Shown here in pieces: positions 1 to 64,000 of a stretch of 64,000 nt of DNA. Origin of the DNA: Eledone cirrhosa (lineage: Eukaryota); assembly GCA_964016885.1 (NCBI GenBank), contig OZ024743.1:7440001-7504000 (forward strand). The letters run 5' to 3'. How positions within the stretch are numbered: position 1 is the first letter of the stretch; each line of letters starts with the position of its first letter. The translations under genes were made by a program, and so were the position numbers. Below the pieces are notes generated by a model, which did not search any database, had not been told where the DNA came from, and saw only the letters and a program-made list of their open reading frames with translations.

Positions 1-110
1 GAAAGGCAAAGTTAACCTCGGCGGGATTCGAACTCAGAATGGCAAGGGCCGTAACTCTATGCGTCAAAGCATAGCGTCCGACCTTCTACCGATACTACCA
101 ATCCAACCGT
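1..110 (-). mobile_element. tRNA-derived SINE family 1, truncated by the window edge
   Basis: Minus strand shows an A-box-like TGGTAGTATCGG, a B-box GAGTTCGAATCC and the core ACTTTGCCTTTC; same sequence recurs many times in the window. Confidence 0.8.
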
Positions 111-214
111 TATTAATAATAATGTTAGTAATAACAAAAAAGTTAATTCTTTCGCCAGTTCTGTAATTTGCGTCAATTATATTTTCCTATCTACCCAACA
201 TTTCTCTGTACAGC

Positions 215-580
215 CACTAGCCACTGCAACAGAGGAGCATCGAAAAAAAGGTACAAGGAAGTATGAAGAAATGCTTTCAAGTGTGTCACATTGACTATCT
301 CCAGTATTCTGATGTAGTCTCTGATTGTGTGATCTGGAGACGCGCCATCTACTAGTCTATTTCGTCTTTGAAATTACTCACACGGCTGATGTTGAGGACA
401 AGAGGAGTTGGAGCAAAATACGTAGTACAACAACACCAAACCTAGAACAGAATTTCCCTTGTAGCTGCTGCGGTCGGATCTGTCTGTTCTATATTGATAG
501 CATCAGCCACCAGTGAGCCTGCAATAAACATGGACAGGTCCCTTCATAAATCTTCGTTAGCGAAACCAAGAGTTTCATCG
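215..580 (+). mobile_element. RTE-clade LINE 3' remnant
   Basis: ORF end FPCSCCGRICLFYIDSISHQ resembles the RTE C-terminal CxxCxRxCxSRIGLxSH motif. Confidence 0.55.
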
Positions 581-1554
581 AAGTATTAGCGAATAGTCTA
601 GCTTTAGATCATATTTTATTCTAGATTAATTATGTAATTCTAAAGAACCAATAACACTGGTTTACAATGAAATTACTTCGGAGACCAGGTCTTTGCTAAT
701 TTTGTGGAGCTGAATTTGAAAATGATACTCGTTCTTAGAGTTTAGGCCTTGTTTTCGAGATTTGGGTCAACGGCGTCTTTTCCGTCTTTTAGGAAAATAA
801 GAGAAAGGGGTCAGGGAATTGGGATTGTAAGCCGCTGTCAGTAGTGTAGGATCAAAACTTGAAAAATATGGTCAAATACTTTCTTCCTAATAACGATGAC
901 GGTTAATGTTTGCTTTTCACTGAACAACTGATGATCAAAGGCAACTAAATTAACGTGAGCAGTAACCAAAACTCATTTTGGTCAAGTAATGTCACTATGT
1001 TTGGTAGAAATCAGTTTCATGATGAAATCCTTGTCCATTTTGCCAACTGGTTTAAAGTAGTATGATGTAATGTTTTCATATTGCATAATCCTAAACATTT
1101 ACTTCTCATGAATCAAAGCTTAAGGTGTTTCCGAACAATTCACGATTTATCAAATAGAAATAATGATTTCTACTTTTACTATTACGAAAGAAAAGGATGT
1201 CTATACTTTTTGCAATGCCAACTAATCATTTAAATAATTCTTACTTCTGTATGGTGTAACCAACTCCGAAAAGACTTAAGGAGAAGAGGAAAGGAAATGT
1301 TGATTAACCTGATATTTCCTGTGCTCGAAGCCCAGTACCGCACAGCAAAGAACTACCTACATCTGTGACTCTAAAAGATTAGAACTAAACCCTCAATTAT
1401 TTTGTCATTTTCGAGTTCAACGCCTCGAAATGCATAAAGAAGGTGATATTTCAGCTCCGAAACAGAAAGCTTTTGAAATTTTGTAGATCTATGTAATAAT
1501 AGTAGTGCATTTATTTACAATTCAGTCCTTAGCCAATTGTCTCCGTAACTCTAT

Positions 1555-1787
1555 GCTGCAAAGCATGGTGTCCGGCCCTCTACCGATACTGCCAATCCCC
1601 CGCCCAACAATAATAATAATGATTTTTACTTTACACAAGGCCAGCAATTTTGGGGGGTGGGGAAAGTCGAATAAATCAACCGCAGTGTATTAATGGTGTT
1701 TTATTTTATCGACCCCGTAAGGATGAAAGGCAAAGCTAATACCGCCGGCGGGATTCGTACTCAGAATGTAAAGGGCCATAACTCTAT
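1555..1787 (-). mobile_element. SINE family 1, two adjacent partial copies
   Basis: Matches the 26226-26410 copy (tttatcgaccccgtaaggatgaaaggcaaag core). Confidence 0.8.
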
Positions 1788-2283
1788 GATATGGCCGTAA
1801 TAAACATCTCTTTCGTCATAAGAGGTTAAAAGGCAGTATATGGTAAATAAAAAAGTTGGACAATTCTGCTTTCTATAAAGAATTTGGAATAGAAGAAAGC
1901 AAAAATGTGTTCGTGAAAGTCATGCAAATATTTAAAAAAAGGCTTAAATAATCTAAATAGAATAAAATAGCCATTGATATAGATGCAGTGCCAGTCATAA
2001 CATATGGTTATCAGGCGTAGATTCTATAGACCGTATCGGAAGAAATCTAAAAAGAAAAATTCATAACATATTACATAATAATGACGATATTCAAATACTT
2101 CCCCACCCCAGAAGATTTTCCTGAGTGTCAGGGAACAGTTTTAAAGGGTTATTCATTTTACCACTATTATTTCAACCCAGAAGTCCTGATATCTAATTTT
2201 ATTGATTATAATCGTACGAAAGGTAGCAAATTATCACCGCAACAGCAAAATTATCCCAAGAAAAATCATTTGATTTCGGATTA

Positions 2284-3475
2284 ATAAGTTCTAGACAGAC
2301 ATACTATTGCACATAAGATCACATTGGTAAGCAACTATAGTGGCATAACCTAATGAGGGTCGCTCAATTTGCTAAAAAATAGCAGTGAAATCTTTCTTAA
2401 AGATTACTCTTTTATCTTAAAGGAAGGAAAGCTACATTCAGACACATTGTATGAATAAAAAAATGGATTGCCACGGCTGGAATGCCTGTGATCATAGGTT
2501 TGGCCAGAATTGATTTGGGGCTAAACAATAGCAACCATAAAAGGCATGCCTTTACAAGGTTATAACTTTCACGAACTGAATACACCAGAGATAAAATACA
2601 GCAACAACAAAAACCTGGTGTGGATGAACAAATCCAGTATGAATGGAGCAACGGAAGCAACAGCATTCGACATATAAGAACTAAGTCTTTCCCCATAGGT
2701 ATATTGAAAGGAATACCTACAACTCATGTAATATAGAAGACAAACGTCGCCTGTGTGGTGTATTTTATACGCCAATACGTCATATTGTATCCTATATTGC
2801 ATTGTATCACGAAATATATTTGCTGACATAATACCGTAGTGAATCTCTCTAAAGCCCCCCCCCCCCACAAACTTATACAACACGCATAATGTACATATAA
2901 AAAAAGAAGTTTAGCCTAGGTGAACAAATCCAATTTCAATGAGACAACAGAAGCAAGAACAGTCGCCATACAGTAACTGGCCATTACGACTAGACATATT
3001 GAAAAGAATATCTGCAAAAACTGCTATATAGATGACATATGTCGCCGGTATGGTGTATCTTCTGAAACAATATACCCCATTGTATCAATATGCCCTCAGC
3101 TACTTCGCACGAAGTATACTTGAATATTCAATAACGTAGCGAAGTGGCTATCGATATGTTTGGTCACCCAGTTTCAACTATTTCGAGTAAAAATATTTAT
3201 GAATATTCATATATCCTAGAAAATGACATACGGAAATAATATGGAACTTTACTATACTAACAGACCACATAACAAGCCTGATGTAATTTTCTATAATGAA
3301 ATAATAATATACTTAATGACAGATATGGCAATATTTAATGAATATAATATTGCGGAGAAGAAAGTTGAAAAGCTAAGGAAATACGACAACCTAGCGACTG
3401 AATTAAACATTTTATGGCAATTGGGGAAAATACTCATCTTAGCAGTAGGGACTTCTAGTGCCCTTGGCCCTAAGA
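2284..3475 (+). mobile_element. Degraded restriction-like-endonuclease non-LTR retrotransposon remnant (R4/Dong/NeSL-like)
   Basis: HNKPDVI...DMAI...EKKVEKLRKYDNLATEL resembles the PD..D endonuclease and EKxxKY motif; heavily disrupted, start approximate. Confidence 0.55.
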
Positions 3476-3809
3476 CCACCTCCCTACTCACCACTATCGG
3501 CATGGAGTTGGCTACCCACAGGTGTGAGCACCTGCGAGCTGGAATGGCTCTCTTCTAACGCGTCTCCCTCACCATCTTCTGGGGAAATGCCTTCCCTATT
3601 CTATCTGCCGGGGCCGCGGTGCAGCTAGCGCGTGGGCCCCCATTTGTTTATAATAGTTAGAGATGAAGAGAGCGAGAGAGACAGAGGCAGTGACAATGGG
3701 AATTTGAATCTATTATGTCCAGTCCTTGTTAGGAAAGTTTTTGTTTCAGTGTATATATATATATATAGGAATTTTTTTGTTTCAGTGAACATATAATATA
3801 TGTACATAT

Positions 3810-3847
<38 letters not shown>

Positions 3848-4104
3848 ACACACCCACACATATATATATGCATATTATCCATCACCCCATTTGTAATTGG
3901 TACAATTGGAATGATGTACATCCACCTTTGTAAAGACATTGGCATAGTATCTACAAAGATAGACATAGGTACGTTCCAGAAAATAGCAATATTGTTCGAG
4001 CATTCCTACACAGCATTTGTTTAAGCATTTTTATATAGAGAACTGTCAGTGATGAGGTCACAAACAGTGCAGTGAACATTTTGTCACCAAGATATAATGG
4101 TTTT

Positions 4105-4395
4105 TCATTTAGGCACAAGGCCAACAATTTGAAGGGGAGGGGAAAGTCGATTAAATCGACCTCATTTCGTAACTGGAACTTTATTTTATCGGTCCCGTAA
4201 TGTCGGAAGGCAAAGCTAATCTCGGCGGGATTTGAACTCAGAACGTAAAGGGCCATAACTCTAATCCATAACTTTGCTGTTCTCCGAAACCCAACCATAA
4301 CAGTATCTTCTGATGTACATGAGGTGCATCTGGAAGCAATGTCTAACCTAAGCAGGGTGTCCGACGCTCTACCGATACTGCCAATCCACCGCCCT
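4105..4395 (-). mobile_element. SINE family 1 copy with an internal insertion
   Basis: Family core at 4105-4265, head resumes near 4350-4395. Confidence 0.75.
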
Positions 4396-5371
4396 GCCAC
4401 CAAGATTTAATGATAGCGTAAAATGTTTGTGGTTAGTTATTTTTGAGTGGTTAAAATGACTCTTCCACAATGTAATTGTTTTAGTTTTAACAGTCTCAGA
4501 ATCCAGCCAATCGTATGAGGAACTTTAGAGGCAGTAGTTACAAGTTTGAATGGTGGATTGAAATTGTTGGATATAGACGTGAATCTTCCGACTCTACAGA
4601 AAGTTTGTTTGCTTGGCACAGCAAGAACCATATGAAATGCCAACAGAGGAACAAGGAAACACCGAGTAAAAAAAAACAAAACAACAACAATCCTGCAACA
4701 TCCAGTTAGATATTTAAAAATTTGAAAAAAATGCAGACAAACGTCGCCATCTTAAATAAGATAAAAGTTGGAAAGTTCTAAATAGAAAAAAAAAAACTAA
4801 AGAGAAATGAAATATGGAAATTTACAGTCGATTGAATTTCATCAATATGCACCTAATATTTAATTTATTTATCACAGAAGGAAACAAATAAACATTAACC
4901 ACAGAATGAATTGAAATGAAATAAGCACATTGAATTAAACATGATAAAGTGGTTTGTCCGAATTACTAGCGTCTGCAACATTAGATTCTAGATGTACAGC
5001 AGGAGATACACGAAGAAAACAATCATTTTATCTTGAACCGGAGACGATTTAAAAAGTAACAGAAAAAAAATAAGAGTCAGCTGTTTATTGAAAGTAGAAG
5101 AAAAAGAAAGATTTTCTGAGATGGTGTATGGGAACTTGAGAAAGAATATAAAACTAAATATGCCTTTAAGCAATCGTTTAATATTCACAAAATAGTAAAG
5201 TTCTTTCTGAAAGATCCAAGAAAAATACCGAAAACATTTCCATGGATGTTCAATAATTTGTTATAAAAATACCCAAATGATGATCCTAATCTTGGAAAGA
5301 GAAAACTGTCACACAGACATATCTTCACACCATTCTTGGCTCAACGAATACTCGTAAACCTCCATTTAGAA

Positions 5372-5710
5372 CAGCAGTTCTCAAAGTGGGCGTTGAGAAG
5401 GTCCAGGGGGCGCTGGGGCCTAAGGGGTTGGTGGGGACGGTAGAGACGATATAATAGTATATTAAATATCAAATGATACATATTATATATAAATATAGTA
5501 AAATAAAAAAATATATAATATTTATTTTTGCATAGTCTATATTATATTATTTATTATATATAAATTAACGGTTTTATTTATTATATATTATTTACAATTT
5601 GCGTGTAGGCAGGTCTCTATGGAAATAGGGTTAGGGGGCGCTGAGGGTATTACGTGGCCGTGAGGGGGGTCGTGAGGGGGACCGTGGCCCAAAACGTTTC
5701 AGAACCTCTG
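5372..5710. mobile_element. hAT (Charlie-like) MITE
   Basis: Termini CAGCAGTTCTCAAA...TTTCAGAACCTCTG; perfect 8-bp TSD ATTTAGAA (5364-5371 and 5711-5718); inverted second copy at 48003-48299. Confidence 0.85.
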
Positions 5711-6433
5711 ATTTAGAAGAACAGAAAGAACGTCCGAAAGGTTAGAAAGATGTTACTGAAGATAACACGAAAAAAAAAAAAAAAAAAAAAAAAGCGTGGG
5801 TATGGTATAAATTATCAGGAGACAACTTTTGGTGGTTTTCCTAATTCATTGAGTCACAAAAATCAAGAAATTGATAACATTGTAAAAATGATACCAAGTG
5901 ACATCAAGCAAGTTGTTAGGAATTAAGAGACCCTGTAAAACATTTACCAAGGAAAGAATTCCTCTTAGGTTCTGCCTAGAGTTGCACTCCTCTTGGATAA
6001 ATAACACACGAAGTCTTTACCTATTTGCTCGTCTGCTAGAAATAACAACCAAATTTCCTTCACATCGCACATCACCCGATAAAAAACCCCAAATGCAACG
6101 AGTCTTTGGCTAATGTAGCCCTAGATACATTATAACTGAAAAATGGCGGATGTTCATGACAACAATCCCTCTGATATAAGGCCACTCGATACCTGGCTAA
6201 ACAACAACGATATACGTAGTAGTAAGCCATTAGTGTTAATTAAATTGATTATACACCTTTGTAGCATGTGTTAAGTTTAAAATTAAATATTTTGGAAGTT
6301 TACTTTTCTGCCTCCTCTCCATTATAGACGTTATGTACACTTTAACTTATATCAACTCTAATCTATTGAATTGTTTGTTTGTTCCCCCAACCATCCTTCC
6401 GTACACTAAGAATGTATTTACTGGTATTTCTTA

Positions 6434-6549
<116 letters not shown>

Positions 6550-7310
6550 TTAACTTAGATGTACCAAACTTCACATTTACTTGATTTTCTGCATAGAAAG
6601 CCCACCCACATGAAACGTTGGCATCCCTTGTTACACTTGTATTACAGGTCCGTGACCTGCAAATGTCACGGGCTTGCAAAGGTCATATGGCTGTTCTCCT
6701 TTTTTTCTTCCCTCCTTCTGCTTTACAAATTAAATAACAATAAGAAAAGTAAAAATGTTAAGTTGCATTCTTGTTGACGTATGTAACTCTGTCAATTTCA
6801 GCTTCAGATCTAACTTGCTGGTTAATAATAATTTTTATTAAGGGTTGTTAGTTAAGTTATATAGATTTACGGTATCTGACGAGATCTGATAACTATCAGA
6901 TCTCGTCAGATCTCGTAATTATAACTAGTTACTGACATTGATTAAGGAGCGCTAATACTCTAGTATGATTTATAATTTTTGTCAGTCAGAAGAAATAGAG
7001 AATTACCCACAGCCATAGCAGACTCTCTAATTCTGGCAAGGTAGATGCAGATTTATTAAATAGCTTATTTATTTGTATAGAACCAACAGGTAGGAGACCC
7101 AGGGGTAGACCTCGAGCAAGATGGTTAGAGCACTATATATATATATATATTAGGATTGGTGCTCTGAAATAGCGATGTATACATGAATGTATGTATAGTA
7201 TATTTGTTGATATACTGTATATTTAACTAAAAATATTTTGAAGACCTTGCGCTATTATTTTAAAGTAGTGACTATGTCACTTACTTCTTTTTTCAGCAAA
7301 GGAAGGGAGA

Positions 7311-7356
7311 TAAGCTGACAGATCTGTTTCACATTGTTGGTGTTCATCAGAGCCTA
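7311..7356 (-). ncRNA. Minimal type I hammerhead ribozyme
   Basis: Minus strand: taggct-CTGATGA-aca ccaacaa tgt-GAAAC-agatct-GTC-agctta; complete core, stems I-III, GUC cleavage triplet. Confidence 0.8.
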
Positions 7357-7575
7357 GTACTCGCCGACCTCTGCCGAAAATTATAGAGGCTGGATTCTTA
7401 TAGAATTACAGTAATAATCAGGAACTGATTATACAGAGCGATTGCCGGTCCAGCAAAAATTAAAAATTAGGATTTTGCTGGACCGGCAATCGCTCTGTAT
7501 AATCAGTTCCTGATTATTACTGGAATTCTATAAGAATCCAGCCTCTATAATTTTCGGCAGAGGTCGGCGAGTACT

Positions 7576-7619
7576 AGGCTCTGATGAACACCAACAATGT
7601 GAAACAGATCTGTCAGCTT
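7576..7619 (+). ncRNA. Minimal type I hammerhead ribozyme
   Basis: aggct-CTGATGA-acaccaacaatgt-GAAAC-agatct-GTC-agctt; palindromic stem III ACAGATCTGT; predicted cleavage after 7614. Confidence 0.8.
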
Positions 7620-7666
7620 CTCTCCCTTCCTTTGCTGAAAAAAGAAGTAAGTGACATAGTCACTAC

Positions 7667-9773
7667 TTTAAAATAATAGCGCAAGGCCTTCAAAATGTTT
7701 AAAATAATAGCGCAAGGCCTTCAAAATGTTTAAAATAATAGCGCAAGGCCTTCAACATGTTTAAAATAATAGCGCAAGGCCTTCAACATGTTTAAAATAA
7801 TAGCGCAAGGTCTTCAAAATGTTTAAAATAATAGCGCAAGGCCTTCAACATGTTTAAAATAATAGCGCAAGGCCTTCAACATGTTTAAAATAATAGCGCA
7901 AGGCCTTCAACATGTTTAAAATAATAGCGCAAGGCCTTCAACATGTTTAAAATAATAGCGCAAGGCCTTCAAAATGTTTAAAATAATAGCGCAAGGCCTT
8001 CAACATGTTTAAAATAATAGCGCAAGGCCTTCAAAATGTTTAAAATAATAGCGCAAGGCCTTCAACATGTTTAAAATAATAGCGCAAGGCCTTCAAAATG
8101 TTTAAAATAATAGCGCAAGGCCTTCAACATGTTTAAAATAATAGCGCAAGGCCTTCAAAATGTTTAAAATAATAGCGCAAGGCCTTCAACATGTTTAAAA
8201 TAATAGCGCAAGGCCTTCAACATGTTTAAAATAATAGCGCAAGGCCTTCAACATGTTTAAAATAATAGCGCAAGGCCTTCAAAATGTTTAAAATAATAGC
8301 GCAAGGCCTTCAAAATGTTTAAAATAATAGCGCAAGGCCTTCAACATGTTTAAAATAATAGCGCAAGGCCTTCAAAATGTTTAAAATAATAGCGCAAGGC
8401 CTTCAACATGTTTAAAATAATAGCGCAAGGCCTTCAACATGTTTAAAATAATAGCGCAAGGCCTTCAACATGTTTAAAATAATAGCGCAAGGCCTTCAAA
8501 ATGTTTAAAATAATAGCGCAAGGCCTTCAACATGTTTAAAATAATAGCGCAAGGCCTTCAAAATGTTTAAAATAATAGCGCAAGGCCTTCAACATGTTTA
8601 AAATAATAGCGCAAGGCCTTCAAAATGTTTAAAATAATAGCGCAAGGCCTTCAACATGTTTAAAATAATAGCGCAAGGCCTTCAAAATGTTTAAAATAAT
8701 AGCGCAAGGCCTTCAACATGTTTAAAATAATAGCGCAAGGCCTTCAAAATGTTTAAAATAATAGCGCAAGGCCTTCAACATGTTTAAAATAATAGCGCAA
8801 GGCCTTCAACATGTTTAAAATAATAGCGCAAGGCCTTCAACATGTTTAAAATAATAGCGCAAGGCCTTCAAAATGTTTAAAATAATAGCGCAAGGCCTTC
8901 AACATGTTTAAAATAATAGCGCAAGGCCTTCAAAATGTTTAAAATAATAGCGCAAGGCCTTCAACATGTTTAAAATAATAGCGCAAGGCCTTCAAAATGT
9001 TTAAAATAATAGCGCAAGGCCTTCAACATGTTTAAAATAATAGCGCAAGGCCTTCAAAATGTTTAAAATAATAGCGCAAGGCCTTCAACATGTTTAAAAT
9101 AATAGCGCAAGGCCTTCAACATGTTTAAAATAATAGCGCAAGGCCTTCAACATGTTTAAAATAATAGCGCAAGGCCTTCAAAATGTTTAAAATAATAGCG
9201 CAAGGCCTTCAAAATGTTTAAAATAATAGCGCAAGGCCTTCAACATGTTTAAAATAATAGCGCAAGGCCTTCAAAATGTTTAAAATAATAGCGCAAGGCC
9301 TTCAACATGTTTAAAATAATAGCGCAAGGCCTTCAAAATGTTTAAAATAATAGCGCAAGGCCTTCAACATGTTTAAAATAATAGCGCAAGGCCTTCAAAA
9401 TGTTTAAAATAATAGCGCAAGGCCTTCAACATGTTTAAAATAATAGCGCAAGGCCTTCAAAATGTTTAAAATAATAGCGCAAGGCCTTCAACATGTTTAA
9501 AATAATAGCGCAAGGCCTTCAACATGTTTAAAATAATAGCGCAAGGCCTTCAACATGTTTAAAATAATAGCGCAAGGCCTTCAACATGTTTAAAATAATA
9601 GCGCAAGGCCTTCAACATGTTTAAAATAATAGCGCAAGGCCTTCAACATGTTTAAAATAATAGCGCAAGGCCTTCAACATGTTTAAAATAATAGCGCAAG
9701 GCCTTCAACATGTTTAAAATAATAGCGCAAGGCCTTCAACATGTTTAAAATAATAGCGCAAGGCCTTCAAAAT
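7667..9773. repeat. 31-bp tandem satellite, about 68 copies
   Basis: Unit TTTAAAATAATAGCGCAAGGCCTTCAA(A/C)ATG repeated with no spacers. Confidence 0.97.
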
Positions 9774-9774
9774 G

Positions 9775-10058
9775 GCTTCTGCACTGGCCCTCCCACTATA
9801 AACCTTTCCCGCAAAGGTGTCTTCTTTAGCGTGCACTCACTCTTTTGAAGAGAAGAGACGGGCAGAGGTCACTGAGGCCCGTGAAAGGAGGAGAAAGGCA
9901 TCAACAGCTGCACCAAGCGACTCTGGTCTCTTCTCCTGCCCCCACTGTCCCCGGACCTGCAAGTCACGGATCGGCCTCCACAGCCACCTTCGTGCCCATG
10001 GCAGCCGGGAACTAAAATAAAGAAGATGTCATCATCGTTTACGATGGACAACCAAGAT
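9775..10058 (+). mobile_element. RTE-clade LINE 3' end fragment
   Basis: ORF 9817-10020 ends FSCPHCPRTCKSRIGLHSHLRAH (RTE C-terminal zinc motif), followed by a short 3' UTR and microsatellite. Confidence 0.75.
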
Positions 10059-10068
10059 ATGTATGTAG

Positions 10069-10147
<79 letters not shown>

Positions 10148-10632
10148 TGTACATTGAAGAAATATATTAGCTTAACGCTTGAAATAGCAGGAAAAGAGTT
10201 TTCACATTTCGGACACTAGTCCTTTATCAGAAGATAGAGTTAGAAATAGAAAATAAAATAGAAAGATAAACAGTGAGAAGAGGCGGGATTATGTTTATGT
10301 ATAATAAATATAATAAACATACACAAGTCTCGCTATGGGCGTTTGTAATCATGTCACAGCTACCGCAGAGCCTATGATCCCAGATTATTTTAAATCCTAC
10401 ATTTCAAGTTCATGTATAAGAGATGAGATTTGTTCAATCAGTGATTTTGTAGCTACTTAACTAGCAGCAGATAGGCTACATCAAATAGTGTCTAACAAAG
10501 ACCAATGTACCACTGGAATATTTATAGTTTTATGAATTAGAGGAACCTCAAAATGTGAATAGTAATTAACTAATACCTAAATGGCTAAAATTTTTAAGTA
10601 TACACCCACCCACCCATACATATATATATATA

Positions 10633-10925
10633 TGGTGGCTGCCAACTTGTTTTCGAGTACGGCCTCTACTTTATATCAATGTAGGAGAACCTCTACTGAT
10701 GCGCTGAATGAGTGTGACTTTTTAGTCCAGCCAGCGACATGAAAACCTGTGACAATTATTGACACACAGTGCTGGGCCCATCGTACCATGTGACGACAAG
10801 TGCAGAGAGATCTCCAGATATAAAGCAATGCCTGTGCCGTGAAGCTTTTATAGTGAGCAAAGGCACTGCACAAAGCCAGTCCCACTCTCTTAACTAAGAT
10901 CATATTTACCAAAAAGAACAAGTCA
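10633..10925 (-). mobile_element. Non-autonomous RTE-related retroelement
   Basis: Reverse complement of about 38830-39141 with an internal deletion. Confidence 0.8.
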
Positions 10926-12233
10926 TATATATACATACGTACATATATACATACATATATACATACATTATATACATACACACATGCTGCATGTATACAT
11001 ACATGCACACACTTATACGTACATACATATATACATACGTACGTACATGCATACACGCGCACAAACTCATGTATATGCAAACACACTCAAGATATATATA
11101 TATATTTTATGTCATGTCACGCATGTAATATATCGAAATACACACACACACACACATACACATACTTACACACACACGCACATACACACGCATGCACACA
11201 CACGCACATACACACACACACCTGCATACACATATTTATGTCAAATAGGTATGGGAATGTCGATGTATTTCATTCTTAGTCAAAGAAGGCGCCATAGAAG
11301 TGTGCAGCATATATACAGTGAGTGTGATCAAAGGTTAGTGGTAAGGTTATTCACTTCCAGTATGTTTAGCCACATAGCACACACGTACGTTGGAAAATGT
11401 GGGTAGCTTTGTGCCACCCATAAGTTTGTAATGAATGAATTTCTCTGAATAGATCATGTAACCAAATCCTGTCAGGGGTCATGAGAGGTAGAGTAAGAAA
11501 TATTAGACGTCAATAGTAAAAGGAAACAAACACAAAATATCTGTAATAGTCCTGCAAAAAACAAAACAAAACGAAAGCAACAACAGCAACAACAAACAAA
11601 CAAAAGAAAAGCAAGCTGTTTTAAAGGCAAGAAGAAGGAGTTGGTCGGTCGTCTGGTAGCTGAATTCAGGGAATAATTTGAAGGAATGAAGAAATATAAA
11701 AAGAGAAAAGAAAAGGTGTGTGCTAAAACTGTTTCCGTAATAGCTCCCACTCCGCACAATGTTTTAAACGTTTGTTTGACTTGATTTCATTTTTTATTTA
11801 CTCTATAGACATGGCACTTAATGACTAAGAATAAGCCATCACCTTAAATCACGTCACACTTTTAAGGAACAACAACAACAACAACAACAAAACAGAAAGA
11901 AAAGAAAAAAGCTCATCATTTTTTTTCTATACATTAACATTGACCTCAACCTACATCTAAAAACAAAGAGGCAGTCAGTTCCTTCATACCTGTCACGTGA
12001 CAAACTATATATATAATAGTATTTATCAGTCGCATTTCCGGTATATTTGGTGCTGATAAATATCTCAGTGACAGGGTAAGTTGTCATATCAATTCTGAAC
12101 GATTGATTACTTGAAATTGATGACATTTTCGTGCACAATTTTGGTGAAGTAATAATCTGATTATCTTTTAATCACCAAGTAAAAGTTTAAGGATATTTAT
12201 ACAAGCATACGGTTTTCAGTTATTGAAAAAGAC

Positions 12234-12234
<1 letters not shown>

Positions 12235-12318
<84 letters not shown>
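12235..12318. repeat. (CTAT)n microsatellite at the start of the Tx1 nest
   Basis: Pure CTAT run. Confidence 0.97.
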
Positions 12319-12319
<1 letters not shown>

Positions 12320-12450
12320 CCTCTATTGGGGAAAATCGACTAACTTTTAAATTCCATCTGTGATAACATTTTACACGTTTTTATTGTATGTAAACTTCCC
12401 CCTTTGTATTTGTCCCCTTCTTTTGTGCCCCTGTGGCTAATAAAGAAATA
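12319..12450 (+). mobile_element. Tx1-like LINE 3' UTR-only insertion (subfamily C)
   Basis: Ends gtaaacttccccctttgtatttgtccc...gtggctAATAAAgaaatat then (CTAT)n; homologous to the 3' ends of the long copies. Confidence 0.75.
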
Positions 12451-12482
<32 letters not shown>

Positions 12483-12484
<2 letters not shown>

Positions 12485-12609
12485 ATTTTATTTTATTTTA
12501 TTTTTATATATTGTTATTGCCTCCTCCTTATTGACGACGCCTTGTTTTGTAAACTCCTCCCATTGTACTTGTCCCACTTTTGATGCCCTGGTGGCAAATA
12601 AAAGAAACA

Positions 12610-12610
<1 letters not shown>
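12483..12610 (+). mobile_element. Tx1-like LINE 3' UTR-only insertion (subfamily A)
   Basis: Closely matches the 3' UTR at about 14097-14216; (CTAT)n on both sides. Confidence 0.85.
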
Positions 12611-12646
<36 letters not shown>

Positions 12647-12647
<1 letters not shown>

Positions 12648-14216
12648 AGGTTCACAGGGGCTAAGCTGAACCGGGACAAGTCGATCGGTTTGCAACTCGG
12701 CACGTGGAGGGGCAGACCGATGCCCTCCGATGGCGTCGTCGGACGCTGGACGGAGGGCCCGGTGAAGTTGCTCGGGGTCTGGTTCGGACCGGACCTCCAG
12801 GTGGAGAAAAACTGGGCGGAGGTTACGAACAGGGTGTTTGCACTGACCCAGAAGTGGGCCAGTTGCAAACTATCTCTGAAAGGTCGGGCGGAGGTGGCGA
12901 ACACCTACATAGCGTCCGTCATCTACTACCGCCTGACCGTAGTGCCCTGCCCAAGGGAAACCCTCACCAAGATGGAGCGCGCGCTCTTCCAATTCCTTTG
13001 GAAGAGGCGGGCTCCTATGGTGAGGAGATCCATCTGCTGTCAACACCCTTCGAAAGGAGGGCTGGGGATGCCGTGGCTAATAATGCGTAAACACGCATTA
13101 AGGCTACGGCACCTCTACGTATTCCTCACCGGACAACCGGTGTGGGCCTCGTTTGTGAGACGAACCTTTCCCAGACTCGTCTCACTCACCGAGCTGCAAT
13201 CCTGGGTCAAGCAAAGACCGAGAAAACTGGGAGCCTGGCACACTGAGTGTGCCCAGGCGCTCACCGCCCTCTGGCAGGCGGATCCGGTTATCAGTGGAGA
13301 CTCCACCGCAACATTCTATAGAGGGCTGGTACGCAGCAGGTGCGACGACGCCCTCGGAGAAGCCCTAGACATGGAGGAGGACGAACTGGCCAGCCTGTTC
13401 GGTAGGACATTCAGCCCGGGACCTATGGACAACTTCCAGAAGTCCCTGGCCTGGCAGTGCTACCGAGGGGCTTTACCCGTTCGAGAAAGGCTCTACAGAC
13501 ACGGGCGCCCGGGTAGGGACCCCGCCAAAAAGATCTGTCCCAGATGCGTGTGCGACGAGGAAACCGTTGCACACGCATTGGTACACTGCTCGGGCGTAGC
13601 CGATCTGTGGGGCTATGTCGAACAACTGCTGTCAAGGGTGGGACCGATCCGGTTGACCACCGAGTCTATTGTAATGATCAAGCCGCCTCCCCCCTTCAAA
13701 GATGAAGCAGAGGCGGTGTTTCTGTGCGTAATAGCCATGGCGAAAGAGGTTGTATGGTGGACGCGTCTGAAAGGACTGAGGTCAGGCACCTTTCTCTCTG
13801 GCCAACAACTGGTCCGTTTCTTCCGATATCATTTCGGAAGAAGGATCAGGATGGAGAGAGAGGTGCTGCACCCCAGCCGTTTCTATGAAAGATGGGTGAA
13901 AGTGGCGAGAATGGCCCGTGTGAATGGGCCTTCACTCTACATCAGACTATAGGTGAGGAAGATGAAAGACCAAGGGAGCACCCCTTCTCTGTGCTCCTGA
14001 GGAGAAGGGTTGCACACTTTTTTCGGGGGTGTGTGCGACCCCCCAAGGCGCCTCCTCTCTATTGAGGATTTTGTTAAAAATTTTATTTTTTGTTATATCT
14101 TATTTTATTTTTATATTTTGTTATTGCCTCCTCCTTATTGAGGACGCCTTTTTGTGTAAACTCCCCCCTTTGTACTTGTCCCACTTTTGATGCCCTAGTG
14201 GCAAATAAAAGAAATA
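12647..14216 (+). mobile_element. 5'-truncated Tx1-like LINE (subfamily A): ORF2 C-terminal half plus 3' UTR
   Basis: Open frame to 13952 with KLLGVWF, LSLKGRA and GGLG motifs and the CCHC finger CPRC...ETVAHALVHC; AATAAA then (CTAT)n. Confidence 0.92.
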
Positions 14217-14252
<36 letters not shown>

Positions 14253-14254
<2 letters not shown>

Positions 14255-14293
14255 GTCCCCTTCTTTTGTGCCCCTGTGGCTAATAAAGAAATA

Positions 14294-14294
<1 letters not shown>
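14253..14294 (+). mobile_element. About 42-bp extreme 3' fragment of Tx1-like subfamily C
   Basis: Identical to the end of 12319-12450 (tgtccccttcttttgtgcccctgtggctaataaagaaatat); (CTAT)n on both sides. Confidence 0.8.
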
Positions 14295-14340
<46 letters not shown>

Positions 14341-16434
14341 ATAACCCTGCTAAACACAGAGTTAAAGATTTTGGCCAAGGTGTTAGCAAAGAGGTTGGCG
14401 CTTGTCGTGGGTGGCCTGGTGGGAGATGCGCAGACATGTGCTATCCCATCCAGGTCCATTCACGATAACCTCCACCTCATGCGATACATCATAGAGAGGG
14501 TTGGCAACAAACCCGGCTTCGGTGGAGCCCTGATCAACTTGGATCAGTCTAAGGCATTCGATAGGGTCGACCATGGTTACCTGGATGCGGTGCTAGCGGC
14601 GGCTGGGTTTGGTCCTGTTTTCAGAGGCGGGATCACTGCCTTACATAGCAACCACATCTGTTCTAGGATCAAGGTGAACGGCTACCTTTCGAAGCCGTTC
14701 GAAATCACACGATCCATTCGACAGGGGTGCCCTCTCTCCTCCCTTCTGTACGTATTGACTCTCGAGCCTTTACTGAGGAAATTGGAGTTGTTGCAGGGTA
14801 TCCCCCTGGAACCAGGATTGAGCAAAGCGGTGTCGGCCTACGCCGATGACGTAACAGTAATGGTATCGACCGACTCGGAAATCGAGGCGATCGGTACCTT
14901 ACTGGAGGATTACGAAAGGTTGTCAGGAGCGAAACTGAACCGGAAAAAATCCATCGGGCTGCAACTCGGAACGTGGAGAGGCAGACCGATGCCTCCCGAC
15001 GGTGTCGTCGGACACTGGACGGAGGGCCCAGTGAAGTTGCTTGGGGTCTGGTTTGGACCGGACCTCCAAGTGGAAAAGAACTGGGACGAGGTTACGAACA
15101 AGGTGTTTGCACTAACCCAGAAATGGGCCAAGTGTAAGCTGTCCCTAAAAGGTCGGGCGGAGGTGGCGAACATTTACATAGCGTCCGTCACCTACTACCG
15201 CCTGACTGTCGTGCCTTGCCCTAAGGAAACACTCACCACCATGGAACGCATGCTCTTCCAATTTCTTTGGAAGAAGCGCCCTCCTATGGTGAGAAGATCC
15301 ATCTGCTGCCAACAACCTTCGAAAGAAGGGCTGGGGATGCCGTGGTTGATGATGCGTAGGCACGCATTAAGGCTACGGCACCTACAGGTATTCCTCACTG
15401 GTCAACCGGTGTGGGCTCCGTTCGTGAAACGAGCCTTTCCGAGACTCGTCTCGCTCACCGAGCTGCAATCCTGGGTCAAGCAAAGATCCGGAAAACTGGG
15501 AGACTGGCACACTGAGTGTGCCCAGGCGCTCAGGGCTCTCTGGCAAGCGGGCCCGGCCATCGGTGGAGAATCCACCTCATCATTCTATAGAGGGCTGGTG
15601 GCTAGCAGGGGCAATGACACCCTTGGAGAGTCGCTGGACATGGAAGAGGACGAACTGGCCAGCCTGTTCGGTAGGACTTTCGGCCCGGGACCAATGGACA
15701 ACTTCCAGAAGTCACTAGCCTGGCAGTGCTACCGGGGGGCTCTACCCGTTCGAGAGACTTCTACAGACACGGGCGCCCGGGCAGGGATCCCTCGAAAAAG
15801 ATTTGCCCTAGATGCGTGTGTCACGAAGAAACCGTTGCGCACGCATTGGTGCAATGTCCGGGCGTGGCTGATCTGTGGGGCTACGCCGAACGACTGCTGT
15901 CGCGGGTGGCGCCGATTCGATTGACCGCCGAGTCCGTGATGACAATCAAGCCGCCTCCCCTCTTCACAAAGGAAGCAAAGGCGGTTTTTCTGTGCGTAAT
16001 AGCCATGTTGAAAGAGGTTATTTGGTGGACACGATTGAAAGGTCTGAGGTCAGGCAACTTCCTCTCTGGCCATAGTCTGGTCTACTTCTTCCGATATCAC
16101 TTCGGAAGAAGGATAAGAATAGAGAGAGAGGTGCTTGGCCACAGGCAGTTTTATGAAAGGTGGGTGATAGTGGCGAGAATGGCTCGTGTAAATGGGCCTT
16201 CTCTGTATACCATCCTGTGGGTAAAGAAGTGAAGGAGAGGGGAGCACCTTCTCCATGTGCTCCCCGGGCAAAGGATTGCACACTTTTTCGGGGGTGTGTG
16301 CAACCCCCATCACGTCCACTCCCTTTTGAGGTTGTTTTCGATTATTTTCATTTTATACTCTTTTTACTCGATTTTATGTAAACTCCCTCTTTGTATTTGT
16401 CCCTTCTTTTTATGCCTTTATGGTAAATAAAGAA

Positions 16435-16435
<1 letters not shown>
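14341..16435 (+). mobile_element. 5'-truncated Tx1-like LINE (subfamily B) with RT domain; frameshift near 15755
   Basis: LDQSKAFDRVDH, RQGCPLS and YADD motifs; C-terminal zinc finger continues in ORF 15726-16232; 3' UTR differs from subfamily A. Confidence 0.93.
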
Positions 16436-16523
<88 letters not shown>

Positions 16524-16541
16524 CCTATCTATCTATCTATC
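16436..16541. repeat. (CTAT)n spacer between Tx1 copies
   Basis: Near-pure CTAT run. Confidence 0.97.
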
Positions 16542-16763
16542 TCTCTGGGATGGACACACGCGTATAACTTGCTGAGTAAGTTCTGTTTAAATTTCTATAG
16601 AAATTCTTGTCTGTAAACTCTAATTTTTGTACCATTTTGTAGAGGGACTGCCAGGTCAAACTTTGATCTGGTCAGTCTCTCAAAATATTCTATGCCTTTA
16701 GGCGAAATAGTTAAACAAAAAAAAGTTTTTTTTTTCTTGTTGAAAAGTTAACATTTTTTTTAA

Positions 16764-18065
16764 ATGGCTGAAGCTTCTTCACCAAATTTCGAAGGAGGAA
16801 AGGGGAAGATAAACTTACAGCTTCCCCCTGCCACTGTCACAGTAGCAGAGGTCAAAAGCAAAGGTCAGCCAGAGGAAGGATTTTCTCCATCTGCTGACCG
16901 ACAACTTGACGTTGCCATGGCAACAAACCAAAAGACCAGCGGCACCAGCAACAACAACAACAACAATGCGACGGACGAAAACAACACCAATAACAATAAC
17001 AACAACAACAAGACCAATAACTGTGATAACAACAACAATGATAGCAACAACACCACCAACTACAACAGCAACACAAGCAGGGAAAAGGTCTCCTTCGCCC
17101 GGACGGCAAGGAAAACCCTCGACTATCTGCCAGTAGATATAACCAAAGCGAAGGAGCTACTGGCAGATGCCAAAAAATATATAGTGTACGGGAGTCTATC
17201 CATTCTCATGAAGGACAGGGACACAGCAGTGAAACTGTCCATCAAACCAATCACATCCACCGCATACACCTTCTACCCTACGTACATGGGTAGAAGAACA
17301 CAAAAAATAAAAATCCACACCATCCTGCCGATTATGGACATATGGTGGGTTTTGACAGGTTTCCTGAACCTGGATGATGACACGCTGGTGTCCATGGGAA
17401 AGGCATCGGGTGACGCGTTCAGTGGAACGAGCCTCGAACTTGTAGTTCAAATGAGGCCCGAATGGATCGCCCAGATCCCTGAACGCGTCATACTGGATGA
17501 TCAAACTTTCATCAACATTACCGTTGAGAGTAGGCGGCCCACGTGTTACCTCTGCGGAACCAGAGGTCACCTGAGGGCTGTCTGTCCCTAACTTAATAAG
17601 AAAACCCCAATCCTGCCTACATCACCAACAACTGCACAACCAACACAATCACCACAACTACCACTACAAAAACAACAATCACAGCTCAAACCAAAACAAA
17701 ACAATGTCCAACCCATCCTCCCCACTAAAAAAAAAACAATTTCCAAAACACCCGCACCGCAAACACAACCCGAAAATATACCCCTCCCCTCCAACGCGGA
17801 AGATGACCCTAGTTCGTCGTCAGACGAGGAGGAGCACTTCCACACAATCAAAAGAAAAAAAATGAAAACACACCTCAGACACACAAATGAAAACAACCCC
17901 TCCCCAAAACATAACACTGACACCAACACAAAAGAGCTCACAACAACAGCAAACAAAAAACACCACACAAAAACAAAAACATGCATACACATACATAAAC
18001 ACAAGAAACAAAAAACTGTTAAACATTGTGTACAACAACAATACAATAAAAACCCAAGGGCCTAA
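16764..18065 (+). pseudogene. Tx1-like ORF1 (gag-like, zinc knuckle), in-frame stop at 17589-17591
   Basis: CYLCGTRGHLRAVC knuckle and poly-Asn tract; the same frame continues as a Pro/Thr/Lys-rich tail to 18065. Confidence 0.75.
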
Positions 18066-18218
18066 CTTCACCCAGGCAGGGGATTTCCCCCACCTCAAAA
18101 TGATTAAGGCCCCACAGGACACTTATAAAACTTTAAAAAACAATTTTAAAGAGGACGTGGGTCCCCCCTGCGTCGGGCCCATTAACCGCGTCCTTCTCAA
18201 AAACTACCCCACCCCCTA

Positions 18219-20989
18219 AGTTGTCCAAAAATGAGCATGGTTGGCTATTCAGACCACAAGTTAGTGAGCTGCATGGTCAACCTTGACAGAACTCATAGAC
18301 AGGGACCCGGTTACTGGAAGCTCAACTTGTCCTTACCGGCAAGTAAGGCTTACAGGGACCGGATTAGCACTTTAGTTAAGGAGCGGTTGACGGGCGCCAT
18401 CGTCAACAGCAGGTGGTGGGGATCTCTCAAAAGAGAGATTAGAGTAGTCTCTATAGAATTTAGTAAGGAGTTAGCCTCAAATAGAAATAGGAAGGAAAGG
18501 GAGTTGGTAGATAGTGTAAAAGAGGCAATTAGAAGCGGCGACGTGGCCAGAGTGCTAGCGTCGAGAACGGCCCTGGGCCAGTTCTTCGACGCGAAACACG
18601 AAGGCTGCATCGTCCGAAGCAAAATACGTGCTCTGGGAAACGAGGGGACCAAAGCTGTTAGCTGGGCCCGCGTGACAGAAGCCAAAAGAGGGAGTAGATC
18701 CACTATGCGGTCTTTGCGAGACCAGGACGAACGGGTGATCCTTGAACCTAAGCAGATGTGCGAGGCTTCTCAAAAGCACTTTGCCGGATTGTTCGGAAGG
18801 GGCGGGGAGCCGGTTGGGGATGTGGACTTCGGTCCATACCTCGACGGCCTGCCGCGTCTCGCGGACAGGGAGGCGAAGTCCTGCGAGGAGCCGATTTCAG
18901 CCGCTGAGATAGAGGACGTGCTAAGCCAATGCGGCAAACGCAAATCCCCGGGTCTCGATGGTCTTCCATACGAACTATATCTAGCTATGCCGGACTTGTT
19001 CCCCGAACTCCTCGAGGCGGTCTACTGCAACTGGCAACAGAACGGGAGAATTCCTCACGCTAGTGAGGAAGGACGAGAACAAGGGGGACGATATAAATAA
19101 CTTCAGGCCCATAACTCTGCTAAATACAGAGTTACAGATTTTGGCCAAGGTTCTAGCAAAGAGGTTGGCGCTTGTCGTGGGTAACCTGGTGGGAGATGCG
19201 CAGACATGTGCTATCCCGTCCAGGTCCATCCATGACAACCTCCACCTCATGCGATACATCATAGAGAGGGTTGGGAACGAACCCGGCTTTGGTGGGGCCC
19301 TGATCAACTTGGATCAATCTAAGGCATTCGATAGGGTCGACCATGGTTACCTGGATGCGGTGCTAGCGGCGGCAGGCTTCGGACCCGTTTTCAGGGGCTG
19401 GATCAATGCCATGCACAGCAGCCGCATCTGCTCTAGGGTCAAGGTGAACGGCTACCTCTCGGAGCCGTTCGAAATCGCGCGGTCCATCCGACAAGGGTGC
19501 CCTCTCTCCTCCCTTCTGTATGTAATGACTCTAGAGCCACTGATGCGGAAGTTGGAGTTGTTGCAGGGCATCCCGTTGGAACCGGGATTGCGGAAAGCGG
19601 TGTCGGCCTACGCCGACGACGTAACAGTAATGGTGTCGACGGCCTCGGAAATCGGGGCGATCGGCACCTTACTGGAGGAGTACGAAAGGTTTACAGGAGC
19701 TAAGCTGAACCGGGACAAGTCGATCGGTCTGCAACTCGGCACGTGGAGGGGCAGATCGATGCCCTCCGATGGCGTCGTCGGGCGCTGGACGGAGGGCCCG
19801 GTGAAATTGCTCGGGGTCTGGTTCGGACCAGACCTCCAGGTGGAGAAGAACTGGTGTGAGGTAATGAACAGTGTTTGCACTGACCCAGAAGTGGGCCGAG
19901 TGCAAACTGTCCCTGAAAGGTCGGGCGGAGGTGGCGAACACTTATATAGCGTCCGTCATCTACTACCGCCTGACCGTTGTGCCTTGCCCAAGGGAAACGC
20001 TCGCCAAAATGGAGCGCGCACTCTTCCAATTCTTTTGGAAGAAGCGGGCTCCTATGGTGAGGAGATACATCTGCTGTCAACACCCTCCGAAAGGAGGGCT
20101 GGGGATGCCGTGGCTAATGATACGTAAACACGCATTAAGGCTACGGCACCTCCAGGTATTCCTCACCGGTCAACCGTTGTGGGCCCCGTTTGTGAGGCGA
20201 GCCTTTCCCAGACTCGTCTCACTCACCGAGCTGCAATCCTGGGTCAAGCAAAGACCGAGAAAACTGGGCGCCTGGCACACCGAGTGTGCCCAGGCGCTCA
20301 CGGCTCTCTGGCAGGCGGACCCGGCTGTCAGTGGAGAATCCACCTCGTCATTCTATAGAGGGCTGGTGGTTAGCAAGTGCGACGACGCCCTCGGAGAAGC
20401 CCTAGGCATGGAGGAAGACGAACTGGCAAACCTGTTCGGTAGGACATTCAGCCCGGGACCCATGGATAACTTCCAGAGGTCCCTGGCCTGGCAGTGCTAC
20501 CGGGAGGCTCTGCCCGTTCGAGAAAGACTCTACAGACACGGGCGCCCGGGTAGGGACCCCTCGAAAAAGATCTGTCCCAGATGCGTGTGCGACAAGGAAA
20601 CCGTGTCCCACCGGCTTGGGACACTGCTCGGGCATTGCCATCTGTGGGGCTATGTCGAACAACTGCTGTCAAGGGTGGGACCGATCCGGTTGACCCCCAA
20701 GTCTATTGTAACGATCAAGCCGCCTCCCCTCTTCAAAAACGAAGGAGAGGCAGTGTTTCTGTGCGTAATAGCCATGGCGAAAGAGGTTGTATGGTGGACG
20801 CGTCTGAAAGGACTGAGGTCAGACACCTTTCTCTCTGGCCAACAACTGGTCCGTTTCTTCCGATATCATTTCGGAAGAAGGATCAGGATGGAGAGAGAGG
20901 TGCTGCACCCCAGCCGTTTTTATGAAAGATGGGTGAAAGTGGCGAGAATGGCCCGTGTGAATGGGCCTTCACTCTACATCAGACTATAG
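18219..20989 (+). pseudogene. Tx1-like ORF2 (end of APE, RT, zinc finger) with two frameshifts
   Basis: Starts near SDHKLV (last APE motif); frameshifts near 19055 and 19871. Confidence 0.88.
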
Positions 20990-21389
20990 GTGAGGAAGAT
21001 GAAAGACCAAGGGAGAACCCCCTCTGTGTGCTCCTGAGGAGAAGGGTTGCACACTTTTTTTCGGGGGTGTGTGCGACCCCCCAAGGCGCCTCCTCCCTAT
21101 TGAGGATTTTGTTATAAAATTTCTTTTGTTATATTTTATTTTATTTTTATACTTTTATATCTTGTTATTGCCTCCTCCATATTGAGGACGCCTTTGCATG
21201 TAAACTCCCCCCATTGTACTTCTCCCACTTTTGATGCCCTGGTGGCAAATAAAAAGAAAGTTTTCTAACTGACTGTCTATTTATCTATTTGCAATTTACA
21301 GGATTATACAGTCTTCGTCTGCCAAATTTGCCTCACAAGGCGTTGGTCAAGCCGAGACTATAGTAGAAGACACTTAAAGTGCATTATAA

Positions 21390-21578
21390 TGGTTTCTGAT
21401 TTTGAGGGAAGGGAAAGTCGATTAAATCGATTCCAGTGCGTTACTGGTACATTATTTTTTCGACCCCATAAGGATGAAAGCAAAGTTAACCTCAGCGGGA
21501 TATGAAGTCAGAAGGTAAAGAACCGCAACACTATGCCACAAAGCATGTTGTCCGATGCTCTACCGATACTGCCAATCT
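21390..21578 (-). mobile_element. SINE family 1 copy
   Basis: Family core and head sequence. Confidence 0.75.
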
Positions 21579-21974
21579 CATGAACACGTTATTCAAAATA
21601 TAAAAAAGATAAACATATACAATATGTACCTAGTCGAAGATTATTTAAATGATAAAATCCCCTCTTCAATCACTTAATTTCTGCTCTAATAACAAAAAAC
21701 AAAACAAACATTTTTAGCCTCCTAGATACTTCCCTAAAGACCACATATATAACAGTCTGTTCAATGAATACACAATCAACATTTTCTGCTACATTTCACA
21801 CAATTTTGTTTCCCAAAACGTAACCAAATAAAGCAATAGTTAGCAAAATAATCGTTATATAAGCTCCATGAAATGAACTGGGTGTTCTTTCGCTTGGAAA
21901 CTTATATATATATATTTATGGATAGTAGAGTGTGACTATATTAAAAAGAGTCGGGGCCCGACGGCTGAGCTCTT

Positions 21975-22600
21975 GCCGTTTCAACAGTTAATTTCATATA
22001 TGTATTGTCTTGTTGAAATCGTGAAGTGCCGTCAGTATGGAATACAGAACATCGTGAGCGCGTGCAAAATGCTGGCTTCAAAGAATTATAAAAGAAAACC
22101 TGAGAAGGTCTGTATGTGCCTTCATGGATCACTGTGCAAAAAATATGGATATCAAGTGTTCCGATATGTGGTACAAGCATGATGACATCAAATTCAAAAT
22201 ACTTTGTGATTTCATTATCCAAACGGACCGCAGAACACATCAGACCTGATATTGTATTTATGCTAAAAAGCAAACAGGCGTGGATGCCAAATTATTGATG
22301 TTTCCATTCCAGGATACCACATCATAGTCTTAAGGGAAATTGAAAAAATAACAAAATATACAGACTTGAAGATCGAAATTGCACGAATGTGGTCAGTATC
22401 ACTTCACAACTTAAAATAATTCTAGTTGTGATCGGAGTTTTGGACTCGATATCACTAAAACTGAGAGGATATCTTGAGTAACTAGACGTTGAATCACAAA
22501 TTGCTCTCCTACAAAGACTATTCTGTTGGGAACTGTACATATACCCAGAAAAGTACCGCCAGTCTAAGGTCTTTGTTGAGACTCGGTCTGAGGTAGAAGA
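21975..22600 (+). mobile_element. Degraded RLE-type non-LTR retrotransposon remnant (R4/Dong-like)
   Basis: Frameshifted motifs HIVSACKMLA, RPDIV, IIDVSIP and EIEKITKYTDLKIEIARMW. Confidence 0.7.
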
Positions 22601-22723
22601 CCCAGAATTTAACATGTTCACTGCACAAGCCATCGATCATGGATTACGTTACTGATTACATAAGACAGTGTAACGCAGTCTTCGTTCAATTTCTGTGTAT
22701 ATTGTCAATTACGATTTTATTTG

Positions 22724-24340
22724 ATGTATCATATCTACATTCATATATACTTGTGTATAATATCAATATGCACATTACACATGTATCATATCTACCTGCG
22801 TATAATATCAATATACACATTACACATGTATCATATCTACCTGCGTATAATATCAATATGCACATTACACATGTATCATATCTACCTGCGTATAATATCA
22901 ATATGCACATTACACATGTATCATATCTACCTGCGTATAATATCAATATACACATTACACATGTATCATATCTACCTACGTATAATATCAATATACACAT
23001 TACACATGTATCATATCTACCTGCGTATAATATCAATATGCACATTACACATGTATCATATCTACCTGCGTATAATATCAATATGCACATTACACATGTA
23101 TCATATCTACCTGCGTATAATATCAATATACACATGTATCATATCTACCTGCGTATAATATCAATATACACATTACACATGTATCATATCTACCTGCGTA
23201 TAATATCAATATACACATTACACATGTATCATATCTACCTGCGTATAATATCAATATACACATGTATCATATCTACCTGCGTATAATATCAATATACACA
23301 TTACACATGTATCATATCTACCTGCGTATAATATCAATATACACATTACACATGTATCATATCTACCTGCGTATAATATCAATATGCACATTACACATGT
23401 ATCATATCTACCTGCGTATAATATCAATATACACATTACACATGTATCATATCTACCTGCGTATAATATCAATATGCACATTACACATGTATCATATCTA
23501 CCTGCGTATAATATCAATATGCACATTACACATGTATCATATCTACCTGCGTATAATATCAATATACACATTACACATGTATCATATCTACCTGCGTATA
23601 ATATCAATATGCACATTACACATGTATCATATCTACCTGCGTATAATATCAATATGCACATTACACATGTATCATATCTACCTGCGTATAATATCAATAT
23701 ACACATGTATCATATCTACCTGCGTATAATATCAATATACACATTACACATGTATCATATCTACCTGCATATAATATCAATATACACATTACACATGTAT
23801 CATATCTACCTGCGTATAATATCAATATACACATTACACATGTATCATATCTACCTGCGTATAATATCAATATACACATTACACATGTATCATATCTACC
23901 TGCGTATAATATCAATATACACATGTATCATATCTACCTGCGTATAATATCAATATACACATTACACATGTATCATATCTACCTGCGTATAATATCAATA
24001 TACACATTACACATGTATCATATCTACCTGCGTATAATATCAATATACACATTACACATGTATCATATCTACCTGCGTATAATATCAATATGCACATTAC
24101 ACATGTATCATATCTACCTGCGTATAATATCAATATACACATGTATCATATCTACCTGCGTATAATATCAATATACACATGTATCATATCTACCTGCGTA
24201 TAATATCAATATACACATGTATCATATCTACCTGCGTATAATATCAATATACACATGTATCATATCTACCTGCGTATAATATCAATATACACATGTATCA
24301 TATCTACCTGCGTATAATATCAATATACACATTACACATG
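22724..24340. repeat. 45-bp minisatellite with 38-bp deletion variants
   Basis: Unit CATGTATCATATCTACCTGCGTATAATATCAATAT(A/G)CACATTACA; some units lack 7 bp. Confidence 0.97.
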
Positions 24341-24341
24341 A

Positions 24342-24380
24342 TAGCAGAAAAACCACCCTTCAGGTGGTTTTTCTGCTAGT
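24342..24380 (+). other. Perfect 16-bp hairpin ending CTAG|T, Helitron-like 3' terminus
   Basis: TAGCAGAAAAACCACC cttca GGTGGTTTTTCTGCTA GT. Confidence 0.55.
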
Positions 24381-24389
24381 AATAATAAT

Positions 24390-24780
24390 GATTGTTTCTA
24401 CTTTTGACACAAGGCCAGCAATTACCCAGTGCATTACTGGTACTTTATTTTATCGACCCCGTAGGGATGAAAGACAAAGTTAACCTCGGCGGGATTTGAA
24501 CTCAGATCATAAAGGGCCGTAACTCTATGCTGAAAACATGGCGTCCGACCCTCTACCGATATGGTTTCTGATTTAGGCACAAAGCCAACAATTTTTTTGA
24601 GAGTGGAAAGTCGATTAAATCGACCCCAGTGCATTACTGGTGCTTTATTTTCTCGACCCCGGAAGAATGAAAGGCAAAGTTGACCTCGGTGGGACTTGAA
24701 CTCAGAATACAATGAACCCGGAAGAAATACCACAAAGCAGTTTTCCAATCTTCTAACAATTCTGCCTATCGACCACCCAC
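24390..24780 (-). mobile_element. Two tandem SINE family 1-type copies
   Basis: Core repeated at about 24435-24505 and 24630-24710. Confidence 0.8.
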
Positions 24781-26225
24781 CACTCCTCAATTTCATAATA
24801 ATAGCAATAACAACTAAATGATGAGGAGATCCTGAAAGCACGATATGTGAAGGTATATAAATGTTATTCCTGAATATAAAGTAGTCTTTAACAAAATATT
24901 CGGCCTGCATATGAAGTCACCAAATAAATTACTGTTTTAAAGAGGCAGGAATGTGCTGCATTGTCACAAATGTAAATGGGTAATTATTATCTAAGTGTAC
25001 AGATACAAGGGAACAATGAAAAAGAACCTTGTGAAATTCCACTTACCATATCAACACCATCATGTATAATAAAGATTACAGAAGAATATGATCTTCCAAG
25101 AGATATGACTGACATATACATTTAAAAACTAAGTGAAGCTATTAAACAATCATGAAAATTACAAAGCACTAGGATGAAGTTGCCTAAAAGTTGCTGACAA
25201 CTAGTGTAACCCATACACCCGTAGAACCTGTTATGTTATTAAATAAAGATTTCTTGCTTATATTAATAGCATGCGATCACAATAAAAGGTCATCAGAGAT
25301 GATAAAGTTTAGCATGCGCAGAAATGTTATATTGTAGCGGTGTTATTTAGAAGTGTAAAGAGATTATGCAGCGGGCCTTTTTTTAGTATTTGATATTGAC
25401 TATATTATCGAGATGGTATTGCAGAATATATTCGAGGTTTATGTCCATGACATGTTAAGCTTTCGAAATATAGTGTGTATAATTTGAAACACGTGTGTTG
25501 AAAGTGAAATATATGCAGGTTGTGTGAGTTGTATGTGATAATAAGTAGTCAATGGAAAGGGAAAAACACCCTGCGAAAGGGTTATAAAAATTTGCATGAT
25601 AAAATGAAAAATAAGGTTAAAAGCCCAAGAGGGGAAAGTATACCAGAAGCCTCTCATGCCAGATATAGTAGTAGATTTTGATAATGTTAAGGGTAAGAAA
25701 CCATTTGTGTATGGCGAATGATAGATCACGAATAGCATTGGCTCCATGAAAAACAGATTGGTAGTCAATGAGAAAAGAAAGAAGAGAAGTTAGACACCGT
25801 TTCTGACCTCAGTTACCTTTGTGGCGTCGGTAAAGATATAGAAGTTACTTTCTGGGTAATAAACTTTCATTGATGCTTCATTAGCTTATCTCATAAACAT
25901 ATAGACAACATACACTAATCACAATAAAAGATAAAGAAGCCCACTGATGACGATAACTATAACGGCAAAAACCCCATCAAACTGCGGTGGTATTATCAGC
26001 GTCATTCACATTGGCTATGCCTACTTTAAAGTGGCAGCAATACCCGTCAACATAACTTCCAGCGGAAGATAAGACTGTGAATATTTAGAAATACTAATGA
26101 TTGATTTGGGAACTCATACAAAAAATGTTTAAAAAATGGATAAAAAACAAGAACCTAGAACTCTCGAGTTTTAAATACACACACACCAAAGATCCTCACA
26201 CACATTATATTATATTATAGATAGA

Positions 26226-26410
26226 GGGCGGTGGATTGGCAGTATCGGTAGAGGGTCGGACGCCATGCTTTCCAGCATAGTTACGTCCCTTTACGATCTG
26301 AGTTCAAATACCGCCGAGGTTGACTTTGCCTTTCATCCTTACGGGGTCGAGAAAATAAAGTACCAGTAATGCACTGGGTAATTGCTGGTCTTGTGCCTAA
26401 AGTAGAAACA
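26226..26410 (+). mobile_element. Full-length tRNA-derived SINE family 1
   Basis: GGGCGGTGGATTGGCAGTATCGG (A box), GAGTTCAAATACC (B box), core GCCTTTCATCCTTACGGGGTCGA, AT-rich tail; core resembles Meta/Sauria-type SINE cores from memory. Confidence 0.85.
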
Positions 26411-28688
26411 ATTATATTATATTATAGATAAAATTGGCAGCTGAAGAATATCCAACGGATTTTTACGAGGTAGTATACTATTTTATTTCAGACTGGCCTT
26501 AATGTTCATATATGGCCAAATTACAGAGTGCTATATTTTTATTATAACTTACTAAGTGAACAAAAAAAAAAAAATCCTGAGTGTTTAGACGTTATCTCCG
26601 TCTTAACATTTAGAGTATCATTTGTATTATTTAATATATATTTTCATGTCGAAATATTTTTTTCAACGTTTCTTCAAATGTCATATATATACAAGAACGT
26701 TGCTCCCTTCTTTCTTTCTCTTAAAGTGGAGCTGTGGTTTAGATAACGGCTCTTAAAGTTACATTCGTTCATATCATAATATGATTTTTCGGTTTATGTG
26801 TTGGTTTTAAATTTCACTTTTTCTTCACAAGTAATAGCCATCTGTACGTATTTGCTATTAAGGGGACAGAATTATTTGTGCCTAGATATATTCAGCATCT
26901 GGGATGTTATTCGAACTATGCTTTCTAAGTTTAGCCATTATTATAATGCGGACGTTTTTATACAGAACTAGCTGACATTAAATACTTTACCGTACCTGCG
27001 ACTAGTAGAGAAGTATTTATTAATTCCAAAAGGTTTGTAGTTATGTTTTTCTTGGCATTTAAACTGAAAAGTACACTGAACCAATTATGTAACATTTGTT
27101 TTTGTTTAAGTAAGTAACTGATTTTTTTCTTTTAATCAGATTTTTTCTCATGCGTTGTTACAGCAATTAGCAACTTTATGGAAGCTTGTCTTAAGCGAGG
27201 ATATATTAGATACTAATTTGCTTATAGTACTATTAAAACATCATGCATGTCATTCAACCCTGCAGTGTTTCAATCACTGAGGAGGGAATACAACAGTTAT
27301 GTGTGGCATTTGATGGAAACTTGTAACAATTTCGGCATCAAATGATCTATCATCAAACGTAGCACGCCACATATCATAAGAACATCTACGAATAGCAGAA
27401 AATAGTCATCTTTATTAATATAACTTAATGCCAGAAATAATGTCAAAATATCACCAAGAAATAAATTTTATTTAGTTGATTGTAATAAAGAATTTCAAGA
27501 CTAGCAATACATTTAAGATCAGTGCGACGTTTAAGAAAAGCAAGGGGTCTAAAGTATGGTGCCTCACGAAAAACAGTTCATATTTGAGATAATCTCCTGT
27601 TGATGTACCATCTGATGATTGCTGTATAACAAAAAAAAACAAAAAAAAAAAATTCTGAACTAATCAAAATTAGTCAACTTTAACTATGACTTTAAATTTA
27701 ACTAATTTACTTAGGGAACGGAAACACGCACAAAATATCGTAAGGATATACAAATTGGCAGTAGAAGATTGTTCTTGAAACATATACACCAGATCCACAC
27801 ACAAAGAAACCAAACTCCCACTGTCACTGCCTCCGTCTCTCCCACTCTCCTTATCTCTCACTGGGGGATAACGTGCTGGCTGCCCCGCGGCCCAGCAGAC
27901 AGATATATATTTGCATATTTGCTAATTTTTAGGGTGCTTATTTGTGAAAGTTACGTTGCAACGTCTCGAAGATAATCAGGCACAAGCAGCTAAAATCACT
28001 CCATGTCAGTCGTATATATCCAGCATTGTGATGGCGATTAAACGCCACAGAGTGTTCATGTATGAAATAACGTTAATACAAATGTTATGTTTATATAATT
28101 ATATTTAGTACATTATACGTATTTCAATAAGACGATGGATAGTTATTATGTAATGGTTACACAAGTAACTGGCACCGGTGAGACATCAGATGTTAACGCA
28201 ATTATGTGAAGTAGTTTTATTGGTACGTTGATATCTCACAGGTAAAATAGTTTCCTCCTGGTGTAGATCCAGCGAACATACATATATGCTATGGTCTTCA
28301 ACAGTTTCATTTTACCACTCGCAAAGCATTGTATAACATATATTACAGAAGTGAGATCGAAACGAGATTACGAAGCGAACTTTTCAACCACAGAGCTATG
28401 ATTGCTCTTATAAAAAATGTTCATGCATATATTTAGAAAGGCAAAACTTCAAAGCGAGTATGGTCTTACATTTAATTTCTTTCTAATTTACGAATTTCTT
28501 GTAGTTTATAGAAAGGACACTCTGGAACGAATATTTATTCAGTTGTTTCCACTATCGCCACGCATGAAGTAAAACAAACAATAACAACAAGAGCAAAAAT
28601 TAGTTTCAATTCTGTTTCAGAAAGTAATATAATTAATAGGAATATTACTAAATTATTAATGACCAGTTCCTACACGTATGAAACTTCA

Positions 28689-31105
<2,417 letters not shown>

Positions 31106-31470
31106 AAACACCAGCAAACATTTGTTTAATTCTATAAATATATATTTCTACTTAAAATAATTAAATACATTATATATTCAATATACAAAAATTATTTAAA
31201 ATCATTTTGTTACAAATTTCATCATACTGATCTTTATGTTTCTAGCTGTTTAATTAATTCATTTACAATAATTTCATGTATAGAATCATTCTTTGATATA
31301 ACAACATATAATTCAATTTAATTATCAATAACTTAATAATCTAATTATCAACTAATAGTCTTTATGTTGCTAGACTTCATTTATATTAATAATACAGTTT
31401 TGTTGTTTAATTTCCTTTACACTTGTTTTGAAGATTCTGAGCACTTTCTATCTATCTATCTATCTATCTA

Positions 31471-33670
31471 GTCACGCTAGTGAGGAAGGACGAGAACAAG
31501 GGGGACGAAATAAGTAACTTCAGGCCCATAACACTGCTAAATACAGAGTTACAGATTTTGGCCAAGGTGCTAGCAAAGAGGTTGGCGCTTGTCGTGGGCA
31601 ACCTGGTGGGAGATGCGCAGACATGCGCTATCCCGTCCAGGTCCATCCATGACAACCTCCACCTCATGCGATACATCATAGAGAGGGTTGGGAACGAACC
31701 CGGCTTTGGTGGGGCTCTGATCAACTTGGATCAATCTAAGGCGTTCGATAGGGTCGACCATGGTTACCTGGATGCGGTGCTAGCGGCGGCAGGCTTCGGA
31801 CCCGTTTTCAGGGGCTGGATCACTGCTATGCACAGCAGCCGCATCTGCTCTAGGGTCAAGGTGAACGGCTACCTCTCGAGCCGTTCAAAATCGCGCGGTC
31901 CATCCGACAAGGGTGCCCTCTCTCCTCCCTTCTGTATGTGTTGACTCTCGAGCCACTACCGCGGAAGTTGGAGTTGTTGCAGGGCATCCCTTTGGAACCG
32001 GGATTGCGGAAAGCGGTGTCGGCCTACGCCGATGACGTGACAGTAATGGTGTCGACGGCCTCCGAAATCGAGGCGGTCGGCACCTTACTGGAGGAGTACG
32101 AAAGTTCACAGGGCTAAGCTGAACCGGGACAAGTCGATCGGTTTGCAACTCGGCACGTGGAGGGGCAGACCGATGCCCTCCGATAGCGTCGTCGGACGCT
32201 GGACGGAGGGCCCGGTGAAGTTGCTCGGGTCTGGTTCGGACCGGACCTCCAGGTGGAGAAAAACTGGGCGGAGGTTACGAACAGGGTGTTTGCACTGACC
32301 CAGAAGTGGGCCAGTTGCAAACTATCCCTGAAAGGCCGGGCGGAGGTGGCGAACACCTACATAGCGTCCGTCATCTACTACCGCCTGACCGTAGTGCCCT
32401 GCCAAGGGAAACCCTCACCAAGATGGAGCGCGCGCTCTTCCAATTCCTTTGGAAGAGGCGGGCTCCTATGGTGAGGAGATCCATCTGCTGTCAACACCCT
32501 TCGAAAGGAGGGCTGGGGATTGCCGTGGCTAATGATGCGTAAACACGCATTAAGGCTACGGCACCTCTACGTATTCCTCACCGGACAACCGGTGTGGGCC
32601 TCGTTTGTGAGACGAACCTTTCCAGACTCGTCTCACTCACCGAGCTGCAATCCTGGGTCAAGCAAAGACCGAGAAAACTGGGCGCCTGGCACACTGAGTG
32701 TGCCCAGGCGCTCACCGCCCTCTGGCAGGCGGATCCGGTTATCAGTGGAGACTCCACCGCAACATTCTATAGAGGGCTAGTACGCAGCAGGTGCGACGAC
32801 GCCCTCGGAGAAGCCCTAGACATGGAGGAGGACGAACTGGCCAGCCTGTTCGGTAGGACATTCAGCCCGGGACCTATGGACAACTTCCAGAAGTCCCTGG
32901 CCTGGCAGTGCTACCGAGGGGCTTTACCCGTTCGAGAAAGGCTCTACAGACACGGGCGCCCGGGTAGGGACCCCGCCAAAAAGATCTGTCCCAGATGCGT
33001 GTGCGACGAGGAAACCGTTGCACACGCATTAGTACACTGCTCGGGCGTAGCCGATCTGTGGGGCTATGTCGAACAACTGCTGTCAAGGGTGGGACCGATC
33101 CGGTTGACCACCGAGTCTATTGTAATGATCAAGCCGCCTCCCCCCTTCAAAGATGAAGCAGAGGCGGTGTTTCTGTGCGTAATAGCCATGGCGAAAGAGG
33201 TTGTATGGTGGACGCGTCTGAAAGGACTGAGGTCGGGCACCTTTCTCTCTGGCCAACAACTGGTCCGTTTCTTCCGATATCATTTCGGAAGAAGGATCAG
33301 GATGGAGAGAGAGGTGCTGCACACCCCAGCCGTTTCTATGAAAGATGGGTTGAAAGTGGCGAGAATGCCCGTGTGAATGGGCCTTCACTCTACATCAGAC
33401 TATAGGTGAGGAAGATGAAAGACCAAGGGAGCACCCCTTCTCTGTGCTCCTGAGGAGAAGGGTTGCACACTTTTTTCGGGGGTGTGTGCGACCCCCCAAG
33501 GCGCCTCCTCTCTATTGAGGATTTTGTTAAAAATTTTATTTTTTGTTATATCTTATTTATTTTTATATTTTGTTATTGCCTCCTCCTTATTGAGGACGCC
33601 TTTTTGTGTAAACTCCCCCCTTTGTACTTGTCCCACTTTTGATGCCCTAGTGGCAAATAAAAGAAATATA
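31471..33670 (+). mobile_element. 5'-truncated Tx1-like LINE (subfamily A) inside a separate (CTAT)n tract
   Basis: RT motifs; 3' part nearly identical to 12647-14216; (CTAT)n at 31448-31470 and 33670-33703; many 1-bp indels. Confidence 0.92.
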
Positions 33671-33703
33671 TCTATCTATCTATCTATCTATTTATCTATC
33701 TAT

Positions 33704-35725
<2,022 letters not shown>

Positions 35726-38289
35726 TTTGTATGATCTAGTCAACTGGATCAGTCTAAATAAATTATTACACTACAACATGGTATCGAGTACTTTTTCTCT
35801 CATTCGTTAACAACAGCACCCCCCCCCCACATATATGCTTGTTTGTTTGTTTGTGTATGTGTGTGTTTTATTTCTAAATAGACAAATAGAAATTGGATTA
35901 GAATTTACGATAGTTTTCCATCTGCACAACGATATTGTTTTGAGTTTGGTCGATAGGTCACAAGATGCATTTATGTGAATTCCTAGGGGAATAGATAATT
36001 AATAAGGAGTCAAAACGGATTTGGGCGACTATGAGGAAAAGAAATGTGAAGTATTTCATCGTAGACCACAACCAATCTTTTAGAGTCCTAGTGACTATAT
36101 TTGAAGCTAGTGAATAGTATGAGAAGATTGAAATAATAGTTAAGAGAAAAAGGAAAGAACAAAATTAATAGCTTGACAAAAATATTAAATTAGACTAAAA
36201 TGAGGAAAGAAAGAGAACAGAGAATAAGGAATTAAACTAAAACAAAACAAAAACAAAAACACACAGAAAAGGTCAAGAGAGACTGGCCGGTCTTTGACTT
36301 GTCAGAAACTTTCCCGTGGCTGCCTCGTTGACAATGTCTGCTGGAAGGAAATTCCCAAATCTGATAGGTTGTGAGGAATACATCAAGGGTATTTCTTTCT
36401 CTTGTTGTGAATATGACGACTTGATAGATAGCTGCTCCGGTAACTGGTGGGTGGGGGATGACTTTTCGTTCTGATGACGTTAAGCTCTGTTTCATTAGAT
36501 GAGTAGACTTCCTCGGCTGTCAAGCATTTCCTAAAAATGATTACGACCCCACTCCAGCCATGTTTGAAATCTTTACGGAAACAAGTATGTAATTCCGGCA
36601 AAGAATTGTGGTCTTTGATGTTGAGGGTGAATTTTGACTCGCTTCCAATTAACACGTCAATGCTTTCGTAGTTTGTGGCTTCCATCGGATTATTATGTGC
36701 TGATTCCCATGTAGGATTTTTATTATTGAATTTTGTCTCAAATTCTGTGTTTTTCTTCAGAATGAGGCAGTACATTGAACATATCTTCTGGTGTTTCTTA
36801 TAAAAAATAATATTTTTAGATAGAGTAATTTCATATCGGTTATTTACAGAGTTCCATTGCAATGTTCAATGAAGCCTGACATTGTTTATACGATGTTAAT
36901 AATTTATGAATTTTTGTAAACACTTTGCTTATAGTTCTATGCTTATGTTCTATGTCTGTAGGCAAAATCAAACGACCGTATTTTAAATCTCCTTATTAGT
37001 TCTTTTGTAGTTTGATTGAAATTGTGTATCGTAAATAATATTAAATTATATTTAAATATATTAATTTTTCTTTGATTAGTAGTCTTTGAGGCGTAAATAG
37101 TACACGGTATTAAATAGGCTATTTCAGGTCAAAGGGTTAGAAATATAGTTCTAGAAAAAAAAAAAAGAACGATTCTAGTTATGTATTTTATTAGAAAATG
37201 GGTATTCTATTTATTGACCCTTTTGCTAGTTTCAAACGAATTTAGCCTCATATATGTTGAAGTAATTTTAGTGGTAGTTTTTTTATTGTCTCAACCGGTA
37301 AAATTGAACTCTGCTAAATTGAAATATTATTATTGATTATTTTCAATGGCTCAAGGGAACGTTTTGGATAATCGATTGTATTGTTTTATTTTAACGATGT
37401 CGTTTCATTACTACGCCATCTTAGACTATTTATCCTGAGTGCAACTTTGGGATCTATATCTACATATCATATCTTTTCTCTTACTGAGTAAACATTTTTT
37501 ACGTGTCTTTTCTCTGCAACGTAGAGTGGGCACATTCTGGAACTGTTTATATGGCGATGGCACAAACTATAATTACTAAGCTTATATATTTCTGCTAAAA
37601 TGTTCTCCATATTTGGAACTTAAGCATCCAAATATGCTGCGGCGAAGATATAGCATTCCTGTACGTTTTGGGACTAATGTGTATGCCACTTACATCTGTC
37701 CTAAATTACTTTTTCCTTTCCCTGAAAAAATTCCAAACAGTTGAGCACTTTAAACGAGCTAAGAACAACGCACCGAAAAACATCGCCATCCCAACAAGAG
37801 CTCTACATCAAGTGACCTATGGAGAAAATCGAAAGTACGTTTTAGAGAATGAAGAGGAGAGCGTTCGTCTTCGATAAAGATATAACTAATACACTTACAA
37901 ATGATCAGTTTAGTTTCAAGTCAAATAAGCATTATCCTTTCATCAACACACGGGAGGAACCCAAAAAGTACTCAGATATCCCCAAATAACCTTGATATAA
38001 TGAAATAACACATTAGTAAATACTTATGCTAGAAACCGCATTTCGAGACTACTTATATAAGTAAAAGCTTAAACCATCTATACACAATTATCAAGCACAT
38101 TAGTAGACGCATCTAATTTATCTTCAAGGCTTCTCCATACTATAATAATGTGATAAGGATATGCGATTTCAGTGAGACGTAAGTTATACAGAACTAATTC
38201 CACTCGAGCTAGCAAACATAGAAAGAGACACTTCACTTGTTTCAATCGACAGTTAATATGAATGCATAGACAAATATAGCAAGATACTT

Positions 38290-38640
38290 ATTAACGGTAA
38301 TCAGAAAAAAGAGGGTAGGTGTAAAAGCCAAACTCGCTATCTTCAATTCAGTATTCGTGCCAACCCTTACCTATAGTCATGAATCTTGGGTAATGACCGA
38401 AAGAATATTATCGCGAATACAAGTGCCCAAAATAGGGTTCCTCCGAAAGGTCTTTGGAGTAACGTTACTCGACAGAGTGTGTAGCTCAGAGATCAGAGAG
38501 TCACTCCAGGTAGAGCTACTACTTCTCTGAATAGAGAGATCACAGCTCCGATACTATGGGCATGGGGTTAGAATGTTGGACAGATTTTACCAGCAAGAGA
38601 CCCAGGAGTAGCCCCGAGGAAGATGGTTGGATAACATCCA
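38290..38640 (+). mobile_element. RTE (Expander/Rex3-like) RT C-terminal remnant
   Basis: Translates to PTLTYSHESWVMTERILSRIQ...GFLRKVFGVTLLDRVCSSEIRESLQVE...IERSQLRYYGH. Confidence 0.75.
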
Positions 38641-38731
38641 TAAAACCCTTTTTGTACAGCCGACCATGTTATTCTTCACTCTTTCACTATGTATGTATGT
38701 ATGTATGTATGTATGTATGTATGTATGTATG

Positions 38732-39141
38732 TCCGGGAGAGATGACCCCTTAGCCTTTGTCAAGGCAGAATTCTAGGAGAAGGAAAACTCTGATATAACA
38801 CCTGCAGCCCTGATGGTATCCAATGATGTTGACTCGTTCTTCTTTTTGGTAAATATCATCTTGGTTAAGAGAGTGGGACTGGCTTTGTGCAGTGCCTTTG
38901 CTCACTATAAAAGCTTCACGGCACAGGCATTGCTTTATATCTGGAGATCTCTCTGCACTTGTCGTCACATGGTACCATGGGGCCTACCATGTGTCAATAA
39001 TTGTCATAAGTGTAGTGTTTGTACCAGAGTTTTCAAGTCGCTGGCTGGACTTAAAAGTCACACTTGTTCAGCGCATCAGTAGGGGTTCTCCTACATGGAT
39101 ATAAAGTAGTGGCCGTACTCGAAAACGAGTTGGCAGCCACC
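38732..39141 (+). mobile_element. Non-autonomous RTE-related element in (ATGT)n
   Basis: RTE 5'-UTR-like CTAGGAGAAGGAAAACTCTGA joined to C-terminal CSVCTRVFKSLAGLKSH and 3' UTR; (ATGT)n on both sides. Confidence 0.7.
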
Positions 39142-39165
39142 ATGTATGTATGTATGTATGTATGT

Positions 39166-39452
39166 ATCATCTTGGTTAAGAGAGTGGGACTGGCTTTGTG
39201 CAGTGCCTTTGCTCACTATAAAAGCTTCACGACACAGGCATTGCTTTATATCTGGAGATCTCTCTGCACTTGTCGTCACATGGTACCATGGGCCCAGCAC
39301 TGTGTCAATAATTGTCACAGGTGTAGTGTTTGTACCAGAGTTGTCAAGTCGCTGGCTGGACTAAAAAGTCACACTCGTTCAGCGCATCAGTAGGGGTTCT
39401 CCTACATGGATATAAAGTAGTGGCCGTACTCGAAAACGAGTTGGCAGCCACC
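39166..39452 (+). mobile_element. Second, 5'-truncated tandem copy of the same RTE-related element
   Basis: Near-identical to about 38855-39141; followed by a long (ATGT)n tail. Confidence 0.85.
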
Positions 39453-39577
39453 ATGTATGTATGTATGTATGTATGTATGTATGTATGTATGTATGTATGT
39501 ATGTATGTATGTATGTATGTATGTATGTATGTATGTATGTATGTATGTATGCATGTATGTATGTATGTATACACACG

Positions 39578-39626
<49 letters not shown>

Positions 39627-39693
39627 GTCTATATACATATATGTATGTATATATATATATATATGTGTGTATATATATATATATTTATATATG

Positions 39694-39738
<45 letters not shown>

Positions 39739-39739
39739 G

Positions 39740-39799
<60 letters not shown>

Positions 39800-39819
39800 T
39801 ATATAGACATATATATACA

Positions 39820-39901
<82 letters not shown>

Positions 39902-39919
39902 TATATATATATGTCTATA

Positions 39920-39988
<69 letters not shown>

Positions 39989-40066
39989 TCTCTGTCTATA
40001 TATATATATATATGTCCGTGTATATATATATATATATGTGTCTATATATATATATATATATACATG

Positions 40067-40130
<64 letters not shown>
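39453..40130. repeat. (ATGT)n/(CA)n/(TA)n compound microsatellite
   Basis: Direct reading. Confidence 0.97.
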
Positions 40131-40132
<2 letters not shown>

Positions 40133-40547
40133 TGGCGGTAGCATTAAGTAAGCGTTTAAGCATAATAGAAGTTCATATGGAAACATATATAAACACATAT
40201 AAAGCGTTTATATACAACACCCATATCGATAGCTTCGCTGTCGAAGTAAAATGTTTTTGTGTAACGAAACGAAAGGAAAAAAAAATTTTTTCTCTATTTT
40301 CCTTTGTGAATATATCACTGAGTTGCCAGTGTGCCCTGAGAATCTCAGACAGCACTGTTTCAAGATTTATTAATCTTTCATCAGTGACACTCACTCAAAA
40401 TGTATTGGCATGAAATAGAATATAGTCTATATAGAATTTTGTGTGATGATCAATTGCTGGTGATACTCATTTGCATATAACAAATAGAAAACATCGACTC
40501 GAGATGCTCTTTTGCATATAGCGCGATTGGTTTTATATATATATATA

Positions 40548-41566
40548 TGTTTATGCCGGGTTCAATCGGGGGTAAACACAGTAAGTAACGTACTCAAAAC
40601 ACAGAAGATTATGAATATTTAATATAGAAATGGCTTCTACAGGACTAGAACTGTTTCATCCGTATAGAAATCATCAGGAAAGCCCTGATGATTTCCATAC
40701 GAATGAAACAGTTCTAGTCCTGTGGAAGCAAAGCGTGGACTAAGTTCTAAGACCTTGAAAAAATCACTGCCTACTAGGTCGGTGGCAAATTCAAAAGAAT
40801 CAATCACGTGACATCGAGGTTAATCAGTGAGGAGTGGTTTGTTAAGAAGACAGCAGCCGAACCGTTACTATGAACTATAGGAGCAGTTTTGGCAAATTTT
40901 GGCTCAACAAAATAATTTGGAGATAATTATAAAGAATTAGTATATCTACCAACATATATATACAGATGCATACCTATGCCATCAAATATATAGGTTTTGT
41001 CTTAGTAACTTTGTGGTTCAATGCATGGGGATGCAGAACAATAATATCTCCAAATTATTTTGTTGAGCCAAAATTTGCCAAAACTGCTACTATAGTTCAT
41101 AGTAATGGTTCGGCTGCTGTCTTCTTAACAAACCACTCCTCACTGATTAACCTCGATGTCACGTGATTGATTCTTTTGAATTTGCCACCGACGCAGTAGG
41201 CAGTGATTTTTTCAAGGTCTTGGAATTTAGTCCACGCTTTGCTTTTTTCCATCCACTGAATTATTTTTGTATAAGTTCCCTGTGTCCACGCATTGCCTGG
41301 AAACTTAGCTGAGAATAGACTTCCCTGATGACGAAAGGACTTCTCCGTGGATTTCTTCGGAAACCATGTTTATTCCCTTTCAGAAACTAATTAGTTGGAG
41401 TGAAATTTTAGTAAGTAAGTTAATTTTTATAATTTTCTTATTTTACGTCTTTCATATTATTGTTCTGCATCCCCATGCATTGAACCACAAAGTTACTAAG
41501 ACAAAACCTATATATTTGCTGGCATAGGTATACATCTGTATATATATGTTAGTAGATATACTAATT

Positions 41567-41570
<4 letters not shown>
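40548..41570. mobile_element. Rearranged (TA)n-flanked Penelope-like terminal element with nested inverted repeats
   Basis: Inverted pairs 40633-40678/40684-40729, 40727-40930/41041-41243 and 40931-41045/41456-41570; contains hammerhead motifs. Confidence 0.7.
40632..40684 (-). ncRNA. Type I hammerhead ribozyme
   Basis: Minus strand: ggctttc-CTGATGA-tttctatacggat-GAAACAG-ttctagtc-CTGTA-gaagcc; GUA triplet, weak stem II. Confidence 0.65.
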
Positions 41571-41608
<38 letters not shown>

Positions 41609-41785
41609 GTATGTATATGGTATGTGTGTGTAGAAAAAACGGCGAGGGATAGAGATAGGTAGGTAAAAATATAAAGTGAGGAAGAGTTAGGGATAGAAGG
41701 GTTAGAATACAGGATAAAAACAGAGAAAAGTAAAGACTGATTAAGAGAGAGAGAGCGAGGGAGCGAGCGAGAGAGAGAGAGAGAG

Positions 41786-41857
<72 letters not shown>

Positions 41858-42107
41858 TCTACCGGTATTTTTCAATGCTGTAGTAGTAGTGTAATCAAAG
41901 TTTATTAGTTTATTGTTTTAGTTATCAAAATGCAATAGTCTTATCCGTTATATTTCAAGTAAGAAACTAGAAAATAATCTTGTACCAGGAACAACAGAAC
42001 AGCAAATTAATAATAATAAAATATACAGTTGAGTTTTCAACACCACTTGTCTAAATAAAGAAATGTTACCCCCATACAGGAATATCAATACCCCCCTCTC
42101 TCTCTCT

Positions 42108-42108
42108 G

Positions 42109-42144
<36 letters not shown>

Positions 42145-42196
42145 TATATGTATATGTATATGTATATATATATATATGTATATGTATATATATATG

Positions 42197-42245
<49 letters not shown>

Positions 42246-42264
42246 GTATATATATATATATATA

Positions 42265-42316
<52 letters not shown>

Positions 42317-42417
42317 TAAATATCTATATATATAAACATACATATGTATATTATATATACATATATATATAAGTAAATATATATATGTATATATATATAC
42401 ATATATATATAAGTAAA

Positions 42418-42463
<46 letters not shown>

Positions 42464-42490
42464 TGTATATAGTATATATATATATACATT

Positions 42491-42541
<51 letters not shown>
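42108..42541. repeat. (TA)n-rich array; a (GA)n run lies upstream at 41744-41854
   Basis: Direct reading. Confidence 0.95.
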
Positions 42542-42542
<1 letters not shown>

Positions 42543-42754
42543 CACGTACATACTTTCACACACGCACAATATATATGTTCACTATTTATATTCATGCAGT
42601 GATGTCAAATAAATAAAGAGGAAGAGCTTTTCTCGGCAGCAATTAACCTACTTATCACTTGAGGAGGAGCTTAGGAAAGTTAGAACGCTCTCCATATTCA
42701 CAATAAAAAGTATTGCACGCCTACATTAATATACTATACATTCTATATAAAATA

Positions 42755-43330
42755 ATTGTTTCTACTTTTGGCACAAGGCCACCAATTTTCAGTACATTAC
42801 TGGTACTTTATTTTATCGACCCCGTAAGGATGAAACGCAAAGTTAACCTCGGCGGGATTTGAACTCAGACCGTGAAGGGACGTAACTATGCTGGAAAGTA
42901 TGGCGTCCGACCCTCTACCGATACTGCTAATCCACCGCCCTAACATGGCGTCCGACCCTCTACCGATACTGCCAATCCACCGCCCTAGCATGGTGCCCGA
43001 CCCTCTACCGATACTGCCAATCCACCGCCCTAGCATGGTGCCCGACCCTCTACCGATACTGCCAACCCACCGCCCTAGCATGGCGTCCGACCCTCTACCG
43101 ATTCTGCCAATCCACCGTAAAATAATGATTTCTACTATAGGGACAAGGCCAGCAATTTTTTGGGGAGGAAAGTCGATTAAATCGACACCAGTGCATTACT
43201 GGTGCTTCATTTTATCCACCCCTTAAGGATGAAAGGCAAAGCTAACCTCGGCGGGATTTGAACTCAGAACGTAAAGGGTTGTAACTCTCTGCTGCGAAGT
43301 AGGGTGTCCGACGCTCTACCAACACTACCA
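42755..43330 (-). mobile_element. Two SINE family 1 copies, the first with five tandem 45-bp head repeats (42899-43117)
   Basis: CATGGCGTCCGACCCTCTACCGATACTGCCAATCCACCGCCCTAG repeated about five times. Confidence 0.85.
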
Positions 43331-43888
43331 TAAAATAACATGTATAGACAAGCTTCTAAAGGCGTTTGATTTGGTAGAGTTGTTAGAGCGCGGGATTTAT
43401 GCTCCGACCCCCCTGCGATCTGGGTTCAAATCCCGATCTATCACCTCCTGGATGTTCCACTGGACCAAGGAGGGGAAGGCTGAAAGGGTGTCTCTGTTTG
43501 TTTGCGACTGCATGGATACCTAAAGCCATTAGCGAGAGCATGGTACGTACTAGTAAGTCATACTAGATTGCGAGTTACGGCTTGCTGTAGTTATAGCCAA
43601 GTTCCTAGCTTTATAATATTCTATTTCAGAAACATGACTGTGTTTCTTAGTAATGACCCCTTCTCTCATACGACGCTTTATTTCGACGTTTAGAATAAAT
43701 TTGCAATCTACATGAGTATTTTTCAATATATTCAATAAATATCTGCTCGTCAGTTTTTCTTCACCTATATGTATATGACTGTTATATACATTCCGATAAC
43801 TATTTATTATACACAATGACAAGAATACATCTAGAAATAATTAAAAAAAAAATGGATTTATGGTATTTTTATGGTCACAAATATTCTT

Positions 43889-43922
43889 ATACTAGCAGAC
43901 CTACCCGGTAGTGCCTCGGTAT
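43889..43922 (-). other. Helitron-like 3' end
   Basis: Minus strand TACCGAGGCACTACCGGGTAGGTCTGCTAG|T: imperfect GC hairpin shortly before CTAG. Confidence 0.45.
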
Positions 43923-44767
43923 TGTCGCAAAGTAACAGAGAAGAGAAAGGTGTAATTTTTTTAGGGGAGGTGATTTGGTTGCTATTTCTAACATTTCGAG
44001 ACACCATATAAAAGCCTCCTCGTTGATTCTTGCATACATTCGTAAGACAGCTGGGTGCGATTTGAGGGAGATTTGACTTCTATGAGGTGTAGCGACACGT
44101 AGATGTGCACTGTGTTGGCTCAAGCATATACATACATACACACATACAAACATACATACATGTACAGATACAAAGCATATGCATATGCTCACATATAACT
44201 CAAAACACACATCCACACATACATTAACATCCATACCTGCACACACACACATGCATGCAGACATGCAGTCATATCTATCTAGTTGATGTTGTTTAAATTC
44301 CATTGAGAAAGTCTTGTATCTATGTTAGAAACCGGCTCCCTCTCTATTGGTAAACATTTATAAAATTATAATAATAGAACATACATAAATACATAAGAGA
44401 GTAGATATGATTTAAAGAATATTTGGTTGCTATATTTAGCACGACTCGCTACCACGTAGAGTTCTTCATAGGTCCAAGCGTACATATGTATATAATACAG
44501 AAGACCATAGAATGTGATTTGAAGGAGATTTGGCTGCTATTTCTACTGTATTTAATTAGAACGTACTACATTTTTTAATGATCTATACGCTATTCTCCGA
44601 CGGAAATGTTTTGATATCTCAGAGATATCAGCTTTCCTCCCTCCGTAATTTTGAATCCGCTCTCATCCCTACAAATACATAAGTCGATGGGTGCATTCGA
44701 AAGGAAAATACACGCTGCATCCTTTCCAAAATGGAATCGAATGAAAATTACTTTGAAGGTTTTGGGA

Positions 44768-45112
44768 TGTAGCATGGCCGAATGATTAAGGAGTTTGCTT
44801 CGCAATCAATAGGTCTCGGGTTCATCCCACTGCGTGTCATCTTGAGCAAGTGTCATTTACCATAATTTTTGGGTTGACCCACACCTTGTAAATGAAAGAG
44901 GAAGAGAGAAACTATTCGGAATTCCCATCAGATGAACTGTACCTGTAATTCAAAGAACACCTTGTTCAACACTGTCACACTGAATCTCCATGATAATTAC
45001 ATTAAGTGTACACCTGTCTGTGGAATGCTCAGCCACTTACACGTTAATTTCACGAGAAAACTCTTCCGTTGATCGAACTGGAACACTCATCGTCGAAACC
45101 GACGGAGGTCTA
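44768..45112 (+). mobile_element. tRNA-derived SINE family 3
   Basis: TGGCCGAATGATTAAG A box, GGTTCATCCC B-box remnant, CTTGAGCAAGTGTC core; diverged copy at 61327-61665. Confidence 0.7.
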
Positions 45113-45761
45113 TTCCACTATGAGATTTACGCAATAAGGATTTGCAACAAATTGTTAATGCGAATGAGCATGTTAGGTATTTTTTAGCCGTGTACACAGA
45201 TACAACTATATATGTATATTATAGAAGAGGATACTTGCTCAACAAGACACTCTCATTTCGAAAGCATTTATGAAAATAAAATCAAAGCTAAAACTAAATA
45301 AGAACTTATAGAGTTGCTTCTGGTAAAGTCGATTAGATTTCTACCTATTGACTGAAGCATTCCTGTTTCGAGTCCAGTCCCCGCAGCATATATATTATTG
45401 GTAGTTTATAATTGTATATTGATATCAGCAAATTCGTAAAAATAATTTATAAGGCAGCTTGTAATTGTAAATACTTTTAACTTTTACGATTAAGACGGTA
45501 AATGTGGATGAAAGTAGTGTATTTTAAATTTTGACCAGCAGTAATGAGGAATATATAAATCTAGCTTGGCTTCCATATATGAATAAATGTTTCAAAATAC
45601 ATAAAACATAAGCCAAACTTAAGCCTTTTCAGTTTGCATTTTTATTTTTGGAAATAGAAAAATAAAAAAGAATTAAAAATCCTTAATGCTTTATATTTCA
45701 AAACAAATATAAAAACCTTCTCGTGTCGTGGCGAGATGGGATTTGTTGGTGTTTGAATAAG

Positions 45762-45876
<115 letters not shown>

Positions 45877-46791
45877 CACACACACAACATAAACACACAT
45901 GCACACAAAAATCTAACTAACAATAGCAAGATATTTAAAAAAAAAAAAAAAAATTAGAAAAATGCTTCTTTTTCAAGAGGAAAATAAAAGGAAAAGTGAA
46001 AAAAAAAGGCCTTTTTGAATCTAACATGTTTTTGGACAAAAATGGGGAAATCGGTATGGCAAAAGAATAGTTCAATGCAACCAAGCAAAAATAAATTCGC
46101 TTATGTTTCTCAAAACATGTTGGATATAAATTCAATAATCCTGCAATTGTGATCCTAACTTAAACTGTTTACTAAAATAAAGAAAATCATTGATTTTCAA
46201 TGATAATCATATTGATTACTGAATAGAGAAAGCTGTCGTCGTTGTTTAACCTCAGATCAACCTAGGGGAAGGTAGTATTTTAAGATGGTGATTAATGACT
46301 ATTTCTATTGTTTATTTTTATTTTACATCGCATTTTGTAAACAACAGCGTAATTCGTTACAGGTTTCCAGCGATCCAATCACAGGTTACCTACATTTCTG
46401 ATAGCGAAAGTAACAAGGGTACATTTGTAACTCGGTGGACTTTGTTCCAAGTGCACCGTTTATTTTTTTACTAATACAAGCATCGGCGAACGATATATAC
46501 ACAGACTTATATATACTATAGGCTTCTGTGCAGTTTCTATCTAACAAATTTCACACAAAATGTATTTGTTAACCGGAAGTTATAGAAGAGGACACTTGCT
46601 CTCATTTCGAGAGCATTTATGGAAATAAAATCAAAGGTAATACTAAATAGGACATTATAGAGTTGCTTCTGGTAAAGTCGATTAGATTTCTATCTACTGA
46701 CTGAAGCATTCCTGTTTCGAGTCCAGTCACTGTAGCACATCTATTATTGGCAGTTTATAATTGTTGATTGTTTCGTTACGATGAAATCTTA

Positions 46792-46875
<84 letters not shown>

Positions 46876-47803
46876 AAGAAGAATATACCCAACCAAGCTG
46901 ATATATTCTTGATACATTCACATGATGGGAATGTTTTCGGTGTTATCATAATGGCTCAAGGAAATATGGAACTCATCACCAATAGGAAGTAGAGCTGACT
47001 TTAAACTAACATACATTCAAAATTAAATGTAATATTTTAACCAAGTCGAAAAATAATGTTTGCATTTCATAGATCTTCCCAAGATATTATTCAAAACAAA
47101 TATTTCGTTGACCACTGAAATGTTTAAAAAAGGTGCGACAATGAATGGAAATACTATTAAAGTTATTTTCTTATTTTCATTGCATTAGGGTAAAGTTTCT
47201 TTGTCACAATGATAAAGATTAAACTTGACATTCAATGACACTGGTCATCTGCACCTACCATCGATGATTAACAGGACCCATAACTTCTAGCTTTAAAAAA
47301 TGCTATTTTCTGTTGTATTTAATCTATCAACTGTTTTATTTCTTCTTCAAATCCGGTAGTCTCTTAAGAGAAATCAAAATGTCTGCCTGTCACTCTAATC
47401 AACTGCTGTCGTCTGCTATTAACTTCAATCGATATGCAACAGCCCCCAGACACTTCTCCTTCTTTGAGAATTCACAAACAAACACAAAACAATGTATACT
47501 GCCAACCGCACATACAAAAACATTAGAGTGTATGCATATTGCCTTGATAAATATCAAAGTTTATATTAGTTACAAATGTATACGCATTCTCAGAAACGCA
47601 CTGTTGCTTGTCCATTGTGTGTGATCCTGATCACCAGTTTTGGTAAACAAATAATCAGTACAGTGTGTCCAAAGACAACTATTTGGAACAAGCCGAGGAT
47701 AGAAATTCATACATATACAAAAACACACACATTTCTAAATTAGCTCAAATGTTCATTTCTTTCTATCACATCTTCCCATCTCTGAGTGACTTTAACACAC
47801 ACG

Positions 47804-47839
<36 letters not shown>

Positions 47840-47879
47840 CACACACACATATATATATACACACACATACATATATATG

Positions 47880-48580
47880 GCGTAGTTCGGACCCATTTTG
47901 CTTCCCTGCTGGTAGAACTCTCCGAAAAAGGAAAACTCAATGAAGGTGAGAACCGGCTCAGCAAGACAGAGAAGAGTGGTAGTACTAAGGTAAGTTGTAG
48001 GGCAGAGGTTCTGAATTTTTTTCGGCCACCGTCCGCCCCGTGGCCACGTAATACCCTCAGTGCCCCCAACCCTATTTCCAGAGAGACCTGCCTACACGCA
48101 AATTGTAAATAATATATAATAAATAAAATCATTAATTTATATATAATAAATGATATAATACATATAGACTATGTATAAATAAATATAGATTTTTTATTTT
48201 ACTATATTTATATATAGTATGTATCATTTGATATTTAATATACTATTATATCTTCTCTACTGCTCCCTTAGGTCCCAGCGCCCACTTTGCGAACCTCTGG
48301 TATAGGCCGTCATCGCGAAGGATGACGGTGTAAAGGGGTGTGATGTCCAGGGTGAAGAGAAGGCGAAAGAGGCCAGGAGAGAAGAAGTTGAACAGTCGAA
48401 GAGCATAATTGGTGTCGTGGATGTGGGAGGGGAGGTCGGCGATAAAGGGGCGAGGAGGGTGTCAAGGTATTGAGAAATTATTTCAGTTGGGCAATTGCAA
48501 GTGGAAACGATAGGACGGGCGGGATTATTGGGTTTATGTATCTTGGGGAGGAAGTAGATGGTGGGTGTGCGAGGGGTGCG
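47880..48580 (-). mobile_element. Penelope-like element RT remnant interrupted by the hAT MITE
   Basis: Minus strand translates PRTPTIYFLPKIHKPNNPARPIVSTCNCPTEIISQYLD, the PLE RT N-terminal signature. Confidence 0.75.
48003..48299. mobile_element. hAT MITE, second copy (inverted relative to 5372-5710)
   Basis: CAGAGGTTC...GAACCTCTG termini, internal homology; TSD degenerate (TTGTAGGG/GTATAGGC). Confidence 0.8.
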
Positions 48581-48716
48581 TTGCGTGCGTTTGTGTGTGT
48601 AACAACAATGAAAGATTGAGATTTGACACCGGAATTACTCTCTCTTTCTACTCTAAGTTTCTCGAGTTAACGCTGATCACGCAACTGGGAATGATTTTAA
48701 CTTGAATAGTATATAT

Positions 48717-49025
48717 GGTGAAGGCACATGGCTTAGTGGTTAGAGAGTCAGGCTTACAATCACGAGGTTGTGAGTTTGATTCTCGGACTGGATTTGCGTT
48801 ATGTTCTTGAGCATGACACTTTATTTTACGTTGCTCCAGTTCACTCAGCTGTAGAAACGAGTTGTGATGTCACTGGTGCCAAACTGTATCAGTCATTGCC
48901 TTCTCCTTGGATAACATCAGTGGCGCGGAGAGGGGAAACTGGTATGCACGGACAACAGCTGGTCTTCCACAAACAATCTTGCCCGGACTTGTGCTTCGGA
49001 AGGGAACTTTCTAGGTGCAAATCCC
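48717..49025 (+). mobile_element. tRNA-derived SINE family 2
   Basis: TGGCTTAGTGGTTAGAG A box, GAGTTTGATTCTC B box, GTTGCTCCAGTTCACTCAGCTGTAGAAA core; copies at 56650-56978 (-) and 62677-62770. Confidence 0.8.
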
Positions 49026-49362
49026 TGAAGTAGGTATTTACCCTAGTATATATATGGTAACTATAGTGGATATGGCTATTATAATGATAAATTGTACCAA
49101 ATAGATGTTAAGATTTTCTGAAAAAATACTAGTGTGTGTTAGTAGGTGGCAGTATGGATACATTCTTTTCTTTTAACATCTATTTGCTAAAAATGAATTT
49201 TGTTTTAGAAATAAATATCAAGCCTATTTAATTTATTATCATAATAGCTACGCCCATTATATATGCCATATATACTGTTCATATTAAAATAATTCCCAGA
49301 TGTGTGATCAGCGGCAATCTACGAAACTCAGAGAAGTAACAGAGGGTAAACTCAGTAATAAT

Positions 49363-49578
49363 AATGGTTTCTGATTTAGGCACAAGACCAACAATTTTGG
49401 GAGAGAGGAAAATCGATTAAATTGATCCCAGTGCGTTACAAGTACTTTATTTTATCGACCCGTAAGGATGAAAGACAAAGCTAACCTCGGCAGGATTTGA
49501 ACTCAGAATCTAAAGGGCCGTAACTATATGCTGCAAAGCATGTTGTCTGATGCTTTACCGATACTGCCAAACAACCGC
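49363..49578 (-). mobile_element. SINE family 1 copy
   Basis: Family core and head. Confidence 0.8.
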
Positions 49579-50189
49579 ATTTGTATTCTGTAATAATAAT
49601 ACGCAACATTTCTTATCCCCCCTCAACACGTATGTGTGTATGTACTAGTAGAAAAGGGTGGTTTTCTGCTTGTAGGCATGTGTGTGTGTTTCGTAATGCA
49701 TCTATGAATGTACGAGTATACTAATGTATAGAAAGGGAATACTACATTTTTGATGTACGATTCGAACTTGCACCAACATATTTCCGTTTTGCTGTTTATT
49801 TTGATACAGTGAGGTTTATTTTCTACAAAATGGTGACTCTTCCGCAACTAGTATATGGCAGGATTGAAACTGCCCAGCACACCACCTTCGTAGAGATTCA
49901 AGCCCGTATCAATTTTCGGATACAATGGGTTTTTTTATCGACTCTCGAATACTCTTCTTTGAGGACGTAGCATAATGATTCGCTTATAATTAAAAGACAA
50001 AATTACTTTCTTGATACGATACGAACTTGCAACAACATACTTTTTTTTAGCACAACACTTATCTATATATCTAAAACAGAGAATGTCTGTCCGTCCGTTC
50101 TCTAAAACTCGAGGACCACCCAACCGATTGTTTTCAAGCTTTACACATGTAATACTTATGGTCCTGTGAGTGTTTTGAGCAAAAATAAA

Positions 50190-50358
50190 TTCAAATTTTC
50201 AATGCCCTAGGGACTGCATTAGGCGATTTAGCGATCTCTCTCTATAATTCTTAGTCTTTCTCTTTTTAGATAGATACATAGATATAACGTTGCGCCCTTA
50301 TAATATCTGTCTGTATGTCTGGCTGTCTGCATTACGACATTATGACGCTGTGTGTGTA

Positions 50359-50450
<92 letters not shown>

Positions 50451-50576
50451 CGTCATAATGTCGTAATACAGACAGCCAGATATCTATGTATCTATCTAAA
50501 AAGAGAAAGACAAAGAATTATAGAGAGAGATCGCTAAATCGCCTAATGCGGTCCCCAGGGCATTGGAAATTTGAAA
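50190..50576. repeat. Inverted repeat centred on a (TG)/(TA)/(CA) microsatellite
   Basis: About 50190-50358 is the reverse complement of about 50440-50576, with an indel of about 30 bp. Confidence 0.88.
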
Positions 50577-50823
50577 TAACAGATTAAAGTTTCAGCAAAG
50601 AATCGCTGCTTTCACCCTTAACGGGATCTTCTGAAACTAAAATTTAAAAAAATCAATCTGTGAACGCAGAAGTAAATATTTCGAAAAACGTTACACACTA
50701 TATATATATATATACATATAGTATATATATATATATATATAGGACATGGCAGCGATAATGAGGGACAGAGACCGCTGGAGAGAACTCATCCATGGATCTC
50801 AGGAATTTTACCCGCCCTAGATA

Positions 50824-50884
<61 letters not shown>

Positions 50885-51114
50885 TATATTATAATTTGAG
50901 ATTAAACTCTCAGTCGTTTACAATAAATCAGCTCCAGGAAAGAGGCATTTCCGAGCAGTTAAATACATTAATATATATGATAAACACAAAACGTGTTTGC
51001 ATTGTAACAGACAAAGTTAGCTATTAATGAAATAAACTAATTAAAGTGAATACAATTTGTCTGTCTGTCTCGATATAAGTCAATAAAGACAAGCTTATAT
51101 TGGCAAAGGCCGTG

Positions 51115-51439
<325 letters not shown>

Positions 51440-51670
51440 GGAAAGTTATATTTAAATTGTTGGGTTACAACGAGTAAATATTTATAACTGATATAAAAGC
51501 ACTCAACAATCTATCTATTTATAAGACTGTTTATATTGTATTTTGTCTGAAGAAGGCATAACATATTTTTAATATGATATCCCTGAAATATATATAATGA
51601 AATAAATATGGTTTTATAAATATAATTTCCATTTATTTAATATCGTATATATATATATATATATATATAT

Positions 51671-52860
51671 ATTACAGGGAAAAATGCGGGCGCATGTACA
51701 GAAATATTCTTAAATTAATAAACCTAGAAAAGTAAAGGACAAGTTATTACACCTGGAAAAGTAAAGGACAAGAAAACTTCTTCTTAAAACTTCTTAAAAT
51801 ATTGCAGCTATAGTATAAATTTGAATAATAAAAAATATTTGATTTAAATATACATAGAAAGTGATAAATTCTAATAATACAGTTGACTCTCTAATTGATA
51901 ATAATACTAATTTATGATCATTTATTTAATTTTGTGATCCTAATTTACACCATAGTGGTTGGGTCATTAAATAAATATACTTTATTTTACTTTACTAAAT
52001 GGGACTGAAAAAATGAGTGACAATTATAAACATCAAATAAAACAAAATTTTGGCGTGTAAATGACACTAACAATTAATTAATAATTAATTAGGGAGCCAA
52101 CTGTAATGATTAATAACAAATTATAATTGTTTAATAATGAAATTTAAGACCTGTCAGAGATCAAAATAACCAATCTACATTTTTAGGTAGAGTAAAATTA
52201 GACTAAAATTAAAAATTAAACATTGTCTAATTCAACAGTTCATCTAATGAATTGATGAATTCACTATAATTGATTGATTCACTATAAATGAATAATTGAT
52301 GAATTGACTAATTTTGCCCCTTGAGATGTTGAATTTTACTATATTATAAAAAAAATCTGTAATACTCATAAAAAGTGCAATTATATGATGCACTGTTTTT
52401 GATTTATTTTACTGCATTATTTTATAACTAAATTTTTAAAAATATAATTTGATTAAGAGTGAAAATTTTTAAATATCTTATAACATAAATTAATAAATTG
52501 TACATATTAATTATTATTATTATTAATTAATTATTGTACAAATTATTGTACAAATTTTATTTTAAAAAGATTAATTTGTATACACCAAGAAAAAAATTAA
52601 GTATACAGTAGTCAACTCTCCCTATAAGACAGTCATTTTTCCAGTCCTTTAAAGTGATATGTTTTTAACAATTAACTTATAATTATTTATTTTTAGTTTT
52701 ATAATCTAAATATTTTTTTTCAAATTTAGACTTTAGCTGCAATATTTTAAGAAGTTTTCTTGTCCTTTACTTTTCCAGGTGTAATAACTTGTCCTTTACT
52801 TTTCTAGGTTTATTAATTTAAGAATATTTCTTTACATGCGTCCGCATTTTTCCCTGTAAT
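51671..52860. repeat. About 130-bp inverted repeats enclosing about 0.9 kb of very AT-rich DNA
   Basis: 51671-51810 (ATTACAGGGAAAAATGCGG...) matches the reverse complement of 52735-52860. Confidence 0.85.
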
Positions 52861-52968
52861 CCACTTTTTTTCCAGGCAATGCAAGGATATTATATTAATA
52901 TTAATAAAAATATTTATCAACAAATAAGTTAAATAATAATGAATAGGAAGAAGTGCAGATAGGAAAAG

Positions 52969-53041
52969 TAATAAGGGTGGGAATCGAACCCACGACCTTC
53001 GGATTGCCGGTCCGCTGCTCTACCGACTGAGCTACCTGACC
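52969..53041 (-). pseudogene. tRNA-like sequence, anticodon GGC (Ala-like); probably repeat-borne
   Basis: GGTCAGGTAGCTCAGTCGGTAGAGCAGCGGACCGGCAATCCGAAGGTCGTGGGTTCGATTCCCACCCTTATT; intact D and T arms, weak acceptor stem. Confidence 0.7.
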
Positions 53042-53542
53042 ACAATTCACTATTGCACAATCTATCACTATTTTAATGTATTAGAAATTAGAAACAAACT
53101 AAGCGTTACTTATGTATGTAGTTCCTTACACTCTTTTGGGCCTCACTTATTTTTATGTAACTTTTTTTCTACTGAACCAAATTTCAATATTTTTATGTCA
53201 AAAAGTAGCTTATCTGTCGTCCTATAAAGTGCAAAAAACCGCATCCAATTCTATCAAAAATTGAATTAGTGACAAAGCTTTGAAGGTGTCGCGAGTGACC
53301 GAAATGGAACCTTAAGAATATTATACACCTACTACCGTAGGTGTAGGATATATATGTATATATATGTATGTATATATATATATATATATATATATACAGT
53401 ATTTTCCGTTGTGTTGTAATATTGTGTTGTAATAGAATGTCTGCATAACTAAAAGTTTGTAGATAGCTGTTTAGGTTATGTAACTGTTATAGAAACACGT
53501 GTCAATAAATTCCTTTCAACTAAACTGTATCCATTCAAATCT

Positions 53543-54635
<1,093 letters not shown>

Positions 54636-54923
54636 CAAATAACGAAACGAAATTAAATTTCGTTTCGTTTGTAACTCACTTTTGTATGACTGACGCTTAA
54701 ACAATTAAGTTAAAAATGTACATCCACATATGTATACTGAAATACTAGTATGCATATGAATACACACACGTATACATATGTAGATGTACCAAGTCTTTCA
54801 CTGGTCACTTTACTGTGAGTGTCCAGCTATTCTGTATGTAAACACACAGACAAACCGGTTTTTAGAGTCATACTGGTTTTTGAGGAAACACCTTTCCTCT
54901 ATTCTCCAGAAAGCCAGACAAGG

Positions 54924-54968
54924 AATATTGAACTAGTTTCGTTGTTGTTACAACTCATCAGCAATATT
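54924..54968 (-). ncRNA. Minimal type I hammerhead ribozyme
   Basis: Reverse complement of 55799-55843. Confidence 0.85.
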
Positions 54969-55389
54969 TACCTATCTACCGGCCTTTCTGGAGAATCGTA
55001 AAAGCACATATCTTTATATGCTTTTTCTATGAAAATTAGTAGTGAGCAGACTAATTTGCATAGAGTGTGAGTACGCACCGGTTCAACGGAGACGATAAAA
55101 ACAAATAACGAAACGAAATTAAATTTCGTTTCGTTTGTAACTCACTTTTGTATGACTGACGCTTAAACAATTAAGTTAAAAATGTACATCCGCATATGTA
55201 TACTGAAATACTAGTATGCATATGAATACACACACGTATACATATGTAGATGTACCAAGTCTTTCACTGGTCACTTTACTGTGAGTGTCCAGCTATTCTG
55301 TATGTAAACACACAGACAAACCGGTTTTTAGAGTCATACTGGTTTTTGAGGAAACACCTTTCCTCTATTCTCCAGAAAGCCAGACAAGG

Positions 55390-55434
55390 AATATTGAACT
55401 AGTTTCGTTGTTGTTACAACTCATCAGCAATATT
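55390..55434 (-). ncRNA. Minimal type I hammerhead ribozyme
   Basis: Identical motif 466 bp from the previous copy. Confidence 0.85.
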
Positions 55435-55798
55435 TACCTATCTACCGGCCTTTCTGGAGAATCGTAAAAGCACATATCGTTATATGCTTTTTCTATGAAA
55501 ATTAGTAGTGGGCAGACTAATTTGCATAGAGTGTGAGTACGTACCGGTTCAACTAGTATTTCAGTATACATATGCGGATGTACATTTTTAACTTAATTGT
55601 TTAAGCGTCAGTCATACAAAAGTGAGTTACAAACGAAACGAAATTTAATTTCGTTTCGTTATTTGTTTTTATCGTCTCCGTTGAACCGGTACGTACTCAC
55701 ACTCTATGCAAATTAGTCTGCCCACTACTAATTTTCATAGAAAAAGCATATAACGATATGTGCTTTTACGATTCTCCAGAAAGGCCGGTAGATAGGTA

Positions 55799-55843
55799 AA
55801 TATTGCTGATGAGTTGTAACAACAACGAAACTAGTTCAATATT
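55799..55843 (+). ncRNA. Minimal type I hammerhead ribozyme
   Basis: aatattg-CTGATGA-gttgt aaca acaac-GAAAC-ta-GTT-caatatt; 7-bp stem I, 5-bp stem II, palindromic ACTAGT stem III. Confidence 0.87.
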
Positions 55844-56061
55844 CCTTGTCTGGCTTTCTGGAGAATAGAGGAAAGGTGTTTCCTCAAAAACCAGTATGAC
55901 TCTAAAAACCGGTTTGTCTGTGTGTTTACATACAGAATAGCTGGATACTCACAGTAAAGTAACCAGTGAAAGACTTGGTACATCTACATATGTATACGTG
56001 TGTGTATTCATATGCATACTAGTATTTCAGTATACATATGCGGATGTACATTTTAAACTTA

Positions 56062-56119
<58 letters not shown>

Positions 56120-56649
56120 AAATGAGGTTTGGGCTACTTTTGAGTTTCTCGATCGAAGACTCTTTCAGAAACAATTACCACATAACAACTAGGGTTGATC
56201 TAGCAGATCTAACTGTTCTTGACTGTGGTCTGCACTGAACTAATTTATAACGAAAACAATGCACTGATCGAAGCTATATCGATGTAAGGCTCGAAACATT
56301 TAAAGCGAGACATACAAAGCATTTGAGTATTCTCAGTAACGTACATAGAATGCAATGATTTGGCACAGCATATTTAGAACCTAATGGAAAAAATATAAAC
56401 ATAAATATAATCTGAACCATAACAGATAGTTGTATCCCCTATGTTAATGGTTCTAAGAAGTGTCCACTATGCGACGCGGAAAAATACAGCACTATGAAAC
56501 AAATATGTTTTCTCGGTAAGACATGTGAGAACATATTTCGGTGTAAACATAAAAATAGTATCTATATAAACAAATTAGTCCCACTTGCAGTCCGCGTAAA
56601 TATCTGTTGTTGGCATGGAAGTGGTAGGATGATAATAAGAGGGTATAGA

Positions 56650-56978
56650 CCCAACTTAGGTCACGAATGACCATGGGATTTACACCTAGAAAGTTCCCTT
56701 CCGCGGCACAAGTCCGAGCAAGGTTGTTAGTGGAAGACCAGCAGTTGCCCATGCATACCAGTCTCCCATCTCCTCGCCACCAATGTTGTCCAACGCAATG
56801 GCCGATACAACTTGGCACTAGTGACATCGTAACTCATTTCTACAGCTGAGTAAACTGGAGTACCGTGAAATATGGTGTCTTGCTCAAGAATACAATGCAA
56901 AACCCGGTCCGAGAATCGAACTCACAACCTTACGATTGTAAGCCCGACGCTCTAACCACTAAGCCATGCACATTCACA
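56650..56978 (-). mobile_element. SINE family 2 copy
   Basis: Reverse-complement homology to 48717-49025. Confidence 0.8.
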
Positions 56979-57911
56979 GGATGATAATACTGTAGTAATA
57001 ATCAACATCAGCTATGACTATTCAACCGATTGACAAATGTAAGTAAGCTAATTGATTGACTAATGAAAATGATAGGCCCACAAATGAAAAGTCATCTGAA
57101 AGGTGGCAGAAACTGAAATTCGAGTGACCAAAACTGATACATGAATAAACTCCAGACTTTGTATTGAATACTGCTTTCCTGTTTCGTTCACGAAGTTTAA
57201 CTAATTGGGACTAGTAAGAGCACTATTCAACTTAATACTCCACACTTTAAAGAAAGTAAAGTGTAGATATTGTATATAAACATGCAAGCCTTACGGTCAA
57301 GCTTAAACTCTTTCGAAGTTTATGATTCATGATATTTTGAGCAACAAACTATTATGTAGGCATGGAGTCGGAGGAGCGGTGACATTTCTACCTAGGAGGG
57401 TATAAGTTATTTATCTCAATATCAGTTTTTAATCGGTACTTCATCAAAAGAAAATACAATAAATAGTAGGTTTATAAAGCCTTAAAAGTAGATTGACTAT
57501 GAAAGAAAGGCTGGTGGAATTTGGATTCAATCCTGCAGAAATATTGATTTCTTGGGAGGGGTGGATAACGTTGGAGAAATATCGAAATGAAGAAATATAC
57601 GGAGTAAAAATAAATTCATAAATAGGTGTAAAATGTTTCGAAGGAAAGAAATAAAAAAGGAAAACTGGAAAGTGTGACAGCATTTATGAGAGAAAAAGAC
57701 GCCGAGAAAATAGTAAAGAAGAGCATGTTAAATAGTTACACCTTTTCCTTTTCTACCTAGAAGAAAGACGAGAAAATATATTTCTGATTTAGAAATATTT
57801 TAGTTTATTCATACGTATAAAAGATAAAATCACATAGAAACACACACATATAAATGACATACAATGCATGAAATGAACCTACGGATAAAATAAAGGATTT
57901 AGATCACCTAC

Positions 57912-58204
57912 CCGTCTTCCAGCTTCATTGTTATGTAGATTCATAAGCATTCTGGCTAATCCTCGCGAGAAACGCGGATAATTTCGTTCTTTCTCTCGTT
58001 TATCAATAAAGCCAACAGCAAATTTGTAGGCATGTTCAATGTTGTCCCCACATTCTCCCCATAGCCAATCTTTATGTATCGTCGGTGGCCGAGGGGCTTC
58101 ACTGCATCCACACCGAGATAACTGACCTTGCTGACATGCTCGACTGATGGAATACACTACACCAGAAGAAGATATAGCATGTGTGAAACCATTTTCTCGA
58201 CTAC
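57912..58204 (-). CDS. Wnt5: Internal coding exon of a Wnt5-subfamily ligand gene (293 bp, phase 1 to phase 0)
   Basis: GSRENGFTHAISSSGVVYSISRACQQGQLSRCGCS...DWLWGECGDN...ARMLMNLHNNEAGRR aligns without gaps to vertebrate WNT5A as recalled; acceptor TTCCAG and donor GTAGGT at the conserved Wnt5 intron positions. Confidence 0.93.
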
Positions 58205-58879
58205 CTGGAATCAACGAGAAATGAAATTGAAATTTGTTTTGAACATTCTTAGAAATAAATTATTTTTAACCTCTCCTCCTTATTATGTTGATAGGACTAT
58301 TATTTAACATGAAATAAAAGTATCTACCAAAAAAAAGTACATGTTTATAAATCATATTTTTAAGTATACCATCTATAACAAGTCAAACTTCATCAAATAG
58401 AAAGAAAATACAATAAAATACTAGGTTTATAAGCCTTAAAAGTAGATTGACAATCAGACGTACATTTTCTGTAGGTAAGCAGCATTTGTTTCGGAGTAAT
58501 TTACGATAGAATCGTTCCCTCTTCTTCTTCTATGTATGTATGTATGTATGTATGTATGTATGTATGTATGTATGTATGTATGTATGTATGTATGTATGTA
58601 TGTATGTGTGTATGTGTTTATGTGTGTATGTATGTATGTGTGTATGTGTTTATGTGTGTATGTATGTTCTTCTGGTTTTATAATTTCACAAATTTTTGCC
58701 AATATAGAGAACCGGTTTCTTACATAGATACAAGACTCTCTCATTGGAATTTACACAACATCAACTAGGTAGATATGTCTGTATGTCTGCATGCATGCAT
58801 GTGTAGGTATAGATCTTAATGTATGTGTGGATGTGGATGTTTTGAGTTATATTTGTGCATGTGTCTGTACAGTTATTAG

Positions 58880-59220
58880 ATGCAAAATTTTTGGAATGTT
58901 TTACATATTTTTACTGTTCCATTTAATGGATTGTACTTGTAATTTCCTAACTAGTTGTGTTCTTTCTGTTCCTGTGAAGCCTAGCTTCTCAAGATTTGTA
59001 TTGAGGCAGTTACTAACATCTCCAAGTGCGCCAATAATCACAGGCATAAATCGGAAGGTATAATCAGGATGGAGTATCTGCAGATTTCTCATAAGTTCTG
59101 CATAAATATTCTCCTTTTCACTAATCTTTGATATTATATTGGCATCTGCTGGGCAGCTAACTTCCACTACTGTGCACGCCTTCTTTTCCCTGTCCCATAT
59201 CTTTATATCTGGTCTCTTAT
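58880..59220 (-). mobile_element. RLE-type non-LTR retrotransposon 3' remnant
   Basis: RPDIKIWDREKKACTVVEVSCPADANI...EKENIYAEL...PVIIGALG endonuclease motifs; between (ATGT)n tracts. Confidence 0.75.
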
Positions 59221-59365
59221 GCCTGCATTTTATTGGGGTTTTTACCGGAACATTCCACTAGTACTCTTTCACATTATGTATATGTATGTCTTCCACATTG
59301 CTGTAGCTTTTAATGTGTTTTATTATCGGGGCTATCCTTTCTACGGATTGCATTGTACGTATTGC

Positions 59366-59396
<31 letters not shown>

Positions 59397-59964
59397 TGTA
59401 TGTATGTATGTATGTATGTATGTATGTATGTATGTATGTATGTATGTATGTATGTATGTATGTATGTATGTATGCATGTATGTTAGTTTAACGCTTGATA
59501 TAGTAGGCAAAGTGTCTTAACGTTTGGTGTCCATACCTATTTTTATTAAAGATTGCTAATATTAAGACGATGGCTTTATAACATTTCATATGCAGTTTCG
59601 TTCGTTTTAATCATAGTAGACCAAAATGTCAAAGTGCTTTGCTTTATTGTTTTGCTATTTCATTTATATTTCGATAGGATTAATACAATTATCGATATTT
59701 TGGAGATGTACTTTAAGAAACAGGGCATAATAACATCTAAACATAGAATACATGTAAAAATACAGATTTTACAATAAGGTGCTTACTAGAACACGAAAAC
59801 TACTCTAACTTCATGAAATCTAACAGTATTAAAAGGGACTGGAGGTAATTACTAGATGCTATTACTTAGAATGCAGTACACGCTGGTTCAAAGACCTCAT
59901 ATTTAAGAATTAACAACAACAACAACAACAACAATAATAATGATGATGATGATGGGGAAACAAT

Positions 59965-60235
59965 AAATCACATTATTAGTGAATATAAGAGGCTTGCTCA
60001 GAAAGAGTACAAGAGAAGGGTCGATAACATTGCTAGATTGGTTTATTGGAAGCTCTGTCATAAGTATCACATGAACAGAAGTGAGAAAAGGTATGAGAAC
60101 CTGAAAGGGTGGCTGAAAACAACCAGTATCAGATATTGTAGGACATGACCATCAAGTGCAACTATTTTATCATGCCTAGAAAACCTGACATTGCTGTTGT
60201 AGAAAAGAAGAATAAGATAAACTCTATCGATACAG
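59965..60235 (+). mobile_element. Degraded R4/Dong-like remnant
   Basis: HIISEYKRLAQKEYKRRVDNIARLVYWKLCHKY...RKPDIAVV. Confidence 0.6.
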
Positions 60236-60818
60236 AAGTATCGTTTGTCGGTCCTGACTGTTGTGTGCGCTAAACCATGAAACCTTTCTGCGCAGATAGA
60301 CCCATTCAGCATTTGAGTATTGCTGACGTGGCTTGTTTTCCAATTGCTGTTGGCATATGTAGGAGTATGGGTCTAGATATCAATTGAGTCTATCGTGATT
60401 TTTAGTGGCGAAGGACAGGGAGATTTAATCTGACAGACACGGCTGGAAGGACTGGGTACAGTAATATTCCTCTTCGGCTAAGCCCTCATTGACCTTTTCA
60501 AGGGAGGAAGGTGGTGGTAAAGATGCATGACTACCCGCCAACCAATCTATTGAAAAATCGGTGTGAGTGGTGAACAAAACCTGATCAAATGAGCTTAATC
60601 TCATCATCCGCCATTAGGACGGAGAATGACAGCCGGTGATCCTAGATCTGTGTTGCTCCTTGATTGAATCTTTTCCTTGATCAATCTTCTTCGATGGGGA
60701 TTCAATCACATATTTTTATACTATGTATATCCACTCCTGTTTCTAGTTATCCATCATTCGATTCAATGCACACTCCCATCGACGTTTATAACTTGTCTTT
60801 GTGATATCCCTTCATCCA

Positions 60819-60897
60819 TCTTCTTCTTCTTCTTCTTCTTCTTCTTCTTCTTCTTCTTCTTCTTCTTCTTCTTCTTCTTCTTCTTCTTCTTCTTCTA
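60819..60897. repeat. (TTC)n microsatellite
   Basis: Direct reading. Confidence 0.97.
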
Positions 60898-61326
60898 ATC
60901 ATTATCATCATTATCATCATCATCAGCTATATTTACAACAGTGATTATTAAAAAATAACTCACTAATATCACATGCAATAACAAACTTTCCAGATTTCAC
61001 TTGAAGAGTTATATTAAATTAAATGTCGATATTATAAACTACTTTTTTGCAACTGCAACAACGTTAAATGAAATTTACACGCATCAATTGTTTTTGCCAC
61101 GATTTATAATTCGTCCTCCTTTTCTTACTGTAACAAACTAAGAAATTGGTGGAGATATTTATGTCCTCGAGGACGCATCCTAATTTTGACAATAAAAAAA
61201 AAAAAAAAATAAATAAACAGCAACCTTTGGCCTCCAGGACGCATGGTAGATTTTTGAGACTTATTTTAGGAAAAAGGTCGGAAAATAATTATTCTAAACA
61301 GTTTCCAATTATTTGCCACCACTGTA

Positions 61327-61665
61327 TGTAGCTTGATCGAATGGTTAAGAAGTTCGCTTCGTAATTGCAAGGACCGGAGTTCGACCTCACTGCGTAGGAT
61401 CTGAGGCGTGTGTTTTCTTTTACCATAGCATTGAGTCGACTCAAACCATTGAGTAAAGTGAAATTACGTAGACGAGAATCTCGGTATGCTGCACAGTTTG
61501 TATCTGTAATTCAAAGCTCCATCCTTATTACACTGTGTCACGCTGAAGATAACGTTTAGTGTACATGTACGGTTAGAATACTCAGTCATTTACAAGCTAA
61601 TTCAATGAATAGGTAGTTCAATTGTTCGAACGAGTGAATACTCATCGTCGAAACCGATAGAGATC
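61327..61665 (+). mobile_element. SINE family 3 diverged copy
   Basis: Homologous to 44768-45112. Confidence 0.65.
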
Positions 61666-62518
61666 CATTTATTGTTTGTTTATTATGAAAATTCTCTTTC
61701 TCAAAAAATAAATATGAAAATTGTGTCTTAATAATGTTTACGATAACTGTTACATATTCGTCTGCACATCTGAAATCTCGTGCATGATAATACATTAGAG
61801 AGACATTTTAGTAGGAAAGAAAAGAATAAAATGAATCTCTTCGTATATTCTACATGGCTTCCAAATATTTGCTACCATTGAATGACAGAAGTGGGTTAAT
61901 AAGATGAAATTTGGTGGCATAAATATGTCGGGGGAAAAGAAGGCTAATGCTTGACAAAAAAGTATATTGAATAGGAGATTGAGCATTAGTCTGCATTCTT
62001 TTAAAGGCTGGTATGTAAGGTTGGGCAGATACATAGAAAAGCAGTGACTATAAGGAATTCTTGTATGTAAAACAATTGTTTGCAGTTTATATTGAAGAGG
62101 AGAATCGAAAACATCTTCATGCGAGGTTATTCTGGAAACCTATAACAAATCAGATATTTACTAATACTTTTCCGATTTTTTTTTTATTTGCGATAATTAA
62201 AAATCAATTACTGAGATTCAATTTCTTTTGACCAGAAATTCTAGACTTTCAAGAAAACAAAAATGTAATTTATAGGATCAGTTGCCTGTCTAGTCATCGA
62301 TTAGATAATGTGCTTTAGGAAACCAGTGCCTCATCACATTTCTCTATCGAATTTCATTCATTTCTAAGCATAAAACCGTAATGTAAGCTGAATGAATTAT
62401 TTAAATATCATTTCGTTTAATGTTTATTTATTTTAATATATTAGTACTTCATTAGTTAATTACCACCATGAAAACAGAAATCTAATTAGTACAGGGCTAT
62501 TTCATTATATATGTAGCA

Positions 62519-62677
<159 letters not shown>

Positions 62678-62802
62678 TTGTGAGTTTAATTCTCGGACCG
62701 GGTGATGTGTTGTTTCCTTGAGCAAGACACTTTATTTCACGTTGCTCCAGTTTACTCAGCTGTAGAAATAAGTACCGGCCTGCCTGCCCAGCCAGTGGGA
62801 CG

Positions 62803-63395
62803 GCGTTATCTTATGACTAAAACAGCACGAGGTGTTGTGACCAGCGGCGCCGATTGGCACCCAACAGACTGGTCGGTCAAGGTGATCAGGGTGATATATA
62901 TATCGTTTTGTGATATTTTGCAATTTTGCAATAATATACACATACTGAATTCATCCGCCAAAAATAAGGGTTGCCTCCCTTGTCGAGCCCCACGTGGGTA
63001 TTGGTAACGGTCAATCCTTGGCCTAGCACTTGAACTAAAAGCCTGATGAGAAAGTGACTTCCTTGTTCAATCATCTTACCAGAAGCCTAACATTATGTGT
63101 CTAAGCGGACAGTACTTGATTTAGGAGTCGCAGAAACCCAAATGCTGGATTTTTACCAACCATCCAGGGGTCCGGGTAAATTTTTCAATCACATTTTTTT
63201 ATTTGTTTGACCCGAATTACTTGGTCGTTTCTATGGTTATGCGGATGACGGTTTAACCATCGTCTCAGTGTGTTTGGCCTTTTAACGTATGTTGTAGCTC
63301 TGGTCCGTTAGAATTATTGAGCGCTTGCCACACATCTCGGAAGTTGTTTTTCGCTAATTTCCAAAGCCGAAATACGATTATCGCTAATTTATATT

Positions 63396-63459
<64 letters not shown>

Positions 63460-63548
63460 CTTGATCACCTTGACCGACCAATCTGTCGGGCGCCAATCGG
63501 CGCCGCTGGTCACAGTACGTCGTGTTGTTTTAGTCATAAGATAACGCC
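62803..63548. repeat. About 95-bp inverted repeat pair
   Basis: 62803-62900 matches the reverse complement of about 63450-63548. Confidence 0.85.
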
Positions 63549-63556
63549 ATCTAACG

Positions 63557-63618
<62 letters not shown>

Positions 63619-63619
63619 A

Positions 63620-63663
<44 letters not shown>

Positions 63664-63740
63664 AGTATATATATATATATAGTTATGTAATAAACAACAT
63701 AAGGCAATTATTCAATTTACCAGTGGTTTCTTAAAAGCAA

Positions 63741-63847
63741 AAGATTGAGAAATGACTCTTTCACAACAAATATGTGTGTGTGTGTGTGTGTAGTACACAC
63801 ACACACACACACACATATTTGTTGTGAAAGAGTCATTTCTCAATCTT
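63741..63847. repeat. Near-perfect palindrome centred on (TG)n/(CA)n
   Basis: AAGATTGAGAAATGACTCTTTCACAACAAATATG(TG)n tag ta(CA)nTATTTGTTGTGAAAGAGTCATTTCTCAATCTT. Confidence 0.93.
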
Positions 63848-64000
63848 GGCGCAAAACCAATTTTTTATTCACATGACCTCTACCGACCAATCAAAATTGT
63901 TTTGACCACAAGAATTGTTGCTGGAGCCACTTTTTTAACATAAAAACAGTCTTGGCGCAAAATCACTTTTTTACACTCACATGACCTCTACCGACCAATC

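What the first reader, a model, noticed from the sequence alone, without database searches (positions are those of the whole stretch)
12235..21290. Head-to-tail nest of Tx1-like LINEs apparently specific for (CTAT)n microsatellites
Seen: six same-orientation insertions (about 130 bp, 130 bp, 1.6 kb, 42 bp, 2.1 kb, 4.7 kb) with at least three distinct 3' UTRs, each separated by pure (CTAT)n, with different 5' truncation points. Known: Tx1-clade elements include sequence-specific families such as Kibi (TC repeats), Koshi (TTC repeats), Keno (U2 snRNA) and Mutsu (5S rDNA). Inference: a lineage targeting (CTAT)n/(ATAG)n in a fixed orientation, with several subfamilies repeatedly hitting one tract. 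I do not recall a described CTAT-specific family in molluscs.
Basis: partly seen in the sequence, partly recalled or inferred. Interest (0 to 1): 0.82.

Follow-up and report, generated by a model that had tools for sequence, protein, structure and literature searches.

The report
Octopod LINE nesting in CTAT microsatellites
Six broken copies of a jumping gene (a LINE retrotransposon) sit head to tail with CTAT repeats between them, and a seventh copy 10 kb away also has CTAT on both sides, so this is likely a family that aims at CTAT microsatellites, a likely new target for a known kind of repeat-targeting element.

Summary
Observation confirmed. Six same-strand LINE copies (129, 124, 1568, 38, ~2095, 4713 bp; three 3'-UTR types) lie at 12320-21259, each preceded by (CTAT)n. 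An unlisted seventh copy (31471-33666), truncated at a different point, also has (CTAT)n on both sides. All 10 perfect CTAT-class runs of 12 bp or more in the window lie at element ends, in one orientation; none occur in the other 52.7 kb. The distal 3' flanks of two copies are more decayed than the copies, so the tracts likely pre-existed. Corrections: the last copy has only a degenerate CTAT-like 3' flank and lacks the endonuclease core; close relatives keep an intact one. The proteins are L1-type, closest named relative Argonauta hians; Tx1 placement is likely but could not be tested on a tree with named references. The genome-wide flank test could not be run (no genome held; read mapping showed 20 of 1327 loose ends), so specificity rests on two loci. 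Microsatellite-targeting Tx1 families are known (TC, TTC, TTCC/TTTC); I found no CTAT family in nine searches, but Repbase was not checkable. Verdict: real, a new target variant of a known kind.

The parts
12234..12319 (+). (CTAT)21.5, outermost 5' tract; not preceded by any element 3' end
12320..12448 (+). Copy A: 5'-truncated, 3' UTR type 1, ends with AATAAA plus four bases, no poly(A)
12451..12483 (+). (CTAT)8 spacer
12484..12607 (+). Copy B: 5'-truncated, 3' UTR type 2; its 5' junction shares 5 bases with the homologous source sequence in C
12610..12646 (+). (CTAT)9 spacer
12647..14214 (+). Copy C: 5'-truncated after the RT core; open ORF2 C-terminal part with zf-RVT (E 7e-6), 3' UTR type 2; young (98.8% identical to G)
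14217..14253 (+). (CTAT)9 spacer
14254..14291 (+). Copy D: last 38 bases of 3' UTR type 1 (37/37 identical to A)
14294..14340 (+). (CTAT)12 spacer
14341..16435 (+). Copy E: truncated at the start of RT (RVT_1 E 3e-22), one frameshift near 15756, 3' UTR type 3
16436..16546 (+). (CTAT)28 spacer with one CTAC unit, ending in a few CT units
16547..21259 (+). Copy F: near full length but dead. 5' UTR; ORF1 from 16764 with CCHC knuckle (E 0.02-0.03) and later stops; ORF2 homology starts at 18216 just before the last endonuclease motif (SDH), endonuclease core absent; RT (E 6e-26); short deletion after 19054; 3' UTR type 2
21265..21288 (+). Degenerate CTAT-like 3' flank of F (5 of 24 mismatches), likely the old end of the original tract
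31447..31470 (+). (CTAT)6 directly 5' of the independent copy G
31471..33666 (+). Copy G: independent solo insertion, truncated just before RT, 3' UTR type 2 (last 299 bases identical to C)
33669..33724 (+). 3' flank of G: 23 bp pure CTAT, then 33 bp decayed CTAT/CAAT/CCAT units, running on into (CT)n and (TA)n

Best explanation
These are seven insertions of one L1-type LINE lineage, likely Tx1 clade, that likely targets pre-existing (CTAT)n microsatellites in a fixed orientation, probably through an endonuclease that would nick the ATAG strand. Shown: common strand, CTAT at every 5' end, a common 3' end a few bases after AATAAA with no poly(A), different truncation points, three subfamilies of different age. 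Inferred: ORF2p nicks the (ATAG)n strand and primes reverse transcription there; because AATAAA lies only 4-8 bases from the element end, the transcript would carry a few CUAU units from its own flank, which could pair with the nicked strand and skip the poly(A). Each insertion leaves target on both sides, so later subfamilies hit the same tract again and build the nest. The copies here are dead products; the active enzyme came from intact copies elsewhere.
For: 7 of 7 5' ends lie directly against CTAT; two of these (A, G) have no upstream element whose tail could supply it. 10 of 10 CTAT-class runs lie at element ends in one orientation, while the far commoner AT (226 runs), ACAT (19) and AC (16) runs carry no copy. 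Control: of 11 pieces of another dispersed repeat, 1 has an 8-bp CTAT-class seed within 30 bases, and none can have a run of 12 bp or more. F carries 3.1% private substitutions in ORF2 but its flank differs from CTAT at 5 of 24 sites (binomial P 0.0008); such 24-mers make up 53 of 52,589 background positions. G carries 0.47% private substitutions, yet its distal flank has 5 substitutions and 1 insertion in 33 bases (counted by eye; P 4e-7 at G's rate, 0.002 at 3%). Free compound (CTAT)n(CA)n(TA)n and (ATAG)n(AG)n tracts with no element beside them exist in related animal DNA (3 of 3 loci). Close relatives P0337 and P0121 keep an APE endonuclease with the catalytic motifs. 0 of 7 copies has a poly(A) tail. 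Precedent: Kibi, Koshi and crocodilian Tx1 families (PMC4494074, passages).
Against: Only two loci, one of them chosen for having the pattern. No endonuclease of this family is present in the window, so the nicking step cannot be examined even in sequence. No free CTAT tract exists in the window, so the pre-insertion state is not seen, and microsatellite flanks can decay faster than coding DNA, which weakens the age argument. F lacks pure CTAT at its 3' junction, which fits the pairing step poorly. The sister lineage (52-53% RT identity) forms head-to-tail arrays without CTAT, so stacking alone needs no microsatellite.
Confidence: 0.55

Rival explanations
1. Same targeting, different cause: a loosely specific endonuclease nicks widely, and insertion succeeds only where an element-borne (CUAU)n RNA tail pairs with an (ATAG)n primer.
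For: No poly(A) in 7 of 7 copies; 6 of 7 continue into pure CTAT within 2 bases; fixed orientation follows directly from pairing. PMC1950540 (passages) names RNA-target pairing as a possible extra filter on integration.
Against: F joins a degenerate site with no pure unit at the junction. [quoted passage not shown]
Confidence: 0.27
2. The tracts are born from the element: insertion at a short CTAT-like seed, duplication of the seed, then slippage; the 5' tracts of A and G would be expanded duplications or tail-only insertions.
For: No free CTAT run of 12 bp or more in 52.7 kb, while nine 8-bp seeds exist; the pure tracts on either side of G are both 23-24 bp.
Against: Decayed distal flanks at F and G look older than the copies; free CTAT compound tracts occur in related animal DNA.
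Confidence: 0.12
3. Self-targeting or unequal crossover builds head-to-tail stacks, and CTAT is only a tail.
For: A sister lineage forms long head-to-tail arrays, including two consecutive units with the same truncation point.
Against: Here every copy has its own truncation point and three subfamilies are mixed; A and G have CTAT on the 5' side with no upstream element.
Confidence: 0.04
4. Assembly artefact, or passive accumulation near repeats.
For: G shows many single-base indels typical of long-read error (18 gap openings against E); the region is repeat-rich.
Against: Copies differ by 1-16% in a way that follows codon structure (pN/pS 0.2-0.5); junctions are base-precise; public run X1 holds contigs along the whole of F (30 of 30 bins).
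Confidence: 0.02

Closest known systems
Kibi (TC)n and Koshi (TTC)n, teleost Tx1 clade; crocodilian Tx1 families in (TTCC)n/(TTTC)n (PMC4494074, passages; PMC3812793, passages)
   Same: APE-type LINE found inside one microsatellite type, with the repeat on both sides of truncated copies
   Different: Target is (CTAT)n/(ATAG)n, not a pure pyrimidine/purine repeat; host is an octopod by homology; kinship to Kibi/Koshi not tested
Waldo (ACAY)n and Mino (AC)n of insects; Dong (TAA)n, including DongBg of the snail Biomphalaria (PMC3812793, passages)
   Same: Microsatellite-targeting non-LTR elements; a tetranucleotide target (Waldo) and a mollusc host (DongBg) each have precedent
   Different: Other clades (R1 for Waldo/Mino by the cited title; R4 for Dong, recalled) and other targets; best solved match here is L1 ORF2p
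L1-Tx1 families of Octopus vulgaris (PMC13282606, parts 1-2 of 3 and supplement search)
   Same: 80 L1-Tx1 families, 56 Mb, 13 recently active; this family or a relative is probably in such a library
   Different: No insertion-site or target analysis in the text read; CTAT, ATAG, GATA and 'target site' 0 times in the supplement; the deposited consensus library was not visible
Sister array-forming lineage (loci L081-L119, G001)
   Same: Same 21-row clade (support 100); CCHC ORF1 homologous to F's (E 1e-8); AATAAA close to the 3' end; head-to-tail arrangement
   Different: Mostly full-length intact units, short non-repetitive spacer, no CTAT; endonuclease hairpin segment two residues longer

Membership tests
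L1-type (APE) non-LTR retrotransposon | RT domain in ORF2 | tested here: met
   RVT_1 E 6e-26 (F), 3e-22 (E); best solved match of the close relative P0337 is L1 ORF2p, E 1e-50, against 4e-22 for R2
L1-type (APE) non-LTR retrotransposon | N-terminal APE endonuclease | tested here: inconclusive
   Core absent from every copy in the window; only the final SDH motif remains in F. Present in P0337 (59% identical to F's ORF2 start) and P0121
L1-type (APE) non-LTR retrotransposon | C-terminal cysteine/histidine zinc motif | tested here: met
   zf-RVT E 7e-6 in C (27.0 bits, cut-off 27.5); 36.4 bits in P0122
L1-type (APE) non-LTR retrotransposon | Common 3' end, variable 5' truncation | tested here: met
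   summed contig depth in run X1 rises from about 0.4-2.5e4 over ORF1 to 2-9e5 over most of ORF2 from the RT on (not a copy number)
Tx1 clade | Type I ORF1 (RRM plus CCHC knuckle) rather than Transposase_22 (PMC5203782, passages) | tested here: inconclusive
   CCHC weak in F (E 0.018-0.027, below cut-off), above cut-off in the homologous ORF1 of L085 (E 1.6e-4); no Transposase_22 hit; RNA-binding domain only a lead at score 0.87-0.89
Tx1 clade | RT groups with named Tx1 references | not testable with these tools
   Tree of 55 rows (quick method) holds no named Tx1 or L1 reference
Microsatellite-specific family (criterion: one sequence in over 20% of flanks, PMC4494074) | Target repeat in flanks of copies, including 5'-truncated ones | tested here: met
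   7 of 7 copies, 2 of 2 loci, in this window only
Microsatellite-specific family (criterion: one sequence in over 20% of flanks, PMC4494074) | Same result over all genomic copies | not testable with these tools
   No genome held; read mapping showed 20 of 1327 loose ends; no further copy
Microsatellite-specific family (criterion: one sequence in over 20% of flanks, PMC4494074) | Endonuclease nicks the target | not testable with these tools
   Needs an assay
Kibi / Koshi | Target (TC)n or (TTC)n | tested here: not met
   Target is (CTAT)n; the 4 AG-class and 2 AAG-class runs in the window carry no copy directly, though F's 5' junction ends in a few CT units

The most novel reading that the evidence does not exclude
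A cephalopod Tx1-like lineage has an endonuclease specific for (ATAG)n and is itself the main maker of CTAT tracts in its host, each insertion splitting and duplicating the tract into new landing sites. Its sister lineage switched to pure head-to-tail arrays with a short regenerated spacer and a longer endonuclease hairpin, so the pair is a natural experiment on how LINE target choice changes.
Probability: 0.2. Interest if true: 0.65.

Novelty: new variant of a known kind. Interest (0 to 1): 0.42.

Why it matters
How LINEs target microsatellites is poorly understood (PMC3812793, passages), and the Tx1 microsatellite targets named in the papers read are pyrimidine/purine repeats of vertebrates. 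A young, abundant CTAT-targeting family in an octopod adds a mixed-base target in an invertebrate, with intact endonucleases available in close relatives and a sister lineage with a different target, so endonuclease versus RNA pairing becomes directly testable. Practical points: CTAT/GATA markers in octopods may carry kilobase insertions, and repeat-targeting LINEs are candidates for site-directed gene insertion. It does not overturn anything: microsatellite-specific LINEs are an established kind.

Tried and rejected
Whole-genome flank count: no genome held. Read mapping on F: only 20 of 1327 loose ends shown, none a 5' junction of this family with a readable flank; raw-read runs X22 and X23 gave 27 and 9 reads, all only partly on the stretch, so they do not hold the element; this is no evidence either way. 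No RNA holder listed. Searches for further copies: metagenome contigs with the close-family alignment 0 of 68; genome contigs 0 of 42; viral contigs 0 of 43 and none; 3'-end DNA motif 0 and 0; AATAAA-plus-CTAT pattern 6 and 0 matches, and 0 of 6 had any element homology. The broad search (80 kept of 236 relatives) gave only distant elements (28-45%); some end in CT, TTGT or ATTG repeats but none of the 30 metagenome loci scanned has a CTAT run. Translated CTAT repeats (tandem LSIY) in fetched proteins: 0 of 328. ORF1 homologue search: 0 of 567 candidates. Rfam: no RNA-gene target in the window or in L085 and L113; one tRNA far away. Earlier findings: nothing. Supplement of PMC4494074, which holds flank data, could not be read, and its tree figure listing targets is not held; both may bear on novelty. 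The first flank-mismatch count was offset by one base and ignored an insertion; replaced. Rejected: F as an intact full-length element; a segmental duplication linking C and G (different truncation points and flanks); an endonuclease-less family (close relatives have one; whether F's loss is private was not settled).
Full report
Observation. The region is as described. Six CTAT tracts (86, 33, 38, 37, 47 and 112 bp) each precede a + strand copy of a LINE: A 12320-12448, B 12484-12607, C 12647-14214, D 14254-14291, E 14341-16435, F 16547-21259. All end four to eight bases after AATAAA and none has a poly(A) tail. The 3' UTRs fall into three types, A/D, B/C/F and E; ORF2 DNA identities are 92.4% (C-F), 85.2% (E-F) and 83.9% (C-E). 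Two details differ from the finding: F has no pure CTAT at its 3' end, and F is not intact.

What the element is. E and F encode a reverse transcriptase and C a C-terminal zinc motif. F has an ORF1 with a weak CCHC knuckle, homologous to the ORF1 of a relative where the knuckle passes the Pfam cut-off. F's ORF2 homology starts at 18216, just before the last endonuclease motif; no endonuclease core is found anywhere in the window by tblastn or by a profile search. Close relatives keep an intact APE endonuclease: P0337 and the Argonauta hians protein P0121. F therefore carries an internal deletion of about 215 codons (estimated from the alignment to P0110); run X1 also shows 131 contigs that continue differently after 19054, where F has a short deletion. 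The closest named protein is from Argonauta hians (66% over the whole query), so the host is likely an octopod (inference). In a quick RT tree of 55 rows, E and F group with the Argonauta protein and three unnamed ones (support 99), inside a 21-row clade (100) that includes cuttlefish proteins. The best solved match is L1 ORF2p. The tree holds no named Tx1 reference, so Tx1 membership rests on the ORF1 type (PMC5203782, passages) and remains likely, not shown.

Target or tail? Spacers inside a nest could be tails of the upstream copy, so only outermost 5' junctions test the claim. A has 86 bp of CTAT on its 5' side. A self-search found a seventh copy, G at 31471-33666, 98.8% identical to C (9 mismatches in 1572 columns) but truncated about 630 bases further upstream, in different flanks; it has 24 bp of CTAT directly 5'. 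In the whole window, 10 of 10 perfect CTAT-class runs of 12 bp or more lie at element ends on the element strand, whereas 226 AT, 19 ACAT and 16 AC runs carry no copy. The remaining 52,659 bases have nine 8-bp seeds and no longer run; 1 of 11 pieces of another dispersed repeat has an 8-bp seed nearby.

Did the tracts pre-exist? Over 424 shared codons, private substitutions per site are 3.1% for F, 0.47% for G and 0.16% for C. F's 3' flank differs from (CTAT)6 at 5 of 24 sites (P 0.0008 at F's rate), yet is CTAT-like beyond background (53 of 52,589 positions; allowing for the five-base offset this is roughly 0.5%, my estimate). G's distal flank has 5 substitutions and one insertion in 33 bases, counted by eye, and runs on into (CT)n and (TA)n. 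Similar compound tracts with no element beside them occur at 3 of 3 loci examined in related animal DNA. This favours insertion into existing tracts. The caveat is that repeats can decay and spread variant units faster than coding DNA, and no empty site was seen.

Mechanism. Shown: orientation, junctions, truncation, absence of poly(A), subfamily mixture. From established L1 biology: target-primed reverse transcription from an endonuclease nick, the endonuclease being the main determinant of target choice (PMC4494074, passages), with the betaB6-betaB5 hairpin affecting specificity and RNA-target pairing as a possible second filter (PMC1950540, passages). Inferred: the nick falls on the (ATAG)n strand; cleavage downstream of AATAAA (10-30 bases, recalled) would leave a few CUAU units on the RNA that could pair with the primer; target remains on both sides of each insertion, so the tract is hit again by later subfamilies. 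F, the most decayed copy of its type, is likely early; C and G are recent. I put targeting by any route at about 0.82 (endonuclease-led 0.55, pairing-led 0.27), birth of the tracts from the element at 0.12, stacking or artefact at 0.06. The hairpin segment of the close relatives aligns to human L1 without gaps and is two residues shorter than in the sister lineage; this is a correlation only.

Results against or limiting. The genome-wide test failed for lack of data: no genome; read mapping displayed 20 of 1327 loose ends, and the two raw-read runs did not hold the element; no further copy was found in the collections. Twenty runs from 16 studies hold part of C, nine of them half its words or more; I laid two of these twenty, X1 (30 of 30 bins) and X5 (25 of 30). 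The sister lineage, found as animal DNA in a bacterial genome bin (39 loci, 52-53% RT identity; 81 matches in G001), forms head-to-tail arrays with no CTAT between units, so arrays do not need a microsatellite and CTAT use is not a trait of the whole clade.

Comparison and novelty. Known microsatellite-targeting LINEs: Kibi (TC), Koshi (TTC), crocodilian Tx1 (TTCC/TTTC) (PMC4494074, passages); Waldo (ACAY), Mino (AC), Dong (TAA, including a snail element) (PMC3812793, passages). Mutsu (5S rDNA) is recalled, not read. Octopus vulgaris has 80 L1-Tx1 families, 13 recently active, with no target analysis in the parts read (PMC13282606, parts 1-2 of 3 and supplement search). PMC10294476, PMC8967140 and PMC13295347 (passages) mention no such target. 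Nine searches listed no paper on a CTAT/ATAG-specific family; the library lacks most subscription papers, including Kojima and Fujiwara 2004 (seen only as a citation), and Repbase, Dfam and the supplement of PMC4494074 could not be read. It works like Kibi/Koshi but is not a member by target.

Verdict. Real, correctly read and strengthened by an independent copy; a new target variant of a known kind, resting on two loci. Interest 0.42.

Noticed in passing
L081-L119; G001 contigs C3-C19: Animal DNA in a bacterial genome bin holds long head-to-tail arrays (period about 6.4-6.8 kb) of mostly intact full-length relatives: 81 matches, most with open frames of 1143-1181 aa. Units are joined by a spacer of about 12 bases that also follows the last unit before unique DNA and precedes 5'-truncated units; it varies between subfamilies. 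No microsatellite and no Rfam match. Possibly a self-regenerating target or unequal crossover; may merit its own study.
   Followed up: partly
window 18186-18260: F jumps from ORF1-like sequence straight to the last endonuclease motif; whether this loss is private or marks a non-autonomous subfamily is open.
   Followed up: partly
window 21940-22570: Decayed fragment that reads like the C-terminal end of a restriction-endonuclease-type LINE (HC motif, then PD..D and K motifs; family recalled, not searched).
   Followed up: no
window 52968-53041 (-): tRNA-like gene (Rfam 61 bits; ARAGORN calls Ala with anticodon GGC, unusual for an animal by recall) just outside an inverted repeat pair at 51671-51848 and 52698-52860.
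   Followed up: no
window 7231-7700, 40726-41244, 50190-50575, 55164-56069, 63741-63847: Several long near-perfect palindromes (108-916 bp, 77-98%).
   Followed up: no
window 7667-9774, 22741-24340, 54629-55553: Minisatellites of 31 bp (68 copies) and 45 bp (37 copies), and a 466-bp tandem duplication.
   Followed up: no
window 16570-16645: F's 5' UTR holds a splice-donor-like hexamer and, about 65 bases on, a pyrimidine tract ending in AG; by eye only.
   Followed up: no
L004, L009, L029 (5' ends); L014, L017 (3' ends): Distant relatives on metagenome contigs begin with (CT)n or end with (TTGT)n or (ATTG)n, so other microsatellite associations may exist in this group.
   Followed up: no
P0006, P0341: A protein of this animal LINE family is filed in NCBI under Herbaspirillum sp. 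on a 1775-bp contig, likely host contamination.
   Followed up: no
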